Part shown: one piece after another, positions 1 to 64,000 of the stretch
Layout of the letters: each line of letters starts with the position of its first letter
Position numbering within the stretch: position 1 is the first letter of the stretch
NCBI GenBank assembly: GCA_003559735.1
Contig: PWKN01000001.1
Location: forward strand, 2,327 to 66,326
Reading direction: 5' to 3'
DNA: 64,000 nucleotides
Source: Bacteroidales bacterium
GTDB taxonomy: Bacteria; Bacteroidota; Bacteroidia; Bacteroidales; UBA7960
Made by a program: the position numbers and the translations under genes
The notes under the pieces: generated by a model
Told to the model about the DNA's origin: nothing
The model's database searches: none
The model's input: the letters and a program-made list of their open reading frames with translations, nothing else

Positions 1-50
1 GTGGTTTCCAGATCGAAAAATGCGATGGGACGGGTAAGTTCTAACTGCAT
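1..50 (-). CDS. DEDD-type (DnaQ-like) 3'-5' exonuclease, first 17 codons only; gene runs off the left edge
   Basis: Reverse-strand ATG at 50..48 followed by MQLELTRPIAFFDLETT. FFDLETT is the ExoI DxE motif, at the usual distance from the N-terminus. Too short for the ORF track. An in-frame ATG at 143 is an alternative start. Confidence 0.4.
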   Translation of the reverse strand, partial: MQLELTRPIAFFDLET

Positions 51-291
51 CGAATTGTTGTTTGGTTGGTGTTGGTTTACTGTTGCTGTTTTGCAGGATG
101 ATCGCAGCGCCTTCGGTTCGGTGGTGCTGCTGTTAACCGGCATGGCGGTTGATGGCAGTGAACGTCAGGACGTAGCTGTTAATTTGCGAAGGTACGATAA
201 ATCTTCAAGGGTTGTGCGGAAAAAGTACCCAAAAACTGACAATAACGATGCCGGACGGTACCCTGATCATTATCAAACGGAAAAACCTGAT

Positions 292-1644
292 TTAAATGCG
301 CTGGGTCGCGTCAAAGTTTTCAAGGTATTCGGCAACCCGCTGCATAAACAGTCCTCCCAGCGCCCCATCAACGATCCTGTGATCACAAGCCAGCGACAGG
401 TCCATCCGGTGTCTGATGGCAATATGGTCTCCGTCGGCTGTTTCAATGACAACAGGTTTCTTCTGTATGAGTCCCACACCAAGTATGCCCACCTGCGGCT
501 GGTTGATGATGGGGGTTCCCATTGTGGCACCAACCGTTCCAAAGTTGGTTAGGGTGAAGGTCCCCCCTTGTATCTCATCGGGTTTGAGCTTGTTGTTCCT
601 TGCCCTGCCGGCCAGGTCATTGACCTCCTTTGTAAGACCCAGCAGATTCTTGTGGTCGGCATTTTTTATGACAGGTACGATCAGGTTTCCGTCGGGAAGT
701 GCGACAGCCATCCCCACGTTTATATTGCCCCGCCTGATGATCTTATGTCCGTCCAGCGAAACGTTCATCATCGGGTAATCACGTAAAGCCCTGGCGATGG
801 CCTCAATAAATACCGGTGTATATGTCAGTTTTTCCCCTTCTCTTTCAAGCAGGATGCCTTTTTGCTTTTCGCGCCACTGAACGATTCTTTGCATGTCGAC
901 TTCCCTGAACAATGTAATATGCACAGAGGTGTCTTCCGATAACACCATATGATCAGCGATCAGTTTTCGCATACGGTCCATCTCAATCACTTCATCTTTA
1001 TTTCCCACCGGTATTGCGGGTGCTGCTGACCTGGATGCCGCCGGGACTCTGCCGGATTCTGCAGGGGTTACCTCACCTGGTTTGTCTGCCGGTCTTTTCT
1101 TGCGCTCACTGATGTAAGACAGCAGGTCATCCTTTGTCAGGCGATTGTTCTTGCCTGATCCGGGGATGGCCTCCAACTCTTCCGCTGATACCCCTTCTTT
1201 CTGTGCAATGTTCCTTACAAGGGGAGAATAGAAACGACCGCTGTCTGACCTTTGCCCTTTATCACTTGCCGTTTGATCTGAAGTGGCAGGTCCGGGCTGA
1301 ATGGCTTCGCCCGAAGATGCCTCTGATGCTGAGTCTTTATCCACACCGGCGGTCTGTGACGATGCCTCTTCGTCTGGTATTTCTTCAGCCACTTCATCTC
1401 CATTGTCCATTTCAATAAGTGCAATAACGGTATCAACATCTACCGTGTCGCCTTCATTGAACAATTGCTTTTTCAATATGCCCTCTACCGGACTGGGGAT
1501 CTCTGAGTCAACTTTGTCGGTTGCCAGCTCGAGAACAGGATCGTCCAGTTCGATCCGGTCGCCTGCACCCTTAAGCCATTTTGTTATGGTTGCTTCTGTT
1601 ATGCTTTCTCCCAACTTGGGCATCTTTAATTCAAAGGTTGCCAT
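292..1644 (-). CDS. 2-oxoacid dehydrogenase complex E2 component (dihydrolipoamide acyltransferase)
   Basis: N-terminal lipoyl domain (MPKLGESITEATITKWLK, ELATDKVDSEIPSP), Ala/Pro/Ser-rich linkers, E3-binding segment (SPLVRNIAQKEGV), C-terminal catalytic domain with DHRIVDG. Confidence 0.95.
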   Translation of the reverse strand: MATFELKMPKLGESITEATITKWLKGAGDRIELDDPVLELATDKVDSEIPSPVEGILKKQLFNEGDTVDVDTVIALIEMDNGDEVAEEIPDEEASSQTAGVDKDSASEASSGEAIQPGPATSDQTASDKGQRSDSGRFYSPLVRNIAQKEGVSAEELEAIPGSGKNNRLTKDDLLSYISERKKRPADKPGEVTPAESGRVPAASRSAAPAIPVGNKDEVIEMDRMRKLIADHMVLSEDTSVHITLFREVDMQRIVQWREKQKGILLEREGEKLTYTPVFIEAIARALRDYPMMNVSLDGHKIIRRGNINVGMAVALPDGNLIVPVIKNADHKNLLGLTKEVNDLAGRARNNKLKPDEIQGGTFTLTNFGTVGATMGTPIINQPQVGILGVGLIQKKPVVIETADGDHIAIRHRMDLSLACDHRIVDGALGGLFMQRVAEYLENFDATQRI

Positions 1645-1732
1645 ATGCTCTGTTTTTTTATAGTGTATTCCTTGCGTACTATATCATCAAACAAAAAACC
1701 ATCTAAAAGGTTTGACGGGAGCGCGTTGAATT

Positions 1733-3706
1733 TCATGGCGTGTTGCCGGGGTGTTTGCCCAACATGCGAAAGGCATTCACACAAATACGAAGATCATTCT
1801 CCACTTTATAATCCTTGGCATACAAGTTATTGAGGTTGTTCATCGTGTCATTTTGCAGGTCAATGGTCGAAATAGCGTCACCAGGACGTAAAACGCCCTT
1901 TTTTAATGGGGGGAGTTTGCTTTTCCTGGCAGTATGATGGTATCCCACCCATGATAACTGTCCGGCAAAAACCCGCACAAGGTTTCCCAGAAACCCCCAC
2001 CTGTACTTTTGTATAATCAGTTGAAAAGGGAGCGTTACGAGGAGCAGCACGCTTAGCGACAGATCAAACAGCCGTTTGTTGCGTTTGTTCGATGGCAGGT
2101 TTACAGCATTGATATTGACCGTGAACAGGTCACCGAACGTGTCGATGCTGTTGCTGCCTATGATGTACAGACTTTCGGGCGGAGCGATCTTGAACAATAC
2201 CTGTTTGCTCTGGAGGTCTGACATGTGGTCAATGATTTTTTGCGACGACATGTTTTCAGCGCAGAAGATCACTTCATTGATCCGGTATATATCAATAATT
2301 TCGTTGATTTGCCTGATGGTGCCAAGATAACCCTCTTCATCAGGCTTTTCTCCTTCCAGGGAAACCAGTCCGATAAACGAGGTGTTGCCACTTTGTCTGA
2401 GCATATTCAGTATACGTCCCGCTTCTTTTCCGTCGCCGGCGATCAGGACGCGTTTGTTGACCGGGGCGCTCAGATGGAGGCTTTTGTATTTAAAAAGGGT
2501 GTGAAGGGTCCGCGTGAGCATCATCGAAAACAACGCCCACATGCTACCCAGCAGGATCAGCGCCCTGGAAAACCTTAAGTGTATGGGCAACAGGGCATAG
2601 ATCACAAGGATGGCAACAGTGCCGAAGCCGACCCCGCGAACAATACGGAAGAGCCTGTGCGGACGGTCATATCCGCCATTGATGTATACTGATGATAACC
2701 AAAAGAATATATATGCCGGGACAATAAAATGCATGTATTCGGGAGGGTAATAGGCCGATTCAACTGCAAAAACCTGGTGTCCCCAATAATTTTTTAAATA
2801 ATAGAAACCGCCGTAGATTAAGATGGCATCTGTTACAGGCCAGAAGATCCGTTGGATGAAGCGCGACAGGATTGCGATCATGGCACGAAAATATACGGCC
2901 ATGTTGATCAGCAGTGAAAAGATCCTGGCGTTCTTATGGGAAAAGTGCTTGCGGGCAAATATGATCATTGCATTGTAAAAGACCAGCACATAGTTAACGC
3001 TGCTCTTCCTGGTACTTTCTCCTTTGTAATGAATAATCCTTGTTCCGGGGTAGTAATAGTTTTTGTATCCTGCCTTGGTAATTCGATGCGACAGGTCAAC
3101 ATCCTCTCCATACATAAAAAATGATTCATCAAGCAAACCGGTTTTTTCAAGTGCTTCTTTCCTGATAAGCATGAACGCACCCGATAATACATCCACAACG
3201 TGGCATTTGTCCTTATCCAGGTATCCGAGGTGGTATTTGCTGAACAACCTCGATTTTGGAAACAGTGCCGAGAGTCCGAAAATCTTACAAAAAGCCACGC
3301 CTGGAGTAGGGAGTCCGCGTTTTGACTCAGGCAAAAACCGTCCTTGTCCGTCGAGCATCTTTACCCCCAATGCGCCTGCATCTGGATGAGACTCCATGAA
3401 ACCGGTCACTGCCGGCAATGTGTCGTCCTCTACCACGGTGTCGGGATTCAGCAACAATATGTAACGGCCCCTGGCTTTTTTGATGGCCTGGTTATTGGCT
3501 TTGCTGAACCCTGCATTTTCCTGGTTGACGATCAGTTGTACCATCGGGAATTTCTCCCTTACCATATCAGCTGATCCGTCGACTGAATGATTGTCAACGA
3601 CAAATACTTCCATATCGATATTTTTCCCTGATTTAAAAACCGAGTGGAGGCATTGTTCGAGAAAGTAACGTACGTTATAATTGACAATAACAACAGACAG
3701 GAGCAT
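1733..3706 (-). CDS. Family 2 glycosyltransferase fused to a multi-TM region, a Rossmann-like domain and a truncated polyprenyl-phosphate sugar transferase-like tail
   Basis: N-terminus VVIVNYN...DNHSVDGS...LLNPDT (GT2). Hydrophobic segments at about aa 260-400. VLIAGDGKEAG Rossmann-like segment. C-terminal KRLFDLSLSVLLLVTLP followed soon after by GQLSWVGY (Bac_transf-like edges). Confidence 0.85.
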   Translation of the reverse strand: MLLSVVIVNYNVRYFLEQCLHSVFKSGKNIDMEVFVVDNHSVDGSADMVREKFPMVQLIVNQENAGFSKANNQAIKKARGRYILLLNPDTVVEDDTLPAVTGFMESHPDAGALGVKMLDGQGRFLPESKRGLPTPGVAFCKIFGLSALFPKSRLFSKYHLGYLDKDKCHVVDVLSGAFMLIRKEALEKTGLLDESFFMYGEDVDLSHRITKAGYKNYYYPGTRIIHYKGESTRKSSVNYVLVFYNAMIIFARKHFSHKNARIFSLLINMAVYFRAMIAILSRFIQRIFWPVTDAILIYGGFYYLKNYWGHQVFAVESAYYPPEYMHFIVPAYIFFWLSSVYINGGYDRPHRLFRIVRGVGFGTVAILVIYALLPIHLRFSRALILLGSMWALFSMMLTRTLHTLFKYKSLHLSAPVNKRVLIAGDGKEAGRILNMLRQSGNTSFIGLVSLEGEKPDEEGYLGTIRQINEIIDIYRINEVIFCAENMSSQKIIDHMSDLQSKQVLFKIAPPESLYIIGSNSIDTFGDLFTVNINAVNLPSNKRNKRLFDLSLSVLLLVTLPFQLIIQKYRWGFLGNLVRVFAGQLSWVGYHHTARKSKLPPLKKGVLRPGDAISTIDLQNDTMNNLNNLYAKDYKVENDLRICVNAFRMLGKHPGNTP

Positions 3707-3780
3707 GGATTCAGCGATTATTCGTTATTTTTCTTCGGTGTTGACATAACTGGCAATCAATGGTTGCACGGATTGGATGT

Positions 3781-4401
3781 TTACCTGTTACTGGTTTCGT
3801 AGACAGTACGGTAAACAATGGAGCGCCCCAGGGTTATTTCATCAGCATATTCCAATTCATCTCCAACAGAAATACCCCTGGCAATGACAGATACTTTCAG
3901 CCCATAGGGTTGAAGCTTCTTGTAAATATAGAAATTTGTGGTGTCGCCTTCCATTGTCGTGCTGAGCGCCAGGATGATCTCCCTGGCATCCTGGTTGGTC
4001 TTAAGCCGTTTTTCGAGTGCATCGATGGTCAGATCGTCCGGACCAATGCCATCTATGGGAGAGATGATCCCCCCCAGCACATGATACAGTCCGTGATACT
4101 GCCCCGTGTTTTCAATGGCAATCACGTCCCGGATGTCTTCCACGATACATATGGTTGACTTGTCGCGACGGGGTGAGCTGCATATGCTGCATAGCGGTTG
4201 ATCAGAAATGTTGTGGCATTCGCTGCAGTACACCACATTATTATACAGATGAAGCAGTGCATCTGAGAAACGTTCCAGACTGCCCTTGTCCTGTTTCAGC
4301 ATATGCAGTACGAGCCGTAATGCGGTTTTTTTCCCTATGCCCGGCAGCCGGGAGAATTCCTCTACCGCTGCCTGTAAGATCTTTGAAGAGAATGTTTCCA
4401 A
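3781..4401 (-). CDS. recR: Recombination protein RecR
   Basis: HhH motif [13 protein letters not shown]4 zinc finger [18 protein letters not shown], Toprim domain. About 200 aa, typical length. Confidence 0.95.
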
Positions 4402-4545
4402 TTATTTCCTTTTTCGCTAACAACAACCAGGTTCTGTTTTTTGCCGGTATGCGCCGGGAGCTGCAGCCAAAGTTACTAAAATGACGGGCACAAAAACAAA
4501 ATCTTTGCCTATTTTTGCCGGAACAATTCATTGAAGCAGGCAACC

Positions 4546-6027
4546 ATGCACCCTGAGCTTATTCTTTTCTCCTTCCTGGCATATACGGTTCTTCTTTTTT
4601 TTATATCAAGGCTTACCGTGCGGCGTAAGGTGGACAATGAAACGTATTTCCTTGGCAACAGGAACTCTCCCTGGTATGTGGTGGCTTATGGCATGATCGG
4701 CGCATCTTTGTCTGGCGTTACTTTTATGTCGGTGCCTGGCCTGGTGCACAATGAAGCTTTTTCCTATATGATGCTGGTAATAGGGTACCTGGCTGGGTAC
4801 GGTGTCATTGCCGGCATATTGCTGCCATTGTATTACAAACTGAACCTCACTTCAATATACACATACCTGGGCAATCGGTTTGGTTTGACTTCCTATAAGA
4901 CAGGGGCTTTGTTTTTTGTGCTCAGCAGACTCATAGGCAGTTCATTCCGTATGTTTCTGGTTGTTATCGTACTGCAGCGTTTTGTGTTTGACAATTACGG
5001 GATACCCCTCAGTGCCACGGTGTCGCTGTTTATGATCCTGATCCTGTTGTATACCCTGAAGGGGGGTATCAAAACCATTGTGTGGACAGATACGCTGCAG
5101 ACAACTTTTATGATCGGTGCGGTCATTATCAGCATCGGACTGATATCTGTGCAGTTGGATATGGGACTGGGTGAGCTGATCTCTGAATCCGGACGAAGGG
5201 GATATACTAACCTGTTTGTATGGGATGTGAACGACCCGCGTTTCTTTTTAAAGCAATTCTTTGCAGGGATGTTCATAACAATTGTGATGACCGGACTTGA
5301 CCAGGATATGATGCAGAAGAACCTGAGTTGCCGTAACCTGCGTGATGCGCGTAAGAATGTCCTTTCATTCGGACTGATCCTTATTCCTGTCAACCTGTTG
5401 TTCTTGTTCCTCGGATCTGTACTGTGGATCTATGCCGGCAACGAGGGCATTATGCTGGGCGTGGAACAGACCACTGATGAGCTGTTCCCAACCATTGCCC
5501 TTGAATACCTTGGGGTATTTGCCGGACTTACTTTCTTTTTTGGGTTGGTGTCTGCCGCCTATTCAAGTGCCGACGGCACATTAACCGCCCTGACCACCGT
5601 GTTTTGCATTGACTTTCTTGGCCTGCGGCGACGCTCCGGCGTAACCGAAAAGAAGATACGGCGCACACGGTACGTGGTTCACATTGCCTTTACCATCCTG
5701 ATGGTAGGAATAATCATCACATACAGCGCAATCAGCAATGAAGCCCTTATCAGCTCATTGTTCACAATTGCCGGGTATACGTACGGACCATTGCTTGGGC
5801 TCTATTTTGCCGGACTCTATACCAAATGGCAGATACGGGATGTTTATGTGCCTGTGGTGGCCGTTGCGTCACCGCTGGTTAGTTACCTGCTGAGCATCCA
5901 TTCTGAATGGTTGTTCAACGGATACCGTTTTGGTTTTGAAATACTTATTCTCAACGGACTGCTTACCTTGCTGGGGCTCTGGCTGATAAAAAGAAAACCA
6001 GCGAAGGGAATATCCGGGGATGCTTGA
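4546..6027 (+). CDS. Sodium:solute symporter family transporter
   Basis: About 13 hydrophobic helices and SSF-like sequence (GNRNSPWYVVAYGMIGASLSGVTFMSVPG). The ORF track starts at a TTG (4531); the first ATG is at 4546. Confidence 0.85.
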   Translation: MHPELILFSFLAYTVLLFFISRLTVRRKVDNETYFLGNRNSPWYVVAYGMIGASLSGVTFMSVPGLVHNEAFSYMMLVIGYLAGYGVIAGILLPLYYKLNLTSIYTYLGNRFGLTSYKTGALFFVLSRLIGSSFRMFLVVIVLQRFVFDNYGIPLSATVSLFMILILLYTLKGGIKTIVWTDTLQTTFMIGAVIISIGLISVQLDMGLGELISESGRRGYTNLFVWDVNDPRFFLKQFFAGMFITIVMTGLDQDMMQKNLSCRNLRDARKNVLSFGLILIPVNLLFLFLGSVLWIYAGNEGIMLGVEQTTDELFPTIALEYLGVFAGLTFFFGLVSAAYSSADGTLTALTTVFCIDFLGLRRRSGVTEKKIRRTRYVVHIAFTILMVGIIITYSAISNEALISSLFTIAGYTYGPLLGLYFAGLYTKWQIRDVYVPVVAVASPLVSYLLSIHSEWLFNGYRFGFEILILNGLLTLLGLWLIKRKPAKGISGDA

Positions 6028-6081
6028 GCAGGGCGGCCATCAAATGGCAGGTAACCCGTAACGCTCTTGCCTTCTGCTCCT

Positions 6082-7101
6082 TTAATCTACAAAGCTCACC
6101 CATCCGTGGGGATCCGGTTCTTCGCCGTACTGTATGCCCTGGAGTTTTTCATACAACCTGGTTGACCAGGGACCCGCTTTGGATGGATCGCCAAAGGTAT
6201 ATGTCTTGCCCGTTTCCCGTTCCACAATTTTCCCGATGGGAGAGATAATGGCCGCTGTACCGCATGCACCCGCTTCTTCAAAAGTTTCAAGTTCTTCTAC
6301 CGGCACTTCCCGCCTTTCTACCTTCATTCCCATGTCACGGGCGAGTTGCATCAGGCTCATGTTGGTTATTGAGGGCAATATCGAATCAGATTTTGGGGTA
6401 ATATAGGTATTGTCCCTGATCCCGAAAAAGTTTGCTGGTCCGGCTTCATCGATATATTTCTTTTCTTTGGCCTCAAGAAAGAGCACCGATGCGTAGCCCT
6501 CTGCCTTTGCTCTTTCAGAGGCACGGAGACTGCCAGCATAATTTCCACCCACCTTGATATGTCCGGTTCCAAGGGGAGCGGCACGGTCATAATCGCGAAT
6601 GATCTGCATGGTAACGGGGTTGAAGCCCTCTTTGAAATAAGGTCCGACAGGTCCGACAAACACCATGAAAAGATATTCCTTTGCAGGGTTTACGCCAACC
6701 TGGACACCGGTTCCGATCAGAAGCGGACGAATGTACAATGCTGCCCCATGCCCAAAGGGGGGGACATAGTCTTTGTTTAAGCTTACAGCTTTTGAGACCA
6801 TCTCATGGAACAATTGCTCCGGCGGCCTGGCCATCAGTATGCCATCGGCCGAACGCTGCATGCGTTTTGCATTCTCATCCCAGCGAAACAGACGTACCTT
6901 ATTGTCTTTTCCGCGATACGCCTTCATCCCCTCAAAAGCCTCCTGTCCGTAGTGCAAACAAGTTGCCGCCATATGGATGCTGATCTGCGGGGATGAGCTC
7001 ACCTCTACCTCTCCCCATTGGCCGTTACGATAATAACATCTTACATTGTAGTCGGTCTGGAAATACCCAAACGGGAGATTTCCCCAGTCTATGTTTTGCA
7101 T
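6082..7101 (-). CDS. ilvE: Branched-chain amino acid aminotransferase
   Basis: Class IV aminotransferase motifs (QEAFEGMKAYR, GGNYAGSL, EAGACGTAAIISPIG). The ORF track start at 7128 is a TTG. The ATG at 7101 gives MQNIDWGNLPFGY, the usual N-terminus. Confidence 0.9.
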   Translation of the reverse strand: MQNIDWGNLPFGYFQTDYNVRCYYRNGQWGEVEVSSSPQISIHMAATCLHYGQEAFEGMKAYRGKDNKVRLFRWDENAKRMQRSADGILMARPPEQLFHEMVSKAVSLNKDYVPPFGHGAALYIRPLLIGTGVQVGVNPAKEYLFMVFVGPVGPYFKEGFNPVTMQIIRDYDRAAPLGTGHIKVGGNYAGSLRASERAKAEGYASVLFLEAKEKKYIDEAGPANFFGIRDNTYITPKSDSILPSITNMSLMQLARDMGMKVERREVPVEELETFEEAGACGTAAIISPIGKIVERETGKTYTFGDPSKAGPWSTRLYEKLQGIQYGEEPDPHGWVSFVD

Positions 7102-7230
7102 AATGTTTTGATTTATATAATGAGACAAATACGAATGTTGGTCTGCTAAGTTATAATAAACTATTGAAACGGCAAGAGATTTTATTCGCTTCCGGATGCG
7201 CGGAAGGTGTTGCCAGGGGAATAAAGCCGG

Positions 7231-8748
7231 TTAGTTCTCATGGTAAAGGATGATGGTGTCAAGCAGGCGTATCATCTTATTGCGCATGGATACGGGGGAG
7301 CCATCATAGTCGTTGACAATGATCACGAAGGCTGCGAGGTGTCCGTTTTGCATTGGCGTATAACCTGCATAGGCAAGGACATTGCTGAGGGTGCCACTTT
7401 TTGCCCTGAGGACCCCTTCCGAATGACTCCCCCTGAAATGATGGGCAATGGAACCACTGTAACCAGCAAGTGGCAGACTGTTCAGGAGGACACCGAAAGA
7501 AGGGTGCCGTGATGCGGCCTCCATGACCGACATCAACTGGTGGGCAGATAACCGGTTGTATGCCGACAACCCGCTTCCATCATGCAAACGCCATTGGGAT
7601 GATCGCACATCCAGTGAGTCCCAAAGGTCGATGGTGGCATTCAGGCCAGCTTCGGTTGTTCCCTGTCCAAGAGAATAATGTCCGATGGTCTTAAGCAGGT
7701 TTTCGGTATACGTATTGATGCTGGCAGTATTTGCGCGGTAAATGATGTCAAAAAGATAAGGGGAATGCCAGGTGCTGAGGATCTTTCTGTTGTCTGATGC
7801 AATCAACCCATCAGCTTCCAGGGCCCGGTACGTACTTGTTTCCCCCCCTGTCTCAATTCCCTGTCCGCCAAGATAAACCTTGAAAGCATCGGCAATGAAT
7901 TTTGGGGGATCGGGCATGGATCCCTTCACGGCATAATTAATTGTCCCTAAAGGTACCGTTCCCGTAAGCCTTCGCTCCTGCTGATAGGGTGGCCCGAAAA
8001 TGTGTACCTGGTCTCCCGAATTTGAGGGACCGGTAGACAGTTCATTGATGAACGACAGGCCGGGGATGACGGGATCGGTAGAAACCACTTCGGCGGGTGC
8101 GCCCAGAGCCTCTCCTGCGGCCAGGTACACAGTGTACGAATTCTCCATTACTGTTAACCCGCTGGCCCCTGCTCCGTAGTGGTTGCCAAGATGGCCCCAT
8201 AGCCAGCGCCGGGGAACCATCTCATGATCAAAAATACGTTCATCAGCGATAATATGTCCGGATACCTTAGTAATACCAGCCGCTTTCAGCGATTGGTGCC
8301 ACTGACTGAAAACGTCGTTTAACGACAGGGTGTCCGACAGTGAAACTGAACCGAGCGTGGGATCGCCACTGCCCCTGATGTAGAGGTTGCCTTCAAGGAC
8401 TCCCCGCCGGTTGATGTTGCCGTCATATTCCAGATGTGTTTCATACCGGTGGTCGTGTCCAAGCAACATCAGTGCGGAGGCGGTGGTGATCAGTTTTTGT
8501 GTCGATGCCGGCAGCAGGCGTTGATGGATATTGTGGGCGATAATCGGTTCATTGGCAGTAATGTCTGTAACATAAAAACTCCAGCCTGCCGGCCGGAGCG
8601 AATGATCGGTCCGGAAATGATCGTATGCATCGTTAAGCGGACAGGATCCGGAAACCGTCGTTGCTGCAGAAAGCAGAATGTTCCCTGAAAAAAATAACAA
8701 AACAACAACATTCAGGATGCGCATGGATATAGATTTTTTGTTAAACAT
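7231..8748 (-). CDS. dacB: D-alanyl-D-alanine carboxypeptidase/endopeptidase (PBP4, peptidase S13)
   Basis: Signal peptide, SxxK (ASTQKLITT), KSGT (KTG-type) motif, about 500 aa PBP4 architecture. Confidence 0.9.
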   Translation of the reverse strand: MFNKKSISMRILNVVVLLFFSGNILLSAATTVSGSCPLNDAYDHFRTDHSLRPAGWSFYVTDITANEPIIAHNIHQRLLPASTQKLITTASALMLLGHDHRYETHLEYDGNINRRGVLEGNLYIRGSGDPTLGSVSLSDTLSLNDVFSQWHQSLKAAGITKVSGHIIADERIFDHEMVPRRWLWGHLGNHYGAGASGLTVMENSYTVYLAAGEALGAPAEVVSTDPVIPGLSFINELSTGPSNSGDQVHIFGPPYQQERRLTGTVPLGTINYAVKGSMPDPPKFIADAFKVYLGGQGIETGGETSTYRALEADGLIASDNRKILSTWHSPYLFDIIYRANTASINTYTENLLKTIGHYSLGQGTTEAGLNATIDLWDSLDVRSSQWRLHDGSGLSAYNRLSAHQLMSVMEAASRHPSFGVLLNSLPLAGYSGSIAHHFRGSHSEGVLRAKSGTLSNVLAYAGYTPMQNGHLAAFVIIVNDYDGSPVSMRNKMIRLLDTIILYHEN

Positions 8749-8777
8749 CGATCGCAGGTTGCTTCATGTGGCATGCT

Positions 8778-9998
8778 TCATTCAGCCCCCTGTTTGTTCA
8801 GGAGCTTTAGCGCTTCAGCCGCACTGATCCGCTCTTCATTTAAAAAGGCCACTACAAATGCATCTCTGAATCCTGCCTGTTGCACAGCCCGTTGCAGTTT
8901 GCCCGCCTCCTCCAGGGATGTTTCATTTCCTACAGTATACTTATATAGTCCTTCGTGATAATATGATGAAACATTGTTAAGTCCCTTGAATGCGGGGTCA
9001 TCATGGGGTCTTTTTGTCGTGGTGGATGCAAACTGAACCCGGAACAGGACGGTGGCAGCTTCCGGTTTGTCTGCCGTTAACCGGTCCGTAACGGTGTCAT
9101 TTTCCGGATGACCTTCTTTTTCCTGCCGGGACGACAGCTCTGGTGTTTCATTGTTTTGTCCTGTCGTTCCGGGTGACTCACCCGGTGCATTATTGTACAT
9201 GCTTCTGCTGCGGCTCACATACAATGCATCCTGTTCGTTTTTATAATCGCGGAAAGCACGAAATATTGCTGAGGCAATATATGCCTGGCCAGATTCCAAC
9301 ATCAGGTATTGTTCTTCGGATGGGTTGCTGAGAAAGCCCGTTTCAATCAATACGCCTGGCATGGTAATGTGGTACAATACAAGGAATCCTGCTTGTTTGA
9401 CCCCCCGGTCGATCCGGTTTGCCCGATCCCTGAACTGACCCTGGACAAATGATGCCATATCAAGGCTTTGTTCAAGGTAGGCGTTCTGGTACAAGGCAAA
9501 GATGATGCTGGCCTCGGGCGAATTGGGGTCAAAGCCGTCGTATGTCTCCAGGTAGTCATCTTCATAAAGGATCGATTTGTTTTCCCTTCTTGCCACCTCA
9601 AGGTTTGCTTCGCTCCGGTGCAGTCCCATCACGAATGTCTCGGTGCCTCTTGCCCTGGATGAACTGCTGCTGTTGCAATGAATGGATAAAAACAAGTCGG
9701 CATTGTTTTCATTGGCAATCTGGGCCCTTTCGTGCAGGGGGACAAACACGTCGGTTTCCCTGGTAAAGATCACCTCCACTTCAGGCAGGTATTCCCGGAT
9801 GTATTCACCCACCCTTAAACCAATGGCCAGGGTTATGTCCTTTTCTTTTGAGTGCCTGCCGATCGCACCACTGTCCCGTCCGCCATGCCCCGGATCAATA
9901 ACCACTGTTCTGATCCTTGCACCATATGCCTCTGTCAGGGAAGCAGGCATTCCAAATGCCATCAGTACCATACCAAAAATCAATGGAAATCGTTTCAC
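8778..9998 (-). CDS. N-acetylmuramoyl-L-alanine amidase (Amidase_3) with C-terminal SPOR-like domain
   Basis: Signal peptide, VVIDPGHGGRDSGA and SIHCNS zinc-ligand motifs, low-complexity linker, C-terminal FRVQFASTT...GLYKYTVG SPOR-like repeat. Confidence 0.9.
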   Translation of the reverse strand: MKRFPLIFGMVLMAFGMPASLTEAYGARIRTVVIDPGHGGRDSGAIGRHSKEKDITLAIGLRVGEYIREYLPEVEVIFTRETDVFVPLHERAQIANENNADLFLSIHCNSSSSSRARGTETFVMGLHRSEANLEVARRENKSILYEDDYLETYDGFDPNSPEASIIFALYQNAYLEQSLDMASFVQGQFRDRANRIDRGVKQAGFLVLYHITMPGVLIETGFLSNPSEEQYLMLESGQAYIASAIFRAFRDYKNEQDALYVSRSRSMYNNAPGESPGTTGQNNETPELSSRQEKEGHPENDTVTDRLTADKPEAATVLFRVQFASTTTKRPHDDPAFKGLNNVSSYYHEGLYKYTVGNETSLEEAGKLQRAVQQAGFRDAFVVAFLNEERISAAEALKLLNKQGAE

Positions 9999-10221
9999 TT
10001 AAAGTACAGGTTTTTTCGTTAGTTTTGCCACGGTTAAACCGGAAATATCCACTCAGCGTTCCCGGATGTGCATGGTTAACACTCCAGGGCTGACGATTGT
10101 TTTATTGTTGTTGTTTTGCCGGATAATATCGTTCATTTCCTGTAAATGCATGCATACTATCCAAACGTCAAAAACACTGAAGTTGTATGTTCGGTTTGTA
10201 CAAAAATAATATTTAATCACT

Positions 10222-12936
10222 TTGTATACAAACTTCATTTTTAAGTTTTTTATACTGGTTGGCGCCTCCTTTTTCTTCATTGCCGTCAGCAACGGTCAGG
10301 TTCCTGATGAGCCTGCCCACATTATGCTGGAAGACACCATTTACACAGTTCCCGGTCACGATCACGATACCCTGGCGGTTGATACGGTGGGTGAACAACC
10401 GGAACGGATCAGGGAGTCTGCTGTCATACTGGACGATAAGGTTGTATACTCTGCCGAGGATACCATTTATCACGACATTCGCAACCGGCGTGTATATATA
10501 TATGGCAATGCTGATCTCAGGTATATGGACATGCATCTTAATGCGGCATATATCGAAATAGACTTCAACACCAATGAATTGTATGCGCATGGTCTGCCCG
10601 ACACCGCTGGTGTTATACAGGGGAAGCCTGTCTTTACTGAAGGCATGCAAAGCTTTCAGTCGGAGGAACTGAGGTACAACTTTGAAACCAGCCGTGGACG
10701 GACCATTGGTGTGGTTACGGAGGAGGCCGATGGGTACGTGCATGGTAATGTTGTTAAACTGCAGCCGAGCAGGGAGGTACATGTTTCGGAAGGGAAATAT
10801 ACTACTTGCGACGACCCTGACCCGCACTTTCATATCGCTTTTCGCCGTGCAAAGATCATCCCTGACGACAAAATCGTTTCAAGTTTTGCTTTTCTGGTCA
10901 TTCGTGATGTTCCTACTCCCTTATTCATTCCGTTCGGGTTTTTCCCCAACAAAAGGGGACAAGCCTCGGGAGTGTTGGTGCCCTCATACGGGGAAAGCAG
11001 AAACCGGGGTTTTTATCTCGAAAATGGCGGTTTTTATTGGGGGATCAATGAATATGTTGACCTGTCGGTCAGGGGAGATATTTATTCGAGGGGCAGCTGG
11101 GCACTTAGGGCAGGGTCAAATTATACGATGCGCTACCGGTTCAATGGCAGCGTGAACCTTTCTTATGCGGTGAATGTGCTGGGTGAGCGAAACCTGCCCG
11201 GTTATGAGCGCAGCAATGATTTCCGCATACAATGGAGCCATAGCCAGGCCAGACAGGCACACCCCACACGCACCTTCCGGGCGAGTGTAAATGCCGGAAC
11301 AAGCCAGTCGAGCCGTTTTAATCCGGTTTCAGACCAGGATTACCTGTCAAATACCTTCTCTTCCAATGTGTCATACTCCAGGAGCTGGGCCGGCAAATAC
11401 AATTTATCTGCCAATTTGCGGCACAGCCAGAATACCAACAACCAAATTGTCGACCTGAGCGTGCCACAGGTCACATTCGGTGTAAACAGGTTTTATCCCT
11501 TCAGAAGCTCCCAGGCAGCAGGTCAGACCAAATGGTATGAAGACATAACGATGAACTATAACATGTCGGCAAGAAATGAGCTTCGTATTGCCGACACCCT
11601 GCTCTTTACAAGGGATGCGCTCACACAGTTCAGGAACGGGATACGCCACGAAATACCTGTCAGCTATTCAAGACGTGTTCTCAACCACTTCAATATGAGT
11701 ACAAGTTTAAGCTACAGTGAACGATGGTATTTCAGTACCATAAGAAAGGAGTGGGACGATGACCTGATGATCGTCACCCCGACCGACACGGTATATGGCG
11801 ATCTGGTTACAGATACGGTGCCCGGATTTGAAGCAGCCCGTGAATTCAATTTCTCTACGGGACTGAGTACAAGATTGTATGGGTTGATGCAATTCAAATC
11901 GGGACCGGTGTCGGCCGTCAGACATGTGATGTCACCGAGTGTGAGCTTTTCAATGCGCCCTGACTTTGCCAGCGATTTCTGGGGGTATTACAAGGACTAT
12001 TATGATCCCCAAAGAGATGAAACAATAAGGTATTCCATATTTGAAGGCGGCCTTTATGGGGGTCCGCCTGCGGGACGTTCAGGAAATATCGGACTCTCAA
12101 TTACCAACAACCTGGAAATGAAGGTACGCAACCGGAGAGACCCCGATGCGGAAGAACGAAAAATTGTGCTGGTCGACAATTTAAGCATTTCAACGGGCTA
12201 CGACATCGCAAGAGACTCCCTTAACCTGTCTGATATTAGGGTGAGCGGCAGAACAAGGATACTGGGCGATTTTGACATCAGTTATTCAAGTACGTGGACA
12301 CCTTATGCGCTGGATGAGAGTGGCCGCCGCATCGACCAGTTTTTATGGAATACCGATAACCGGTTGCTGCAACTGAACAATACAAGCTGGTCGTTCAACC
12401 TGAATTATTCGTTCAGCTCACGCGCAGAGGCCAGGGGCAGAAGTGACGACAGAAGCGGTATCGCTGCCGATGGCGCCATGTCGCATGGACGAGATCCCGG
12501 GACAGACCTGATGGGAAACGGGAATGATATCCCTGGTGATGAAATGTTGCCAGAAATAATGCCGGGCAACGGAATTGATTACAGTGTGCCCTGGAACCTT
12601 AGCTTCTCCTATTCATTCAATTATAATTCGAGGTACCGCCACCAGGACAATAAAATGGACCGCAACGTTATTCAAAACCTGTCGGTGCGTGGCGACGTTT
12701 ACCTGACCCCGAAGTGGCGGGTGGGGTTCAGGACAGGCTATGATTTTGACAACAGGCAGATCACGTATACTTCTATTGACATTCATCGAGACCTGCATTG
12801 CTGGGAAATGACATTTAACTGGATACCAATGGGGTTTCGTCAAAGCTACAATTTTACCATACGGGTAAAATCAAGTGTGTTACAGGATCTGAAGCTGACA
12901 AGACGGACGCACCATATGGACCGGGCATTCTTCTAG
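10222..12936 (+). CDS. Large outer-membrane beta-barrel protein, Bacteroidota LptD-like (putative LPS assembly protein)
   Basis: Signal-like N-terminus, 900 aa, alternating beta-strand pattern rich in Y/F/N/S/R, terminal aromatic residue (..DRAFF). Divergent from the amidase gene. The only N-terminal start is a TTG, so the start is uncertain. Confidence 0.7.
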   Translation: MYTNFIFKFFILVGASFFFIAVSNGQVPDEPAHIMLEDTIYTVPGHDHDTLAVDTVGEQPERIRESAVILDDKVVYSAEDTIYHDIRNRRVYIYGNADLRYMDMHLNAAYIEIDFNTNELYAHGLPDTAGVIQGKPVFTEGMQSFQSEELRYNFETSRGRTIGVVTEEADGYVHGNVVKLQPSREVHVSEGKYTTCDDPDPHFHIAFRRAKIIPDDKIVSSFAFLVIRDVPTPLFIPFGFFPNKRGQASGVLVPSYGESRNRGFYLENGGFYWGINEYVDLSVRGDIYSRGSWALRAGSNYTMRYRFNGSVNLSYAVNVLGERNLPGYERSNDFRIQWSHSQARQAHPTRTFRASVNAGTSQSSRFNPVSDQDYLSNTFSSNVSYSRSWAGKYNLSANLRHSQNTNNQIVDLSVPQVTFGVNRFYPFRSSQAAGQTKWYEDITMNYNMSARNELRIADTLLFTRDALTQFRNGIRHEIPVSYSRRVLNHFNMSTSLSYSERWYFSTIRKEWDDDLMIVTPTDTVYGDLVTDTVPGFEAAREFNFSTGLSTRLYGLMQFKSGPVSAVRHVMSPSVSFSMRPDFASDFWGYYKDYYDPQRDETIRYSIFEGGLYGGPPAGRSGNIGLSITNNLEMKVRNRRDPDAEERKIVLVDNLSISTGYDIARDSLNLSDIRVSGRTRILGDFDISYSSTWTPYALDESGRRIDQFLWNTDNRLLQLNNTSWSFNLNYSFSSRAEARGRSDDRSGIAADGAMSHGRDPGTDLMGNGNDIPGDEMLPEIMPGNGIDYSVPWNLSFSYSFNYNSRYRHQDNKMDRNVIQNLSVRGDVYLTPKWRVGFRTGYDFDNRQITYTSIDIHRDLHCWEMTFNWIPMGFRQSYNFTIRVKSSVLQDLKLTRRTHHMDRAFF

Positions 12937-13063
12937 GGGTTGCAGGATGATATGCTTCCCTGTATGCTTCAGGATATGGGTTTCGTTGCGAAAGCCTTGA
13001 AATGTGATGCTGTGTTTGCGGCTTTCGACACCTTGCATCTGACCTGAATGAAAAGCTTTAATA

Positions 13064-14176
13064 ATGCAAGACATACAAATGGTGAAAACAACAGATACGA
13101 ATATGATGAAGGCTTCTGAACTTAAAAAGCTGGTGGTTGACCTGCTCGGCACATGCAATGTGCCTGGTGATGATGCAGAAACTACCGCACAGGTTCTTGT
13201 TGCTGCCGAGATGCGCGACATACCCTCACATGGTATGTTGCGACTTACCGATTACATCCGGATGTTGCTGAACGGGCGCATGAATGCAAAAGCCGTTCCC
13301 TCTGTCCTGCACGAAAGTCCGTCTACCCTGACAATCGACGGGGACAACGGATTGGGGCCCGTTGTTGCTGATTATGCAATGAAAAGGGCCATAACCAAAG
13401 CCCGGACAGCAGGAACGGGATGGGTGGCAGTTCAAAACAGCAACCATTTTGGAATTGCCGGTTACTATGCGATGCAGGCCTTGCCGCATCAGATGATCGG
13501 CTTGTGTATGTGCAATGCAAATCCCCTGGTGGCACCCACTTTTGCTGCCGGGGGGGTGATGGGGACAAATCCGCTGGCAATTGCCATTCCGGCAGGGAAG
13601 GAACCACCGCTGGTGGCAGATTTTGCCACGGCCGCCATAGCCAGGGGCAAGGTTGACCTCCTTTGCAAACAAGGGTTGCCCATAGAAGAAGGTTTCGTGC
13701 AGGACGCTGATGGGAGTCCGGCAACAGATCCCTGCGTGCTGAGGCACGGGGGTGCAATACTGCCCCTGGGCAGCACGAGAAAATATGGAAGCCACAAAGG
13801 GTATTGTCTGGCTTCTGCGATCGATATCCTTTCAGGTTTGTTGTCAGGTGCCAATTTTGGCCCGTATGTGCCACCTTCGGTAGACTGGCTTCCATTGAAG
13901 GATCATCTGCCAGGCAAAGGTACCGGTCATTTTTTTGGTGCCATGCGTATTGATGCATTCCGGCCCGAAAAAGAGTTTCTTGCAGCAATGGAACAGTGGG
14001 TTTCAACATTTCGCAATACAAAACCTGCAGCGGGACAGGAAAAAGTGTATATACCCGGTGACCCCGAAAGGGAAGCGGAAAAAAGAAACAGACAAACAGG
14101 GATCAGGTTGCAGGAAACAGTGAAAGACCAGATAAAAGTGGTGTGCAAGGAACTTAATCTTGATTGTCCGTTTTAG
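13064..14176 (+). CDS. Ldh_2 family oxidoreductase (malate/L-lactate/sulfolactate dehydrogenase family 2)
   Basis: Family-typical segments SHGMLRL, NSNHFGIAGYY, GTNPLAIAIP, ATAAIARGK, YGSHKGY. The start could also be ATG 13103. Confidence 0.85.
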   Translation: MQDIQMVKTTDTNMMKASELKKLVVDLLGTCNVPGDDAETTAQVLVAAEMRDIPSHGMLRLTDYIRMLLNGRMNAKAVPSVLHESPSTLTIDGDNGLGPVVADYAMKRAITKARTAGTGWVAVQNSNHFGIAGYYAMQALPHQMIGLCMCNANPLVAPTFAAGGVMGTNPLAIAIPAGKEPPLVADFATAAIARGKVDLLCKQGLPIEEGFVQDADGSPATDPCVLRHGGAILPLGSTRKYGSHKGYCLASAIDILSGLLSGANFGPYVPPSVDWLPLKDHLPGKGTGHFFGAMRIDAFRPEKEFLAAMEQWVSTFRNTKPAAGQEKVYIPGDPEREAEKRNRQTGIRLQETVKDQIKVVCKELNLDCPF

Positions 14177-14220
14177 CATGCTGTACAATACAGGTATGGT
14201 AATTGCAAAAAAAAATCATG

Positions 14221-14228
14221 TATCTTTG
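14221..14228 (+). promoter_or_regulatory. TAnnTTTG (-7 type) Bacteroidota promoter motif
   Basis: TATCTTTG in the 313-bp intergenic region. No ORF follows before the T-run terminator. Confidence 0.3.
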
Positions 14229-14245
14229 CAGCTGTGCTTGGGTAT

Positions 14246-14284
14246 GACCAGGTAACCAAACTGAATGGTCTTTTGTTTTTTTTT
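14246..14284 (+). terminator. Weak hairpin plus long T-run
   Basis: GACCA(14246-14250)/TGGTC(14266-14270) followed by TTTTGTTTTTTTTT. Lies 70 nt after the Ldh_2 stop and 18 nt after a TATCTTTG motif. Confidence 0.3.
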
Positions 14285-14324
14285 ATAATCAACTCAGGAA
14301 GGTTTACTGTTTGGTAAATTGTTT

Positions 14325-14332
14325 TACCTTTG
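14325..14332 (+). promoter_or_regulatory. TAnnTTTG (-7 type) promoter motif
   Basis: TACCTTTG about 160 nt upstream of the 14490 ATG, which implies a long leader. Confidence 0.3.
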
Positions 14333-14489
14333 CATATTGCTAAAATCATTCAACAATGACCGGGTGGACCGGGCAGGGCCCTCTGCGGACAAATCAAACG
14401 GATGATTACTGCATTGTTCATTTGCCTTTGGCGAACCTGGGAAGATCCGGTTTATGCGACCCTAATCTAAAAAATAAAAATACAAACAG

Positions 14490-15077
14490 ATGAAAACAGC
14501 TATTCAAATTGTTTTGGCACTTGTGATTGTGGTTTTGGGCTATTTTATATACGACAGCATTATGGAACCTGTCCGTTTTCGCCAGGAAGTACAGCAGCGC
14601 GAAGCAGCCATTATTCAGAACCTGAAGGATATCCGTGAAGTTCAGCGTTCTCACCGTTCAAGGTACCAGCGTTTTACAGCTGATATTGATTCGTTGGTGA
14701 TGTTTTATAACCTTGATTCGCTGGCAGTGGTGCGTGCCATTGGTTCCGTGCCCGATACCCTTACGGAAACGGAAGCCGTACGCCTTGGGATCGTTCAGCG
14801 CGACACCATATGGGTCGCAGCGAAAGACAGCCTGCTCAGACATGCGACATATCCCATCGACTCACTGCCCTATGTGCCCTATGGATATGGCCAGCGCTTT
14901 GAAATGCAAGCTGACTTCATTGAACGCGGTCTGGTTAAGTTGCCTGTTTTTGAAGCTTCCGTAAGTCCACATATATACATGGGCGATTTGGATAGATGGA
15001 GGGTGTATTACACGCGTGAAGAGGGTCTCAGGGTTGGATCAATGCAGGAAGCGGTGCTTGACGGTAACTGGGAGTAA
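14490..15077 (+). CDS. Hypothetical membrane-anchored protein
   Basis: ATG start and a single N-terminal TM helix (AIQIVLALVIVVLGYFIY). No motif I recognise. Co-directional with the following genes. Confidence 0.6.
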   Translation: MKTAIQIVLALVIVVLGYFIYDSIMEPVRFRQEVQQREAAIIQNLKDIREVQRSHRSRYQRFTADIDSLVMFYNLDSLAVVRAIGSVPDTLTETEAVRLGIVQRDTIWVAAKDSLLRHATYPIDSLPYVPYGYGQRFEMQADFIERGLVKLPVFEASVSPHIYMGDLDRWRVYYTREEGLRVGSMQEAVLDGNWE

Positions 15078-15095
15078 AAACTTATACGCTTCATT

Positions 15096-15968
15096 ATGCC
15101 TGGCCCCCTCCGTAATACCATAAGTATTGTCGATGCGGAACATCATACCGGGAGGCCCGAATCAAAATACATACTCTCTGTCGGGTTTGCACCCGATGTG
15201 TTCATCTTTTCATTATTGGATGTCAGTGATTTCAGGTACGTTGCACTCGAGGAGTACCGCCTCGATCATGCGAATGAACTGAAGCACTATACCAGTCAGC
15301 TGAGAGAGCTCATCAGGGGTAATGAACTTTTCAAAAAACAGTTTGAAAGAATAAACATAGCCTACTATTCTGGTCAGCTGGTCCTTGTCCCGGGAGAACT
15401 ATACAATGATGAGGATACGGATGTCTGGCTTGACTTCTGCACAAGTGGCAGACAACAGGGCCAGGTGAGGTCAGACAGGCTCTATGTCCTGAACGCCTTC
15501 GGGATCTATTCCGTTCCGCATGAAGTGATCGCATTTTTTGAAGAGATGCTGCCGGGTTACAGGCTCAGGCATCATGGTGCCGCCCTGATAGAAAACACTG
15601 TTGCGATCCGTCAGCTTGATGGGTGGCAGGCAGACATGGTACTGCATATCAATCCGAAACACTTTGAAATACTCCTGTTCCAGCAGGAAAAACTATCCTG
15701 TTACCAGTCCTTCCAAATCCAATGTCTCGATGACATGCTGTATTACATATTCTATGTGTTGGAACAATACGGACTGCAAGCCAGCCGGCTGGAGGCAATG
15801 GTGCTCGGCAGACTGTCACTCGACTCGCGTGGCTTTGAACTGCTCTCTTCATTTTTTAAAAAAGTGAGTTTTCCAGGTAAAAATGATATGTATAAATACA
15901 GCCAGGAGTTTGAACAGGTGCCCTGCCATTATTTTTTCAATATCTTCAACCTGAATACATGCGGATAA
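15096..15968 (+). CDS. Hypothetical protein, probably DUF3822 family
   Basis: 290 aa, directly upstream of and overlapping rsmD by 10 nt. I remember this position being occupied by DUF3822 in Bacteroidota. The family assignment is from memory only. Confidence 0.55.
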   Translation: MPGPLRNTISIVDAEHHTGRPESKYILSVGFAPDVFIFSLLDVSDFRYVALEEYRLDHANELKHYTSQLRELIRGNELFKKQFERINIAYYSGQLVLVPGELYNDEDTDVWLDFCTSGRQQGQVRSDRLYVLNAFGIYSVPHEVIAFFEEMLPGYRLRHHGAALIENTVAIRQLDGWQADMVLHINPKHFEILLFQQEKLSCYQSFQIQCLDDMLYYIFYVLEQYGLQASRLEAMVLGRLSLDSRGFELLSSFFKKVSFPGKNDMYKYSQEFEQVPCHYFFNIFNLNTCG

Positions 15969-16495
15969 TCGGCGGACATAGTCAGCGGAGGCTGATAAAG
16001 CCACCCAGGGGACTTCCGGTCAGACCTACCACCGATAAAGCCAAAGAGGGCTTGTTCAACATACTGAATAATGTTTTTGACTTCGGGGCAGTCAGGGTAC
16101 TCGACCTGTTTGCCGGGACTGGCAGCATCTCTTATGAATTTGCATCAAGGGGTGCAGTCGAAGTGGTGGCTGTGGAAAAACACCCTGCATGTGTCCGGTT
16201 CATCAGGCAGGTAAAAACCCAATTCTCTTTTGATCAGCTGATGATCGTCAGGGCAGATGCTTTTCGCTTTCTTTTACAATGCAGACAGTCTTTCGATATC
16301 GTTTTTGCAGATCCTCCATACGGACTGGAGGAGATGGGGCGGCTGCCTGACCTTGTTTTCTCAAGGGATTTGATTTCCCATGGCGGTATGCTGATCATTG
16401 AGCATTCTTCAGACACCCTGTTTGACAAACATCCCTGCTTTGTAAAGAAACGGAACTACAGCAGGGTGACCTTTAGTTTCTTTGAGCCTGCATGA
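15959..16495 (+). CDS. rsmD: 16S rRNA (guanine966-N2)-methyltransferase RsmD
   Basis: RIIGG...RPTTDKAKEGLFNIL N-terminus, SAM motif LDLFAGTGS, catalytic FADPPY. Confidence 0.9.
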   Translation: MRIIGGHSQRRLIKPPRGLPVRPTTDKAKEGLFNILNNVFDFGAVRVLDLFAGTGSISYEFASRGAVEVVAVEKHPACVRFIRQVKTQFSFDQLMIVRADAFRFLLQCRQSFDIVFADPPYGLEEMGRLPDLVFSRDLISHGGMLIIEHSSDTLFDKHPCFVKKRNYSRVTFSFFEPA

Positions 16496-16608
16496 ATAAT
16501 ACTGGTGAAATGGTGCGTTAATGATAAAGGATTTTTATACTTTTACCACCGGGTAATCGTTTCATTAAAGCGGCACTCAGTCCCCGGGTTTTTTAAAAAT
16601 ACAATCAT

Positions 16609-17070
16609 ATGGAAAGAATTGCTTTGTTCCCAGGTTCGTTTGACCCGATCACAAGAGGTCATGAATCGATCGTTCGCAGGGCCTTGCCATTGTTCGATAA
16701 AATTATTGTTGCCATTGGGGTGAATGAGGAAAAGAAGAGCTTCTTTCCGTTGGAAAAAAGAAAAGCCTGGATTGAAACAGTGTTTGCTTCTGCCGGGCAG
16801 GTAGAGGTCGTAACCTATACCGGACTAACTGTTCATTTGTGCCGTGAGTTGAATGTAGGCTTTATTTTAAGAGGATTGCGTACTTCTGCCGATTTTGAGT
16901 TTGAAAGGAGTATTGGCCAGATGAACAAAAAAATGCTTCCCGGGGTGGAAACGGTATTTTTACTGACTACTCCCGAATATACTGCCTTAAACTCCCATAT
17001 TGTCAGAGACATCATCAGACACGGTGGTGATGCCTCTTCATTCATACCTGTAGGTGTTCATATTGACTGA
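16609..17070 (+). CDS. coaD: Phosphopantetheine adenylyltransferase
   Basis: FPGSFDPITRGH nucleotidyltransferase motif, LRGLR, ISSTIVR-like SHIVRDI. 153 aa. Confidence 0.95.
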   Translation: MERIALFPGSFDPITRGHESIVRRALPLFDKIIVAIGVNEEKKSFFPLEKRKAWIETVFASAGQVEVVTYTGLTVHLCRELNVGFILRGLRTSADFEFERSIGQMNKKMLPGVETVFLLTTPEYTALNSHIVRDIIRHGGDASSFIPVGVHID

Positions 17071-17195
17071 CGGCACCAACCGGACAGAAACAGCCGCAAC
17101 GAGCCTGTCGCCTTTTGTTCGGAGGGCTGGCCGGTACGCCCGGCATACGGGGGTTGGCGAATGATTATGAAATGAAAGACCATGACAGCCGCATT

Positions 17196-18599
17196 ATGAA
17201 ACTCATCATTCTCTTCTTTTTCTGTTTTCTTGTGCAGGATGCTGCAGGCAAGTCTGCTGTTTTGATACGTGGATTGTTTCCCGGGGCGGAAGGGCAGGAG
17301 GTGCGGCTGCTGATATATGAGGATCTGATAAGCAAAAAGACCCGGGAGGCTGACGCCACGATCATTGATGAGCATGGAGGGTTTGGGTTGAGCGTGCATA
17401 TAGATGAGGCACAACCCGTGGTATTGAGGATCATGCATGCGCGGGTTTCTTTTTATGTGGAACCGGGACAAAGGTACCTGCTGACTTTTGACCCGGCCGA
17501 TCCTGGTACATATGGACAGGGTGGCAGCCAGCACCCATTGCGGCAGGATTTCAGCTATGATATACAAAACGAACAGGAAGGGGTGCCCGGCCTGAACCGG
17601 TTAACCAGTCAGCTGAACTATATGGTGGCTGATTACCTGGATGCATATGTGGCAGGCAACATCCGTGCCAGCCATCGGCATTCTCTCGCATTATTCAGGG
17701 CACAGGCAGATTCTGCATTCCTCGATGTCAGCAATCCATTTGTAGTTGATTATGTGCGGTATTACCTGGCTTACCTGGAACGTGCCCTTCATGCGCGGCA
17801 GGAGCAGGCACTGATCAGCACATATCTTGCTGACCGGCCGGTATTGTATCACCATCCGATGTATGTGGATTTTGTGCGGACGGTGATGAGCACTTACATG
17901 TTTGGTGGCAGTCGTTCGATAGCACGCAGAGACCTGTACGATGCTGTAAACCGTATGGAGTGCTATCATACGCTGATTGAAACCCTTCGCCAGGACAGTC
18001 TGCTGGAAAATGAGCGCTTCCGGGAGTATGCATTGCTCAGCGGCTTGCAACAGATGCTGACTATGAATGACTTCAGCAACAGGAGGGTTGTCAGCATATT
18101 GGCACAGGTGGTTGAACAGACAAAGATCCCAACGCATGCAACCATCGCAGAAAACATCACAAAACAATATATGGCACTTCAGCCGGGAACCCCGGCTCCG
18201 GAGTTCGTTTTGTATGATCATGAAGGCAAAACCATTGAGCTGAATGACTTCCAGGGCAGGCCCCTGTATCTTTTCTACTGGGCCAGTTGGTGTCCTGTGT
18301 CAATGGCGGAGTTTGGCCCCATGACCATTCTTGCCCACGAGCTGGGCAGCGCCATTGACTTGATTGGCATTTTTATTGATCATGATGATCAGGCAGTTCT
18401 CCGGTTTACCCAAGATAATGATCTTCCTTTCCCCCTGTTGCACTTTGGCAATGATTACCGTATGCTCGACAAATACCAGGTCCGGTCAGTTCCGCATTAT
18501 CTCCTGATAGCACCCGACGGAACGATCCGTTCGGCTGACTTTTTGTCTCCTTCAGCTGGGGCGGCTGCGATGCTGCAAACTATACTGGAGCAAAAATGA
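17196..18599 (+). CDS. TlpA/redoxin-family thiol-disulfide oxidoreductase with long N-terminal domain
   Basis: Signal peptide MKLIILFFFCFLV starting at ATG 17196. C-terminal thioredoxin fold with WASWCPVS (CxxS/C site) and RSVPHYLLIAPDG. Confidence 0.8.
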   Translation: MKLIILFFFCFLVQDAAGKSAVLIRGLFPGAEGQEVRLLIYEDLISKKTREADATIIDEHGGFGLSVHIDEAQPVVLRIMHARVSFYVEPGQRYLLTFDPADPGTYGQGGSQHPLRQDFSYDIQNEQEGVPGLNRLTSQLNYMVADYLDAYVAGNIRASHRHSLALFRAQADSAFLDVSNPFVVDYVRYYLAYLERALHARQEQALISTYLADRPVLYHHPMYVDFVRTVMSTYMFGGSRSIARRDLYDAVNRMECYHTLIETLRQDSLLENERFREYALLSGLQQMLTMNDFSNRRVVSILAQVVEQTKIPTHATIAENITKQYMALQPGTPAPEFVLYDHEGKTIELNDFQGRPLYLFYWASWCPVSMAEFGPMTILAHELGSAIDLIGIFIDHDDQAVLRFTQDNDLPFPLLHFGNDYRMLDKYQVRSVPHYLLIAPDGTIRSADFLSPSAGAAAMLQTILEQK

Positions 18600-18643
18600 A
18601 CCCAAACGGCAGGTTAGATGATCTGCCGCTGTTGCCGAACCCC

Positions 18644-19279
18644 TTATTGATTTTGGTTTCTTTGCATCTGGCAGGTTAGCAGTAATTCCCTGATGCTGCC
18701 ATAGGTGTTTTGCAGTACCCCGGACAGGTGGTCGGGATGTTTCCATTCAGCACGGGTGATCCCTTCACTGAATTGCGGACTCGTGGTAAGGCTGTCTGTT
18801 TTCATCATGAACCAATGGGTCCGTTTTAACACCCATTGGTTCTCATCGTAAGGATATACATGATGGGTATGTGGCAGATCACCAGTGATCTCAAGGCCCT
18901 TTATGCCGCATTCTTCCTCAGCCTCCCTGATGGCCGCTTCTTCAGGTATTTCACCCTTTTCAATATGACCCTTTGGCAAATCCCACCGGTCATTCCGGTA
19001 TATAAACAACCATTTGTCCCCAGGTCCGGCTACAAGTCCCCCTGCTGCCTCTGCAAATAAAAACAGTCTGGCAAACTGTCTGAACAACAGGGATGCATCG
19101 TCACCGGCAAACACAAGTGTTTGATCGTCAGATCCGATAAACTTCATAAAAACGGACCGGCTGACAACGGTACTTATGATGCAGCCAGGCTGAATCTTCT
19201 TATGATCTGTATCTTTTGCAGGTTCTGACAGGAAAAGGATCTTCCTGTTGTTAAAGAAAACGGTATGGGATGTTTCCAT
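18644..19279 (-). CDS. NUDIX hydrolase
   Basis: Nudix box GHIEKGEIPEEAAIREAEEECG in the C-terminal half. Confidence 0.85.
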   Translation of the reverse strand: METSHTVFFNNRKILFLSEPAKDTDHKKIQPGCIISTVVSRSVFMKFIGSDDQTLVFAGDDASLLFRQFARLFLFAEAAGGLVAGPGDKWLFIYRNDRWDLPKGHIEKGEIPEEAAIREAEEECGIKGLEITGDLPHTHHVYPYDENQWVLKRTHWFMMKTDSLTTSPQFSEGITRAEWKHPDHLSGVLQNTYGSIRELLLTCQMQRNQNQ

Positions 19280-19321
19280 AAAAACGAAATAGATTTGTCC
19301 TGACGGCCTGTTTTTTTTTGT

Positions 19322-19329
19322 TAGTTTTG
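19322..19329 (+). promoter_or_regulatory. TAnnTTTG (-7 type) promoter motif for pyrE
   Basis: TAGTTTTG 31 nt upstream of the pyrE ATG. Confidence 0.4.
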
Positions 19330-19359
19330 TACTGTTGTAATTAGCTGACCAATCAGTTC

Positions 19360-20013
19360 ATGAAAGAAAATGACCAATTTGCCGGTGTTATTGCTGAATC
19401 ACTATTGCAAATTAACGCAATAAAATTAAATTTGAGAAGTCCATTCAGGTGGGCTTCGGGATTACGGTCACCAATATATTGCGATAACCGTCTCATATTG
19501 TCCCATCCCGAAATCAGGAGTATGGTGGCAGACCGGTTCGTGGCATTGATCAAAGATCAATTCCCGGATGTGGAAATGATCGCCGGGGTGGCAACGGGTG
19601 CCATTGCACATGGGGTATTGGTTGCTGACCGGCTTGATCTCCCTTTCGTTTATGTTCGTAGTACCCAAAAGGGTCACGGGTTGGGAAGTCTTATCGAGGG
19701 TCATTTTTCCAGTGATCAGCAAACTGTGATCATCGAAGACCTTATTTCGACCGCAAAAAGCAGTCTGGCGGCATATGATGCCCTGTTAAATGCCGGATTG
19801 CATGTTCAGGGGATGCTGGCCATTTTCAGCTACGGACTTGCAGAAGCTGTTCAAAACCTGCAGGCGGCCGGGTGTACATTGACCACACTCTGCGATTATG
19901 GTGCGCTGATGCATTACCTGGAAAAAGGGCAGCAGTTTTCAGACGCAGAGATGAATGAATTAAAAACCTGGCATGCAAACCCTGTAGCCTGGTCGGCTGC
20001 ACATAAAGAATAA
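19360..20013 (+). CDS. pyrE: Orotate phosphoribosyltransferase
   Basis: SGLRSPIYCDNR and PRPP-binding VIIEDLISTAKS motifs. 217 aa. Confidence 0.95.
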   Translation: MKENDQFAGVIAESLLQINAIKLNLRSPFRWASGLRSPIYCDNRLILSHPEIRSMVADRFVALIKDQFPDVEMIAGVATGAIAHGVLVADRLDLPFVYVRSTQKGHGLGSLIEGHFSSDQQTVIIEDLISTAKSSLAAYDALLNAGLHVQGMLAIFSYGLAEAVQNLQAAGCTLTTLCDYGALMHYLEKGQQFSDAEMNELKTWHANPVAWSAAHKE

Positions 20014-20024
20014 AAACTGACTAT

Positions 20025-20426
20025 ATGGCAATTTTTGAAAAAAAGAACATCCCTGTTCATGCAAGTTGTGAAACGGTCTATTCGTTCCTGGGTGACTTCC
20101 GGAACTTTGAAGACCTGATGCCTGAACAGGTTAGTCACTGGAAAGCCGATGAATCATCGTGTTCATTCACCATACAGGGTCTTGCAGACCTTTCCATGCG
20201 AATAGATGCGAAGTATCCGTGCAGCAGCATTTCCGTGGTGTCGGAAGGGAAGAACCCGGTGAACTACAGAATGGACTATTTCTTCTCTGCAAAAGGTGAT
20301 GATCAATGCAGTGTAAGCATTGTGTTTGATGTTGATTTAAACCCGTTTTTGAAGACAATGGCATCGGGACCCTTGCAGCACTTTGTTGACATGCTGGCTG
20401 AGAAACTGCAGGAAAAATACGCCTGA
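20025..20426 (+). CDS. SRPBCC-superfamily small protein (hypothetical)
   Basis: 133 aa with alternating beta/helix pattern and the common pyrE-adjacent position. Family assignment from memory. Confidence 0.55.
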   Translation: MAIFEKKNIPVHASCETVYSFLGDFRNFEDLMPEQVSHWKADESSCSFTIQGLADLSMRIDAKYPCSSISVVSEGKNPVNYRMDYFFSAKGDDQCSVSIVFDVDLNPFLKTMASGPLQHFVDMLAEKLQEKYA

Positions 20427-20428
20427 TA

Positions 20429-21184
20429 TCAGAACAGGAAGGCGACTTCCTTGGTGCCACAGGCATGTGTGACCCCACCAATGGTTGTCAGAAGGAGCTT
20501 CCCGTGCGGGTCTGTACCGGTGATCATTGCCTCGGTGACCATCCCGTTTATCAGAAACTTCATTCTTTTGTTGCAGCCCCATAGGTGCTGCAGGTAGGAT
20601 TCGTTGATCTTCTTGTGATTGCCTTTTTTAAGTGCGCTGTAGCAGGTGTCTGTTTGTCTTACTACCTCCCGGCGGCACTGATCGATATCGTGATCTGACC
20701 CGGTTAACAGTTTCAGTGATGTGGCATTGGGAATGTCTGGCGGGAAAAGTGACTGGTTGATATTGATGCCGATGCCGGCAACAGTCAGTTCACAGGTTTT
20801 TCCCATGATCCTGTTTTCAATGAGGGTTCCGGCTATTTTCCGCCCTCTGCAATAAATGTCGTTGGGCCATTTAATCGCAAAGGGTTGCTGTTTGCATATC
20901 AGTGAGAGCGCATCCCTGATGGCCAGGGCGATGCATTTGTTCAGCATAAACTGGTCGGTGGGGGGGAGGAATGTGGGTTTTAACAATAGGGAAAACAGCA
21001 GGTTCTTATTGGGTTCACCCACCCATACGGTGTTTCCCTGTCCCCGCCCTGCACTTTGCATACCCGCCTGCACCACAGTTCCCTCCGGAGGAAGCTCCGC
21101 CCCTGCCCCTGCTTCTACCATTCGCCACAATTCCTTGTTGGTAGAATCGGTTTCATTCAAATAAAAAAACGGTGCGTGGATCAT
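20429..21184 (-). CDS. birA: Biotin--[acetyl-CoA-carboxylase] ligase
   Basis: ETDSTNKEL, QSAGRGQGNTVW (GRGRxGRxW-type), KWPNDI motifs. The ORF extends to 21391, but the internal ATG at 21184 (MIHAPFFYLNETDSTN) fits the family length and clears the rsfS promoter. Confidence 0.85.
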   Translation of the reverse strand: MIHAPFFYLNETDSTNKELWRMVEAGAGAELPPEGTVVQAGMQSAGRGQGNTVWVGEPNKNLLFSLLLKPTFLPPTDQFMLNKCIALAIRDALSLICKQQPFAIKWPNDIYCRGRKIAGTLIENRIMGKTCELTVAGIGININQSLFPPDIPNATSLKLLTGSDHDIDQCRREVVRQTDTCYSALKKGNHKKINESYLQHLWGCNKRMKFLINGMVTEAMITGTDPHGKLLLTTIGGVTHACGTKEVAFLF

Positions 21185-21261
21185 GGGTGTTTTCTTTGCT
21201 GCAAAAATAGTTAAAACACGAGAGTCTGACGGTTGTTGGGCAATATGTACGTAAAAATCAT

Positions 21262-21269
21262 TAATTTTG
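21262..21269 (+). promoter_or_regulatory. TAnnTTTG (-7 type) promoter motif for rsfS-ftsH
   Basis: TAATTTTG. Its position argues that rsfS starts at ATG 21294, not at the TTG at 21267. Confidence 0.4.
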
Positions 21270-21293
21270 CAGTATATGGTTAACTTTGATCGA

Positions 21294-21668
21294 ATGACAG
21301 GTAAAAAAATCAAAAAAGATCCCTCGGTAATACTCGTCGATGCAATAATAAGAGGCATATTGGAAAAGAAAGGGGAGGAGATTATCAGCATAAACCTTGG
21401 AAAACGCCATTCACCGGTTTGCGACTTTTTTGTGATCTGTCATGGGAATTCCCGCACACATGCAACAGCAATAGCAGAATCGGTAGAAGAGGAAGTGAAC
21501 AAACTATGCAGTGTAAAACCCGCACGCCGCGAAGGTTATGCCAACGGAGAATGGCTGTTGCTCGATTACCTCGATGTGGTGGTACATGTCTTCCAGGAAC
21601 CCGTAAGGCGGCATTACCAGATCGAGGATCTCTGGGCTGATGTTCCGGCCACGCAGATACAAGGGTAG
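21294..21668 (+). CDS. rsfS: Ribosome silencing factor RsfS (iojap family)
   Basis: DFFVICHGNSRTHATAIAESV and EGYANGEWLLLDYLDVVVHVF are family-typical. 124 aa from this ATG. Confidence 0.85.
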   Translation: MTGKKIKKDPSVILVDAIIRGILEKKGEEIISINLGKRHSPVCDFFVICHGNSRTHATAIAESVEEEVNKLCSVKPARREGYANGEWLLLDYLDVVVHVFQEPVRRHYQIEDLWADVPATQIQG

Positions 21669-21714
21669 CAGGGGGACACTGTTGGGACTATATTGAATTA
21701 TTCAGAAAAAAGAA

Positions 21715-23805
21715 ATGGATCAATCAGGAAAGAAACAAAGCAATAAAGGCTTGCAGGGAGAGAATAAAAAACCTGCCGGCAATCAACCTGGCAGGAGGCC
21801 CCCTGCCGGAGGTCCTGGTAATAACAAAGGAGGCAGGAAACCCGGCTTCAGTTTTTATTGGGTATATGCACTATTGGCAGCGGTTTTTATCGGATTGCAA
21901 TTTTTTAATTGGGGTGGTACAGCCACAGAAATATCACAACGCCGCTTTGAAAGCGAAATCCTGACATGGGATGAAGAGGATGGGACCGATATTGAAAAGA
22001 TCGTGATCGTCAACCAGGAACTGGTTGAAGTGTACATAAGGGAAGATCGCCTGTACAAGGAGAAATACGATGATGTGGATCCCGGACGGGGAATCGGGGA
22101 CCAGAGAAGTGGGCCACATTATACATTCCGGATAGCCTCTGTTGAAAACTTTGAAAACATTGTCAGGGAGGTCCAGGGCGAATGGCCTTCTGAAGACAGG
22201 ATCGATGTGTATGCTGAAACACGGAGAAGCTGGGGGACAGATGTGTTGAGCTGGCTCTTGCCTATTGGATTGCTGATCGCTTTCTGGATATTTATCATGC
22301 GCAGAATGGCCGGAGGGGGTGGTCCGGGGGGACAAATATTCAATATTGGCAAATCCAAGGCAACGCTGTTTGATAAAGACACCCATGTTAGTATTGACTT
22401 TAAGGATGTGGCAGGACTGGAGGAAGCTAAGGTAGAGCTCATGGAGATCGTTGATTTTTTGAAGAACCCGAAAAAGTATACCGAGCTGGGCGGGAAAATT
22501 CCAAAGGGAGCGCTCCTGGTTGGTCCACCAGGTACCGGCAAAACATTGCTGGCAAAAGCGGTAGCGGGTCAGGCACAGGTGCCGTTCTTCTCTCTCAGCG
22601 GGTCCGATTTTGTTGAAATGTTTGTCGGGGTAGGTGCTTCCAGGGTGCGCGATCTGTTTAAACAAGCAAAGGAGAAAGCCCCCTGTATTATTTTTATTGA
22701 TGAGATAGACGCCATTGGTCGTGCCCGGGGGAAAAACCCGGTGACCGGATCGAATGATGAGCGGGAAAACACCCTCAACCAGCTGTTGGCAGAAATGGAC
22801 GGGTTTGGAACAAATATCGGTGTCATCATCCTTGCAGCCACCAACAGGGCGGATGTGCTGGACAGGGCATTGATGCGTGCAGGTCGCTTTGACCGGCAGA
22901 TCCATGTAGAAATGCCCGACCTGACCGAGCGCGAAGCCATTTTTAAAGTGCATATGAAACCCCTGAAGCTTGGAAAGGGGCTTAAACCAGACTTCCTGGC
23001 CAAACAGACGCCCGGCTTTTCGGGAGCCGATATCGCAAATGTGTGTAACGAAGCAGCATTGATCGCTGCGCGGCGAAATAAAAAAGTGGTTGAGAAACAA
23101 CACTTTCTGGATGCTGTTGACCGGATCATCGGGGGACTTGAGAAACGGAATAAGATCATATCGCCCAATGAGAAGAAGGTGATCGCATACCATGAATCTG
23201 GTCATGCGGCTGCCAGCTGGATGCTTGAACATGCGCATCCGCTGGTGAAAGTTACCATTGTCCCAAGGGGAAAGGCACTCGGTGCAGCCTGGTATCTTCC
23301 GGAGGAACGACAGATATCGACATTTGACCAGATGTTTGATGAAATTACCAGCACCCTTGGCGGAAGGGCAGCAGAAGAGATCATTTTTGGAAAAATATCG
23401 ACAGGGGCACTCAACGACCTTGAAAAGGTAACCAAGCAAGCATATGCCATGGTGGTCTATTTTGGGCTGAACAAAAAGATTGGCAACATCAGCTTTTATG
23501 ATTCCAGCGGCCAGAATGAATATACTTTTACGAAGCCATATTCAGAAAGAACGGCACAAACAATTGATGAAGAAGTGAGTGCCCTGGTTGAAAAAGCCTA
23601 TCACCGGGCGAAAGAGATCCTTGAGGAACATAAGGATAAACTAACCCGGCTGGGTGACCAGTTGTTGGAAAAAGAGGTCATATTTCGTGAAGACCTTGAA
23701 GAGATATTCGGCGAACGTCCTTTCCCCGATCCGGAAACATCAAAAGAAAAGGAAATTCAGGTTGGCAGTTCAGTGGTCAGCAGCAAGCCAGGAAAAAGGA
23801 ACTGA
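21715..23805 (+). CDS. ftsH: ATP-dependent zinc metalloprotease FtsH
   Basis: Two TM helices, Walker A GPPGTGKT, Walker B IIFIDEID, SRH, zinc site HESGHA. Confidence 0.97.
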   Translation: MDQSGKKQSNKGLQGENKKPAGNQPGRRPPAGGPGNNKGGRKPGFSFYWVYALLAAVFIGLQFFNWGGTATEISQRRFESEILTWDEEDGTDIEKIVIVNQELVEVYIREDRLYKEKYDDVDPGRGIGDQRSGPHYTFRIASVENFENIVREVQGEWPSEDRIDVYAETRRSWGTDVLSWLLPIGLLIAFWIFIMRRMAGGGGPGGQIFNIGKSKATLFDKDTHVSIDFKDVAGLEEAKVELMEIVDFLKNPKKYTELGGKIPKGALLVGPPGTGKTLLAKAVAGQAQVPFFSLSGSDFVEMFVGVGASRVRDLFKQAKEKAPCIIFIDEIDAIGRARGKNPVTGSNDERENTLNQLLAEMDGFGTNIGVIILAATNRADVLDRALMRAGRFDRQIHVEMPDLTEREAIFKVHMKPLKLGKGLKPDFLAKQTPGFSGADIANVCNEAALIAARRNKKVVEKQHFLDAVDRIIGGLEKRNKIISPNEKKVIAYHESGHAAASWMLEHAHPLVKVTIVPRGKALGAAWYLPEERQISTFDQMFDEITSTLGGRAAEEIIFGKISTGALNDLEKVTKQAYAMVVYFGLNKKIGNISFYDSSGQNEYTFTKPYSERTAQTIDEEVSALVEKAYHRAKEILEEHKDKLTRLGDQLLEKEVIFREDLEEIFGERPFPDPETSKEKEIQVGSSVVSSKPGKRN

Positions 23806-23820
23806 TAACATGAACATCCA

Positions 23821-24465
23821 ATGAAGGGAGTTACATCAAAAGAAGAGGTGTTAAAAAGAGTTCGCGACGCATTGGTCAATACAATGCCTGCCCCTTATGA
23901 TGTTTCAAATACCGATGGAGATGTCATGCATATGCCGCATGGCGACTTCCGGGAGGAGCAATTTGTCCGTTCATTTAATGAGAACGGCGGGAAATTCATT
24001 TTTTGTCCTGATGTGCAGGATATGGCAAACAGTATGCTGGCACTGATAAAACAGGAAAACCTGGCAAAATTGTATTGCCGTGATGCATTCCTGGTTGACT
24101 TTTTGAAAGGCATCGGACTGGATTGCGAGCAGGATCCCGGACAAGTTCATGCGGTTGATGCTTCAATAACGGCATGTGAGGCCCTCGTGGTGCGGCATGG
24201 TTCCATTGTATTCAGCAGCCGGCAGGAATGTGGCAGAAAAAGTATTTCTGCTGCACCCGTACATATTGTAGTAGCTACCAGTCAGCAATTTGCCAATGAC
24301 CTGGCAGATGCCTTTCATTTTATCAGAAGGAAGTACGGCAATAAGTTGCCGGCTTTGATTACTTTTGTCAGCGGTCCGAGCCGTACCGCTGACATTGAAA
24401 AAACGCTGGTGCAGGGTGCCCATGGCCCAAAAGAACTGTATCTTTTTATGCTCGATATCAGGTAA
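23821..24465 (+). CDS. LUD domain protein (LutC/YkgG-like)
   Basis: C-terminal FVSGPSRTADIEKTLVQGAHGPKEL matches the LUD-domain signature as I remember it. Confidence 0.75.
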   Translation: MKGVTSKEEVLKRVRDALVNTMPAPYDVSNTDGDVMHMPHGDFREEQFVRSFNENGGKFIFCPDVQDMANSMLALIKQENLAKLYCRDAFLVDFLKGIGLDCEQDPGQVHAVDASITACEALVVRHGSIVFSSRQECGRKSISAAPVHIVVATSQQFANDLADAFHFIRRKYGNKLPALITFVSGPSRTADIEKTLVQGAHGPKELYLFMLDIR

Positions 24466-24488
24466 TTGAACCATTTCTGGTTAGAAAA

Positions 24489-24692
24489 ATGGACAGTAAC
24501 TGGCGTAAGGTGTATAGCAATAATTACCAGCACAAGGTAGAGATTGTGCAGGCCGTGTTGGAGGAAGAAGGTATTGCAAGTGTAATAATGAACAAAAAGG
24601 ATTCTGCTTATCTTTTTGGAGAGATTGAATTGTATGTTCAGGCTGATAATGTGATAAAATCAAAACAGATCATCAATAAGGAGTCGTTGTGA
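24489..24692 (+). CDS. Small DUF2007-like protein
   Basis: 67 aa. Its stop overlaps the cdsA GTG start (GTGA). The sequence pattern (VEIVQAVLEEEGIASVIMNKKDS) resembles DUF2007; assignment from memory. Confidence 0.5.
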   Translation: MDSNWRKVYSNNYQHKVEIVQAVLEEEGIASVIMNKKDSAYLFGEIELYVQADNVIKSKQIINKESL

Positions 24693-25507
24693 GTAATTTA
24701 GCTACAAGAACCGTAACGGGCATTGTGCTGGTTGTCCTGGTTATTGCAGCCATCATAACCGATCAGCATTTGTTCGCCCTGCTCTTCCTTGCTTTTACCA
24801 TGATGGGCTTGTGGGAGTTTTATACGCTGGTTGAACGCGCGGGTGTATTGCCCAACAAGTTGGCCGGACTTTTTGCAGGGATGGTGTTGTTTATCACCAA
24901 TGCGCTGGTTGCTTTGAATATGATGGACATTGAGTGGCTGCTGATCAATTTTGTGTGCATATTCCTCATCTTCCTTTTTGAACTCTACCGCGAAAATCCA
25001 AATCCATTTACCAATATTGCGTTTACATTTTTTGGCCTCCTGTATGTGGCCGTTCCGTTTTCCCTGTTGAATTATTTTCCAAATCCTGCGTTTATCCCAG
25101 GCGTTTATCATTCCAGTCTGCTGCTCGGGTTCTTTTTTCTCATATGGATCAATGACACGGGTGCATACCTGGTGGGTTCGGCCATTGGACGCCACCGGTT
25201 GTTTAAAAGGGTGTCTCTGAAGAAAACCTGGGAAGGTGCAATCGGGGGGGGGGTGCTGGCAATGGTGTGTGCATACATTATTTCTTTTTATTATGTGCAC
25301 ATCACTGTGTCCGACTGGATGGTCATTGCCATCATGGTGATTGTGTTCGGATCTTATGGCGACTTGTTTGAATCGATGTTTAAGCGAAGCATCAATACAA
25401 AAGACAGCGGCAATATCCTCCCTGGTCATGGTGGAATACTGGATCGTTTTGACGGGGTGTTCATGGCTGCACCCTTTGTGTTTGTATACCTGTTGATGAA
25501 TTATTGA
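24689..25507 (+). CDS. cdsA: Phosphatidate cytidylyltransferase
   Basis: Multi-TM protein with signature SMFKRSINTKDSGNILPGHGGILDRFDG. Confidence 0.92.
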   Translation: MSNLATRTVTGIVLVVLVIAAIITDQHLFALLFLAFTMMGLWEFYTLVERAGVLPNKLAGLFAGMVLFITNALVALNMMDIEWLLINFVCIFLIFLFELYRENPNPFTNIAFTFFGLLYVAVPFSLLNYFPNPAFIPGVYHSSLLLGFFFLIWINDTGAYLVGSAIGRHRLFKRVSLKKTWEGAIGGGVLAMVCAYIISFYYVHITVSDWMVIAIMVIVFGSYGDLFESMFKRSINTKDSGNILPGHGGILDRFDGVFMAAPFVFVYLLMNY

Positions 25508-25521
25508 CGTATATGTGCAGT

Positions 25522-25554
25522 CATAACGCAGAAATCGAATGGTAGAGACAGATA
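25522..25554 (+). repeat. Copy A of a 33-nt direct repeat (partner at 28374..28406)
   Basis: CATAACGCAGAAATCGAATGGTAGAGACAGATA versus CATAACGCAGAAACCGGATGGCAGAGACAGACA. 29/33 identical, and all four differences are transitions. Confidence 0.8.
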
Positions 25555-26231
25555 CAAAATTTATGATCATGAACATACACAAAGAAGGAAGAAAAACAGT
25601 GGTTGTTACGGCTGCGATCATGGTCATACTGGCCTTGTTTGTTTACTGGTTTCTGCCGTTTGGTCATTGGACTTCTCATGCGGTTGTGCTGCTTTTGCTC
25701 GCATGTTTTGTGTGTGTTGCCTGGTTTTTTCGCTCGCCGGCGAGACATATTGTTGCTAACCGGACAGCCATCATCTGTCCGGCAGACGGGAAAATCATTT
25801 CCATTGAAGAATCCCTGGAAGATGAGGTGCTGAATCAACCAATGATGAAAGTATCGGTCTTTATGTCGCCGCTGAATGTTCACCTCAACAGGGTGCCTGT
25901 TGACGGAAAGGTGATCTTTTACCGTTACCATCCGGGGAAATATCTTGTAGCCTGGCATCCCAAATCGAGCAAGTTGAATGAACACAACACCATTGTGATA
26001 GAAACACCTGACGGGATCAGGATACTCCTCAGGCAGATTGCGGGGGCCGTTGCCCGTCGCATTGTATGCTATTGCAGCGAAGGGAAAGAGGTAAAACAAG
26101 GGGAGGAGCTTGGATTTATCAAATTTGGTTCGCGCGTGGATCTGTATCTGCCTGTTAATGCCAGCTTGCTGGTTCAACCCGGCGATAAGGTGGTTGCCGG
26201 AATTACAACCATCGCAAACATACATCCCTGA
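25539..26231 (+). CDS. psd: Phosphatidylserine decarboxylase proenzyme
   Basis: LGFIKFGSRVDLYLP carries the G-S self-cleavage site. N-terminal TM helices. Alternative starts at 25563 and 25569 (MNIHKEGRK). Confidence 0.9.
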   Translation: MVETDTKFMIMNIHKEGRKTVVVTAAIMVILALFVYWFLPFGHWTSHAVVLLLLACFVCVAWFFRSPARHIVANRTAIICPADGKIISIEESLEDEVLNQPMMKVSVFMSPLNVHLNRVPVDGKVIFYRYHPGKYLVAWHPKSSKLNEHNTIVIETPDGIRILLRQIAGAVARRIVCYCSEGKEVKQGEELGFIKFGSRVDLYLPVNASLLVQPGDKVVAGITTIANIHP

Positions 26232-26354
26232 TCATCATGCTGGTCTGCTGGTTTTCCATAACCCATTTTGCAAAAAAACCGGGAAGCATTCCTCTTTGAA
26301 CAACTCCATAAAGGCAAGGTGACCGAAGTTAGCCCGCAGACTTCATCCTGCAGA

Positions 26355-28268
26355 CTATTTACTCCACTGCAGGGTACGGTTGCTGTCTTCCGTGATGATT
26401 CGGTTGTCTTTCAGGTAACGGATCACCGACAGTATTTTATTCTCAGACAGGGATATATCTGAGCGCTCCACCAATTGCTCCAGGGTAAGTTTTTCATTCA
26501 TGATCATGCTTTTGATGGTTTCAATCAATTGGTCAAATTCGATGGAAGATACACCTGCTTTGTTCTTGTTCAGACATACGTCGCATTGTCCGCAAGGCAA
26601 CGCACTGGTTTCTCCGAAATAGGACAATAAGAACAAGCTTCTGCATTTTGTTGAAGATACAGAATAGTCAACCATCGCCTGCATCCTTTTGCGGGCAAAC
26701 CGTTTCCTCTCTTTGTATACTTCTTTGGAGATGGTCAGGTCCGTTCCTGCGACCCGTTCCCTGATAAAAACAACCACCGGGGTCTCATTTTGTGCATTAT
26801 AATGCAATATATTCATGTTGTGAAGGTCGGTAAGCATTTTTTTTGCTGTGGGTACAGGCATACCCCCCCTTTTTGCAATGTCGGCTTCCCTGATCTTTGT
26901 AAACTCTGTAAATAAGCCGGTATATGACCGAAGGAGGATTTTTATGAACGGTTCGTAATGCGGACTGGCAACCTGGAAACGGTACAGCTCTTCCTTGTTT
27001 ACCATGAACATCATTCTCGACGGATTGGCAAGGGCTTCAGATACGGCTAAATAACCTTCCCGCTCCAAAAAACCCAGGGCGTTGAAAACAATCAGCGGGT
27101 CAAAATTGTACGTTCTGGAAAAGTCCACCAGGTCAAATGGCATGCTTTGATCTTTGCCACTGCCTATGGCCAGCTGAAAATAGTTCCCCAGACTGTTGTA
27201 TATTTTTTTGACCTCGGCAAGGGGGGGATAAGAACGTTCGTGAAACCGCCTTAAGTCAATAATATCTGACCGGTTATACAAAAGGATGGCAAACGATTTC
27301 CGGCCATCCCGGCCGGCGCGTCCTGCTTCCTGGAAATATGCCTCCGGACTGTCGGGGAGGTCCATGTGTACCACAAACCGGACATTCGGTTTGTCAATTC
27401 CCATTCCGAAAGCGTTGGTTGACACAATCACCCTTGTTCTTTCCTTCATCCACGCATCTTGCCTGGCATCCCTCTCTTGTGAGGTCAGACCCGCATGGTA
27501 ATGGCCGGCGCTGATGGTGCGCTCAGCCAGCCAATCGGCTATCTCCCTCGTCCTTTTACGGTTCCGTACATACACAACACCGGTGCCTTTAATGCTGGTG
27601 CACACCTTTAACAGTCGTTTCAGCTTGTCTTCTTCATTGAAAACAACGTAGGCAAGGTTCTTTCGCTCAAAACTCTTTTGAAACACCCTGTCATTTCTGA
27701 ACTGCAGCTTTTCACGGATGTCTGCTATGACATTCTTTGTGGCCGTCGCGGTCAAAGCCAGCACCGGTGTGCCAGGAATTATGGAGCGTATTTCTGCGAT
27801 CCGGATGTAAGGCGGACGGAAGTCATAACCCCATTGTGATATGCAATGGGCCTCGTCAACGGCGAGAAGATTCACCTGCATTTTTTCCAGGCGGCTGCGG
27901 ATCAGGTCTGTAGCCAGGCGCTCCGGACTCATATAGAGGAATTTGACATCTCCGTATACACAGTTGTCCACCGCATTGTCAATTTCAGGTTTGCTCAGCC
28001 CGTGATATATGCCTGCAGCTTTTATTCCTTTGTTCTTAAGTGCCTGCACCTGGTCCTTCATCAGGGCGATCAGCGGACTGATAACTATGCACAAACCATC
28101 CATTGCGATACCCGGAACCTGGTAGCAGAGTGATTTACCTCCCCCTGTCGGCAATAGCGCCAGGGTGTCTCTCCCCTCCATGACCGAACGGATAATATCC
28201 TCCTGTAATGGGCGGAATGAACAATACCCCCAGTATTTTAACAGAAGCGACTGAAGCTCCGTTGCCAT
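26355..28268 (-). CDS. recQ: RecQ-family ATP-dependent DNA helicase
   Basis: LLPTGGGKSLCYQ (Walker A), DEAHCISQWGYDFRP (DEAH), helicase C, zinc-binding cysteines (CRSLFLLSYFGE...CGQCDVC). Confidence 0.92.
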   Translation of the reverse strand: MATELQSLLLKYWGYCSFRPLQEDIIRSVMEGRDTLALLPTGGGKSLCYQVPGIAMDGLCIVISPLIALMKDQVQALKNKGIKAAGIYHGLSKPEIDNAVDNCVYGDVKFLYMSPERLATDLIRSRLEKMQVNLLAVDEAHCISQWGYDFRPPYIRIAEIRSIIPGTPVLALTATATKNVIADIREKLQFRNDRVFQKSFERKNLAYVVFNEEDKLKRLLKVCTSIKGTGVVYVRNRKRTREIADWLAERTISAGHYHAGLTSQERDARQDAWMKERTRVIVSTNAFGMGIDKPNVRFVVHMDLPDSPEAYFQEAGRAGRDGRKSFAILLYNRSDIIDLRRFHERSYPPLAEVKKIYNSLGNYFQLAIGSGKDQSMPFDLVDFSRTYNFDPLIVFNALGFLEREGYLAVSEALANPSRMMFMVNKEELYRFQVASPHYEPFIKILLRSYTGLFTEFTKIREADIAKRGGMPVPTAKKMLTDLHNMNILHYNAQNETPVVVFIRERVAGTDLTISKEVYKERKRFARKRMQAMVDYSVSSTKCRSLFLLSYFGETSALPCGQCDVCLNKNKAGVSSIEFDQLIETIKSMIMNEKLTLEQLVERSDISLSENKILSVIRYLKDNRIITEDSNRTLQWSK

Positions 28269-28373
28269 TTGTCATGTTTTCAAGTAGTGTATCAAAAATA
28301 CATGAAATTTTTCTATAACAACAGGTTAGATTGTTATAGGTTTACAATCATGGTTAACCGGAAACAAAACAAG

Positions 28374-28406
28374 CATAACGCAGAAACCGGATGGCAGAGA
28401 CAGACA
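28374..28406 (+). repeat. Copy B of the 33-nt direct repeat
   Basis: See copy A. Lies between the feoB stop and the recQ start (both on the minus strand). Its ATG opens only a 7-codon ORF (MAETDSK stop). Confidence 0.8.
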
Positions 28407-28451
28407 GTAAGTAGATTATAAACAGTAGGGCAGGGCAGGGCCTGTGGGTGA

Positions 28452-30971
28452 TCACATAAACAAGCTCCCGGTTTGGTAGACCATGAATGCAACCACCCAT
28501 GCGGTGACCGTTGTATAGATCACCGTAAATACCCCCCATTTCCAGTGTCCGGATTCTCTTGATATGGTGGCAATGACGCCGATACAGGGAAAATAAAGCA
28601 GCGTGAACAACATAAATGAAATGGCGACCAGCGGGTTAAATACAGGCTCCCCCTTAAGTGGTCCGGTAGTGTGGGTCTGGCTTTGAATTTTTTCTACCAG
28701 TGTCTTGCTGTGTGCCTGCACTGTTTCATCAACCTGGTAAAGGACCGCAATGGTGCTTACCACGATCTCCTTGGCTGCCACTCCTGATAAGATGCTGATG
28801 GTCATTTTCCAGTCAAATCCCAGGGGAGCCATTAAGGGTTGTAACGATTTTCCGAGTCTGCCGATATAGCTTTTCTCCTGCCGCTCCAGGTGCATACTGG
28901 TTTCCATGTTGCGCAGTGCACGTTGTTTTTCCTCCTGGAGCAACTCTGGTGCGTCAACATCACCAGGTATTGTTGCCGTTCGTTCTGCATAGGAATCAAT
29001 GATGGCTGCCCTTTTTTCTTCAATGGTCGCGGTATAGTCGATTCCGGCCGGGAAATAACCAAGTGCCCAGATGATCACAGATGCCACCAGGATGATGCCG
29101 CTGATCTTTTTCAGGTAATGTACCGCCCTGCTCCACATGTGTACCACGATCGCTTTCATGGTGGGGATTCGGTAAGGGGGTAGTTCCATGACGAATGGGG
29201 CTTCTTCTGCACGGAACAGTGTTCTTTTGAACAGCAATGCCATGCCGATGGCCACCAAAATGCCTGTTGCATAGATCATGAAGAGCATGGTCCCCTGGTA
29301 TTCGACAAAGAAGGCAGAAATAAACAAAACATATATGGGTAGCCGTGCACTGCACGATATAAAGGGATTGATCAGCATGGTGAGCATACGGTCGTTGCGG
29401 TTTGCCAGGGTACGTGTGGCCATGATGGCCGGCACATTACACCCAAACCCCATCAGTAACGGGATGAAAGACTTACCGTGCAGGCCTATCTTGTGCATGA
29501 GCTTGTCCATGATGAACACTGCACGTGACATGTAGCCGGTGTCTTCCATCAGACTGATGAAAAGGAACAGGATCATGATGTTTGGCAGAAAAACGATCAC
29601 CCCGCCCACGCCGCTTACAACACCGTTGATCAGGAGATCTTTCAACATGCCAGGATGCATATGCTGGTCCAGGAACCGGCTCAGGTGTTCAACACCGGTT
29701 TCAATCCATTCCATCGGATAGCTTCCCAGGACAAATGTCGTTGAAAACATCACCCACATAAAAAACAGGAATATCGGGAATCCAAATAGTTTGTGGGTCA
29801 GGAATGTATCGATGATCTCACTTGCTTTCCTCTTTTCTGATTCACCGGGTTGCAATGTCTCTTTGAGCGCCCCTGAAATGAAACCGTATTTCAGATCGGT
29901 AATTGCTGATTCAGGAGGCTCACCAAATTCCCGTTCCAGTTTTTGTTTTTCCTGTTCTGCAACAGCAAGAATATCCTGATGATTATGGCACTCTTTGCGG
30001 ATCTTACTTGCAGCCTCCTTATCATTTTCCAGCAATTTAATGGCCAAAAACCGGGAAGAAACCATGTCGGTCAGGTACTCGTTCCCTTCTTTGTTGATAG
30101 GGGCCTGGATCTTCTTTAATGAATCCTCCACCAATGTGCCATGGTTTATATGAATGTGCCTGACCACCTCATCGCGGTCTTCATACACTTCAATCACTTT
30201 CTGAAATACTTCTTTTATGCCCCTGCCTTTATGACTCATTGCCGGAATAACGGGGACACCGATCATGCGGCCCAGGCTTTCATAGTCGAGTTGATCACCC
30301 TTTGACTGCATTTCATCATACATGTTCAGTACCATCACCACACGAATGTCCATATCGATCAGTTGGGTGGTCAGGTAAAGGTTGCGTTCAAGATTTGATC
30401 CATCAACGATGTTGATCACTACATCGGGGACGTTTTCAGTAATGAATTCGCGTACAAATATTTCTTCGGGGGTGTAGGCAGAAATGGAATAGGTGCCCGG
30501 CAGGTCAGTGATATTGAACCGGTATCCGTTTAAATGGTACGTTGCTTCCTTGGCTTCAACAGTAACCCCGCTGTAATTGCCCACCCGTTCGCGCGAACCG
30601 GAAGCATGATTGAAAAAAGTGGTTTTTCCGCTGTTCGGATTGCCCACGAGGGCCACGTTGATCTGGCTTCCTGGCTTTCGGTAAGTCCCGGCTTTTTCCG
30701 TAAAAAACACCCCGTCAAAAACCTGGTCTTTTACCGGACGAAAATCCTTTTCGGGGATCACTTCGATCAAACGGGCCTCGCTGCGACGGAGGGAGACGTT
30801 GTAGCCCATGACATTGTATTCGACAGGGTCGCGCAAAGGGGCTTTCTTGATCACCTGAACCACTTTCCCAACAACAAATCCCATCTCTATGATGCGGCGA
30901 CGAAACCCGCCACGGCCCTTTACCTTGGTGATAATCCCTTTTTCCCCGCTTTGTAGATCGTATAGGGTCAT
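28452..30971 (-). CDS. feoB: Ferrous iron transporter, FeoA-FeoB fusion
   Basis: N-terminal FeoA SH3-like segment (LQSGEKGIITKVKG), G-domain GNPNSGKTTFFN, large C-terminal permease. Confidence 0.95.
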   Translation of the reverse strand: MTLYDLQSGEKGIITKVKGRGGFRRRIIEMGFVVGKVVQVIKKAPLRDPVEYNVMGYNVSLRRSEARLIEVIPEKDFRPVKDQVFDGVFFTEKAGTYRKPGSQINVALVGNPNSGKTTFFNHASGSRERVGNYSGVTVEAKEATYHLNGYRFNITDLPGTYSISAYTPEEIFVREFITENVPDVVINIVDGSNLERNLYLTTQLIDMDIRVVMVLNMYDEMQSKGDQLDYESLGRMIGVPVIPAMSHKGRGIKEVFQKVIEVYEDRDEVVRHIHINHGTLVEDSLKKIQAPINKEGNEYLTDMVSSRFLAIKLLENDKEAASKIRKECHNHQDILAVAEQEKQKLEREFGEPPESAITDLKYGFISGALKETLQPGESEKRKASEIIDTFLTHKLFGFPIFLFFMWVMFSTTFVLGSYPMEWIETGVEHLSRFLDQHMHPGMLKDLLINGVVSGVGGVIVFLPNIMILFLFISLMEDTGYMSRAVFIMDKLMHKIGLHGKSFIPLLMGFGCNVPAIMATRTLANRNDRMLTMLINPFISCSARLPIYVLFISAFFVEYQGTMLFMIYATGILVAIGMALLFKRTLFRAEEAPFVMELPPYRIPTMKAIVVHMWSRAVHYLKKISGIILVASVIIWALGYFPAGIDYTATIEEKRAAIIDSYAERTATIPGDVDAPELLQEEKQRALRNMETSMHLERQEKSYIGRLGKSLQPLMAPLGFDWKMTISILSGVAAKEIVVSTIAVLYQVDETVQAHSKTLVEKIQSQTHTTGPLKGEPVFNPLVAISFMLFTLLYFPCIGVIATISRESGHWKWGVFTVIYTTVTAWVVAFMVYQTGSLFM

Positions 30972-30985
30972 ATGCGCTGTCAGAC

Positions 30986-31018
30986 TGCAGTTTTTATTAA
31001 GATTGAATTAAAACTGCA
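30986..31018 (-). terminator. 9-bp hairpin between the lipoprotein gene and feoAB
   Basis: TGCAGTTTT (30986-30994) pairs with AAAACTGCA (31010-31018), 15-nt loop. No clear U-tail, and it abuts the feoAB -7 motif. Function uncertain. Confidence 0.25.
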
Positions 31019-31026
31019 CAAAGATA
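31019..31026 (-). promoter_or_regulatory. TAnnTTTG (-7 type) promoter motif for feoAB
   Basis: The reverse strand reads TATCTTTG, 48 nt upstream of the feoAB ATG. Confidence 0.4.
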
Positions 31027-31043
31027 GGGAATTTTTCTGATAG

Positions 31044-31469
31044 TTACTCCAGTTCGTCCAGCATTTCCCTGACATTCCTTGAAACCTCGTTGGTTTTTTT
31101 CCGGGCATCCCGGTATGTCTGCTGGGCACTTGCGCGGACGGACTCCCATGTTTCAAGGGTTGCTTGTCTGACGTTCTCTCTTTCTGCATCGATCTTATCC
31201 ACTTCCTTTTTCAGTTCCGCACGTGATTCATCCAGCTTTTCCTTTACTTCGCCCGTGGCTTGCTCAATTTCTTCTTCAAGATATTCGATGCGTTCTTCTA
31301 TGTCATTCCTTAACTGCCTGATTTGAAGCTCTGTATCTTCCTTGACCTCTTTTAATTGTCTTTTTTGTGCCTGTTGCTGTCCCCCTCCGCATGAACTGAT
31401 GATAACTGACAGGATAAAAATGGTGGCCAGGTAAAAAGTGGTTTGGCGTTTTTTCAGTAAGATTTTCAT
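31044..31469 (-). CDS. Coiled-coil lipoprotein (hypothetical)
   Basis: Signal peptide with lipobox IISSC, followed by about 110 aa of highly charged heptad-like sequence. Confidence 0.6.
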   Translation of the reverse strand: MKILLKKRQTTFYLATIFILSVIISSCGGGQQQAQKRQLKEVKEDTELQIRQLRNDIEERIEYLEEEIEQATGEVKEKLDESRAELKKEVDKIDAERENVRQATLETWESVRASAQQTYRDARKKTNEVSRNVREMLDELE

Positions 31470-31518
31470 AATGTCATATTTTTTGGTGAATAAGAAAAAA
31501 AAGAATACGTATATGCAG

Positions 31519-31549
31519 TTTTTTTTAATTTTCCGAAAATTAAAAAAAA
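31519..31549. repeat. Perfect 31-bp A/T palindrome
   Basis: TTTTTTTTAATTTTC c GAAAATTAAAAAAAA. 15-nt arms around a single central base, inside a 96-bp AT-rich spacer. Confidence 0.85.
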
Positions 31550-31565
31550 ATTTTGATATAAAAAA

Positions 31566-32897
31566 CTATTTGGCTGTTTGTTTTTGCCTGTGTTTTTCCA
31601 TGTATTGCTCAAACAGGCGTTTGTGTTTATCCTGCCGGTCAATTTGTCTCCCCCTTATGAATACCTGCTCTTTTCTTATCATCAGCTCCAGCGGGTTGCC
31701 GCCGGTGATCATCAGGTTTGCATACTTCCCGGGTTCTATGCTGCCTGTAATGTCATCAATGCCCAGGATCTTTGCTGCATTGATCGTGATGGCCTTCAAT
31801 GCTTCCTCTTCCGGCAGTCCGAATGCCACCGCTGAAGCCGCATGGTGATGTATGCGGTATGCGCTGGCAGCCCCTGCGTCTCCTGCAATACAAAAGGTTA
31901 CACCGGCATTATGCAATACCGCAGGGGTTGTATACCCCTGGCTGTATCCTTCCCATTGCCGGGCAGGTCCGCCAATCACACCCGTAAGCATCACCTGAAT
32001 GTTTTTCTCTGCCAGCTGGTCGGCTGCCAGATGCAGATCCCTGTTGCCGACAAGGACCGTTCGGAGTTGTTCTGATGTTGCCCAGGCCATTGCTGCCTGA
32101 ATTTGTCGTATATTGTTAACCCTGATAAACACTGGCATATCTCCGCGAATGACCGGTATCATCGCTTCCCATCGACTGTCAAACGGATGGTGAAAAGGTG
32201 TTTTGGCCGACCTGGCCTGTTCGTAGCGGCGGACTTTATCAAATGCTTCATGAAGTGCCCTGAGTTCTTTCCGGTATTGATCAGCATCACCCATGGATGG
32301 CCATTCGATGACCATCCCCAGGTCCTCCCTGAGTGTCATTTCCTCCCACGTCCAGCCGTCTGTGACCATTGCCGACGTTATGCCGGAAATGAGGCTTCCA
32401 CGTGGTGTTGGCACTACGGTAGTCACCCCGTGTACAGCGGCTACAGGCAAATGTTCGCTTGCCGGGTGGAATGCAACGTGTGCCCTGATATTCGGGTTGA
32501 TGTTTCCGGTTTCCCGGAGGTCTGTACTCTCCGCAATACGCACGATCTCGGTTAATCCGATGGTGCTGTGCCCGTGAATAAAACCCGGGTAAATATACTT
32601 GCCGGCAGCATCGATTACCGTTGCTCCAGGGGGGATGTCAACACCATGCCCTACGGCAGTGATCAGTCCGTCTTCAAAAACTACCGTCCCTTCTTCGATC
32701 ACTCCCTGGGTAATTGTATTGATGGTGCCCCCGGTGATCGCAACCGCATGTTGCTGGGGTGGTGCGGGAATTTGCGCGGTCGATATTGTGGTTTTTGTGA
32801 GAACGGCCACCGGCAGGATCATAATGAACAGGCTTTTCTTAAATCTGTAGTCTATTAATGGGTTCATATGCATATTCTCTTTTATGTTTACGGTCAC
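31566..32897 (-). CDS. Secreted amidohydrolase family protein
   Basis: Signal peptide and metal-binding start motif YPGFIHGHS (HxH). About 440 aa amidohydrolase layout. Confidence 0.85.
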   Translation of the reverse strand: MTVNIKENMHMNPLIDYRFKKSLFIMILPVAVLTKTTISTAQIPAPPQQHAVAITGGTINTITQGVIEEGTVVFEDGLITAVGHGVDIPPGATVIDAAGKYIYPGFIHGHSTIGLTEIVRIAESTDLRETGNINPNIRAHVAFHPASEHLPVAAVHGVTTVVPTPRGSLISGITSAMVTDGWTWEEMTLREDLGMVIEWPSMGDADQYRKELRALHEAFDKVRRYEQARSAKTPFHHPFDSRWEAMIPVIRGDMPVFIRVNNIRQIQAAMAWATSEQLRTVLVGNRDLHLAADQLAEKNIQVMLTGVIGGPARQWEGYSQGYTTPAVLHNAGVTFCIAGDAGAASAYRIHHHAASAVAFGLPEEEALKAITINAAKILGIDDITGSIEPGKYANLMITGGNPLELMIRKEQVFIRGRQIDRQDKHKRLFEQYMEKHRQKQTAK

Positions 32898-32953
32898 TTT
32901 CTGTCAGATTACCTGAACAGCAACTATACGTGTTATCGGGATAAGTATTTGGA

Positions 32954-35872
32954 TTATTTCTTATTTACAGTGGACTGGTGTGTTTTCCGTATGATGGCGT
33001 TAATGATCATAGCCCTTTCGCTGTTTACCTCTTCCCTGAGGAGTTTGTCGGCTTCGCGGTCAAAATATTTTCTTCCATCCAACCAGGTTTGGTCGGGGAT
33101 AGAAAAAGATGACAACGGATGTCCGTTCCATATTACAAAATCGGCATCCTTTCCTGGCTCCAGTGACCCAACCCTGTGGTCAATCCCCATGATCTTTGCC
33201 GGGTGGAGGGTGATTAAGTTCATTGCATCGGACTCAGGTACCCCTGTCATCACAGTTTTTGCCGCCTCCCAGTTCATTCTTGTTGACAGCTGTGTGTTGT
33301 CAGAATGAAGGGCGGTTAGCACACCCACCTCGTTCAGCAGGCGTGCATTGTAGAGTATGCCATCATATGCTTCCACTTTGAATGATGACCAGTCCGACCA
33401 TACCACTGCAGCTGCTCCGTGCTCTTTCAACTCATCTGCAATTTTATACCCTTCGAGGGTATGCTCAAAAGAACCCACAGTAAAGCCGAACTCTTCTGCG
33501 AGTCGCATCATCATGAGCATCTCATCCTGCCGGTAGGCATGTACATGTGCCTTCCTGTGTCCTTCAATGACCCCGGCAATGGCTTCCAGCTGCAGGTCGC
33601 GGCGCGGAGGGAGTCCATGCTGGTTGTCCTCCCATCGTTGCCATGCAAGCCGGTACTCAACTGCCGCCTTCAATGCATCCCTGATCAATTGCTCAGTACC
33701 CTGCCTGGTGTTGGGATATCTTGATGACAATCGCTTTACATTTTCTCCAAGCGCCAGTTTCAGTCCGGGAGCCGCATCCTCTATCAGCATGTCAGCAGGC
33801 AATTGTCCCCAGCGCATCTTTACCACCGCATTTTGTCCGCCAATTGGGTTGGCTGAGCCATGATACAGGGTGGCAGAAGTGATGCCGCCGGCCAGCAGGC
33901 GGTATATCCATACGTTATCGGCATCTATTACATCTTTAATGCGTGTTTCTGAAGTGATGGCATCGGAAAACTCATTCACTCCGCCGGCAATGCTTGTATG
34001 CAGATGAGGGTCAATCAGTCCGGGAGTTACGTGCCTGCCCACGGCATCAACCTCTTTTGTCCCCCGTGGCACTTCCAGCTGATGACCCACTGAAACGATC
34101 TTCCCGGCTGATACCAGCAGATCAGCATTGTTCATTATGCCACCGGGACCCTGTGTCCATATGGTCGCGTTGCGAATAACCACGTGACCGGGTTGAACGG
34201 GCTTGCCTGGTATTCCATATGCCATGCCCGGATGGCGGACAGGCAGATCCAGGATCTCCCGGGATGACTTTTTCCGGTCATTGTTTGCATTTTCTGTTCC
34301 CTCATCGCGACTGGCCATCCAGCTAAAAGTACCGGTATTGCCGGTCGTTCCGATCCCAAGCATCTTGTTGTGGCGTACTGTGGCCGACATGTTACAGATC
34401 CCTTCCAGGCCAAGAGAATCACCTGGAAACCCAAAGGTCAGCCGTTCATTATCAAAACGCAGCCAGGTGAGCCTGGTGGCATTGTCATCGTGTCGTATGC
34501 TGCCGCGCAGACGGTTGTCGTCTCCTTCAATTGTGATCGTGGCCCCTTCCAAGAGACCTGCGGAAGCCAGGCGCCATGCTCCCTGCACTTTTTCGCGGAC
34601 CTCCCTGACCCTGTATTGAATTCCGTCAACCCAAACTGCTTCAATGGCTGTTGGCTCATTAAACAGGTCTGCGCCTGAAATTATGAAGCTGGCACTTTTT
34701 CCTGTTTCAAGTGTCCCGTAAAGGTGATCAATGCCAGCCAATTTTGCAGGGATGGTGGTAAGTGAGGCCAAAGCCACGTTTTTATCGAGGCCGCGCTCCA
34801 CTGCTGTCTGAAGGTTACTCAGAAACCTTTGTCCACTGCCGTAGGAGGTATAGGCCGTTTGAATGTTTGCTTCCGAAAGCTTTGACGGATTCGCGGGAGC
34901 CAGGTACCAATGGCGGAGATCCCCGAGCGATACGTCCATTTCTTGTTCCGGACTCATCACACTGGGCGGGTCAGGAAAATTGAGCGGCAGGATTACCGGC
35001 AACCGGGTGTGCACGATGGCATCCAAACGGCGGTACTCGTGTCCGCTCCCCAATACAACAGCATTCAGACTGAAGGAGTTGGCAATCTCCGAGGCCTTTA
35101 AAAACCAATGCTCGTTTTCAACGTCAAAAACAAAAGGAAGGTTCTGCTTCCGGGCCATGGCGATGCTGTTCAGGGCCTTGCTTGTTTCGGGTCGCGGTAT
35201 CCCTCTGTTCTTTCTGTAGTGTTCATGGGCGTCAATATACCATGCGGCATCCAGCAGGGTTTGCCGCATCAGGGCAACGGACCCCATAGCGGAAGAGGGG
35301 TATGAAGATCCAAGGTCATCTGATGGCCGGAAGGAGATCTGGTGGGAAATATCCGGACGGATCAGTTGCCGTGCAGCATCTCCTTCGCCCAAAGCCACTA
35401 TGCTTCCTTTTCCCCGGAAAATACCATGCGCCTGAAATACCTGTGCAACGACAAAACCCATCGAACGCAAAGCAGCCGCTTCTTCCCTTTCGGGCCTGAA
35501 ATGTTCGGCAGAGCTGTAATGGCTGCGAACCTGTGGATTCCAGTAATGATGGTCGTCCTTATCGGGACAGGGCATGCCATAGTGTGTCATCAGGTCTATA
35601 AAACCAGGGTAAACAATTCGTCCTGTTATATCAACCTGGTATGCATCGGGGGGAATTGTCACATCACGGCCTGCCGCCTCAATGATACCATCCCTCACAA
35701 CAATCGTTCCGCCAACGATTGTATTACCTGGTTCTATGACCAGCTTACCATTTGTCAGCGCAAAAACGGCCGGAGTATTCTCGCGCAATCCGGTTTGTCT
35801 GGCGGTTTGTGCAGCGGTTTGCAACGAAATTGAGAAACAAAATACCAATAACAAAAAACGTAGTTGAACCAT
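32954..35872 (-). CDS. Secreted two-module amidohydrolase family protein
   Basis: Signal peptide. First module PGFIDLMTHYG (HxH not intact). Second module PGLIDPHLHTS (HxH intact). 972 aa. Confidence 0.85.
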   Translation of the reverse strand: MVQLRFLLLVFCFSISLQTAAQTARQTGLRENTPAVFALTNGKLVIEPGNTIVGGTIVVRDGIIEAAGRDVTIPPDAYQVDITGRIVYPGFIDLMTHYGMPCPDKDDHHYWNPQVRSHYSSAEHFRPEREEAAALRSMGFVVAQVFQAHGIFRGKGSIVALGEGDAARQLIRPDISHQISFRPSDDLGSSYPSSAMGSVALMRQTLLDAAWYIDAHEHYRKNRGIPRPETSKALNSIAMARKQNLPFVFDVENEHWFLKASEIANSFSLNAVVLGSGHEYRRLDAIVHTRLPVILPLNFPDPPSVMSPEQEMDVSLGDLRHWYLAPANPSKLSEANIQTAYTSYGSGQRFLSNLQTAVERGLDKNVALASLTTIPAKLAGIDHLYGTLETGKSASFIISGADLFNEPTAIEAVWVDGIQYRVREVREKVQGAWRLASAGLLEGATITIEGDDNRLRGSIRHDDNATRLTWLRFDNERLTFGFPGDSLGLEGICNMSATVRHNKMLGIGTTGNTGTFSWMASRDEGTENANNDRKKSSREILDLPVRHPGMAYGIPGKPVQPGHVVIRNATIWTQGPGGIMNNADLLVSAGKIVSVGHQLEVPRGTKEVDAVGRHVTPGLIDPHLHTSIAGGVNEFSDAITSETRIKDVIDADNVWIYRLLAGGITSATLYHGSANPIGGQNAVVKMRWGQLPADMLIEDAAPGLKLALGENVKRLSSRYPNTRQGTEQLIRDALKAAVEYRLAWQRWEDNQHGLPPRRDLQLEAIAGVIEGHRKAHVHAYRQDEMLMMMRLAEEFGFTVGSFEHTLEGYKIADELKEHGAAAVVWSDWSSFKVEAYDGILYNARLLNEVGVLTALHSDNTQLSTRMNWEAAKTVMTGVPESDAMNLITLHPAKIMGIDHRVGSLEPGKDADFVIWNGHPLSSFSIPDQTWLDGRKYFDREADKLLREEVNSERAMIINAIIRKTHQSTVNKK

Positions 35873-36146
35873 ATGTGTGCAATTTTTCAGCCTTCAATAT
35901 GAGTAATGCAGGCCTGGATGTTGGCAGGGGTTTGGGTCCCTGTAACGAATTTTTAACTGAAACAAAAGGCTAAAATTAGCAATAAAAATCAATAACATTT
36001 GTGAAAACCATTCCCCATTTGTGGTATATATTCCCTGATCATGTCGGATTTTATATGTATATTAGGCCGAAAATGAACAATATGACCTGTTTATGAACAA
36101 TGGCATGTATTATGCCACCACAGGGTCTACCTGACAGAGGGTGTCG

Positions 36147-36175
36147 CCGGAAGCGCAAGCATCCGGTTCTTGTTT
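36147..36175 (+). terminator. Terminator-like or attenuator hairpin in the trehalose operon leader
   Basis: CCGGA-A-GC-GCAA-GC-A-TCCGG (GNRA tetraloop) followed by TTCTTGTTT, 31 nt before the ATG at 36206. Confidence 0.3.
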
Positions 36176-36205
36176 ACCAAAACACAATAAAAAAATGATA
36201 AACGG

Positions 36206-37762
36206 ATGAAAGAAGGGAAAAAACTAAAGGCAAAGGATATTGATGCATTGATCTTTGATCTTGACGGGGTGATCACCCAAACACGGGATACGCACAAAAA
36301 GGCCTGGAAACAGCTTTTTGACAGTTTTCTGGAGGAAAGAGGGATGAATGACCGTTTGGGTGAGGGCGATTATGAAGAGTATCTTGATGGCAAGCCTCGC
36401 TATGAAGGGGTAAAAAGCTTTTTGTTGTCACGGAACATCAGTTTGCCTTATGGCAGCGAGAATGATCCGTCTGAAAAAGAGACCGTATGCGGACTGGGAA
36501 ACAGGAAAAATGAGTTCTTTAACCGGTTGATCAGTAAAGAGGGGGCAGAAGTATACGACGAGGCCGTTGCAAGCCTCAGGAAATGGCGGCGCATGGGCAT
36601 CAAAACAGCTATTGTCTCATCCAGTAAAAACTGTAAGGCCATTATCGAAAAGGCTGGGATCGATCACTTATTTGATGTGCGTGTTGATGGGTTGGTAGCT
36701 GCTGAACGCGGCCTCAGCGGCAAGCCCGATCCCACTATTTTTCTTGAAGCTGCAAGAGAACTGGATGTCCGCCCCGAACGTTCCATTGTTTTTGAAGATG
36801 CCATTTCCGGGGTGCAGGCCGGACAGCGTGGGTTTTTCGGACTGGTTGTAGGGGTGGCCCGCTTTGACAACCGCGATGAGCTGTTGCGCCATGGCGCCGA
36901 TATGTGCATTGATTCATTTGATCAGTTCGATCTGTTTGGTGATGAACATATTGCCGGCTATTTCCGGTATACAAAACCCATGGTGTTTTCGGCAGGATCA
37001 GATGTGTTTGACATACTTAAGCAAAAAAGACCTGTGTTTTTTCTCGATTATGATGGTACCCTGACACCCATCGTCAACCGTCCGGAAGATGCACAGATCT
37101 CTGCCACCATGCGCAGTACCCTGTCTGAACTGGCCGGACGGTTCACTGTAGCGGTTGTAACCGGGAGGGATAAAGAGGATGTGGAGGACTTTATCGGATT
37201 GGATCAGTTGATATATTCGGGCAGTCATGGGTTTGTAACCTCCGGACCAGGAGGTATGTATATGGAACACGAACAATCGGAAGAGATCATCCGCCAGCTT
37301 GATCAAGCAGAAAAGGACCTTCACCGGCTGCTCGACAATAAGGGTGAAGGTGTGCAGATAGAACGCAAGAAATATGCAATTGCCGTTCATTACAGGAATG
37401 CACCGGAGAAATACGTGCCGCAGGTGATGGAAAGTGTTGACCAGTTGGTGGGAAAAGGAGAATCATTGAAGAAAGGCGAGGGGAAGAAAGTGGTTGAGGT
37501 GAAACCCGACATTGACTGGCACAAGGGCAAAGCGGTATGGTGGATAATGGAGGCCCTCGGACTGGACAAACAAAAGGATACGGTCCCTGTTTTCATTGGA
37601 GATGATGTTACCGATGAAGACGCCTTCAAGGTCTTAAAAGGCAAGGGTATAGGCATACTTGTCGAAAACCGTGGCCAGGAGACCTGCGCAGACTACAGTC
37701 TTAAAAACGTGTTCCAGGTAGAGCAGTTCTTTAAAAAAGTGATTGAGTTGTACGCCGGATAA
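36206..37762 (+). CDS. Fusion protein: beta-phosphoglucomutase-like HAD domain + trehalose-6-phosphate phosphatase domain
   Basis: N-terminal half: [25 protein letters not shown] (beta-PGM motifs). C-terminal half: [31 protein letters not shown] (OtsB-type motifs). Confidence 0.85.
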
Positions 37763-37783
37763 CCAATTGGAGTTTGTCAATGA

Positions 37784-40204
37784 ATGTCATGTGAAAAAAA
37801 TCAGCTTATGAGTGAAAACAACTGGCATATAGAATATGAAGAGTGGGATGCTTCCCGGCATCCACTGCAGGAGGCATTGTGTGCACTTGGTAACGGATAT
37901 TTTGTTACCAGGGGGTCGCTTGAAATGGAAAAAGACAACGAGTACAATTATCCAGGGACATACCTGGCAGGTGGGTACAACAGGATGCAATCCAGGATCC
38001 AGGGAAAGACCATTGAGAATGAAGACCTGGTCAACTGGCCCAACTGGTTGATGCTTACCTTCAGGATTAATGGCAATAAATGGTTCAGATTGAAAGATGT
38101 GCATGTCCTCGGGTTCATTACCTCCCTGAACATGAAGGAGGGCATCATGCTGCGCAAAATGCGTTTCAGGGATGAGGAGGGTCATATTACCACCATTATC
38201 AGCAGACGCCTGGTTAGTATGGACGATTATCATGCAGCCGGACTGGAGTGGACCTTTATTCCGGAAAACTGGTCGGGTAAGCTCACCATCCGGTCGGGGA
38301 TAGACGGGAACATCATCAATAACAATGTGGAAAGGTACAGCGATCTGAACCAGGATCATATTGAAGTAACTGGCAAGGGTGACTGGAATGCCAACACCGT
38401 TTTTTTGTCGGCACGTACCAAACAGTCAGACATCAGAATGACGCAGGCTGTGCAGACAAATTTCTTTATCCACCAGGAAAACCTCCATCTGGAACAACGG
38501 ATGGTGCAGCTGAAAAACGCTGTTGCGGGCGACTATGTTTTGGAATGCAAGAAGCTGGAACCTGTCAGGATAGAAAAACTGGCCCTCCTTTATACTTCGA
38601 AAGATGTGGCGATCAGTGATCCGGTGACCGAAGCAAAGAACCGGATCACCCGGTTAACAAGCTTTGCCCGTCTTGTCCGTGACCAAAAGATGGCCTGGCA
38701 GCGTATCTGGAATTATAACGATATGGTGATCGATTCATCCGATGAGGATCAGCAGGTGGTCCGCCTGCATATCTTTCATCTTTACCAGACAGTGTCGCAC
38801 AACAGCATCGATTATGATGTTGGCATACCCGCGCGTGGGTGGCATGGAGAGAGTTACCGCGGACATATATTCTGGGATGAGTTGTATATTCAGCCATTTA
38901 TCGACCTGCACAAGCCCCAGTTGTCCCGTTCATTGCTTCTCTACAGACACCGGCGTCTCCCTGAGGCATATGAAGCAGCCAGGGAAGCAGGGTTCAAAGG
39001 AGCGCTGTTTCCCTGGCAAAGTGGCAGCAACGGCAGGGAAGAAACACAGAAGATTCACCTGAATCCTGAATCCGGACGGTGGCTTCCGGATGTCACACAT
39101 CTGCAATACCATATCAACCTTGCCATTGCCTATAATGTATGGCACTATTATCAAAGTACGGGAGATGCCGACTTTCTCAATGCATACGGGGCTGAGATCA
39201 TTTTTGGGGTGGCTTTGTTCTGGTCAGACATTGCCAGTCATAACCCCAAACGCGACCGGTATGAAATTCACGGCATTATGGGTCCGGATGAATACCATAC
39301 ACACTATCCGGGAATTGAGAAACCCGGACTCAATAACAATGCATATACAAATGTGATGGCTGCCTGGGTTATTGGCCGGGCACTCAAGTTGCTCGATCTG
39401 CTTGATGATACTTCCTGCAAAGAACTGTCAGACAAGACAGGGATCACAGAAGAAGATGTCAAACGCTGGGAGGAGATCAGCCGCAAAATGTATATACCCT
39501 TTCATGAAAAAGAGATCATTTCGCAGTTTGAAGGGTATGGCGACCTTAAGGAGCTTGACTGGGACCATTACAGGGAAAAATACGGTGATGCGATCAGGCT
39601 GGACCGTATCCTTGAAAGTGAAAACGATTCACCAAATCACTATAAAGCAAGTAAGCAGGCTGATGTGCTGATGCTGTTCTACCTGTTTTCGACTGAAGAA
39701 CTGGAAGCGTTGTTTAACAGACTGGGATACGACTTTTCACCTGGTATGATCCCCAAAAATATCGAATACTACTACCAGCGTACATCACACGGGTCAACAT
39801 TGAGCCAGGTGATCCATGCCTGGGTGTATGCGAGGAGCCACCGGCGAAAATCGTGGAAAAGCTTTAAAACGGCGTTAATGAGCGACTTTAAGGACATTCA
39901 GGGCGGGACCACGCATGAGGGTATCCATCTGGGTGCAATGGCCGGTTCGCTCGATCTGTTGCAACGCTGTTATTCCGGATTGGAGATCAGGGATGATGTT
40001 CTCTGGCTGAACCCCTGCCTCCCCGACGACATACGTTCGCTATCATTTCACGTGCGTTACCGCAGCCATTGGATCAAGCTGGATATCGGCCACAAGAAGA
40101 TCAGCGTGGCGTTTTGCAAGGGATGGGCGAACCCGGTATATATTGCCGTAAAGGGACGGAAATACTATTTTGAGACCGACGACCAGAAACAGTTTTCACT
40201 GTGA
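37784..40204 (+). CDS. Glycoside hydrolase family 65 disaccharide phosphorylase (trehalose, trehalose-6-P or kojibiose type)
   Basis: About 800 aa GH65 layout and an IHGIMGPDEYH catalytic-acid segment. An alternative start at 37808 is possible. Confidence 0.9.
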   Translation: MSCEKNQLMSENNWHIEYEEWDASRHPLQEALCALGNGYFVTRGSLEMEKDNEYNYPGTYLAGGYNRMQSRIQGKTIENEDLVNWPNWLMLTFRINGNKWFRLKDVHVLGFITSLNMKEGIMLRKMRFRDEEGHITTIISRRLVSMDDYHAAGLEWTFIPENWSGKLTIRSGIDGNIINNNVERYSDLNQDHIEVTGKGDWNANTVFLSARTKQSDIRMTQAVQTNFFIHQENLHLEQRMVQLKNAVAGDYVLECKKLEPVRIEKLALLYTSKDVAISDPVTEAKNRITRLTSFARLVRDQKMAWQRIWNYNDMVIDSSDEDQQVVRLHIFHLYQTVSHNSIDYDVGIPARGWHGESYRGHIFWDELYIQPFIDLHKPQLSRSLLLYRHRRLPEAYEAAREAGFKGALFPWQSGSNGREETQKIHLNPESGRWLPDVTHLQYHINLAIAYNVWHYYQSTGDADFLNAYGAEIIFGVALFWSDIASHNPKRDRYEIHGIMGPDEYHTHYPGIEKPGLNNNAYTNVMAAWVIGRALKLLDLLDDTSCKELSDKTGITEEDVKRWEEISRKMYIPFHEKEIISQFEGYGDLKELDWDHYREKYGDAIRLDRILESENDSPNHYKASKQADVLMLFYLFSTEELEALFNRLGYDFSPGMIPKNIEYYYQRTSHGSTLSQVIHAWVYARSHRRKSWKSFKTALMSDFKDIQGGTTHEGIHLGAMAGSLDLLQRCYSGLEIRDDVLWLNPCLPDDIRSLSFHVRYRSHWIKLDIGHKKISVAFCKGWANPVYIAVKGRKYYFETDDQKQFSL

Positions 40205-40246
40205 ACGGATGGTTTCACTGAATTGTTAAGAAAAAAACATACCGTT

Positions 40247-42439
40247 ATGAGGCTAATCATTGTGTCTAACCGTTTGCCAGTTGCTGTCAGCAACTCGAAT
40301 GGCAAATTCAGCATGGAAAAAAGTGCCGGCGGACTCGTTTCCGGGTTGAGCGATTTTCTAAAGTCATTGAAAAACAATGCCAAAGGGGTTAGAGAATACC
40401 TGTGGCTGGGGTGGCCGGGCGATAAAATAGATAAGGAAGATGAGGAGTATGTTCGTCAGAAAGTGCAAAAAGATTTTAGTGCATCACCCATATTCCTGTC
40501 AAAAAAACTTATGGATAAAGTCTATCTGGGTTTTTGCAACCGCACACTCTGGCCTCTTTTCCATTATTTTCCGAATTATGCCCATTTTGATCTTGATTAC
40601 TGGTTCGAGTATAAGCGGATGAACAAGATCTTCTGCGATGAACTGCTCAAGGAGATCAGGGATGGCGATATCATCTGGATACACGACTACCACCTGATGC
40701 TGCTGCCGGCTATGCTCAGGGAACATGTATCCAATCCCATTGGCTTCTTTTTACACATTCCTTTCCCGTCATATGAGATGTATCGGATGCTTCACAAGGA
40801 GAGCCGGACAGAAATACTTGAGGGACTCATAGGCGCTGACCTGATCGGCTTCCATACCCACGACTATACCCAGCATTTTTTGCGTTGCGTATTGCGTATA
40901 CTGGGGAAGGAAAACCATATGGGCAAAATATCGATGCCCGACCATACCGTACAGGTGGATACTTTTCCGATGGGTATTGATTTTGATAAATTTTACCTGA
41001 TGGATGTGTCACCCTTTCCTTCAAACAAGCCCGGGAGGGGTGAACCCAGGATGGTACTTTCTGTCGACAGGCTCGATTATTCAAAAGGCATCATCAACCG
41101 TTTGCTTGGTTTTGAATTGTTTCTGAAACGTCACCCTGAATGGCACGGAAAAGTGTGTATGAACATGATCGTGGTCCCCTCGCGGACAGGCGTAGGGGCC
41201 TACAGGAAGATCAAAAGCAGCCTTGATGAGCTGGTGGGTAAAATCAATGGTTCCTATGGAAGCATATCGTGGACCCCCGTTATCTATCAATATACCTCGC
41301 TGCCCCACAAAGAGCTGATCGCTACCTACCGCAGAAGCGATGTCGCCTTGCTGACGCCCCTCAGGGATGGAATGAACCTGGTGGCCAAGGAATATATTGC
41401 CTCACTGGAAGACCATAGAGGGATGTTGATATTGAGTGAGTTTACAGGGGCGGCCAAAGAGTTGAGCGAGTCACTGGTGATCAATCCCAACAACATAGAT
41501 GAAATTGCAGAAGCCATAGAAGAAGCCCTGAATGTGCCAATGAAACAACAGATCAGGGGGAACAAGATCATGCAGAAACGCCTCAGACGCTACAATGTTA
41601 CGAAATGGGCCAATGATTTCGTGAACAAGCTGGTGGAAACCAGCCATATATCAAGGGACTCGGTGAGCAGGAAACTACTGAATCAGTCGTTGCTTCAACG
41701 GTTGACCGGTAATTTCAGAAAAGCAAAAAGCAGGATCATTATTGTGAATTACGACGGAACATTGGTGCCCTATACAAAATACCCGGCTTCAGCAGAACCA
41801 CCGGAAGCGTTGCTTAGACTGTTGAAAAACCTTGATGCACAAATCGAGACCGATATAGTGATCATAAGCAGCAGGGGGAAAGATGAGCTGGATGAGTGGC
41901 TTGGCGGACTCCCATTGAATCTGACGGCAGAACATGGCTCGTGGATACGCGAAGCAAACAACAATGAGTGGGCGTTGCTGAAACCCCTTTCATCTGAATG
42001 GAAAGAAGAGGTATTACCCATACTGGAAATGTATACTGACCGGCTTCCTGGCTCGTATATACAAGAACGGGATTATTCAGTCGCATGGCATTATCATAAG
42101 TCAGACATAGAACAGGCATCCCAATTGGTAAAAGAGGTGAATGACCATCTGTTGTCGATAACCACAAACATCAGTGCCCATGTGATCCACGGAAGTAAAG
42201 TGATAGAAGTCAGCAATTCAGGCATTAACAAAGGAGAACTTGCCATGCACTGGCTGTCACGAAAAGAGTATGATTTTATCCTTGCCATCGGCTCCGGCTG
42301 GTCTGATGAGTTGTTGTTCCAGACCATGCCCCCACATGCCTGGTCAATAAAAGTAGGGCTGGCACAAACGGCTGCCAATTATGTCGTTAAGGGACAAACC
42401 GATGCCATTGCCATTTTGGACAAACTCAGAGATCACTGA
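40247..42439 (+). CDS. otsA: Alpha,alpha-trehalose-phosphate synthase (GT20) fused to a degenerate trehalose-phosphatase-like domain
   Basis: MRLIIVSNRLP start, GFFLHIPFPS, VDRLDYSKGI, MNLVAKEY (OtsA). C-terminal domain is HAD-like but reads VNYDGTL and GSGWSDE where DxDGT and GDDxTDE are expected. The ORF track start at 40223 is a TTG. Confidence 0.9.
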   Translation: MRLIIVSNRLPVAVSNSNGKFSMEKSAGGLVSGLSDFLKSLKNNAKGVREYLWLGWPGDKIDKEDEEYVRQKVQKDFSASPIFLSKKLMDKVYLGFCNRTLWPLFHYFPNYAHFDLDYWFEYKRMNKIFCDELLKEIRDGDIIWIHDYHLMLLPAMLREHVSNPIGFFLHIPFPSYEMYRMLHKESRTEILEGLIGADLIGFHTHDYTQHFLRCVLRILGKENHMGKISMPDHTVQVDTFPMGIDFDKFYLMDVSPFPSNKPGRGEPRMVLSVDRLDYSKGIINRLLGFELFLKRHPEWHGKVCMNMIVVPSRTGVGAYRKIKSSLDELVGKINGSYGSISWTPVIYQYTSLPHKELIATYRRSDVALLTPLRDGMNLVAKEYIASLEDHRGMLILSEFTGAAKELSESLVINPNNIDEIAEAIEEALNVPMKQQIRGNKIMQKRLRRYNVTKWANDFVNKLVETSHISRDSVSRKLLNQSLLQRLTGNFRKAKSRIIIVNYDGTLVPYTKYPASAEPPEALLRLLKNLDAQIETDIVIISSRGKDELDEWLGGLPLNLTAEHGSWIREANNNEWALLKPLSSEWKEEVLPILEMYTDRLPGSYIQERDYSVAWHYHKSDIEQASQLVKEVNDHLLSITTNISAHVIHGSKVIEVSNSGINKGELAMHWLSRKEYDFILAIGSGWSDELLFQTMPPHAWSIKVGLAQTAANYVVKGQTDAIAILDKLRDH

Positions 42440-43370
42440 CGGTTGATGGCGGGTCCCCTGTCTGTTTATTGACCGCTACCCTGGTCTTTGGCAAACAATG
42501 TGGATATTCCCGCTGGATAAACTCCACGAGTTTTTCCCTTATATATACCCTGAGTTCCCAGGCATCGGGAGAGTTTGCCGCACTCATGAGTGCCCTGATC
42601 TCCAATGTGTGTTCCCGGGCATCGGTAACCTGCAATACATTCACTTTCTTATCCCAGTATTTGCATGATTCCAGCAACCTTGTAAGCTCGGTTCGCAGGG
42701 CATTAAGCGGAATGGTATAATCAGTATAGATGAATACCGTACCCAGTATGTCGGCAGAGGTGCGTGTCCAGTTCTGAAAGGGCCTCTCCATAAAATAGGT
42801 GGTGGGGACAACCAGACGGCGTTTGTCCCAGATCCTCACAACAACATAGGTAAGGTTGATCTCATCGATCCACCCCCATTCATTTTCCACGATCACCACA
42901 TCGTCCAGCCGGATCGGCTGGGTGATCGCAATCTGCAGTCCGGCGAGGATCGTGGCCAGCGCTTTCTGCGCAGACAGTCCGATGACCAATCCGGCGATCC
43001 CTGCCGAAGCAAACAAACTGATGCCTATGCTGCGGACTGCCTCGAATTGCATCAGGGTAATGCCAATGGCGATGACAATAATGATGAATACCAGGATCTT
43101 TTCTATAATGTTGTATTGGGTGTGCAACTTACGCACCTGAAGGTTGTCAGATACGCTCATGTCGTATCGCCTGAGTAAGCTGACCTTGGCAGCACGGATC
43201 AGGGCAATTATCGTCCAGGTTACGGCTGCAGCAAATAAAATATGCCCGGATACATGGATGGTCCGGTATACCTCGGCCGGAAAATCATTCAGGTACTGAG
43301 CAATGATGTTTGCTGATAACCCAAGTATGAATAACAATGCAGGCAGCAAAAAACGTTTCATTGTTCGCAT
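42426..43370 (-). CDS. Mechanosensitive ion channel (MscS family)
   Basis: Three to four TM helices followed by an MscS beta-domain-like segment (ITQPIRLDDVVIVENEWGWIDEINLTYVV). Its 3' end overlaps otsA by 14 nt. Confidence 0.85.
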   Translation of the reverse strand: MRTMKRFLLPALLFILGLSANIIAQYLNDFPAEVYRTIHVSGHILFAAAVTWTIIALIRAAKVSLLRRYDMSVSDNLQVRKLHTQYNIIEKILVFIIIVIAIGITLMQFEAVRSIGISLFASAGIAGLVIGLSAQKALATILAGLQIAITQPIRLDDVVIVENEWGWIDEINLTYVVVRIWDKRRLVVPTTYFMERPFQNWTRTSADILGTVFIYTDYTIPLNALRTELTRLLESCKYWDKKVNVLQVTDAREHTLEIRALMSAANSPDAWELRVYIREKLVEFIQREYPHCLPKTRVAVNKQTGDPPSTVSDL

Positions 43371-43416
43371 ATCGTATTCTTTTCAATGGTAATAAGATAT
43401 TTTTTTTGCGCAGATT

Positions 43417-43424
43417 CAAAGGTA
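43417..43424 (-). promoter_or_regulatory. TAnnTTTG (-7 type) promoter motif for the MscS gene
   Basis: The reverse strand reads TACCTTTG, 47 nt upstream of ATG 43370. Confidence 0.35.
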
Positions 43425-43670
43425 TGGATTATATCGCGCATATGCAAAGTTTGTCTTTTTGCCCAGCACCCCAGTTAGTTTCCATACCTTGTTGTCTCCC
43501 TCACTCGTCTGGTTCACGGCTGGTTTGTTCAATGTGCACTTTTTGTTTTCAGGGGGTGTGTCCGGACAGTAAAGGCTGCCCTGACTGCTTTCAATTATTC
43601 TTGTTATGGTCGGTCGGACTATAATGTTTATATATGATATAAAAAAATTATTTGGTTTATAAAATAAAAT

Positions 43671-43678
43671 TATATTTG
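43671..43678 (+). promoter_or_regulatory. TAnnTTTG (-7 type) promoter motif for the 203-aa orphan
   Basis: TATATTTG in a very AT-rich 90-bp stretch, 30 nt upstream of ATG 43708. Confidence 0.45.
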
Positions 43679-43707
43679 CACGTACAACAAAAATAATTCA
43701 ATATATA

Positions 43708-44319
43708 ATGATATTCAGAAGATTTATACAAAAACACATTCCGGGATTACGGGTGTTGCCTATCAGTACCGAACAATTTGTTCCGGGGGTGATCCTCGAC
43801 CGTGAAAAATTGCGTTTGATGGGTCATTGCAGGGAAATACTGCATGATGAACCGGAATCAGCCTGGACCTACACCCTGTCGAAAGCCAGTATGATCTATG
43901 GTACAGTACAGGCTGACAGGAAGCTGGGAGGCGGGGTAAAAGTTCTGGGTATAATTTCCTTACGGAGCGGCTATCTCGACGATATCCGTGTACATATAGA
44001 TATCAGCGAGGTACGTGGAGCTGCGCTTGATATGTACCAGATGGAGCTGCAACCAAAACTGAATGCATTGCGAAAGACTGATCGCCGGGGACGATGGCGG
44101 CTGATTAACGACCACCTGGTGGTTATGGAAACTTACTATGCAAGCAAGTTCAAGGCAACTTTCTACAGGAAGAATCAGCTACTTGCCAGGGCCGATCTGG
44201 ATGCCATTGCAACACTGGACCTGGAGGGACACATTGAATACCAGTGGGAAACCGACCACTCACTGGTGGTTGCCAACAATGAGCATGTCCCTTTTGGTGT
44301 ACGTGGATTTGTCGTTTGA
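43708..44319 (+). CDS. Hypothetical 203-aa protein; possible gasdermin-like beta-rich fold (unverified)
   Basis: Clean ATG ORF with its own promoter motif, no TM helix and no signal peptide. See findings for the sequence resemblance. Confidence 0.65.
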   Translation: MIFRRFIQKHIPGLRVLPISTEQFVPGVILDREKLRLMGHCREILHDEPESAWTYTLSKASMIYGTVQADRKLGGGVKVLGIISLRSGYLDDIRVHIDISEVRGAALDMYQMELQPKLNALRKTDRRGRWRLINDHLVVMETYYASKFKATFYRKNQLLARADLDAIATLDLEGHIEYQWETDHSLVVANNEHVPFGVRGFVV

Positions 44320-44377
44320 CAACCGTGTTTTTCCATTATTTTGAATGAATGCCCATGGCCGGTTGAACAAATTCCTG

Positions 44378-44385
44378 TACTTTTG
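44378..44385 (+). promoter_or_regulatory. TAnnTTTG (-7 type) promoter motif for the DUF3127-like gene
   Basis: TACTTTTG 38 nt upstream of ATG 44423. Confidence 0.4.
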
Positions 44386-44422
44386 TCCGTTGATGTTCTG
44401 ATGGTATAAACAAAATCCGGAT

Positions 44423-44809
44423 ATGATGGAAATAAGTGGAACCATTCTTTCAGTTTTGCCAGAGCAAAGTGGTGAAGGCCGCAACGGTCCGTGGCGCAAA
44501 CAAGATTTTATCATTGAAACAGGTGGACAATTTCCCAGGAAGGTATGTGTCAGTGTATGGGGCGACAAAATTGACCAGTTCGGCGTGAAGGAAGGCGAGC
44601 ATATAACAGCGTCTGTTAACATTGAAAGCCGCGAGTTCAATGGCAGGTGGTATACCGATGTGAAGGCCTGGAAGATCGGCAGACAGCAAAGCGCTGAGGA
44701 AGTTCAGGCCGGGTCTTCTGCCAGTGGCACGCCACCACCTGTGGAGGCTCCTCCCCCTTCAGAAGAACCTTTGCCTCCGCTCAGTGAAGAAGATGATCTT
44801 CCCTTTTAA
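44423..44809 (+). CDS. DUF3127-like OB-fold protein with SSB-type acidic C-terminal tip
   Basis: MEISGTILSVLPEQSGEGRNGPWRKQDFIIET...ESREFNGRWYTDVKAWKI (DUF3127 pattern from memory), then a Pro-rich linker ending in EEDDLPF. Confidence 0.75.
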   Translation: MMEISGTILSVLPEQSGEGRNGPWRKQDFIIETGGQFPRKVCVSVWGDKIDQFGVKEGEHITASVNIESREFNGRWYTDVKAWKIGRQQSAEEVQAGSSASGTPPPVEAPPPSEEPLPPLSEEDDLPF

Positions 44810-44845
44810 CCATACCTGCTTGTTTTGATCTAACCTGCAACTTTT

Positions 44846-46270
44846 ATGGATCCAGACTCATTTCGTCATTATGGACACCAGTTTGTTGACTGGCTGGCCG
44901 ACTATTTCGAACATATCGGGCAACTCCCGGTAAAGTCTGCCGTAAAACCAGGCGATATCCTATCCAAACTGCCTGTTGAACCGCCTGTTTCAGGGGAATC
45001 AATGGATGACATATTTGTAGACTTTCAGCAGGTCATACTTCCCGGGATGACCCATTGGCAGCATCCGGGTTGGTTTGCCTATTTTCCCGCAAACAACAGT
45101 CCGCCATCGGTACTTGCCGAAATGCTGACCGCCGGACTGGGTAGTCAGTGTATGAGCTGGCAAACATCTCCCGCTGCAACGGAACTGGAAGAACGTGTCA
45201 CCGGTTGGCTCCGGCAAATGATCGGACTGCCTGACCATTTTAAGGGGGTCATACAGGATACGGCATCAACTGCGACACTGTGTGCCTTGCTGTCGGCGAG
45301 GGAACATGCAACCGGATTTGATGCAAATATGCGTGGGATAAAGGATCCGCTGACTGTGTATGCCTCTTCCGAGACACACTCAAGCATCGAGAAAGGGATG
45401 AAGATCGCCGGATTTGGGAGGGATAACCTTCGTCTTGTTGATACAAGGGATGATTTTTCCATGTGTCCGAAAGCACTCGAAAAAGCGATGGCACGCGACA
45501 TTGAAAATGGGATCAAACCCTCATGTGTCGTTGCAACACTGGGAACAACTTCGTCAATGGCCATGGATCCCGTTGATGAGATCGGACCGTTGTGCAAAAA
45601 ATACAAAACCTGGTTGCACGTAGATGCGGCATTTGCCGGTACTGCTGCGTCAGATCCGGATCACCGGTGGTTTATGAGCGGGACAGAACAGTGCGACTCC
45701 TTTGTGTTTAACCCGCATAAATGGATGCTGACCAATTTTGACTGCTCGGTCTATTTTGTAAAAAATGCCGGTATCCTGTTGCGTACCCTGGGCATTCAAC
45801 CTGAATACCTTAAGACAGGGGCCGATCAGCAGGTAAATAACTACCGGGACTGGGGGATACAGCTTGGACGGAGGTTTCGTGCCCTGAAGCTTTGGTTCGT
45901 GATCAGGTATTATGGTGTGGACGGAATTCGCAAAATGGTGAATAAACACATTGATCTGGCTGCATTGTTTGCAGAGTGGATAAAAGCCGATCCCCGGTTT
46001 GAATTGATGGCGCCTCAGCAACTCACGCTGGTGTGTTTCCGGTTAAATCCCGGAAACCTCCCGGAGAAGGAACTGCAGCGGGTCAATGAGGCTCTTCTTG
46101 ATGAAGTGAATAGTTCGGGGGAAGTATTTCTGACACATACCATGCTCAGGGGCAAATACTGTTTGCGGATGTCTGTCGGACAGCGTACCACAGACAGGGT
46201 TCACGTGCAGAAGGCCTGGGACCTTATCAGGAAGCCGGCAGAAAAACATCGAACCCCATACCCCGGGTGA
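44846..46270 (+). CDS. Group II PLP-dependent aromatic-L-amino-acid/tyrosine decarboxylase
   Basis: HWQHPGWFAYFP, DTASTATL, and FVFNPHKW (PLP-lysine motif). 474 aa. Confidence 0.9.
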   Translation: MDPDSFRHYGHQFVDWLADYFEHIGQLPVKSAVKPGDILSKLPVEPPVSGESMDDIFVDFQQVILPGMTHWQHPGWFAYFPANNSPPSVLAEMLTAGLGSQCMSWQTSPAATELEERVTGWLRQMIGLPDHFKGVIQDTASTATLCALLSAREHATGFDANMRGIKDPLTVYASSETHSSIEKGMKIAGFGRDNLRLVDTRDDFSMCPKALEKAMARDIENGIKPSCVVATLGTTSSMAMDPVDEIGPLCKKYKTWLHVDAAFAGTAASDPDHRWFMSGTEQCDSFVFNPHKWMLTNFDCSVYFVKNAGILLRTLGIQPEYLKTGADQQVNNYRDWGIQLGRRFRALKLWFVIRYYGVDGIRKMVNKHIDLAALFAEWIKADPRFELMAPQQLTLVCFRLNPGNLPEKELQRVNEALLDEVNSSGEVFLTHTMLRGKYCLRMSVGQRTTDRVHVQKAWDLIRKPAEKHRTPYPG

Positions 46271-46727
46271 TCAGCGTAAACAACCACTCCAGCCGGGGGT
46301 AGAGCATGCTTCCCGACCGCATCTCTTCTGAGATCAGATTCTGGCCATGATCAAAAAAATCGATCACCATAAATAAAACAGCCAGTATCAAACCCCATTT
46401 GATCAGGCCAATTCCAAATCCGGCGAAACGGTTAATAAACCCCAGCATCAGCGCCTTGAAAATATTGGTGAGCAACAGTCCAAACATACGTACCAGTAAG
46501 ACCACAATGACAAAAACAATAATAAACACTGCGATCTGCACAAGACGGGTATTCCAGCTGAACAGGTTTTCAATGATGTTGCTGAATATGATGGCTGCCA
46601 GTATGGCAATAAATACACCGGCAACCAAGCCGGCAAGCGTCGCCGTTTCATGAAAGAACCCTTTCTGAAATCCCCTGATGGCACCAAGGAGCAATACAAG
46701 GGAGATGATGATGTCGAGTGTATTCAT
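46227..46727 (-). CDS. cvpA: CvpA family membrane protein
   Basis: 166 aa with four TM helices and an N-terminus LDIIISLVLLLGAIRGFQKGF typical of CvpA. Its 3' end overlaps the decarboxylase by 44 nt. Confidence 0.8.
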   Translation of the reverse strand: MNTLDIIISLVLLLGAIRGFQKGFFHETATLAGLVAGVFIAILAAIIFSNIIENLFSWNTRLVQIAVFIIVFVIVVLLVRMFGLLLTNIFKALMLGFINRFAGFGIGLIKWGLILAVLFMVIDFFDHGQNLISEEMRSGSMLYPRLEWLFTLITRGMGFDVFLPAS

Positions 46728-46787
46728 GATGCTGTTGGTGATGACCGCAACAGACGGTCTTTGTCCTGATAACCTGATAAAAACAAG

Positions 46788-47819
46788 TCAGTGAAGGATC
46801 CGGCAGGTTAATTCCCTGACCAGCTCGCCCTCATTGGTTGATACATTATTCATGCCTTTTGACCTCATGTCATAGTCTCTCAGTAACGAAAACAATTGTA
46901 CGATCCGTGCCGGCGGATAATTTTTTGCTGCCTGTTCGTAATTTTTGACAAAATACGGCGCCACTCCCAGTTTTTTAGCTACATTCTGCCTGCTTTTGTC
47001 ATTCAGACCATGATACAGGAGTATCCTGGAAAAAAACTGGCAAAGGACGGCAGTTGTTCGTATGATTGAATTCGATTTTGGGTTGTCGGCAAAATATTGT
47101 GCGATCCGGTATGCCTTCAGCTTGTTTTTTGTCCCGATCGCAGACTGGTATTCAAAGATATTAAATTCTTTGCTTATGCCTATGTTTTCTTCAATGACTG
47201 TGGTAGTGATCTCTTCCCCTTTTCTGATGTTGATGAATATTTTTTTTACCTCATTCACGATTTTTCCCAGGTCGGTACCCAGGTGATCGGCGAGCATCTG
47301 CAGGGCAGTCGGACCGATTTGGTATCCGCGTTGCTTTACATAGGAAGAGATCCAGCCGGGGACCTGGTTGTCAAACAATTTTTTTCCCGTGAACACCAGT
47401 CCGGACTTGTCAAATGCCTTGTACAGCTTCGTCCGCCCGTCGAGTGTCTTGTATTTGTAGCAAACCACAAGAATGGTTGATTTCAGTGGACTTTCAAGAT
47501 AGGGGACGAGGTCATCGATCCCTGTTAAGTGTTGTGCCTCGCGAACAATCACAACATTATGACTGGCCATCATGGGGTAACGCCTTGCTGTGCTGACAAT
47601 TACAGGGACATCCGTATCGCGTCCGTAAAAAATACTCAGGTTAAACTCTTTTTCTTCATCATTCAGTACATGTTTTTCAAGAAAAGCGGCAATCACATCG
47701 ATATAAAAGCCTTCCTCTCCCATCAGGCAGTATACCGGGTAAAAGGACCTGTTTCGGATATCCCTGAGCATATTATTAAAGTTCATTTCGACCATAGCAA
47801 GGCTGTCTGTTACATCCAT
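46788..47819 (-). CDS. holA: DNA polymerase III subunit delta
   Basis: 343 aa with an N-terminal YPVYCLMGEEGFYID pattern and HolA-like helical C-terminal domains. Confidence 0.85.
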   Translation of the reverse strand: MDVTDSLAMVEMNFNNMLRDIRNRSFYPVYCLMGEEGFYIDVIAAFLEKHVLNDEEKEFNLSIFYGRDTDVPVIVSTARRYPMMASHNVVIVREAQHLTGIDDLVPYLESPLKSTILVVCYKYKTLDGRTKLYKAFDKSGLVFTGKKLFDNQVPGWISSYVKQRGYQIGPTALQMLADHLGTDLGKIVNEVKKIFINIRKGEEITTTVIEENIGISKEFNIFEYQSAIGTKNKLKAYRIAQYFADNPKSNSIIRTTAVLCQFFSRILLYHGLNDKSRQNVAKKLGVAPYFVKNYEQAAKNYPPARIVQLFSLLRDYDMRSKGMNNVSTNEGELVRELTCRILH

Positions 47820-47969
47820 GCAAAAATAACGAAAGGTTTTAACGGATGCATCTTTTCCGGTATTATTTCTACGGAGAACTGCCCTGTCCTCCGCACCTGC
47901 TTTAAAATACAGGATAAGGCACCGGTACGTATACTGGCCACTCCAACGGGTCAGGCAAAAAAAAACCTG

Positions 47970-47977
47970 TATCTTTG
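47970..47977 (+). promoter_or_regulatory. TAnnTTTG (-7 type) promoter motif
   Basis: TATCTTTG 55 nt upstream of ATG 48032. Confidence 0.4.
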
Positions 47978-47982
47978 TATGA

Positions 47983-48025
47983 GGTCAGTATTTCTGTCTG
48001 AACACAACTGACCGTTTTCTTGTTG
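47983..48025 (+). terminator. Terminator-like hairpin inside the leader of the HsdR_N/S8 gene pair
   Basis: GGTCAGT (47983-47989) pairs with ACTGACC (48007-48013), 17-nt loop, then GTTTTCTTGTTG. Confidence 0.3.
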
Positions 48026-48031
48026 AAACAG

Positions 48032-48499
48032 ATGATGCACAAACTGAACCTTCCTGAATTCCCTTTAAGAATGATCAAACAATCGGGCAAGATCTGCGTG
48101 TTCGATATTTTCAGGAAACAATTCGTATTGCTCACCCCGGAAGAATGGGTCCGCCAGCACTTTTTATGGTGGCTTAAGGAATACAAAGGATATCCGCCCT
48201 CTTTGATTGCTGTGGAGGCTTCCCTGAAATACAACAGGATGCTGTTGCGCGCCGATGCCATCATCTATGACAAAACAACAAAACCACTGATGATCATAGA
48301 ATGTAAGTCGGCCGAACAAAAAATCACCCAGGATGTATTTGACCAGGTGGCAAGGTATAACTTCCCGTATGGTGTTTCCTACCTGGCTGTAACCAACGGT
48401 CTTGACCATTATTGTTGCAAGATGGACAAGGATGCGAATGAATGGGTGTTTTTACGGGAAATTCCGGATTATATGCAGATGTTGGACGAGAAACAATAA
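48032..48499 (+). CDS. Type I restriction enzyme HsdR N-terminal domain-like (PD-(D/E)xK) small protein
   Basis: LNLPEFPLRM...IFDIFRKQFVLLTPEEWVRQH...ADAIIYD...IIECK. This is a nuclease-fold pattern common next to holA in Bacteroidota. The ORF track start at 48020 is a TTG. Confidence 0.7.
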   Translation: MMHKLNLPEFPLRMIKQSGKICVFDIFRKQFVLLTPEEWVRQHFLWWLKEYKGYPPSLIAVEASLKYNRMLLRADAIIYDKTTKPLMIIECKSAEQKITQDVFDQVARYNFPYGVSYLAVTNGLDHYCCKMDKDANEWVFLREIPDYMQMLDEKQ

Positions 48500-48509
48500 G
48501 ACTTGACTG

Positions 48510-51485
48510 ATGAATGTTCCTCTGGTAAAAATCAAAGAATACTGGACAACAGGACCCTTGTTTGTTCCGTTATCCGGAAACGGTCACTTTTCTGGTGGCG
48601 GTCTTCCTTTGCTGCATTTGTGCAGACTTGTGTTGTTGGTTCTGTTTTCCTGCTGCCAGCCTGCTTTTGCTGCACCTCCCCAATCAATACCATTGCATGC
48701 TGCCATGGAAAGCCATGCCGTACTGCCTGGACACATTATTTTTAAACTCACCCCAGAAGCACAAGAACAAAAAGGGGGACTGGAGCTATTGTCAGAACAT
48801 ATCAATGGCTTGTCGGGCACCAAGATCATGAACAGCCCCTACAGGCTGTTCCCCCGGCACGATGCCCCATCAGGGAAATCTCTTGCTGCCGGCCGGCCAT
48901 TGGTTGACCTTTCAAGGATCTATGAGGTGGTGATTGATGACCATGACCGCTTACCGGATGTGATCACAGCCATTGCATTGACTGGTTTGACCGAATATGT
49001 GCAACCACGGTTTATCCCGGAAACGCAACATTTCATTAAAGAACATACAGATACTGTATATGTGCCGAATGATCCCATGGCACCCGATCAGTATTACCTC
49101 GACAACATTGCGGCTTACCAGGCGTGGGCAATATCGCGGGGCGACACCAACACGGTGATTGCCATCGTTGATACCGGTGTTGACCTGTACCACCCTGACC
49201 TGGTCAATGCAATCAAATACAATTATGACGACCCCATCAATAGTGAAGATTCAGATGGTGACGGCTACATTGACAATTTTCACGGATGGGATCTGGGTGA
49301 GGGAAATAATGATCCAACCTTTAACCGGTCTGCCCATGGTCTGCATGTATCGGGCATTGCTGCTGCCAGTGCCGATAATGACGAGGGCATCGCCGGTGTC
49401 GGTTTTCATTCAAGGTTCCTCCCCGTAAAGGTTGATGACGAGTTTGGCCGTCTGGTCAAAGCATACGAAGGGATTGTCTATGCTGCCGATCAGGGTGTTG
49501 ATGTTATCAACTGTTCGTGGGGCAGCCACTTTTACCCTGGTCCGTTTGGCCAGGACATTATTGATTATGCAGTTTTTAACAGGGATGTGCTGGTTGTGGC
49601 CGCCGCAGGCAATGCCAATTCATCACAGCCATTTTATCCTGCCTCTCTGGATCACGTTGTAAGCGTGGCAGCTACCGATACCTTCGACAGGAAAACCGGG
49701 TTCTCAAGCTATGGTGCGTTCGTTGATGTTACAGCTCCAGGCATTGGCATAAAATCAACCTGGGTATACAATACCTATATGTCGTCGGGAGGGACCTCCA
49801 TGGCTTCACCGATCGTTGCCGGTGCCGCCGCCATCCTCAGGTCGTATTATCCAGCATATGACGCCATGCAAATTGCTGCCCTGTTAAAACTGTCGTCCGA
49901 TCCTGTTGATGAGGTGGAGGGAAACGCTGACTATGGCGGACAATTGGGGTATGGGCGTATCAATTTGCTGAAAGCACTCACCGAAACCGGACGACCTTAT
50001 GTCCGTGTCGTTGAAGACCTGTCTGGCGAAGAGAACCTTAAGGCAGTCAGACCGGGTGATCAGTTTGAAGTGGCGGTGCAGTTTCTAAACATCCTGGCCC
50101 CTGCCGGTAATGTTTCGGCTGTGCTCACAACCCCGTCAGACTACCTTGATGTACTAACGGATACGTTGTGGTTTGGCGGACTGGATAGTATGGCGTTGAC
50201 CGACAATGCCGCCAGCCCTTTTATTGTGAATGCCTTGTCTGACTTGCCTGTAAACCATGAAACCATTTTTACCATTTCCTTTTTTGACGGCGGCGGACAG
50301 ACCATTGGCCGCCACGCTTTGCGTCACGTGCTGAATTCTGACTATGTCAACATTCATGCAGGGGCCATCACCACAACCATTTCATCACTTGGTGCATTGG
50401 GATTTAACTATCCGTATTATTCACAGGGTAAAGGCCTTTTGTATAATAACGGCTATACCATGCTGCAATGTGGCGGTATAGTGGTTGGCAACAGCGTTGC
50501 CCACGTTGTTGATAATATATACGGGGCCCGGCAGGGAAGCTTCAGTGAGGTGCTGAAGCCACTCAGGTATCCGCGTGTGCACACCACCCATCCGGTCGCT
50601 CCGATCAAGGTGAGTGGCAGTGTCACTGACCAGACCGGTAACCACAGCGGTCCGCTGAACGTAGAAATCAGCTACAGGGCATACTTCTGGGATGACAATC
50701 CTGCAGAAGACTTTTTTATTCTGGACTATGCGGTCATCAACCATTCAGAAAAGACATACAATAACCTGTATGCAGGTTTTTTTGCTGACTGGGTGCTGCG
50801 AAACAACAAAATGCATCGCGCCGGCATCCATGTGCCCGCCAGACTTGCTTATGCATTTTCTGAGGAGGGTGGTCACTATGCAGGGATCCAATTGCTGACC
50901 GGCGGGGGAATGCGGCACTATGCTTTCGATAAGCAGGGAGCAGGGGGGAGTATGCAGATCAGCAAGGGATTTACAGATTTTAAAAAATTTACCGCACTCA
51001 CTTCAAACCGCTTCCAGGCGGGCCATTACAAGGACGACAACAACATTTCGTCGCTGCTGAGCAGCGGACCACATTTTGTTCACCCGGGCGATACGGTAAT
51101 GGTTTCTTTTGCAATCCACCTTGCTGAACATTTGCCGGATATGATAAAGAATACTGAAAAAGCCAGGGAATATTATCATATGCTGGAGAGCATACCTACT
51201 TCTGTTTCACCGCCTCCGCTGCTGGCACAGCCTGAGCTGCTGAAGGCTTACCCGAACCCTTTTTCCAGCCAGCTCACCGTCAGCATTAATGGTGAACCGG
51301 GACACCTTTACAGGCTGACGATGGCCGACCTGTACGGAAGAAAGGTCTATGCCGGTAATGTGAGACCCCTGGCAGATATGGAGAAAAAGGTAAAAATTCC
51401 TGTCCGGGGACTGCATCCGGGCATCTATGTCATCAGACTGGATAATGGATATGAAAATGCCGCTGTGCGGGTGATTAAATGGTGA
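48510..51485 (+). CDS. Subtilisin-like S8 serine peptidase with C-terminal T9SS sorting domain
   Basis: Catalytic triad contexts AIVDTGVD, SAHGLHVSGIAAA, GGTSMASPIVAGAAA. C-terminus LKAYPNPFSSQLTVSI...GIYVIRL...VIKW (Por secretion tail). Confidence 0.92.
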   Translation: MNVPLVKIKEYWTTGPLFVPLSGNGHFSGGGLPLLHLCRLVLLVLFSCCQPAFAAPPQSIPLHAAMESHAVLPGHIIFKLTPEAQEQKGGLELLSEHINGLSGTKIMNSPYRLFPRHDAPSGKSLAAGRPLVDLSRIYEVVIDDHDRLPDVITAIALTGLTEYVQPRFIPETQHFIKEHTDTVYVPNDPMAPDQYYLDNIAAYQAWAISRGDTNTVIAIVDTGVDLYHPDLVNAIKYNYDDPINSEDSDGDGYIDNFHGWDLGEGNNDPTFNRSAHGLHVSGIAAASADNDEGIAGVGFHSRFLPVKVDDEFGRLVKAYEGIVYAADQGVDVINCSWGSHFYPGPFGQDIIDYAVFNRDVLVVAAAGNANSSQPFYPASLDHVVSVAATDTFDRKTGFSSYGAFVDVTAPGIGIKSTWVYNTYMSSGGTSMASPIVAGAAAILRSYYPAYDAMQIAALLKLSSDPVDEVEGNADYGGQLGYGRINLLKALTETGRPYVRVVEDLSGEENLKAVRPGDQFEVAVQFLNILAPAGNVSAVLTTPSDYLDVLTDTLWFGGLDSMALTDNAASPFIVNALSDLPVNHETIFTISFFDGGGQTIGRHALRHVLNSDYVNIHAGAITTTISSLGALGFNYPYYSQGKGLLYNNGYTMLQCGGIVVGNSVAHVVDNIYGARQGSFSEVLKPLRYPRVHTTHPVAPIKVSGSVTDQTGNHSGPLNVEISYRAYFWDDNPAEDFFILDYAVINHSEKTYNNLYAGFFADWVLRNNKMHRAGIHVPARLAYAFSEEGGHYAGIQLLTGGGMRHYAFDKQGAGGSMQISKGFTDFKKFTALTSNRFQAGHYKDDNNISSLLSSGPHFVHPGDTVMVSFAIHLAEHLPDMIKNTEKAREYYHMLESIPTSVSPPPLLAQPELLKAYPNPFSSQLTVSINGEPGHLYRLTMADLYGRKVYAGNVRPLADMEKKVKIPVRGLHPGIYVIRLDNGYENAAVRVIKW

Positions 51486-51516
51486 CCGGCAATTGAGCCG
51501 GATCAACTATAAGTTG

Positions 51517-51524
51517 TAATTTTG
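51517..51524 (+). promoter_or_regulatory. TAnnTTTG (-7 type) promoter motif for the CcmF-like gene
   Basis: TAATTTTG 24 nt upstream of ATG 51548. Confidence 0.4.
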
Positions 51525-51547
51525 TCAAAAAAGAATACGATCGAACG

Positions 51548-53932
51548 ATGGATATACAATATATTGGAGAACATTTGTTCTGGGGCCATGCCGGGCGTTT
51601 TGCCCTCTATCTTGCTTTCTTTTCTGCGATCTTTTCTGTTATAGCCTATTACAGGGCATCATCAACCAACCGGATAGATTATCGTCAATGGAGAAGCTGG
51701 GCCAGGAAATTGTTCAGGTTTCATGGCCTGATGGTTGGCGTTGCATCATTTGCATTGCTGTATATATTGCTCAGCCGTTTTTATGAGTACCGGTATGTGT
51801 GGATGCATGTGGAAAACAACCTGTCAGTCGGATACCAGATTTCCAGTTTCTGGGCAGGCCAGGAGGGAAGCCTTTTGTTCTGGGTCTTATGCCAGGTTGT
51901 ATTCGGACTGTTTGTCATCAGGTATGCCCGTCAATGGGAAATGCACGTGATGACCCTCTTTTCGCTGTCGCAGGTATTTATGCTCAGCATGTTGCTGGGA
52001 TTGCGCTTTGGCAGTTTTTCTGTTGGAATGGACCCGTTTCTTTTGCTGCGAATGGCACCGGAAAACCTTGGCAACCAATTCTTCCATCGTCCTGATTACC
52101 TGTCACATATTACCGATGGCAACGGATTGAACCCTTTGTTGCGGAATTTCTGGATGTTGTCGCACCCGCCGGTTACCTTTATTGGTTATGCCGCCGTGCT
52201 GGTACCGTATTGTTATGCCCTGGCCGGTTTGTGGAGGGGAAAGTTTCATGACTGGATACGGCCTGCGCTTCCCTGGACCATACTGGGCATTTTCTTTTTG
52301 GGTGCCGGCATACTGCTGGGCGGTGTGTGGGCATATGAATCGCTCACTTTCGGTGGCTTCTGGGCATGGGACCCCATAGAAAATGCTTCCCTTGTTCCCT
52401 GGCTTATGCTAACAGCCGGACTCCACCTGATGATCGTGTCATACAGGAAAAAACACAGTTATGCGCCTGCTTTTCTGTTTGTCATCCTATCATTCATATT
52501 TATCATATATGCAACCTACCTGACAAGAAGCGGTGTGCTGTCGGAAACGTCTGTGCATTCATTTGGCTCTGATGGCATGGGGTTGCATATCCTGGTGTAC
52601 CTGTTCATCTTTTTGGTCATTGGGATCCTGTTGCTTGTTAAGGAATTTAGAAATCTCCCTTCCAGGGGAGAGGAACAGTTGTTGTCGCGCGACTTCTGGC
52701 TCTTTGCCGGGTCTCTTGTCATCGCCCTGAGCGCATTTCAAATCATCTTCAGCACGTCAATCCCTGTTTTTAATCATATACTGGGAACACAACTGGCACC
52801 GGCACAAAATGTGGTAAGCTACTACAACAAATGGCAGTTGCCTTTTGCGGTAGCCATCGCATTGATGATCGGCTTCACACAATTTATCCGGTGGGACCGT
52901 AACAATATAAGGCAGTTTATGCATCGAATGGGATTATCAGTTGTGCTGGCTGTCATCACCTCCATACCGGTCATTTTCTTCTATGGCATCACCGGCACAG
53001 GGTATGTACTGCTGCTATTTGCCGGTTTGTTTGCTTTCTATGGCTCACTCGACATGCTGTTGCGTTTCCGAAATCAGTACATCAGCATGGGGGGAGCCAT
53101 CAGCCACCTGGGCATGGCCTTATTCCTGCTTGCCGTGCTGCTCACCTTTTCGAAAAAAACCACCATCTCCGAAAATACCTCAGGGTATTTCCTTGGTGAT
53201 GGTTTTCCGGAAACCGAAAACCTTTTGCTGATCAAGGGAGAAATGCTTCCTATGGGCGAATACAAGGTGACATATGTGGACCGGCAGTTCGACGGAGAAC
53301 GCATTCACTATCAGGTGGACTTTCTGAAGACTAATAAAGAGGGCGACTATTACAGGGTTTTCAGCTCATATCCGTCGGTCCTCCTCAACGAACGGATGGG
53401 CAATGTATATGAACCCTATTCAAAAGTGTTCCCGTTAAGGGATGTGTTCACCTATGTAACGTTTGCCGACCTGTCGGGCGAAGATCATATACATGAACCA
53501 TACACGCTGATCAGTGAACTCGTTGTTGCTGTGGGCGACACCATTGCCCTGGCAAACAACCGCCTGGTATTGCAGTCTGTCGGAAGCACCCCTGTCGTTT
53601 CCACTGAACAGCAAAATGAACTGCGTGTTGCTGCATCCCTGGAGATACATACACACTATGGGAAAAAGTACACCCCGCAACCATCGTTCATTGTTTCGGA
53701 TCATAAAGTGCGGCATGAAGATGTGGTGGTTAGTGACCTCGGCTTGAAGTTCCGCTTTGAGCGGGCCAGGGATGAGCCCAATACGATTGAGCTGAAGGTA
53801 TATGAAGAGCAGCCTGAGTTTATCATCATAAAAACAGTTATTTTTCCGTTCATCAACTTGTTATGGATCAGCATTGTTGTGTTGCTTGCCGGACTGTATC
53901 TCGCTTACCGTCACCGGCGCAAGGCATCTTAG
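51548..53932 (+). CDS. CcmF/CcsA-family cytochrome c biogenesis (heme handling) membrane protein
   Basis: WAGQEGSLLFWV (CcmF-like N-terminal motif) and tryptophan-rich WWD motif GGFWAWDPIENASLVPW. About 14 TM helices plus a C-terminal soluble domain. Confidence 0.85.
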   Translation: MDIQYIGEHLFWGHAGRFALYLAFFSAIFSVIAYYRASSTNRIDYRQWRSWARKLFRFHGLMVGVASFALLYILLSRFYEYRYVWMHVENNLSVGYQISSFWAGQEGSLLFWVLCQVVFGLFVIRYARQWEMHVMTLFSLSQVFMLSMLLGLRFGSFSVGMDPFLLLRMAPENLGNQFFHRPDYLSHITDGNGLNPLLRNFWMLSHPPVTFIGYAAVLVPYCYALAGLWRGKFHDWIRPALPWTILGIFFLGAGILLGGVWAYESLTFGGFWAWDPIENASLVPWLMLTAGLHLMIVSYRKKHSYAPAFLFVILSFIFIIYATYLTRSGVLSETSVHSFGSDGMGLHILVYLFIFLVIGILLLVKEFRNLPSRGEEQLLSRDFWLFAGSLVIALSAFQIIFSTSIPVFNHILGTQLAPAQNVVSYYNKWQLPFAVAIALMIGFTQFIRWDRNNIRQFMHRMGLSVVLAVITSIPVIFFYGITGTGYVLLLFAGLFAFYGSLDMLLRFRNQYISMGGAISHLGMALFLLAVLLTFSKKTTISENTSGYFLGDGFPETENLLLIKGEMLPMGEYKVTYVDRQFDGERIHYQVDFLKTNKEGDYYRVFSSYPSVLLNERMGNVYEPYSKVFPLRDVFTYVTFADLSGEDHIHEPYTLISELVVAVGDTIALANNRLVLQSVGSTPVVSTEQQNELRVAASLEIHTHYGKKYTPQPSFIVSDHKVRHEDVVVSDLGLKFRFERARDEPNTIELKVYEEQPEFIIIKTVIFPFINLLWISIVVLLAGLYLAYRHRRKAS

Positions 53933-54046
53933 GAACTGGAAGCTCCCGCTGAGGAACTGGAAGCTCCCGCTGAGGAACTGGAAGCTCCCGCAGGGACTTC
54001 CAGCTTCCGGGATGTGAAGCTCCTTTTTGGACTTCCAGCTTCCGAA
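53932..54046. repeat. 21-bp tandem repeat x3 followed by two similar bulged hairpins
   Basis: GGAACTGGAAGCTCCCGCTGA at 53932, 53953 and 53974 (last unit diverges at its 3' end). GGACTTCCAGCTTCCG repeated at 53994 and 54029. Hairpins at 53978-54003 and 54016-54035. Confidence 0.85.
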
Positions 54047-54063
54047 TTGTAAAAAACAAACTA

Positions 54064-54837
54064 ATGAAAGACATAGTCATTTTGGGAGCAGGCAACGTAG
54101 GTACACACCTGGGTAAGGCTTTTCATGAGGCGGGTATGCCGGTTGTACAGGTATATAACCGCACTTTGGGACCGGCAAACAGTCTGGCTGAATTGCTCGG
54201 CTGTGCCTGTACCGATAATTTGGAAGACCTTACCGGTAAGGCCAGCCTCTATGTGATCACCGTTACCGACGATGCCATCGGTGAAGTCGCTGCACGTTTC
54301 CCGTTCAGGGATCGTTTGCTGGTGCATACAAGCGGGACAACCAACATGCATGTACTGAAATCAGGCAGTGCACAGTACGGTGTGTTTTATCCCTTGCAAA
54401 CCTTTTCAAAAGAGATCCCTGTTGATTTCCGCAAGGTGCCTTTGTGCCTGGAAGCATCAGACACTTCGTGCAGGGACCTGCTGGAGGACATTGCAGGGAA
54501 ACTTACCGGACGGGTGATCTGGATTGACTCGGAGAAAAGGAGGTTCATTCATGTTGCTGCTGTGTTTGCCTGCAATTTTGTGAACCATATGTACCACCTG
54601 GCAGAAGAGATCCTCAGGGAACACGATCTGCCGTTTGATCTGCTGCAACCGCTGATAGAGGAAACGGCCCGCAAAGCGATGACGGACAATCCGGGCAACG
54701 TGCAAACGGGTCCGGCGCGCCGCAACAACCTGGAGGTGATCCGTGCACACCTCGGCATGCTGTCTGCCATGCCGGCGTTTAAAGAGCTATACGGACAAAT
54801 AAGTGACAGCATCCGTAAGAAGTATGCCAGTGATTAA
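54064..54837 (+). CDS. Rossmann-fold NAD(P)-binding protein with DUF2520-like C-terminal domain
   Basis: IVILGAGNVGTHLG dinucleotide-binding motif. 257 aa, upstream of kdsC as in many Bacteroidota (from memory). Confidence 0.75.
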   Translation: MKDIVILGAGNVGTHLGKAFHEAGMPVVQVYNRTLGPANSLAELLGCACTDNLEDLTGKASLYVITVTDDAIGEVAARFPFRDRLLVHTSGTTNMHVLKSGSAQYGVFYPLQTFSKEIPVDFRKVPLCLEASDTSCRDLLEDIAGKLTGRVIWIDSEKRRFIHVAAVFACNFVNHMYHLAEEILREHDLPFDLLQPLIEETARKAMTDNPGNVQTGPARRNNLEVIRAHLGMLSAMPAFKELYGQISDSIRKKYASD

Positions 54838-54901
54838 AGACAAACAAGACAGAAACGAGCAGACTTCAACTTAATGAACACATAAAAAAACCCGTTTTGA
54901 C

Positions 54902-55423
54902 ATGACCAATTACAAACAGTTGTTAACACAGGTAAATACTTTTATTTTTGATGTGGATGGGGTAATGACCCGTGGGATTGTGTTGCTTACCCCTGGCGGA
55001 GAAATGTTGCGGAGCATGAACGTTAAGGATGGGTATGCTTTGCAGCTTGCTGTCAGGAAAGGCTACCAGATATATATCATATCGGGAGGGAGCTGTGAGT
55101 CTGTCCGGCACCGTTTCTCACTGCTTGGCATCAGGGATGTCTATCTTGGTGTTGGAAACAAGATGAAGGTATATGAAAAGCTGTTGAAGGAAGAGGGCCT
55201 TGACCCGTCGCGGACATTGTATATGGGCGATGACATACCCGACTATAAGGTTATGTGCGAAGTAGCTGTACCCGCCTGTCCGGCCGATGCCGTTGAGGAG
55301 ATCAAAGCCATATCAAAATATATCTCGTCTTACGGGGGCGGTAATGGTTGTGTCCGTGATGTCATTGAACAGGTGATGCGGATCCACGAAACATGGTTTG
55401 ATGATGATGGTTTTCATTGGTGA
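54902..55423 (+). CDS. kdsC: 3-deoxy-D-manno-octulosonate 8-phosphate phosphatase (HAD-IIIA)
   Basis: FIFDVDGVMT, SGG, YMGDDIPD motifs. 173 aa. Confidence 0.9.
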   Translation: MTNYKQLLTQVNTFIFDVDGVMTRGIVLLTPGGEMLRSMNVKDGYALQLAVRKGYQIYIISGGSCESVRHRFSLLGIRDVYLGVGNKMKVYEKLLKEEGLDPSRTLYMGDDIPDYKVMCEVAVPACPADAVEEIKAISKYISSYGGGNGCVRDVIEQVMRIHETWFDDDGFHW

Positions 55424-55471
55424 CCGGATCCACGAAACATGGTTTGATGATGATGGTTTTCATTGGTGACC
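55380..55471 (+). repeat. Perfect 46-bp tandem duplication spanning the kdsC stop codon
   Basis: GGATCCACGAAACATGGTTTGATGATGATGGTTTTCATTGGTGACC at 55380-55425 and again at 55426-55471, followed by a partial third start (GGAT). Confidence 0.9.
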
Positions 55472-55510
55472 GGATGCCGGACTGCTGTTTGGGTTTTTAT
55501 CATTTTGCAG

Positions 55511-58500
55511 ATGAAACAAAGAGCGATTAATTGTGTACCAAAGAATGGTGTGCCTGTCTTTATGGCATACAGGATAATGCCATTTATACTGGCCTTCATT
55601 GCTTTTCTGCCAATGGCCGTTTCCCGTGATGTGGTCATTAACGAAGTTATGGCGTCCAATGCAACGACCATTGCCGATGAGGATGGTGATCATGAAGACT
55701 GGATTGAACTGTTCAACAGGGGACAGGATGCGGTGTCCCTTGCCGGTTATGGATTATCTGATGATTACGGGAATCCTTTCCGGTGGGTCTTCCCTGATGT
55801 GGTCATTGAGCCGGGCGCGTTTCTTCTCGTCTGGGCATCCGGAAAAGACAGGAGGTCGCCGGATAATCCCCTGCACACCAACTTCAGCATCAAAAGCGAT
55901 GGGGAGGAGGTACTGATCACCCATCCCGATGGTGAGCGCCTGGATGAGCTGGCTCCCATTCCGATCCCTTCCGATATTTCTTACGGCCGCAAACCTGACG
56001 GGGATGATCAGTGGTTCTTCTTTGCAGAACCTACACCGGGTGCAGCAAACACCACTCAGGGGACCACAGGTATCCTCGGGCCTCCGTTGTTTTCAGTGCA
56101 GGGAGGATTCCATCCTGGTCCGTTTGAACTCGAAATAGAACACCCTGATACCAGCGTAACGATCGTATACACTACAGATGGATCCGAACCTTGCATCAGT
56201 AACCTGGGGGGCACATCCTACCAGTACAAGAATGATTATCCGTTTTTCCCGGATGAACCCTTTGGTGATTTCCTGGAACACACATTCATATCATCAATTG
56301 TTGATGGTCCGTTGCTGATCGCTGACCGGACAGAAGAGCCGGACCGAATTGCAAGGATCTCTGCCACCGTGCAGTATCCTGACTACCTGCCTGATGATCC
56401 GGTATTTAAAGGCCGGGTGGTCCGTGCACGTGCCTGGAAAGATGGCATGCTGCCCAGTGACATCATAACCCACAGCTACTTTGTGTCATCTGTGGACGAG
56501 GAACGATTCAGTTTGCCGGTCGTTTCACTTACCACCCAGGAGAACCATTTGTTTGATTATAACGATGGAATTTATACACCGGGGGTGGATGCCGACCGGT
56601 GGCGCGAAAACAATCCGCATCAGACATTTCCCTGGCCCTATTATGGCAATTTTCGTCGCCGTGGCGATGAATGGGAATACCCGGCACACCTGGAGCTGTT
56701 TGAACATCCCGGAAAAGAGCGGGTGGTGGCACAGAATGTCGGGATCAGGATACATGGTGGTGCTACCAGGTCTTATCCGAACAAATCATTGCGTCTATAT
56801 GCGCGCAATCAATACGGTGATCCATATCTTGTGCACAACTTTTTTGGTGGTCAGACCGAAGGGTACAAGCGCCTGATACTGCGTAATTCGGGCAATGACT
56901 TTCCCACATCACTATGGCGTCCGGATTTCCCATCGCGCACCATGTTCCGCGATGCAGCCATCCAGGCCATTATGCGGACTTTGAGGATAGACACACAGGA
57001 ATACCGCCCGGCGGTCCTGTTTATCAACGGCGAATACTGGGGAATAATGAACATACGGGAGCGGTATGACAAACATTATCTCCACCGCAAATATGGAGTT
57101 GATGAAGAAAACATCGACCTGCTGACCGGCAGGGATGAGGTGAAAGAGGGAGACAACATCCATTACAATGAATTGATCGGTTATATGGAGACATATGGGG
57201 TGACAGATCAGGAACATTATGATTGGGCGCTGACACGGATGGATGAGAAAAACTTTATCGATTACCAGATCGCAAATATCTTTGCAGACAATACGGACTG
57301 GCCTGGTAACAATATTGACTACTGGCGGTTGCGTACGGGTCAGTTTCAGCCGGATGCCCCTTATGGTCATGACGGACGGTGGCGATGGATGCTGTTTGAT
57401 ATGGATTTTGGGTTTGGCCTGGTGGGAACGGCAGAAGCATACAGGCACAACACACTGGATTTTGCCACCACTACTCAGGGATCCAGCTGGCCCAATCCCC
57501 CCTGGTCTACCTTCCTGCTGCGGACGTTACTGGAAAACAAGTCGTTCCGCAACCAGTTCGTCACCCGGTTCGCTGACCTGCTCAATACCGCTTTTCTTCC
57601 TGAACGAACTACCGGGATAATTGCCCGGATGCAGGATGATATTGATGGTGAGATTGAAGAGCATTTTGCCCGGTGGGGTTATCCTGATGCCTATGCAGAC
57701 TGGCTTGGCCATGTTGATGTGATGACCGTATTTGCAGAAGAACGTCCATTTTATCAACGCCGGCACATCATGGAGCATTTTGGTTATGACGGGATGGTTG
57801 AGGTTGAACTTGATGTCAATGAAGAACATATGGGATATATCCGGATCAATACAATAGATATTGAACCCTCCACGGCAGGTGTTGATGAACATCCATATCC
57901 ATGGCAGGGATTGTATTTTAAAGGGGTGCCGGTTGAAATTGAGGCAATACCGGAACCAGGCCATAAGTTTTCGCATTGGGAGGGGGCATCCGGTTCTTCA
58001 TCCCCTGTTATCACCCTCGATACCGGCCATGACATCAACCTTACGGCACATTTCATTTTGGCGGATGAGCCCATCCTGATCCATTACTGGCTGTTTGATA
58101 CCGGTATGCCGAACAACACGCCCCTGGAAATACAGGACGCATTTTACAGTCTTACCAGCGGTGCAATGATTGAATACCTCAGCTCGCTGGTAGGATACCC
58201 TTATGACGAGCATCACCAGAACTGGAGAAAAGCATCGATGGAACGCCGCAATGCACCCACACCCATCAACTACCGTCCGGAAGGCAACAACCAACTGCTG
58301 TATCATGAGGTGGATATGCGGGGGTTGCAGGTCAGACAGCCATTCCGTGACCAGAACAGGGAAAATACCATGATCTTGCACCTGCCTTCGACCGGGTTCT
58401 CTGATCTTGTATTGCGCTTTGCAGCCAAGGATGAAGGGGCAGCCGGCAACCTGATCATCGATTACCAGGTAGATGCAAATACAGGCGACTGGATAACAAC

Positions 58501-59197
58501 ACATCTTTCACAAACCAGGCTGCCATTGAAAAGCACCTACCAACTTTATGAGGTCGACTTCCGTCATATTCAACAGGTCATCACCAATCCCGATTTCAGG
58601 GTCCGCATCCGGTTTGATGGTGACAATATGCAGGCAGACGAAGGAGATCGCGTCACATTCAATAACATCAGTCTGGATGGAGTCCCTTCTTCAATGCACA
58701 CAATCAAGGCTTCGGCTGGTGCAAACGGAACCATATATCCGTCGGGGATCATCAAGGCAATGGAAGGAGAGGAGCTGGAATTCCTTATTTGTCCGGCTGA
58801 AAATCACCATATTGAGCAATTTACGGTTGACGGAGCCGACATGACCGGCAGACTGGAACCCACAGGTGACGGTGCTGCGGTTTTTGTTCTCAGCGATGTA
58901 AGAGGCAGTCACCGCATCCACGTTGCTTTTGCAATGGATGCGGAGCATGTGGACGATTATGAAGGCTCCATACTGGTCTACCCGAATCCTGCCAGTGAGC
59001 GGATCAGCATTGCTGCCGGTGAAGATATCAAAAGCATACAGATCACCACTTTGTCCGGACAGCTCATCTACGCCAATGATGCCGTCAATGCGCGCAACCA
59101 CCACTTAAAAGTCAGGGACATGAGGAATGGAATGTATATACTGATCGTTGGCACAGCTACGGAGACAGTATCGGAAAAAATACAGATAATGCACTGA
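55511..59197 (+). CDS. Lamin-tail-domain + CotH kinase-family protein with T9SS C-terminal sorting domain (paralog 1)
   Basis: LTD: VVINEVMASNATTIADEDGDHEDWIELFN...GYGLSDD. CotH core: LRNSGNDF, INGEYWGIMNIRERYDKHYL, FADNTDWPGNNIDYWR. C-terminus VYPNPASERISI...GMYILIV (T9SS). The start could be ATG 55562 (MAYRIMPFILAFIAFL). The track start at 55463 is a TTG inside the duplication. Confidence 0.85.
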   Translation: MKQRAINCVPKNGVPVFMAYRIMPFILAFIAFLPMAVSRDVVINEVMASNATTIADEDGDHEDWIELFNRGQDAVSLAGYGLSDDYGNPFRWVFPDVVIEPGAFLLVWASGKDRRSPDNPLHTNFSIKSDGEEVLITHPDGERLDELAPIPIPSDISYGRKPDGDDQWFFFAEPTPGAANTTQGTTGILGPPLFSVQGGFHPGPFELEIEHPDTSVTIVYTTDGSEPCISNLGGTSYQYKNDYPFFPDEPFGDFLEHTFISSIVDGPLLIADRTEEPDRIARISATVQYPDYLPDDPVFKGRVVRARAWKDGMLPSDIITHSYFVSSVDEERFSLPVVSLTTQENHLFDYNDGIYTPGVDADRWRENNPHQTFPWPYYGNFRRRGDEWEYPAHLELFEHPGKERVVAQNVGIRIHGGATRSYPNKSLRLYARNQYGDPYLVHNFFGGQTEGYKRLILRNSGNDFPTSLWRPDFPSRTMFRDAAIQAIMRTLRIDTQEYRPAVLFINGEYWGIMNIRERYDKHYLHRKYGVDEENIDLLTGRDEVKEGDNIHYNELIGYMETYGVTDQEHYDWALTRMDEKNFIDYQIANIFADNTDWPGNNIDYWRLRTGQFQPDAPYGHDGRWRWMLFDMDFGFGLVGTAEAYRHNTLDFATTTQGSSWPNPPWSTFLLRTLLENKSFRNQFVTRFADLLNTAFLPERTTGIIARMQDDIDGEIEEHFARWGYPDAYADWLGHVDVMTVFAEERPFYQRRHIMEHFGYDGMVEVELDVNEEHMGYIRINTIDIEPSTAGVDEHPYPWQGLYFKGVPVEIEAIPEPGHKFSHWEGASGSSSPVITLDTGHDINLTAHFILADEPILIHYWLFDTGMPNNTPLEIQDAFYSLTSGAMIEYLSSLVGYPYDEHHQNWRKASMERRNAPTPINYRPEGNNQLLYHEVDMRGLQVRQPFRDQNRENTMILHLPSTGFSDLVLRFAAKDEGAAGNLIIDYQVDANTGDWITTHLSQTRLPLKSTYQLYEVDFRHIQQVITNPDFRVRIRFDGDNMQADEGDRVTFNNISLDGVPSSMHTIKASAGANGTIYPSGIIKAMEGEELEFLICPAENHHIEQFTVDGADMTGRLEPTGDGAAVFVLSDVRGSHRIHVAFAMDAEHVDDYEGSILVYPNPASERISIAAGEDIKSIQITTLSGQLIYANDAVNARNHHLKVRDMRNGMYILIVGTATETVSEKIQIMH

Positions 59198-59200
59198 CCC

Positions 59201-59794
59201 ATGAATTTTTTATTACAACTGAAGAAGTTAGATATAATCCTGGCCTCCCAGTCACCCCGTCGCAGGGCTTTGATGGAGGCGGCGGGAATACCCTTTCGCT
59301 CCATGGTCAGGCCTACACCTGAGAATTTTTGCAATGACATGCCGCCAGGGGAGGTGGTGCTCGATCTTTGCCGGAAAAAGTCCGACGTCTTCAGGGATAT
59401 GCTGAAAAAGTCAGAGGTGGTGATCATTACAGCCGATACGATTGTGGTGCATCGTGGGGAGATCATCAATAAGCCGGCAGATGCTGATCATGCCTTCCGG
59501 ATGCTGTCTGGTCTGTCAGGCAGCACCCACGAGGTGTATACAGGGGTTTGCATTCGCCACCGGCAAAAAGAAAAGGTGTTTACTGACCATTCGCTGGTCA
59601 CCTTCCGTTCGCTTTCTGAAGAAGAGATACGGTATTATGTTGATAATTATGCTCCTTACGACAAAGCGGGTGCCTATGGAATACAGGAGTGGATCGGGTA
59701 TGTCGGCATTACCGGGATCCAGGGTTCCTACCACAATGTCATGGGACTGCCTGTTCACCTCGTTTACAATTCATTAAAGGAATTGTTTTGCTGA
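59201..59794 (+). CDS. maf: Maf-family nucleoside triphosphate pyrophosphatase
   Basis: ILASQSPRRRALM, ITADTIV, DKAGAYGIQE motifs. 197 aa. Confidence 0.92.
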   Translation: MNFLLQLKKLDIILASQSPRRRALMEAAGIPFRSMVRPTPENFCNDMPPGEVVLDLCRKKSDVFRDMLKKSEVVIITADTIVVHRGEIINKPADADHAFRMLSGLSGSTHEVYTGVCIRHRQKEKVFTDHSLVTFRSLSEEEIRYYVDNYAPYDKAGAYGIQEWIGYVGITGIQGSYHNVMGLPVHLVYNSLKELFC

Positions 59795-59817
59795 CTGTAC
59801 AAAAATTAAAAAGGTAC

Positions 59818-62800
59818 ATGAAATTTTCGCTGGATACCATAACAAATCGTTATTGCTGGCAAATAGTCCTGTTAACCTGTCTGTTGTTTTGCTTCCCTTA
59901 CGGTGGAAATGCACAAAGTGTGATCATCAATGAGGTAATGGCATCCAACGCCACGACGATTGCTGATGAAGATGGGGCGTATGCCGACTGGATAGAATTA
60001 CACAACACAGGTGAAGAGGCTGTTAACCTGGAGGGGTATGGTTTATCCGACTCTTATGATGACCCCTTCAGGTGGAAATTTCCCGGGGTTACCATCGAGG
60101 CTGGAGGCTATTTGCTGGTATGGGCTTCGGGGAAAAACCGGCGCGATCCAAACAGTCCCTTGCATACCATTTTTTCGATCAGCTCGGCGGGTGAAGAGGT
60201 GTTGCTGAGTGAGCCCGGGGGGACGATCGTTGATGAACTTCCGCCAACAATGATCCTGACTGATGTATCAGTTGGACGTACACCCGGTGACTTGTCGGAC
60301 TGGTACTTTTTTGATGAGTCAACCCCCGGGGGTGAAAACGCAACATTTGCCTGGTCTGGCATCCAGGAACCACCCTCATTTTCCCATCAGGCTGGGTTTT
60401 ATGATGCCCCGTTCGTATTGTCTTTATCTGCCGATGAAAATGTACGCATCTATTATACCCTCGATGGTTCCGTTCCCGATCCGTCCAACACAGGAGGCAG
60501 TGCATATGTTTATAAAAACCAGTATCCGATGCAGCCCGGTGATCCGGAGGGACCATTTCTTGAAAGAGCATTCATCACCCACCTGTACGACAGTCCGGTG
60601 CCTGTACAAAATCTGAGCGGGACAGATGGCATTCACCGCATCAACACTTCCTTCACAAGGGAACCACTGGCACCGAGGCTGGAGGTCATGAAAGGGGTGG
60701 TCGTCAGGGCCCGCGCATACCGCGAAGGATACCTTCCCGGTCCGGTTACAACCCATACATACCTTGTGGGAGAAAGCATCAGTGACCGGTTTGACCTGCC
60801 GGTTGTATCAATTACCATTCCCGACAGTTCGTTGTTTGATTACTCAAGGGGCATCTATGTTGCCGGAAAAGCGTTTGACAACTGGCGTCTGGATAATCCG
60901 GATGAGCCAATATGGCCTGCGGCACCTGCCAATTGGGGTTACAGGGGAGACGGATGGGAGCGGTGCATGCATATGGAAATGTTCGATCAGTCGGGAAAGC
61001 TGTTGATGGGGCAGAACCTGGGAGTGCGTATTCATGGAGGCTGGAGCCGGTCAAATCCGAAAAAGTCGCTCCGGCTCTACGCACGCAACATATATGATGT
61101 GGAGAATGAGATCAGCCATGTTTTTTTTCCGGGACAGAACAGGATGCTGGGTGACAGGGAAACAGAGACGTTCAAACGCCTGATGCTTCGTGCCGGAGGA
61201 AACGGAAACCGGATACTGAGGGACGTTGTGGCACATGACCTGATGCAGCACCTGCAGATTGGTGTGCAGCGGGCAGAGCCGGCTGTACACTTTATCAATG
61301 GAGTGTACTGGGGACTGGTAAACATTCGTGACCGGCAGGATCGCTATCATATTGCATATGAGTATGACATATGTCCTGATAACGTAATCATCCTGAATGC
61401 CCCCCACGATGTGGCCGGCATGCGTGAACTGGAAGAAGGGGACCGGACTGACCTGGCATATTTTAATGACCTCTACCGGTTTGTTACCAGGAACAACATG
61501 GCTGACGATGTGTTGTTTGATGAGGCCGCACAGCAGATGGATATGGACAGTTATATCGATTATTACCTTGCCTTTATTTATCTTGCCAACAGCGATTGGG
61601 GCGGACGTGACAATGTGGGGGCCAAACACTTTCGCTTCTGGCGTGTGAGGGATACATCATATAAGCCTTATCAGGACGGTAAGTGGCGGATGATGGTGTG
61701 GGACTTCGACAATGGCTTTTCTGATTACAACTATGATTTGCTTACGGACGTGTTTGATCCGGAAAATGAACCTTCAGCAATGATTATCAGTCTGATAGAA
61801 AATCAATGGTTCAGAAACCGCTTCATTAACCGGTTGGCCGATCTGATGAACAGCCATTTTTTACCTGGCCATGCATTGTCTGTGATTGACAGACGGCTGC
61901 AAAACGTCATTAATGAGGCGGCACATGACCTTGATCGCTGGCGCAGAAATGCCCTCGGTGACGTGCCACACATACAGCAATTTGTAACGGAACGTCCCGT
62001 TAGGCAGCGGCAGGAAGTTCAGGAAGTGTTTCAGTTGCCGGGCAAAAGTGAAGTGAATTTGCGGACCAACAGGTCAGGCGGACATATACGGATCAATACC
62101 ATCGGGATAACGTCAGACCTGCCAGGTGTGGAAGATCCTGGCAACTGGACAGGTACTTACTTTCATGATGTTCCGGTAGAAATAGAGGCCGTTCCCGGAC
62201 CCGGAATGGTTTTCAGCCATTGGGAGGGCCTGCCTGAAGGAACACCGGCCCGTACCACCATCACCCTGGATAAGGATACTGCATTAACAGCACATTTCTG
62301 GGATGGGATCATTCATTACTGGCACTTTAATTACCTTCCGGATGACGATCTGGTGGAAACGGTGAACGCCGACTACAGTTTGTTTCCCGATGATGCCCGG
62401 ATCGTTTATCCGGGAACGGGTGAGGGTTATATGGACAGGGTTTCACCGGGTACAGAACTCAATGCGCATATGGGGGTGGATAAGGGGTATGGACTGCGTG
62501 TCAGAAATCCGTCCGACACCCGTTCCCTGGTGTTTCATGTGCCTGCCAGCGGTCATTACCGGTTGGGCTTTTCCTATGCCGTGCACCGGACGAACAACGG
62601 GGCGCGACGTCATCATGTGGAGTTTTCGGCCGATCATGGTGTGAGCTGGGAGCGGGTGGCCTCGGACCTGAAGGTAATGACCGGGTATGCAATACACACC
62701 GTGGATCTCAGTCCGCATGCGGAAACAGACAACAATCCGGACCTGCAGCTGCGTATACTGTTTACCGGTGATGAGGCTGGCAATTCGTCAGGCAATAACC

Positions 62801-63840
62801 GGTTCGATAACATTGTGGTGAGAGAAGATCCGCTCAGTCTGAACAAAGCGAATCCGCCCGGAGGGACAGTCAATGAACCATACGCCTATGAACTGTCGGC
62901 CATGAATGGAAAGCTGCCGTACGTTTTTGAGATCGTTGACGGAACATTGCCCCCTGGCCTGCATATGTCGGCCGATGGCGCAATCACGGGAACACCCCTG
63001 CATGAGGGCACATATTTCTTTGAGGTGGAGGCAACAGATGACAAACGGGCTTATGCGCGGCAGGAATATACGCTGTCGGTATATGGCGGGTCATTGATCC
63101 ATTACTGGCATTTTAATGACCTTCCCTGTGTACTTCCCGATACTGTATATTCTGATTACAGTGCCACGGCAGAGCCTGGGTATATCACCTATTACGGAAG
63201 TGGTGAAGGGTATATGGATGTTGCCCCGGGGGATGCCCTGAACAGCTGGTCGGATGTTCCCGGAGGCAGCGGATTGCGTGTCAGGAACCCTTCCAATGTA
63301 AGGGAACTGAGAATGGCCACACCTTCTGACGGGTTTGACTACCTGGAACTTTCCTATGCGGTGCACCGGACCAATAACGGGGCCCGGTGGCAGTTGCTTC
63401 AGTATTCACCCGATAACGGGAAAACATGGATCAGCATCGATTCTCCGTTCAGGATAACCTCCGACTACCAGGTAACAAGGTTCGATGTGCGGAGATTTGG
63501 CGATACGGCAGACAATGCACAGCTGATGTTCCGGATCCTTTTCATGGGACCGGAATCGGCAAACACCTCCGGAAATAACAGATTCGATAATGTGGCGCTG
63601 CGCGGGATAGTGTTGCCCGGTTTTGTTGAAACAAACGAACTGTTTGTTCACCCCAATCCCGTTACAGAGGGGGTTGTTTATTTGATTGAAAAAATGGATA
63701 TCCGGGTTTTTGACACCTTTGGCCGCCTGGTATATGAGCAACCGGACACGAAAAAGGTTACGCTGCCCGATGATATGGCTTCGGGCGTTTACTTAATTGT
63801 TGCACACGATGGAAGGCATGCAAAAATATTTGTGCCCTGA
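59818..63840 (+). CDS. Lamin-tail-domain + CotH kinase-family protein with duplicated unnamed module, Ig-like domain and T9SS sorting domain (paralog 2)
   Basis: Signal peptide from ATG 59818 (MKFSLDTITNRYCWQIVLLTCLLFCF). LTD VIINEVMASNATTIADEDGAYADWIELHN. CotH core MLRAGGNG, INGVYWGLVNIRDRQDRYHI, LANSDWGG. C-terminus VHPNPVTEGVVYL...GVYLIVA. Confidence 0.85.
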   Translation: MKFSLDTITNRYCWQIVLLTCLLFCFPYGGNAQSVIINEVMASNATTIADEDGAYADWIELHNTGEEAVNLEGYGLSDSYDDPFRWKFPGVTIEAGGYLLVWASGKNRRDPNSPLHTIFSISSAGEEVLLSEPGGTIVDELPPTMILTDVSVGRTPGDLSDWYFFDESTPGGENATFAWSGIQEPPSFSHQAGFYDAPFVLSLSADENVRIYYTLDGSVPDPSNTGGSAYVYKNQYPMQPGDPEGPFLERAFITHLYDSPVPVQNLSGTDGIHRINTSFTREPLAPRLEVMKGVVVRARAYREGYLPGPVTTHTYLVGESISDRFDLPVVSITIPDSSLFDYSRGIYVAGKAFDNWRLDNPDEPIWPAAPANWGYRGDGWERCMHMEMFDQSGKLLMGQNLGVRIHGGWSRSNPKKSLRLYARNIYDVENEISHVFFPGQNRMLGDRETETFKRLMLRAGGNGNRILRDVVAHDLMQHLQIGVQRAEPAVHFINGVYWGLVNIRDRQDRYHIAYEYDICPDNVIILNAPHDVAGMRELEEGDRTDLAYFNDLYRFVTRNNMADDVLFDEAAQQMDMDSYIDYYLAFIYLANSDWGGRDNVGAKHFRFWRVRDTSYKPYQDGKWRMMVWDFDNGFSDYNYDLLTDVFDPENEPSAMIISLIENQWFRNRFINRLADLMNSHFLPGHALSVIDRRLQNVINEAAHDLDRWRRNALGDVPHIQQFVTERPVRQRQEVQEVFQLPGKSEVNLRTNRSGGHIRINTIGITSDLPGVEDPGNWTGTYFHDVPVEIEAVPGPGMVFSHWEGLPEGTPARTTITLDKDTALTAHFWDGIIHYWHFNYLPDDDLVETVNADYSLFPDDARIVYPGTGEGYMDRVSPGTELNAHMGVDKGYGLRVRNPSDTRSLVFHVPASGHYRLGFSYAVHRTNNGARRHHVEFSADHGVSWERVASDLKVMTGYAIHTVDLSPHAETDNNPDLQLRILFTGDEAGNSSGNNRFDNIVVREDPLSLNKANPPGGTVNEPYAYELSAMNGKLPYVFEIVDGTLPPGLHMSADGAITGTPLHEGTYFFEVEATDDKRAYARQEYTLSVYGGSLIHYWHFNDLPCVLPDTVYSDYSATAEPGYITYYGSGEGYMDVAPGDALNSWSDVPGGSGLRVRNPSNVRELRMATPSDGFDYLELSYAVHRTNNGARWQLLQYSPDNGKTWISIDSPFRITSDYQVTRFDVRRFGDTADNAQLMFRILFMGPESANTSGNNRFDNVALRGIVLPGFVETNELFVHPNPVTEGVVYLIEKMDIRVFDTFGRLVYEQPDTKKVTLPDDMASGVYLIVAHDGRHAKIFVP

Positions 63841-63880
63841 TCCGGTGCTTTTTGTGGGACTGAATGAATCTGCTCACAGG

Positions 63881-64000
63881 TTAATTTTCATCAAAGAAAA
63901 GGTTCACATTTTTCACGTTCCGGAGCTTTTTCAGCTCCCCGATCAGCGTGTTGCCCCTGTCAATACTTTTTAGAAAAACATGGAAAGAATATTCAAACAG
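63881..64000 (-). CDS. Unidentified protein, C-terminal 39 codons only (gene enters from the right edge)
   Basis: Open reverse-strand frame ...LFEYSFHVFLKSIDRGNTLIGELKKLRNVKNVNLFFDEN followed by TAA (63883..63881). Not in the ORF track because it is short. Confidence 0.4.
   Translation of the reverse strand: MFEYSFHVFLKSIDRGNTLIGELKKLRNVKNVNLFFDEN

What the first reader, a model, noticed from the sequence alone, without database searches (positions are those of the whole stretch)
36206..43370. Trehalose locus built from unusual fusions: beta-PGM::T6P-phosphatase, GH65 phosphorylase, OtsA::pseudo-phosphatase, converging on an MscS channel
Three tightly spaced co-directional genes make up this locus. 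Gene 1 fuses a domain with intact beta-phosphoglucomutase motifs ([20 protein letters not shown]) to a domain with intact trehalose-6-phosphate phosphatase motifs ([21 protein letters not shown]). Gene 2 is a GH65 phosphorylase with the GPDEYH acid segment. Gene 3 is an OtsA-type synthase.

Beta-PGM is the classical partner of GH65 enzymes (beta-G1P <-> G6P), whereas T6P phosphatase is the last step of synthesis. Having both on one polypeptide next to a GH65 gene suggests they bracket the same GH65 reaction. That would be a UDP-glucose-independent route: G6P -> beta-G1P; beta-G1P + G6P -> trehalose-6-P + Pi (a TrePP-type GH65 run in the synthetic direction); T6P -> trehalose. It would operate alongside the OtsA route. 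A regulated synthesis/degradation cycle for osmoadaptation is the alternative reading.

The convergent, 14-nt-overlapping MscS gene fits an osmotic-stress module. I do not know of a characterised beta-PGM::T6PP fusion.
Basis: partly seen in the sequence, partly recalled or inferred. Interest (0 to 1): 0.6.

Follow-up and report, generated by a model that had tools for sequence, protein, structure and literature searches.

The report
Trehalose operon with beta-PGM/phosphatase fusion and T6P phosphorylase
A soda-lake Bacteroidales genome carries a trehalose operon whose core pair of genes (a beta-phosphoglucomutase fused to trehalose-6-phosphate phosphatase, followed by a trehalose-6-phosphate-phosphorylase-like enzyme) turns out to be conserved across many bacterial and archaeal phyla, is the split form of the uncharacterised mycobacterial OtsB1 protein, and may make trehalose from glucose-6-phosphate without UDP-glucose.

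Summary
Gene 1 fuses a beta-PGM-type HAD domain to a trehalose-6-P phosphatase. Gene 2 is a GH65 phosphorylase. Gene 3 is a GT20 synthase whose phosphatase-like domain lacks catalytic residues.

The fusion is not rare and not an assembly join. In the 80 best-matching species, spanning more than 15 phyla including archaea, the GH65 gene lies directly downstream in 69. The three domains occur as separate genes in 9 species, as the two-domain fusion in most, and as one ~1,330-aa protein in 9. That last form is the mycobacterial OtsB1 family, whose function is unknown.

All catalytic residues of all three domains are conserved. The GH65 carries the published trehalose-6-P phosphorylase signature (DQGQDE) and active-site loops like those of the solved structure 9lb6.

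Best reading (about 50%): beta-PGM, the phosphorylase running in reverse, and the phosphatase form a nucleotide-sugar-independent route from 2 G6P to trehalose, feeding the same phosphatase as OtsA. Recurrent PEP synthase neighbours fit this. Direction is inferred, not shown; a trehalose-6-P drain or buffer is the main rival. The MscS link is weak.

The parts
35873..36205 (+). Upstream intergenic region (333 nt), presumed to hold the operon promoter
   Evidence: Divergent from the amidohydrolase gene 32954-35872. No Rfam family matches. Sigma-70-type promoter hits are at shuffle level, and Bacteroidota promoters are not covered by that scan.
36206..37762 (+). Gene 1: bifunctional beta-phosphoglucomutase-type HAD domain fused to trehalose-6-phosphate phosphatase (518 aa)
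   Evidence: An identical protein is found on two other MAG contigs.
36239..36925 (+). Gene 1 N-terminal HAD-IA domain (aa 12-240), beta-PGM type
   Evidence: Best PDB match is 8h5s 'Beta-phosphoglucomutase' at 1e-55. Residues equivalent to L. lactis beta-PGM D8, D10, T16, G46, R49, S114, S116, K117, N118, K145, E169 and D170 are present, and are conserved in ~75-78 of 79 orthologues.
37025..37741 (+). Gene 1 C-terminal HAD-IIB trehalose-6-phosphate phosphatase domain (aa 274-512)
   Evidence: TIGR00685 at 174.6 bits against a cutoff of 68. Aligns to Mtb OtsB2 (5gvx) at 1e-53. DxD, S/T, K440 and GDDxTDE are invariant in 81 of 81 sequences.
37784..40204 (+). Gene 2: GH65 inverting phosphorylase, predicted trehalose-6-phosphate phosphorylase (TrePP, EC 2.4.1.216); alternative start at 37808
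   Evidence: Pfam GH65 N, m and C domains. Catalytic Glu (GPDEYH) and the phosphate site R351/S671/T672/H715 are present. The six specificity positions read D,Q,G,Q,D,E. Loops 3, 7 and 11 have the lengths and sequence of 9lb6.
40223..42439 (+). Gene 3: GT20 trehalose-6-phosphate synthase with a C-terminal pseudo-phosphatase domain (probable ATG start at 40244)
   Evidence: Glyco_transf_20 at 5e-144; best PDB matches are fungal Tps1 at 2e-120. NF011071 'bifunctional' scores 896 bits, but the phosphatase motifs are lost.
41744..42340 (+). Gene 3 TPP-like domain lacking the nucleophile Asp (NYDGT) and the motif IV Asp pair (GSGWSDE)
   Evidence: Pairwise alignment with the gene 1 phosphatase. The same substitutions are conserved in orthologues L003, L005 and L006.
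42426..43370 (-). Gene 4: MscS-like mechanosensitive channel, convergent, 14-nt overlap with gene 3
   Evidence: MS_channel_2nd at 1.8e-11. A homologue lies near the cassette in only 6 of 81 loci, four of them close relatives counting the window.

Best explanation
The locus is a trehalose-synthesis operon with two inputs converging on one phosphatase.

Input 1 is the classical one. The GT20 synthase (gene 3) makes trehalose-6-P (T6P) from UDP-glucose + G6P. Its own phosphatase domain is dead, so T6P is handed to the T6PP domain of gene 1.

Input 2 is independent of nucleotide sugars. The beta-PGM domain of gene 1 equilibrates G6P with beta-G1P. The GH65 enzyme (a TrePP) condenses beta-G1P + G6P to T6P + Pi. 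The fused T6PP domain pulls the near-equilibrium pair forward by irreversible hydrolysis. The net reaction is 2 G6P + H2O -> trehalose + 2 Pi.

The beta-PGM::T6PP + GH65 pair is a self-contained, widely distributed cassette. The same three activities sit on one polypeptide in the mycobacterial OtsB1 family.

Shown here: domain identities, conservation of catalytic residues, gene order and fusion states.

Inferred: the substrate of the GH65 (signature and loops only), the net direction of flux, and the osmoprotective role.
For: 1. Rosetta-stone pattern. Among the 80 top species loci, HAD, T6PP and GH65 are separate adjacent genes in 9, including three Cytophagales isolates. HAD+T6PP are fused in about 68. 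All three are fused in 9 (Desulfobacterota, GoM-Arc1 archaea, Actinomycetota). The GH65 lies directly downstream in 69 of 80, often with 0-nt gaps or overlaps. Fusion normally joins steps of one pathway. Only the synthetic order uses all three consecutively.

2. All three active sites are under selection.

3. GH65 specificity. The DQGQDE signature is present in the window and in 41 of 60 full-length cassette enzymes; the rest differ only conservatively. This is the motif of the Caldithrix abyssi enzyme, which used only G6P as acceptor. Loops 3, 7 and 11 have the same lengths (24, 15, 6) and similar sequence to 9lb6. All 55 full-length cassette GH65s score higher against 9lb6 than against kojibiose phosphorylase.

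4. The closest characterised relative of the HAD domain, 8h5s, is probably Mtb Rv3400 (my inference), a beta-PGM confirmed in vitro and in vivo.

5. The cassette occurs without an adjacent OtsA in 69 of 80 loci. Where OtsA is adjacent it lies in the same operon: it has no phosphatase domain in most, and a dead one in the Bacteroidales.

6. PEP synthase, which acts only in gluconeogenesis, is a neighbour in 9 loci from different phyla. It is directly adjacent on the same strand in 5.

7. No PTS component or trehalose importer recurs near the cassette.

8. Thermodynamics (inference). Trehalose phosphorolysis is unfavourable, with a maximum yield of 26%, so synthesis has Keq of about 8. Combined with beta-PGM Keq of about 28 toward G6P (from memory), 2 G6P <-> T6P + Pi is near equilibrium, and T6P hydrolysis makes the whole route exergonic. 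In vitro, MP + beta-PGM + TrePP cascades do make T6P.
Against: - No biochemical or expression data exist for any cassette member.
- Overall identity of the window GH65 to the TrePP structure (32.6%) is no higher than to kojibiose phosphorylase (33.1%). The substrate call rests on signature positions and loops. One of the six positions (416) depends on the alignment.
- The beta-PGM equivalog model is not reached (109.6 against 189.4 bits).
- G6P -> beta-G1P is the uphill direction for beta-PGM.
- In M. tuberculosis, loss of the homologous standalone beta-PGM Rv3400 causes a 30-fold rise in beta-G1P and poor growth on trehalose. There the GH65/beta-PGM pair runs catabolically.
- TrePP is regarded as degradative in the literature.
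- Whole-genome presence or absence of OtsA, GalU or other beta-G1P sources could not be checked.
Confidence: 0.5

Rival explanations
1. T6P drain or buffer. OtsA is the only source of T6P. TrePP + beta-PGM phosphorolyse excess T6P back to 2 G6P, while the T6PP domain makes trehalose. The cassette sets the split between accumulation and recycling and prevents toxic T6P build-up. Net flux through the GH65 is degradative.
For: - TrePP is known physiologically only as a degradative enzyme, paired with beta-PGM in Lactococcus.
- The Mtb Rv3400 data show beta-G1P being produced and removed in vivo.
- In the window and in about 10 other loci, OtsA is in the same operon.
- Operons that mix synthetic and degradative enzymes exist, for example glgCAP (own knowledge).
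- beta-PGM would run in its favourable direction.
Against: - This model fuses two enzymes that compete for the same substrate, and puts all three on one chain in 9 species.
- OtsA + TrePP + beta-PGM together merely burn UDP-glucose.
- Most cassettes have no adjacent OtsA.
- Co-transcription with PEP synthase is hard to reconcile with a route feeding glycolysis.
- With the T6PP keeping T6P low, mass action favours the synthetic direction (inference).
Confidence: 0.3
2. An ordinary catabolic GH65/beta-PGM pair acting on another alpha-glucoside (trehalose, kojibiose, maltose), merely co-located or fused with an OtsB-type phosphatase. One variant has beta-G1P supplied by another phosphorylase and converted to trehalose (alpha-glucan/maltose -> trehalose).
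For: - GH65 + beta-PGM is the classical catabolic pairing.
- Overall similarity to kojibiose phosphorylase is as high as to TrePP.
- A second GH65, or a GH65+HAD pair, lies near the cassette in L036 and L040.
- TreS-Mak, TreZ and TreT-like genes recur nearby, so trehalose/alpha-glucan interconversion is in the neighbourhood.
Against: - Kojibiose phosphorylases need E392, trehalose phosphorylases have R392 with three short loops, and maltose phosphorylases have V392. The window and 60 of 60 cassette enzymes have Q392 and TrePP-like long loops 3 and 7.
- The conserved linkage is to a T6P-specific phosphatase, not to any sugar importer.
Confidence: 0.15
3. The fusion or the operon is an assembly or annotation artefact of a metagenome bin.
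For: The window derives from a MAG.
Against: - The identical gene sits on two independent assemblies.
- The same architecture is found in thousands of database proteins and in isolate genomes.
Confidence: 0.01

Closest known systems
Mycobacterium OtsB1 (Rv2006) family: ~1,320-1,340-aa HAD + T6PP + GH65 proteins annotated 'trehalose-phosphatase' or 'alpha,alpha-trehalase'
   Same: Same three domains in the same order. An actinobacterial triple fusion recovered with the window's gene 1 (L054) is 70-78% identical to Mycobacterium proteins of this architecture. The catalytic residues of all three domains are intact in the 1,319-1,338-aa forms, and the GH65 signature is S-Q-G-P/Q-D-E.
   Different: In the window the GH65 is a separate gene, and a GT20 synthase is in the operon. 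OtsB1 has no assigned function. It has not been biochemically characterised, its mutant shows no phenotype, and it is DosR/KstR1-regulated. M. tuberculosis Rv2006 itself was not among the listed hits; its architecture is taken from the literature (1,327 aa) and from memory.
Lactococcus lactis trehalose catabolic pathway (PTS uptake -> T6P; TrePP; beta-PGM PgmB)
   Same: The same two enzyme families, GH65 T6P phosphorylase and HAD beta-PGM, and the same reversible chemistry.
   Different: The Lactococcus system is fed by a PTS and has no T6P phosphatase. Here there is no PTS, and a T6PP is fused to the mutase. Sequence identity of the GH65 to the solved T6P-acting enzyme is only ~33%.
OtsA/OtsB and fused TPS-TPP (TPSP) trehalose synthesis, e.g. 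Cytophaga hutchinsonii or Thermoproteus tenax TPSP
   Same: Gene 3 has the TPSP architecture and scores above the 'bifunctional' NCBIfam cutoff. The T6PP domain of gene 1 is an OtsB-type enzyme closest to Mtb OtsB2.
   Different: The phosphatase domain of gene 3 has lost its nucleophile and the motif IV aspartates. The phosphatase function has moved to a different gene, where it is fused to beta-PGM. Activity of ChTPSP is cited from memory.
Caldithrix abyssi CaGP and Ca. Kuenenia stuttgartiensis T6P phosphorylases (GH65 subgroup 22 of De Beul et al. 2021)
   Same: Identical six-position signature DQGQDE. The organisms lack a PTS (own knowledge). CaGP used only G6P among 46 acceptors.
   Different: Their sequences and gene neighbourhoods could not be retrieved here, so orthology with the cassette GH65 is unproven.
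In vitro MP + beta-PGM + TrePP cascades for T6P production (Taguchi 2020; 2026 'new-to-nature' pathway)
   Same: They use TrePP in the synthetic direction with beta-PGM supplying the second substrate.
   Different: They are engineered, start from maltose, and stop at T6P. The cassette would be a natural version ending in trehalose.

Membership tests
beta-phosphoglucomutase (HAD-IA, EC 5.4.2.6) | HAD motifs I-IV with the Asp nucleophile and Asp+2 acid/base (L. lactis D8, D10, S114, K145, E169, D170) | tested here: met
   D18, D20, S138, K173, E197 and D198 align to these residues. They are conserved in 73-78 of 79 orthologues.
beta-phosphoglucomutase (HAD-IA, EC 5.4.2.6) | Cap and core residues binding the distal phosphate of the bisphosphate intermediate (G46, R49, S116, K117, N118) | tested here: met
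   G62, R65, S140, K141 and N142 are present. Across 79 orthologues the counts are G 77, R 76, S 78, K/R 69 and N 73. K45 is replaced by an invariant Asp, as in 8h5s.
beta-phosphoglucomutase (HAD-IA, EC 5.4.2.6) | Score above the curated equivalog cutoff (TIGR01990) | tested here: not met
   109.6 bits against a cutoff of 189.4. Only the subfamily model TIGR02009 is passed (158.4 against 153.35). The same holds for the standalone HAD of Pontibacter.
beta-phosphoglucomutase (HAD-IA, EC 5.4.2.6) | Close homology to an experimentally verified beta-PGM | tested here: met
   8h5s 'Beta-phosphoglucomutase' at 1e-55 over the whole domain, including the family-specific insertion. Rv3400 is shown to be a beta-PGM in vivo. 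That 8h5s is Rv3400 is my inference.
beta-phosphoglucomutase (HAD-IA, EC 5.4.2.6) | Mutase activity beta-G1P <-> G6P | not testable with these tools
   Needs an enzyme assay.
Trehalose-6-phosphate phosphatase (OtsB/TPP, HAD-IIB) | Equivalog HMM above cutoff, plus DxDGT, S/T, K and GDDxTDE motifs | tested here: met
   TIGR00685 at 174.6 bits against a cutoff of 68. The motifs are invariant in 81 of 81 sequences. Aligns to Mtb OtsB2 at 1e-53.
GH65 glycoside phosphorylase | N, catalytic and C domains; catalytic acid Glu; phosphate site (K/R330, S631, S/T632, H675) in place of a catalytic base | tested here: met
   Pfam hits. E503, R351, S671, T672 and H715 are present and invariant in the cassette family.
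Trehalose-6-phosphate phosphorylase (TrePP, EC 2.4.1.216; GH65 subgroup 22) | Six correlated specificity positions 64/392/394/402/416/585 = DQGQDE | tested here: met
   The window reads D,Q,G,Q,D,E. Position 416 depends on how loop 3 is aligned (W or D); the same ambiguity applies to 9lb6.
Trehalose-6-phosphate phosphorylase (TrePP, EC 2.4.1.216; GH65 subgroup 22) | Long loop 3, long loop 7, short loop 11 | tested here: met
   Lengths are 24, 15 and 6, identical to 9lb6, against 24, 11 and 5 in CsKP. The sequence motifs QxIHLN, WxPD, GDxxRxDRxL and GGTTxE are shared with 9lb6 (criteria).
Trehalose-6-phosphate phosphorylase (TrePP, EC 2.4.1.216; GH65 subgroup 22) | Clearly closer overall to characterised TrePP than to other GH65 specificities | tested here: inconclusive
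   Against 9lb6: 422 bits (blastp) and 462 bits (phmmer). Against CsKP: 388 and 379 bits. Percent identity is 32.6 against 33.1. No trehalose phosphorylase or nigerose phosphorylase sequence was available for a tree.
Trehalose-6-phosphate phosphorylase (TrePP, EC 2.4.1.216; GH65 subgroup 22) | Activity: T6P + Pi <-> beta-G1P + G6P | not testable with these tools
   Needs an enzyme assay.
Bifunctional TPS/TPP (NF011071) | Active GT20 domain plus active HAD phosphatase domain | tested here: not met
   The HMM score of 896 exceeds the cutoff of 634. But the phosphatase nucleophile is Asp->Asn and motif IV is DD->SG, and this is conserved in three orthologues. The GT20 half looks intact (fungal Tps1 at 2e-120). 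OtsA TIGR02400 scores 528.5, slightly below its cutoff of 564.85.
MscS mechanosensitive channel | MscS beta-domain plus a family equivalog score | tested here: inconclusive
   The Pfam beta-domain is present at 44 bits. All NCBIfam MscS models score far below their cutoffs.

The most novel reading that the evidence does not exclude
The beta-PGM::T6PP + TrePP cassette (and its single-chain form, mycobacterial OtsB1) is a sixth, nucleotide-sugar-independent trehalose biosynthesis pathway: 2 G6P -> trehalose + 2 Pi. It is spread across more than 15 bacterial and archaeal phyla and enriched in halophilic and sediment organisms. It is fed by gluconeogenesis, and flux scales with [G6P]^2/[Pi].
Probability: 0.4. 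Interest if true: 0.85.

Novelty: new variant of a known kind. Interest (0 to 1): 0.66.

Why it matters
Five routes to trehalose are textbook knowledge (OtsAB, TreYZ, TreS, TreP, TreT). TrePP is listed only as a degradative enzyme, and a 2026 paper calls TrePP-based T6P synthesis 'new-to-nature'. If the cassette works as proposed, it would have three consequences:
- It would be a natural, UTP-saving route present in many phyla.
- It would assign a testable function to M. tuberculosis OtsB1, a DosR-regulated, starvation-induced protein that has lacked one for about 20 years.
- It would change how trehalose capacity is inferred from genomes, because these genes are currently annotated 'trehalose-phosphatase', 'trehalase' or 'family 65 glycosyl hydrolase'.

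Even if the drain model is right, the finding defines a widespread, unstudied T6P-homeostasis module.

Tried and rejected
1. Assembly join: rejected.

2. Kojibiose, maltose or trehalose phosphorylase identity for the GH65: disfavoured by position 392 and the loop pattern. It is not excluded by overall identity.

3. Retrieving the Caldithrix CaGP sequence from the De Beul supplement for a direct comparison. The table is OCR-damaged and the CaGP sequence is missing.

4. Reading the paper that I infer describes the 9lb6 structure (Feng 2025): not held. PDB-code searches found nothing relevant.

5. A regulatory RNA or recognisable promoter or terminator in the locus: none above chance.

6. Functional link to the flanking window genes: none. 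The neighbours are amidohydrolases, FeoB, a PLP decarboxylase, holA, a T9SS subtilase and CcmF.

7. MscS as part of the module: present only in close relatives plus two other loci, so treated as weak.

8. Literature search for any prior description of the cassette or of a biosynthetic role for TrePP: none found in the held library.

Full report
**What is there.** The window comes from a Bacteroidales MAG from soda-lake sediment. Gene 1 is 100% identical to proteins on GCA_003567405.1 and GCA_003563955.1, and T9SS sorting domains in flanking genes fit Bacteroidota. The ORFs lie exactly as reported:
- 36206-37762 (+)
- 37784-40204 (+)
- 40223-42439 (+; the ATG at 40244 is the more likely start)
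- 42426-43370 (-), overlapping gene 3 by 14 nt

Gene 1 has two halves. The first is a beta-PGM-family HAD-IA domain: TIGR02009 passes at 158 bits, but the TIGR01990 equivalog is not reached at 110 bits against a cutoff of 189. The second is a trehalose-6-P phosphatase: TIGR00685 scores 175 bits against a cutoff of 68. Gene 2 has all three GH65 domains. Gene 3 combines a GT20 domain with a Trehalose_PPase-like domain. Gene 4 is an MscS-like protein whose scores fall below all the MscS model cutoffs. No known RNA family and no above-chance promoter or terminator signal was found. The flanking genes are unrelated.

**The individual domains.** The HAD domain aligns over its whole length to PDB 8h5s 'Beta-phosphoglucomutase' (1e-55), including a family-specific insertion. 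It also aligns to L. lactis beta-PGM. Residues D8, D10, T16, G46, R49, S114, S116, K117, N118, K145, E169 and D170 are all matched; only K45 differs, being Asp. I infer that 8h5s is M. tuberculosis Rv3400. A 2025 preprint shows Rv3400 to be a beta-PGM in vivo: the deletion mutant accumulates beta-G1P 30-fold and grows poorly on trehalose.

The phosphatase half aligns to Mtb OtsB2 (1e-53). Notably, that alignment starts inside the window's HAD domain, so the enigmatic N-terminal domain of OtsB2 is a remnant of the same HAD.

The phosphatase-like domain of gene 3 has Asn in place of the nucleophile Asp and SG in place of the motif IV DD. The same lesions are conserved in three orthologues at 72-81% identity. 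The NCBIfam 'bifunctional' model would nevertheless still name it bifunctional. Its GT20 half resembles fungal Tps1 (2e-120).

**What the GH65 acts on.** The best PDB hit is 9lb6/9lb7, deposited as 'Trehalose-6-phosphate hydrolase'. It has the GH65 fold and a phosphate site, and I infer it is the TrePP structure of Feng et al. 2025, cited.

De Beul et al. (PMC8537180) defined six specificity positions in CsKP numbering: 64, 392, 394, 402, 416 and 585. T6P phosphorylases read DQGQDE. Their Caldithrix abyssi enzyme with that motif used only G6P among 46 acceptors. The window reads D, Q, G, Q, D, E; position 416 depends on the loop alignment.

Three further features fit. The phosphate site is R/S/T/H, as in 9lb6. 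Kojibiose, nigerose, trehalose and maltose enzymes have E, E, R and V at position 392. Loops 3, 7 and 11 have the lengths of 9lb6 (24, 15, 6) and share its sequence motifs, which matches the 'long, long, short' rule for T6P phosphorylases. Trehalose phosphorylases have three short loops.

There is a caveat. Overall identity to 9lb6 (32.6%, 422 bits) is no better than to CsKP (33.1%, 388 bits). The call therefore rests on the active-site features. I put it at about 0.8.

**Comparative genomics.** This is the main result.
- Gene 1 has 4,916 database homologues, and the top 120 all carry both domains.
- A scan of one genome per species returned at least 583 relatives. Because the search patterns were T6PP motifs, some of these may be plain OtsB proteins.
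- I analysed the best 80. They span Bacteroidota, Gemmatimonadota, Binatia, Desulfobacterota, Planctomycetota, Alpha- and Gammaproteobacteria, Omnitrophota, Nitrospirota, Actinomycetota, Chlamydiota, Elusimicrobiota, Atribacterota, Thermotogota, Latescibacterota, and archaea (GoM-Arc1 ethane oxidisers and a Pacearchaeote).
- A GH65 homologue lies directly downstream on the same strand in 69 of 80, often abutting or overlapping.

The three functions occur in every fusion state:
- Separate adjacent genes in 9 loci, including Marivirga and two Pontibacter isolates.
- HAD+T6PP fused in about 68.
- HAD+T6PP+GH65 in one ORF of ~1,320-1,340 aa in 9 loci.

The actinobacterial triple fusion L054 is 70-78% identical to Mycobacterium proteins. 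These are named 'trehalose-phosphatase', 'alpha,alpha-trehalase' or 'possible phosphorylase', and have exactly this architecture. That is the OtsB1 (Rv2006) family. The literature describes it as 1,327 aa, of unknown function, never biochemically characterised, DosR/KstR1-regulated, and detected only in carbon-starved cells.

Catalytic residues of all three domains are conserved across the 80 loci. The GH65 signature is DQGQDE in 41 of 60 full-length sequences, and the others differ only by S64 or A/S394.

**Neighbours**:

| Neighbour | Loci | Notes |
|---|---|---|
| GT20/OtsA | 11 | The window's exact gene order recurs in L003, L005 and L006 |
| PEP synthase | 9 | Immediately adjacent on the same strand in 5 loci from different phyla |
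| 1-PFK-subfamily hexose-phosphate kinase | 8 | |
| P-type ATPase | 7 | |
| MscS-like | 6 | Four are close relatives, counting the window |
| TreS-maltokinase | 5 | |
| TreZ | 4 | |
| TreT-like | 4 | |

No PTS component or trehalose importer recurs.

**Mechanism.** T6P is the hub. I propose that beta-PGM and TrePP hold 2 G6P <-> T6P + Pi near equilibrium. The supporting figures are a synthesis Keq of about 8, by analogy with trehalose phosphorylase, and a beta-PGM Keq of about 28 toward G6P (from memory). The fused phosphatase then makes the route irreversible, giving trehalose without UDP-glucose. In this operon OtsA supplies a second, classical input to the same phosphatase.

Three arguments support this order:
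- Fusions join consecutive steps, and only the synthetic order uses all three.
- Most cassettes stand without an adjacent OtsA.
- PEP synthase is gluconeogenic.

Three points argue against it:
- No experiment exists for any cassette member.
- TrePP is known only as catabolic.
- The Mtb Rv3400 data show the catabolic direction for a related, unfused pair.

The main rival is a T6P drain or buffer (about 0.3). I give the synthetic reading about 0.5.

**Novelty.** All parts belong to known families, and the fusion is common though mis- or under-annotated. I found no description of the cassette as a unit, of its equivalence to OtsB1, or of a biosynthetic role for TrePP. A 2026 paper calls TrePP-based T6P synthesis 'new-to-nature'. 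I therefore rate it a new variant of a known kind, with high value if confirmed.

Noticed in passing
L014:7551-9968, L055:9257-11650, L063:4795-7263, L035:5488-7932, L077:7444-9840 (also L017, L045, L052, L067): Phosphoenolpyruvate synthase (NF005057 at 1070 bits) is a recurrent neighbour of the cassette in 9 of 80 species from different phyla. It is directly adjacent on the same strand in 5. This suggests gluconeogenic feeding of the pathway. It is absent from the window.
   Followed up: partly
L013:11796-12803, L019:14070-15008, L049:5234-6160, L033:4197-5246, L067:8660-9604 (also L008, L012, L073): A 1-phosphofructokinase-subfamily kinase (TIGR03168 at 244 bits) recurs next to the cassette in 8 loci. 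Members of this family phosphorylate hexose monophosphates to bisphosphates. It might therefore make beta-glucose-1,6-bisphosphate, the obligatory beta-PGM cofactor whose cellular source is unclear. This is pure speculation.
   Followed up: no
P0157, P0179, P0209, P0235 against P0134, P0140, P0150, P0215, P0220: Mycobacterial OtsB1-type proteins come in two forms. The 1,319-1,338-aa form has an intact beta-PGM domain. The 1,217-1,234-aa form has lost the HAD cap (G46/R49 equivalents) and has degenerate core residues, while T6PP and GH65 stay intact.
   Followed up: partly
window 36743-37732 (gene 1 aa 180-509) against PDB 5gvx residues 90-415: The N-terminal domain of M. tuberculosis OtsB2 aligns with the C-terminal part of the window's beta-PGM-type HAD domain. 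OtsB2 therefore appears to descend from the same HAD::T6PP fusion, with a decayed mutase half.
   Followed up: no
L082:5061-8170: In a Prolixibacteraceae MAG, a TPS-TPP with intact phosphatase motifs (DYDGTL, GDDWTDE) is followed by a standalone beta-PGM-type HAD without a fused T6PP. This is the converse of the window, where the TPS carries a dead TPP and the T6PP is fused to the HAD. Only one such case was seen.
   Followed up: partly
window 40223-42439: NCBIfam NF011071 scores gene 3 far above its cutoff (896 bits against 634) as a 'bifunctional synthase/phosphatase', although the phosphatase catalytic residues are gone. Automated annotation will over-call this gene family.
   Followed up: yes
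L004:13-2118, L005:6404-9703, L006:1661-4954, L006:5047-6909: In the closest Bacteroidales relatives, a TreS-maltokinase fusion lies upstream of the cassette, and in L006 a TreZ as well. This links the operon to the trehalose -> maltose-1-P -> alpha-glucan route. The window has two amidohydrolase genes there instead.
   Followed up: no
L036:4518-6743, L040:5692-8519: A second, divergent GH65 (25-29% identical) lies a few kb upstream of the cassette. In L040 it is preceded by its own standalone HAD. It is a possible independent source of beta-G1P.
   Followed up: no
L055:2208-5195, L019:6972-9770 and five other loci: A Ca2+/cation P-type ATPase (type IIA-like) recurs upstream of the cassette in 7 loci. 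In L055 it is in apparent operon order: ATPase, fusion, GH65, PEP synthase.
   Followed up: no
window 44846-46270 (+); window 48510-51485 and 55463-59197 (+): A PLP-dependent decarboxylase (Pyridoxal_deC at 8.5e-106) lies 1.5 kb beyond the MscS gene. Two large secreted proteins, a subtilase and a CotH-kinase-domain protein, carry T9SS C-terminal sorting domains.
   Followed up: no
record titles (e.g. L003, L004, L032, L053, L055, L059, L060, L063, L064, L076): About ten of the 80 best loci, from seven or more different phyla, come from the same Kulunda soda-lake sediment MAG series (CSSed, T1Sed) as the window. This hints at habitat enrichment or horizontal spread of the cassette in hypersaline sediments. 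Sampling bias was not controlled.
   Followed up: no

Follow-up and report, generated by a model that had tools for sequence, protein, structure and literature searches.

How could a gasdermin be controlled if it has no tail to be cut off and no protease beside it? The question is raised by an open reading frame in the window, i.e. the whole 64-kb stretch of DNA that was analysed, whose product an earlier note had likened to a gasdermin pore-forming domain. To our knowledge, all characterised bacterial gasdermins (bGSDMs) depend on a protease that removes a short peptide from the C-terminus, and their insertion into the membrane is aided by an N-terminal cysteine that is palmitoylated. No tail-less or protease-free bGSDM was found described in the literature searched, in which subscription journals are thinly covered. 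The gene at issue is the following.

43708..44319, + strand: tail-less gasdermin-like coding sequence (open reading frame call, profile matches, AlphaFold and Foldseek); stop codon at 44317-44319

The reading frame runs from an ATG to a TGA and encodes 203 amino acids; it is real, and its sequence matches the earlier quotation exactly. The GC content is 48% for the gene and 48% for the window, and Rfam and tRNA scans of the window gave no matches. Neither a signal peptide nor a transmembrane helix was detected in the protein, which is thus predicted to be cytoplasmic, and no paralogue of the gene is present within the 64-kb window. The label 'orphan' that had been attached to it proved wrong: 43 close homologues and 82 cluster representatives were retrieved, and the protein belongs to a broad bacterial family whose members measure about 200 amino acids. 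A metagenome scan mostly recovered the same clade again. Relatives were not found in viral contigs, and none among viral structures either, for which reasons a phage origin was rejected.

The kinship with gasdermins becomes visible at the level of profiles. The PADLOC bGSDM profile, which comes without a curated cutoff, matches the 203-residue protein with E=7.9e-8, and it also matches 40 of 42 close relatives and 44 of 71 wider ones. A profile built from the wider family matches the Vitiosangium bGSDM (PDB 7n51/8sl0) with an E-value of about 1e-9, where its positions 9-206 align with residues 11-220, i.e. over nearly the full length. It was only this widened profile (A2) that gave a significant bGSDM match in the PDB; the same search with the single sequence or with the close-family profile returned no significant gasdermin match. 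The NCBIfam model prok_gasdermin scores 14.3 bits, below its cutoff of 100, and has sub-threshold matches in 28 of the 71 relatives. In Pfam, no Gasdermin or Bact_GSDM match to the protein was found up to E=10 and none above threshold in ten relatives, with weak matches to DUF535 and SH3_12 being taken as noise; distant family members carry weak precomputed Bact_GSDM matches. Pairwise identity to the solved bGSDMs is only 12-17%.

The same alignment to the Vitiosangium bGSDM reproduces the motif correspondences with bacterial gasdermins that had earlier been drawn by eye. In it, RVLPISTEQFVPGVIL stands opposite VVRLPREGIQPLHLL, LVVMETYYASKF opposite YVITQVIKSNEF and the final VPFGVRGFVV opposite LVFGFKCFEI. 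The parallel mapping of motifs onto human GSDMD is backed only indirectly, at the level of the fold, by a Foldseek match to GSDME (E=7e-3).

The structural models agree with the profiles. AlphaFold models the 203-residue protein with a pLDDT of 88.9 and a pTM of 0.83; the pLDDT does not drop under 72 at any point, and segments below 50 are absent. A second, independent model, that of the relative P0051 (pLDDT 87.5), has its secondary-structure elements in identical order. When the first model was compared with the PDB by Foldseek, the best 10 matches were all gasdermins, among them 7n50, 7n51 and 7n52 at E-values of 3e-5 to 2e-4 and a probability of 1.00. For both models the list is headed by all solved bGSDMs, with other gasdermins in most of the ranks after them, and a viral structure library searched as control gave no match. 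The TMq is 0.56-0.60 against the inactive bGSDM and 0.41-0.45 against the pore form, so that the models lie nearer to the inactive form; the predicted fold is that of the resting (soluble) gasdermin pore-forming domain. TM-scores of 0.5-0.6 indicate, for these models, a fold that is clearly related and considerably remodelled. The resemblance proposed in the earlier note is hence borne out by the PADLOC profile, by the family profile against 7n51/8sl0 and by two agreeing AlphaFold models, with gasdermins as top structural matches. Judged by profile homology and predicted structure, the protein can be placed in the gasdermin superfamily, of which it is a divergent and minimal representative.

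A departure from the bGSDMs lies at the C-terminus. The protein stops with a strand that corresponds to residues 212-220 of the 266-residue Vitiosangium bGSDM, whose active form runs to residue 237 (PMC10153256). All 70 family representatives stop 0-12 residues past this PFGVRGF strand, and the orthologues use TGA, TAA and TAG at that position. Since all representatives end there and all three stop codons are in use, tail-lessness is a trait of the family, and the claim that the frame closes right after its final strand, with no inhibitory tail, holds well beyond the single sequence on which it was made. A tail hidden behind stop-codon readthrough or a frameshift was considered as well. In the window a 29-codon in-frame extension follows the TGA; it is not conserved, no conserved downstream frame past the stop codon was found among the orthologues, and the idea was rejected on these grounds together with the three different stop codons. 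Molecular dynamics of the Vitiosangium bGSDM showed that the protein without its C-terminal peptide (CTD) keeps the resting fold stably, and in these simulations insertion begins with the palmitoyl group leaving its site (PMC10153256). In bGSDMs a groove houses both the CTD and the palmitoyl group. By this precedent, a tail-less and lipid-less protein could be stable until triggered.

The strand at which the protein ends is the hallmark of the family, and it is preceded by two regions that align with the membrane-spanning fingers of bGSDMs. The elements of the protein are located as follows.

43714..43737, + strand: basic amphipathic N-terminal helix, aa 3-10, FRRFIQKH (DSSP, both models)
43891..44019, + strand: proto-finger region 1, aa 62-104, with the Gly-rich KLGGGVKVLGIISL and IRVHIDISEV (HMM alignment, alternation of hydrophobic and polar residues)
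44170..44289, + strand: proto-finger region 2, aa 155-194 (beta-moment, alignment to Vitiosangium residues ~160-210)
44290..44316, + strand: terminal strand PFGVRGFVV, aa 195-203, family hallmark (alignment to Vitiosangium V212-I220)

Proto-finger region 1 aligns with the beta3-fingertip-beta5 part of the Vitiosangium bGSDM, in which V89 forms the fingertip and F111 the beta5 knuckle (PMC10153256). Its own fingertip is about 9 residues shorter, and the lowest pLDDT of the model (72) falls in this region. Proto-finger region 2 is partly helical (H161-167) in the soluble model, yet it keeps a strict alternation of hydrophobic and polar residues throughout the family. The mean beta-moment over aa 158-180 is 1.67, a value reached in the best window by 6 of 2000 column shuffles. 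Its counterpart in bGSDMs is the alpha4/beta7' region, which refolds into beta7-beta8 (PMC10153256). The family-conserved beta-amphipathic alternation thus coincides, in aa 62-104 and 155-194, with the regions aligned to the bGSDM fingers, and such a pattern would be expected for fingers that enter a membrane, in bGSDMs as four amphipathic beta-strands. In the terminal strand, P195 is present in 71 of 71 family members and F196 in 62 of 71. F196 stands opposite F213 of the Vitiosangium protein, whose function is partially disrupted by the F213A mutation (PMC10153256).

At the other end of the protein, the helix has the family consensus FxRFIRKH and an alpha-amphipathic periodicity in the family-averaged hydrophobicity. 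It corresponds to the alpha-1 'thumb' of gasdermins and is a candidate for a membrane-docking element that replaces the palmitoyl-Cys. A cysteine within the first 12 residues was found in none of the 71 family members; this family-wide loss had gone unnoticed in the earlier note. Because the C4A mutation inactivates the Vitiosangium bGSDM in cells (PMC10153256), the missing N-terminal cysteine counts against a pore former. The sole cysteine of the 203-residue protein, C41, is conserved within the close clade only. The position is buried and hydrophobic: it holds C in 7 of 71 members and L, A, I or V in most of the family, for which reason a role of C41 as redox or lipidation switch was discarded.

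The surroundings of the gene were then compared across orthologous loci, and the immediate neighbours in the window are listed here as context only.

42426..43370, - strand: divergent MscS-like channel gene (PF00924)
44423..44809, + strand: DUF3127 gene (PF11325)
44846..46270, + strand: group II PLP-dependent decarboxylase gene, co-directional downstream neighbour

The placement between an MscS gene and a DUF3127 gene was correctly described, as the two Pfam matches confirm. The upstream gene is not conserved, being replaced by Aldedh or Aminotran_4 genes at other orthologous loci; with upstream neighbours that vary in this way, the idea of an osmotic valve, suggested by the nearby MscS and trehalose genes, was dropped. 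The conserved block around the gene comprises DUF3127, the PLP decarboxylase, CvpA, holA and HSDR_N_2, with DUF3127 and the decarboxylase frequent downstream. Neither of these two was retained as functional partner, since each is lacking at some loci and a TACTTTTG promoter element of its own lies before DUF3127, at 44378-44385. The synteny is fixed over about 20 loci in at least 17 species-level genomes of Bacteroidales, in which the gene is single-copy and of constant length. No PADLOC matches were obtained among its neighbours, and the location is one of conserved core synteny, not a defence island or a mobile element. In the window's clade the gene is vertically inherited, single-copy and chromosomal, and it resides in a housekeeping neighbourhood of uncultured Bacteroidales.

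The absence of an adjacent protease was likewise corroborated. No protease lies within about 4 kb of the gene in the window, and none of the roughly 20 loci of its clade has a protease or other partner adjoining it. The nearest protease is an S8 subtilase at 48510..51485. It carries a T9SS sorting domain, so that it is probably exported, and it is missing from several orthologous loci; for both reasons it was judged unlikely to be the activating protease.

The gene appears to be expressed from its own promoter.

43671..43678, + strand: putative promoter element TATATTTG (TAnnTTTG), 29 nt before the ATG (orthologue footprint)

We take TAnnTTTG to be the Bacteroidota-type -7 element, following the consensus from established Bacteroides promoter knowledge. 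The upstream spacer measures 337 bp and its last 100 nt have 20% GC, in line with the AT-rich spacer and promoter motif noted before. In the whole window TAnnTTTG occurs 35 times against 38 expected; as it is not enriched, the TATATTTG motif by itself is weak evidence. In most orthologues either TATATTTG or the variant GATATTTG recurs 28-30 nt before the ATG, and on this comparison the element is a real phylogenetic footprint and a putative promoter. A search for an intrinsic terminator near the gene came up empty; in the window's clade the gene is apparently monocistronic.

A different arrangement is seen in the other clades of the tail-less family. The P0051, P0134, P0125/P0126 and P0045 clades share with the window protein the length, the PFGVRGF end, the absence of a tail and of an N-terminal Cys, and the same predicted fold. 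Unlike the window's clade, which is without partner, they reside in conflict-type cassettes with tightly linked partners. P0051, tail-less and 29% identical, has a Peptidase_C25 gene directly after it (37.2 bits against a cutoff of 23), and Peptidase_C25 is a clan-CD, caspase-like family. At locus L041 a Peptidase_C25 protein is found beside a contractile-injection-system cluster, at L027 and L028 a small HNH protein and pYEATS beside Kiwa, at L042 DUF900 with giant ORFs and a reverse transcriptase, and at L043 a 249-amino-acid protein with a methyltransferase. In one clade the DUF900 hydrolase partner is separated from the gasdermin-like gene by a gap of 2 bp. That other clades have partners, a caspase-clan C25 peptidase included, had escaped the earlier note, as had the vertical inheritance and the housekeeping neighbourhood in the window's clade. 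These partner-linked sister clades (C25 peptidase, pYEATS, DUF900) are ready-made systems for finding the activation mechanism.

What the protein does is best captured, with a probability of about 0.5, by a cleavage-independent, putative membrane-permeabilising activity, a reading built on the sequence patterns and the models. The basic amphipathic N-terminal helix, together with the basic DRRGRWR patch, would dock the protein to the cytoplasmic membrane from the inside. The proto-finger regions (aa 62-104 and 155-194) would then refold into amphipathic beta-hairpins, and the protomers would oligomerise to a beta-barrel and so make the membrane of their own cell permeable. As no covalent lock is available for removal, control would have to be exerted by other means; candidates are the intrinsic stability of the lipid-anchor-free resting fold, the expression level, and a trans-acting or physicochemical trigger. 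Against a permeabilising activity count, besides the missing N-terminal cysteine, the shorter fingertip 1, the failure of the NCBIfam and Pfam models and the TM-scores of 0.5-0.6. The housekeeping residence and the apparently ordinary promoter are unusual for a suicide effector and fit a non-lytic role equally well.

Such a non-lytic role is a real possibility, with the odds against it: by analogy with pejvakin, a gasdermin-family member of doubtful pore function, the fold may have ceased to form lytic pores and been co-opted for housekeeping or stress duties at the membrane, e.g. the binding of lipid or membrane or a small, regulated, sublytic permeabilisation. It would account for the gene's fixed place among housekeeping genes in at least 17 species-level genomes, where its length is constant and a partner is lacking, outside defence islands and absent from viral contigs. 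It would also suit the family's loss of the tail as lock and of the lipid anchor on which killing by bGSDMs depends, and the divergence of 51-62% identity, which is similar to that of ordinary neighbours (CvpA, HSDR_N_2, S8). However, the strict family-wide beta-amphipathic alternation, kept even where the model is helical, is hard to explain without membrane insertion, and the F213-equivalent residue is conserved. Furthermore, the sister tail-less clades sit in conflict-type cassettes, one of them with a C25 peptidase, from which it can be argued that the ancestral activity was that of a death effector.

It is unlikely, although conceivable, that the protein is a conventional triggered effector whose activator is encoded elsewhere, be it a protease cutting at a non-C-terminal site, a binding partner or a trans-acting inhibitor; the stand-alone look of the gene would then be deceptive. 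The Peptidase_C25 neighbour of P0051 and the tight coupling of other clades to pYEATS or, at 2 bp, to DUF900 point in this direction, and the inspected part of the source genome amounts to 64 kb. However, homologues of the C25, pYEATS, DUF900 or small HNH partners were found neither in the window nor at the orthologous loci, of which there are about 20, and in all genomes of the clade the place of a partner is vacant. The model, with its pLDDT of at least 72 throughout, offers no obvious exposed conserved cleavage loop, and the S8 subtilase, 4 kb away, bearing a T9SS sorting signal and probably secreted, is not present in all loci. That the gasdermin similarity is spurious and the protein an unrelated beta-rich one, as the 12-17% identity, the missing Pfam match, the NCBIfam score far below cutoff and the empty single-sequence PDB search might suggest, is very improbable and effectively refuted by the near full-length profile match to 7n51/8sl0, the PADLOC matches in 44 of 71 relatives and the Foldseek ranking of solved bGSDMs first for two independent models with a matchless viral control.

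If the cleavage-independent permeabilising protein is pursued further, a bolder claim may tentatively be made, again with the odds against it: this would be the first proteolysis-free bacterial gasdermin, a core-genome, constitutively tail-less and lipid-less pore former in the normal physiology of a Bacteroidales lineage. Examples of its use would be regulated self-lysis or release and stress-triggered permeabilisation in an extreme saline-alkaline habitat; the DNA appears to come from saline and alkaline surroundings. Gating would then fall to a physicochemical or trans-acting signal instead of the loss of an inhibitory peptide. Among prokaryotic gasdermins, the family of about 200 amino acids would form a second class by mode of regulation, able to couple to partners as different as C25 peptidase, pYEATS and DUF900. 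Should pores be formed, the smallest known gasdermin unit would shrink to about 200 residues and one lineage would carry a cell-death effector as a fixed and ordinary gene of its chromosome; should they not, the family would be a rare prokaryotic case of a domesticated gasdermin fold.

The closest known systems are the bGSDMs of Runella, Bradyrhizobium, Vitiosangium and Lysobacter (Johnson et al. 2022, 2024; 7n50, 7n51, 7n52, 8sl0, 9a84). The window protein shares with them the predicted resting-conformation fold (Foldseek probability 1.00, TMq 0.48-0.60) and near-full-length profile homology. It also has the same order of elements, namely the alpha-1 thumb, the palm sheet and, partly helical in the resting state, two proto-finger regions, as well as the F213-equivalent residue and a cytoplasmic location without signal peptide. 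In contrast, it measures 203 instead of 240-270 amino acids, stops about 17 residues short of the end of the active domain, is wholly without the inhibitory peptide of 17-67 amino acids, has no N-terminal palmitoyl-Cys and a fingertip 1 that is about 9 residues shorter. Whereas 43 of 50 bGSDMs have an adjoining protease, none is found here; the gene lies in core synteny and not in a defence island, and its product stays below the NCBIfam cutoff and has no Pfam match. The tail-less family thus departs from both bGSDM rules, tail cleavage and palmitoyl-Cys, and keeps the fold and the finger-forming regions.

Among eukaryotes, TrichoGSDM from Trichoplax and RCD-1 from Neurospora (Li et al. 2024; 8jyv, 8jyw, 8jyy, 8jyz) are cleavage-independent gasdermins consisting of the N-domain only (PMC13475620). 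Like these, the window protein is nothing but a pore-forming domain and has no inhibitory part at its C-terminus; activation therefore cannot be the removal of a tail. The structural similarity to them is weak (Foldseek E 3e-3 to 0.5), and the window protein is about 40-50 residues shorter than either. The locks differ as well. TrichoGSDM is held as a disulphide-linked dimer, whereas the lone C41 of the window protein is a clade-specific substitution and the bacterial cytoplasm is reducing. RCD-1 requires two incompatible alleles, whereas no paralogue is present in the 64-kb window. If the protein does form pores, a bacterial gasdermin domain would be held and released without proteolysis, as in the Trichoplax and fungal proteins.

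The gasdermin-like gene (43708-44319, +) is an ORF of 203 aa that begins with ATG and ends with TGA, and its translation is identical to the protein sequence from which the earlier note had proposed a gasdermin resemblance by eye. Pfam returned no match for this protein, and the NCBIfam profile prok_gasdermin scored 14.3 bits, below its cutoff of 100. The PADLOC profile for bacterial gasdermins (bGSDM) matches residues 31-199 with E=7.9e-8, as well as most of the close homologues (40 of 42) and of the wider relatives (44 of 71). An exhaustive HMMER search yielded 82 cluster representatives, nearly all of about 200 aa. A family profile built from 71 of these matches the Vitiosangium bGSDM (PDB 7n51, 8sl0) with E ~1e-9, whereby profile positions 9-206 correspond to chain residues 11-220; the matches to the Runella and Bradyrhizobium bGSDMs are weaker. 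An HMM alignment with the Vitiosangium bGSDM recovers the motif pairs that had been noted by eye.

The same can be observed at the level of the fold. The AlphaFold model of the window protein (42 sequences in the alignment) is confident, with a pLDDT of 88.9 and a pTM of 0.83. When this model was compared to the PDB with Foldseek, three bGSDM crystal structures came out on top (E 3e-5 to 2e-4, probability 1.00, TMq 0.48-0.56), followed by the bGSDM pore and slinky forms and then by GSDME and TrichoGSDM; gasdermins make up all ten top matches. A viral structure library, used as negative control, gave no match. An independent model of P0051, a relative from another clade (29% identity), displays an unchanged order of elements and the same match list, with 7n51 at TMq 0.60. 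Both models are nearer to the resting bGSDM than to the pore form. The window protein is almost certainly homologous to the bacterial gasdermins.

The terminal PFGVRGFVV of the window protein aligns to V212-I220 of the Vitiosangium bGSDM. Whereas the latter runs on to residue 237 (active form) or 266 (full length), the window protein stops at the equivalent of ~220. The inhibitory tail is thus missing, as had been claimed, and this trait is family-wide: all 71 aligned sequences stop 0-12 residues past this strand. All three stop codons (TGA, TAA, TAG) occur at this point among the orthologues, and beyond it no frame is open or conserved, which excludes readthrough, frameshifting and an artefact of truncation. 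In the window, the frame is open for 29 codons beyond the TGA (44320-44406, QPCFSIILNECPWPVEQIPVLLSVDVLMV). This extension is regarded as chance, since it is conserved in no orthologue and three stop codons are in use.

The studied bGSDMs possess a palmitoylated N-terminal Cys, and the Vitiosangium protein is inactive when C4A is introduced (PMC10153256). In the family, the first 12 residues are free of Cys in all 71 members. C41, the sole Cys of the window protein, is clade-specific and was rejected as a conserved switch because the position is occupied by L, A, I or V elsewhere. Conserved in the family are P26-G27 (69-70 of 71), P195 (71 of 71) and F196 (62 of 71). The latter aligns to Vitiosangium F213, the mutation of which partly disrupts function (PMC10153256).

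In bGSDMs, the finger segments consist of helices and short strands at rest and refold into four membrane fingers (PMC10153256). The family profile aligns aa 62-104 and aa 155-194 to these segments, and in both regions the family-averaged hydrophobicity follows a strict hydrophobic-polar alternation. The beta-moment of aa 158-180 was equalled by the best window in only 6 of 2000 column shuffles. Part of the second region (H161-167) is predicted to be helical in the soluble model, as expected of a proto-finger, and aa 3-10 are modelled as a basic amphipathic helix, the counterpart of the gasdermin alpha-1 thumb. No transmembrane helix or signal-peptide-like stretch was found in the window protein (top 19-residue Kyte-Doolittle mean 0.94).

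The flanking MscS and DUF3127 genes could be confirmed, and the surroundings of the gasdermin-like gene are as follows:

42426-43370, divergent from the gasdermin-like gene: MscS-like gene (PF00924)
43671-43678, 29 nt 5' of the ATG of the gasdermin-like gene: putative promoter element TATATTTG
44378-44385: DUF3127's own element TACTTTTG
44423-44809, co-directional with the gasdermin-like gene: DUF3127 gene

The spacer between the MscS-like and the gasdermin-like gene measures 337 bp, and its final 100 nt have 20% GC versus 48% in the gene and the window. The consensus TAnnTTTG is not enriched across the window (35 observed, 38 expected). The motif by itself would therefore not carry the claim of an own promoter in an AT-rich spacer; the support comes from a phylogenetic footprint, as most orthologous loci have TATATTTG or the variant GATATTTG 28-30 nt 5' of their ATG. 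As DUF3127 has its own element, the gasdermin-like gene is probably monocistronic, judging from the sequence; no intrinsic terminator was found near it. A Cys-rich ORF of 95 codons (43337-43624, +) in the GC-richer half of the spacer overlaps the MscS start region; it is probably spurious, and the region has no Rfam match.

Just upstream of the gasdermin-like gene, a cluster that looks like an osmoadaptation cluster (36206-43370) ends with the MscS-like gene, which overlaps the 3' end of the trehalose-6-phosphate synthase by 14 bp. This neighbourhood is kept in only a part of the orthologous loci. Its other members are:

36206-37762: HAD/trehalose-phosphatase fusion
37784-40204: GH65 glycoside hydrolase or phosphorylase
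40223-42439: fused trehalose-6-phosphate synthase/phosphatase

The close homologues (n=43) share 51-62% identity and almost all have exactly 203 aa. A scan of species-representative genomes yielded 17 loci, from 16 uncultured Bacteroidales MAGs and one Cytophagales MAG (42% identity). Their isolate or sample names (CSSed, T3Sed, B1Sed, SL_*KL_SED) presumably point to hypersaline soda-lake sediment metagenomes. About 20 loci share a block of the gasdermin-like gene, DUF3127 (optional) and a group II PLP decarboxylase, then CvpA, EVE (in some), holA and HSDR_N_2, with CvpA, EVE and holA on the opposite strand. In the window, the convergent PLP decarboxylase (end 46270) and CvpA (46227-46727, -) genes share 44 bp at their 3' ends (46227-46270). 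The upstream neighbour varies among MscS with trehalose genes, Aldedh and Aminotran_4. Three loci contain inversions (L013, L023 and L025, gene at 6001-6609 in each) with the gasdermin-like gene exactly at the breakpoint; here, the block of DUF3127, PLP decarboxylase, CvpA and holA is inverted or on the other side of the gene.

In the ~20 loci of this clade, a protease or defence gene never adjoins the gasdermin-like gene, and PADLOC found no match among the neighbour genes. The reported lack of an adjacent protease thus extends from the window to its orthologous loci. Located 4.2 kb downstream (48510-51485) is an S8 subtilase of 991 aa that carries a T9SS sorting domain (Por_Secre_tail) at its C-terminus. 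Roughly one half of the orthologous loci have it at this position and the others have DUF5723, and it is probably exported and unrelated to the gasdermin-like gene. The divergence of the latter is about that of its faster-evolving housekeeping neighbours. From the fixed block, the lack of protease or defence neighbours and this neighbour-like divergence, it follows that the gene is a vertically inherited chromosomal gene in this clade and not a mobile defence cassette.

Other clades of the family are organized differently. P0125 and P0126 (212 aa) match Pfam Bact_GSDM weakly and are encoded in a co-directional cassette of three genes, between a small HNH protein of 104 aa and a pYEATS protein of 347-348 aa (L027:2571-4662; L028:514-2586), in L027 directly after KwaA/KwaB (Kiwa). 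This cassette is possibly a new defence-system architecture. P0051 (204 aa) adjoins a contractile-injection-system cluster (L041:1-6061). The next gene encodes a protein of 503 aa that has FFNCHGD and AAECCYG motifs and scores above the threshold of Pfam Peptidase_C25 (37.2 bits, cutoff 23); an ORF of 83 aa and a membrane protein of 383 aa come after it (L041:8001-11636). Peptidase_C25 is a caspase-like family of clan CD. Two giant ORFs of 2062 and 2084 aa without Pfam match lie upstream of P0134 (L042:1-11004). Only 2 bp separate it from the next gene, which encodes a DUF900 alpha/beta hydrolase, and a 415-aa protein comes after that. An HTH protein with reverse transcriptase (RVT_1) and an HNH gene are located farther along. 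This setting looks like a defence island. P0045 (202 aa, ~40% identity) is the closest outgroup to the window's clade and heads a co-directional cassette (L043:3011-5589, also L044), in which it is followed by a protein of 249 aa with a faint Cu_amine_oxidN1 match, a SAM methyltransferase of 194 aa and a protein of 193 aa. A GT4-conflict glycosyltransferase is encoded upstream of this cassette. No homologues of these partners occur in the window or the loci of the close clade. With varied partners elsewhere and none here, the family overall looks like a conflict-system effector able to couple to several different partners, of which the window's clade lost, or never had, the one in cis.

The window protein would be a soluble cytoplasmic monomer in the modelled resting gasdermin fold, expressed from its own promoter. 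The basic amphipathic N-terminal helix and a nearly invariant DRRGRWR patch may bind the acidic inner leaflet. Upon a trigger, the two proto-finger regions would become beta-hairpins and the protomers would oligomerise into a pore. As there is no tail to remove, the protein would have to be held back by the inherent stability of its resting fold, together with the expression level or a trans-acting factor. In simulations of the Vitiosangium bGSDM without its C-terminal inhibitory part, the resting fold persists and the exit of the palmitoyl is the first insertion step (PMC10153256); a protein free of a lipid anchor would hence face a higher barrier. The probability of such a cleavage-independent pore former is put at roughly 0.5. 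A domesticated, non-lytic protein of gasdermin fold is a tentative second reading, for which the fixed place among housekeeping genes speaks and against which the retained finger segments speak. A conventional effector with its activator encoded elsewhere in the genome is rather improbable. Chance similarity to gasdermins can practically be dismissed beside the profile and fold matches.

In the literature, which is incompletely searchable, neither a description of tail-less, Cys-less bacterial gasdermins of ~200 aa nor a gasdermin-pYEATS link was found. As a cleavage-independent pore former, the window protein, homologous to the bGSDMs, would presumably work like them. However, the published inhibitory peptide, palmitoyl-Cys, adjacent protease and defence-island location are all absent, and the curated bGSDM thresholds of NCBIfam and Pfam are not reached. 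TrichoGSDM and RCD-1 are eukaryotic gasdermins that consist of the N-domain only (PMC13475620). Although their known locks were not found within the window, the architecture of the window protein parallels theirs.
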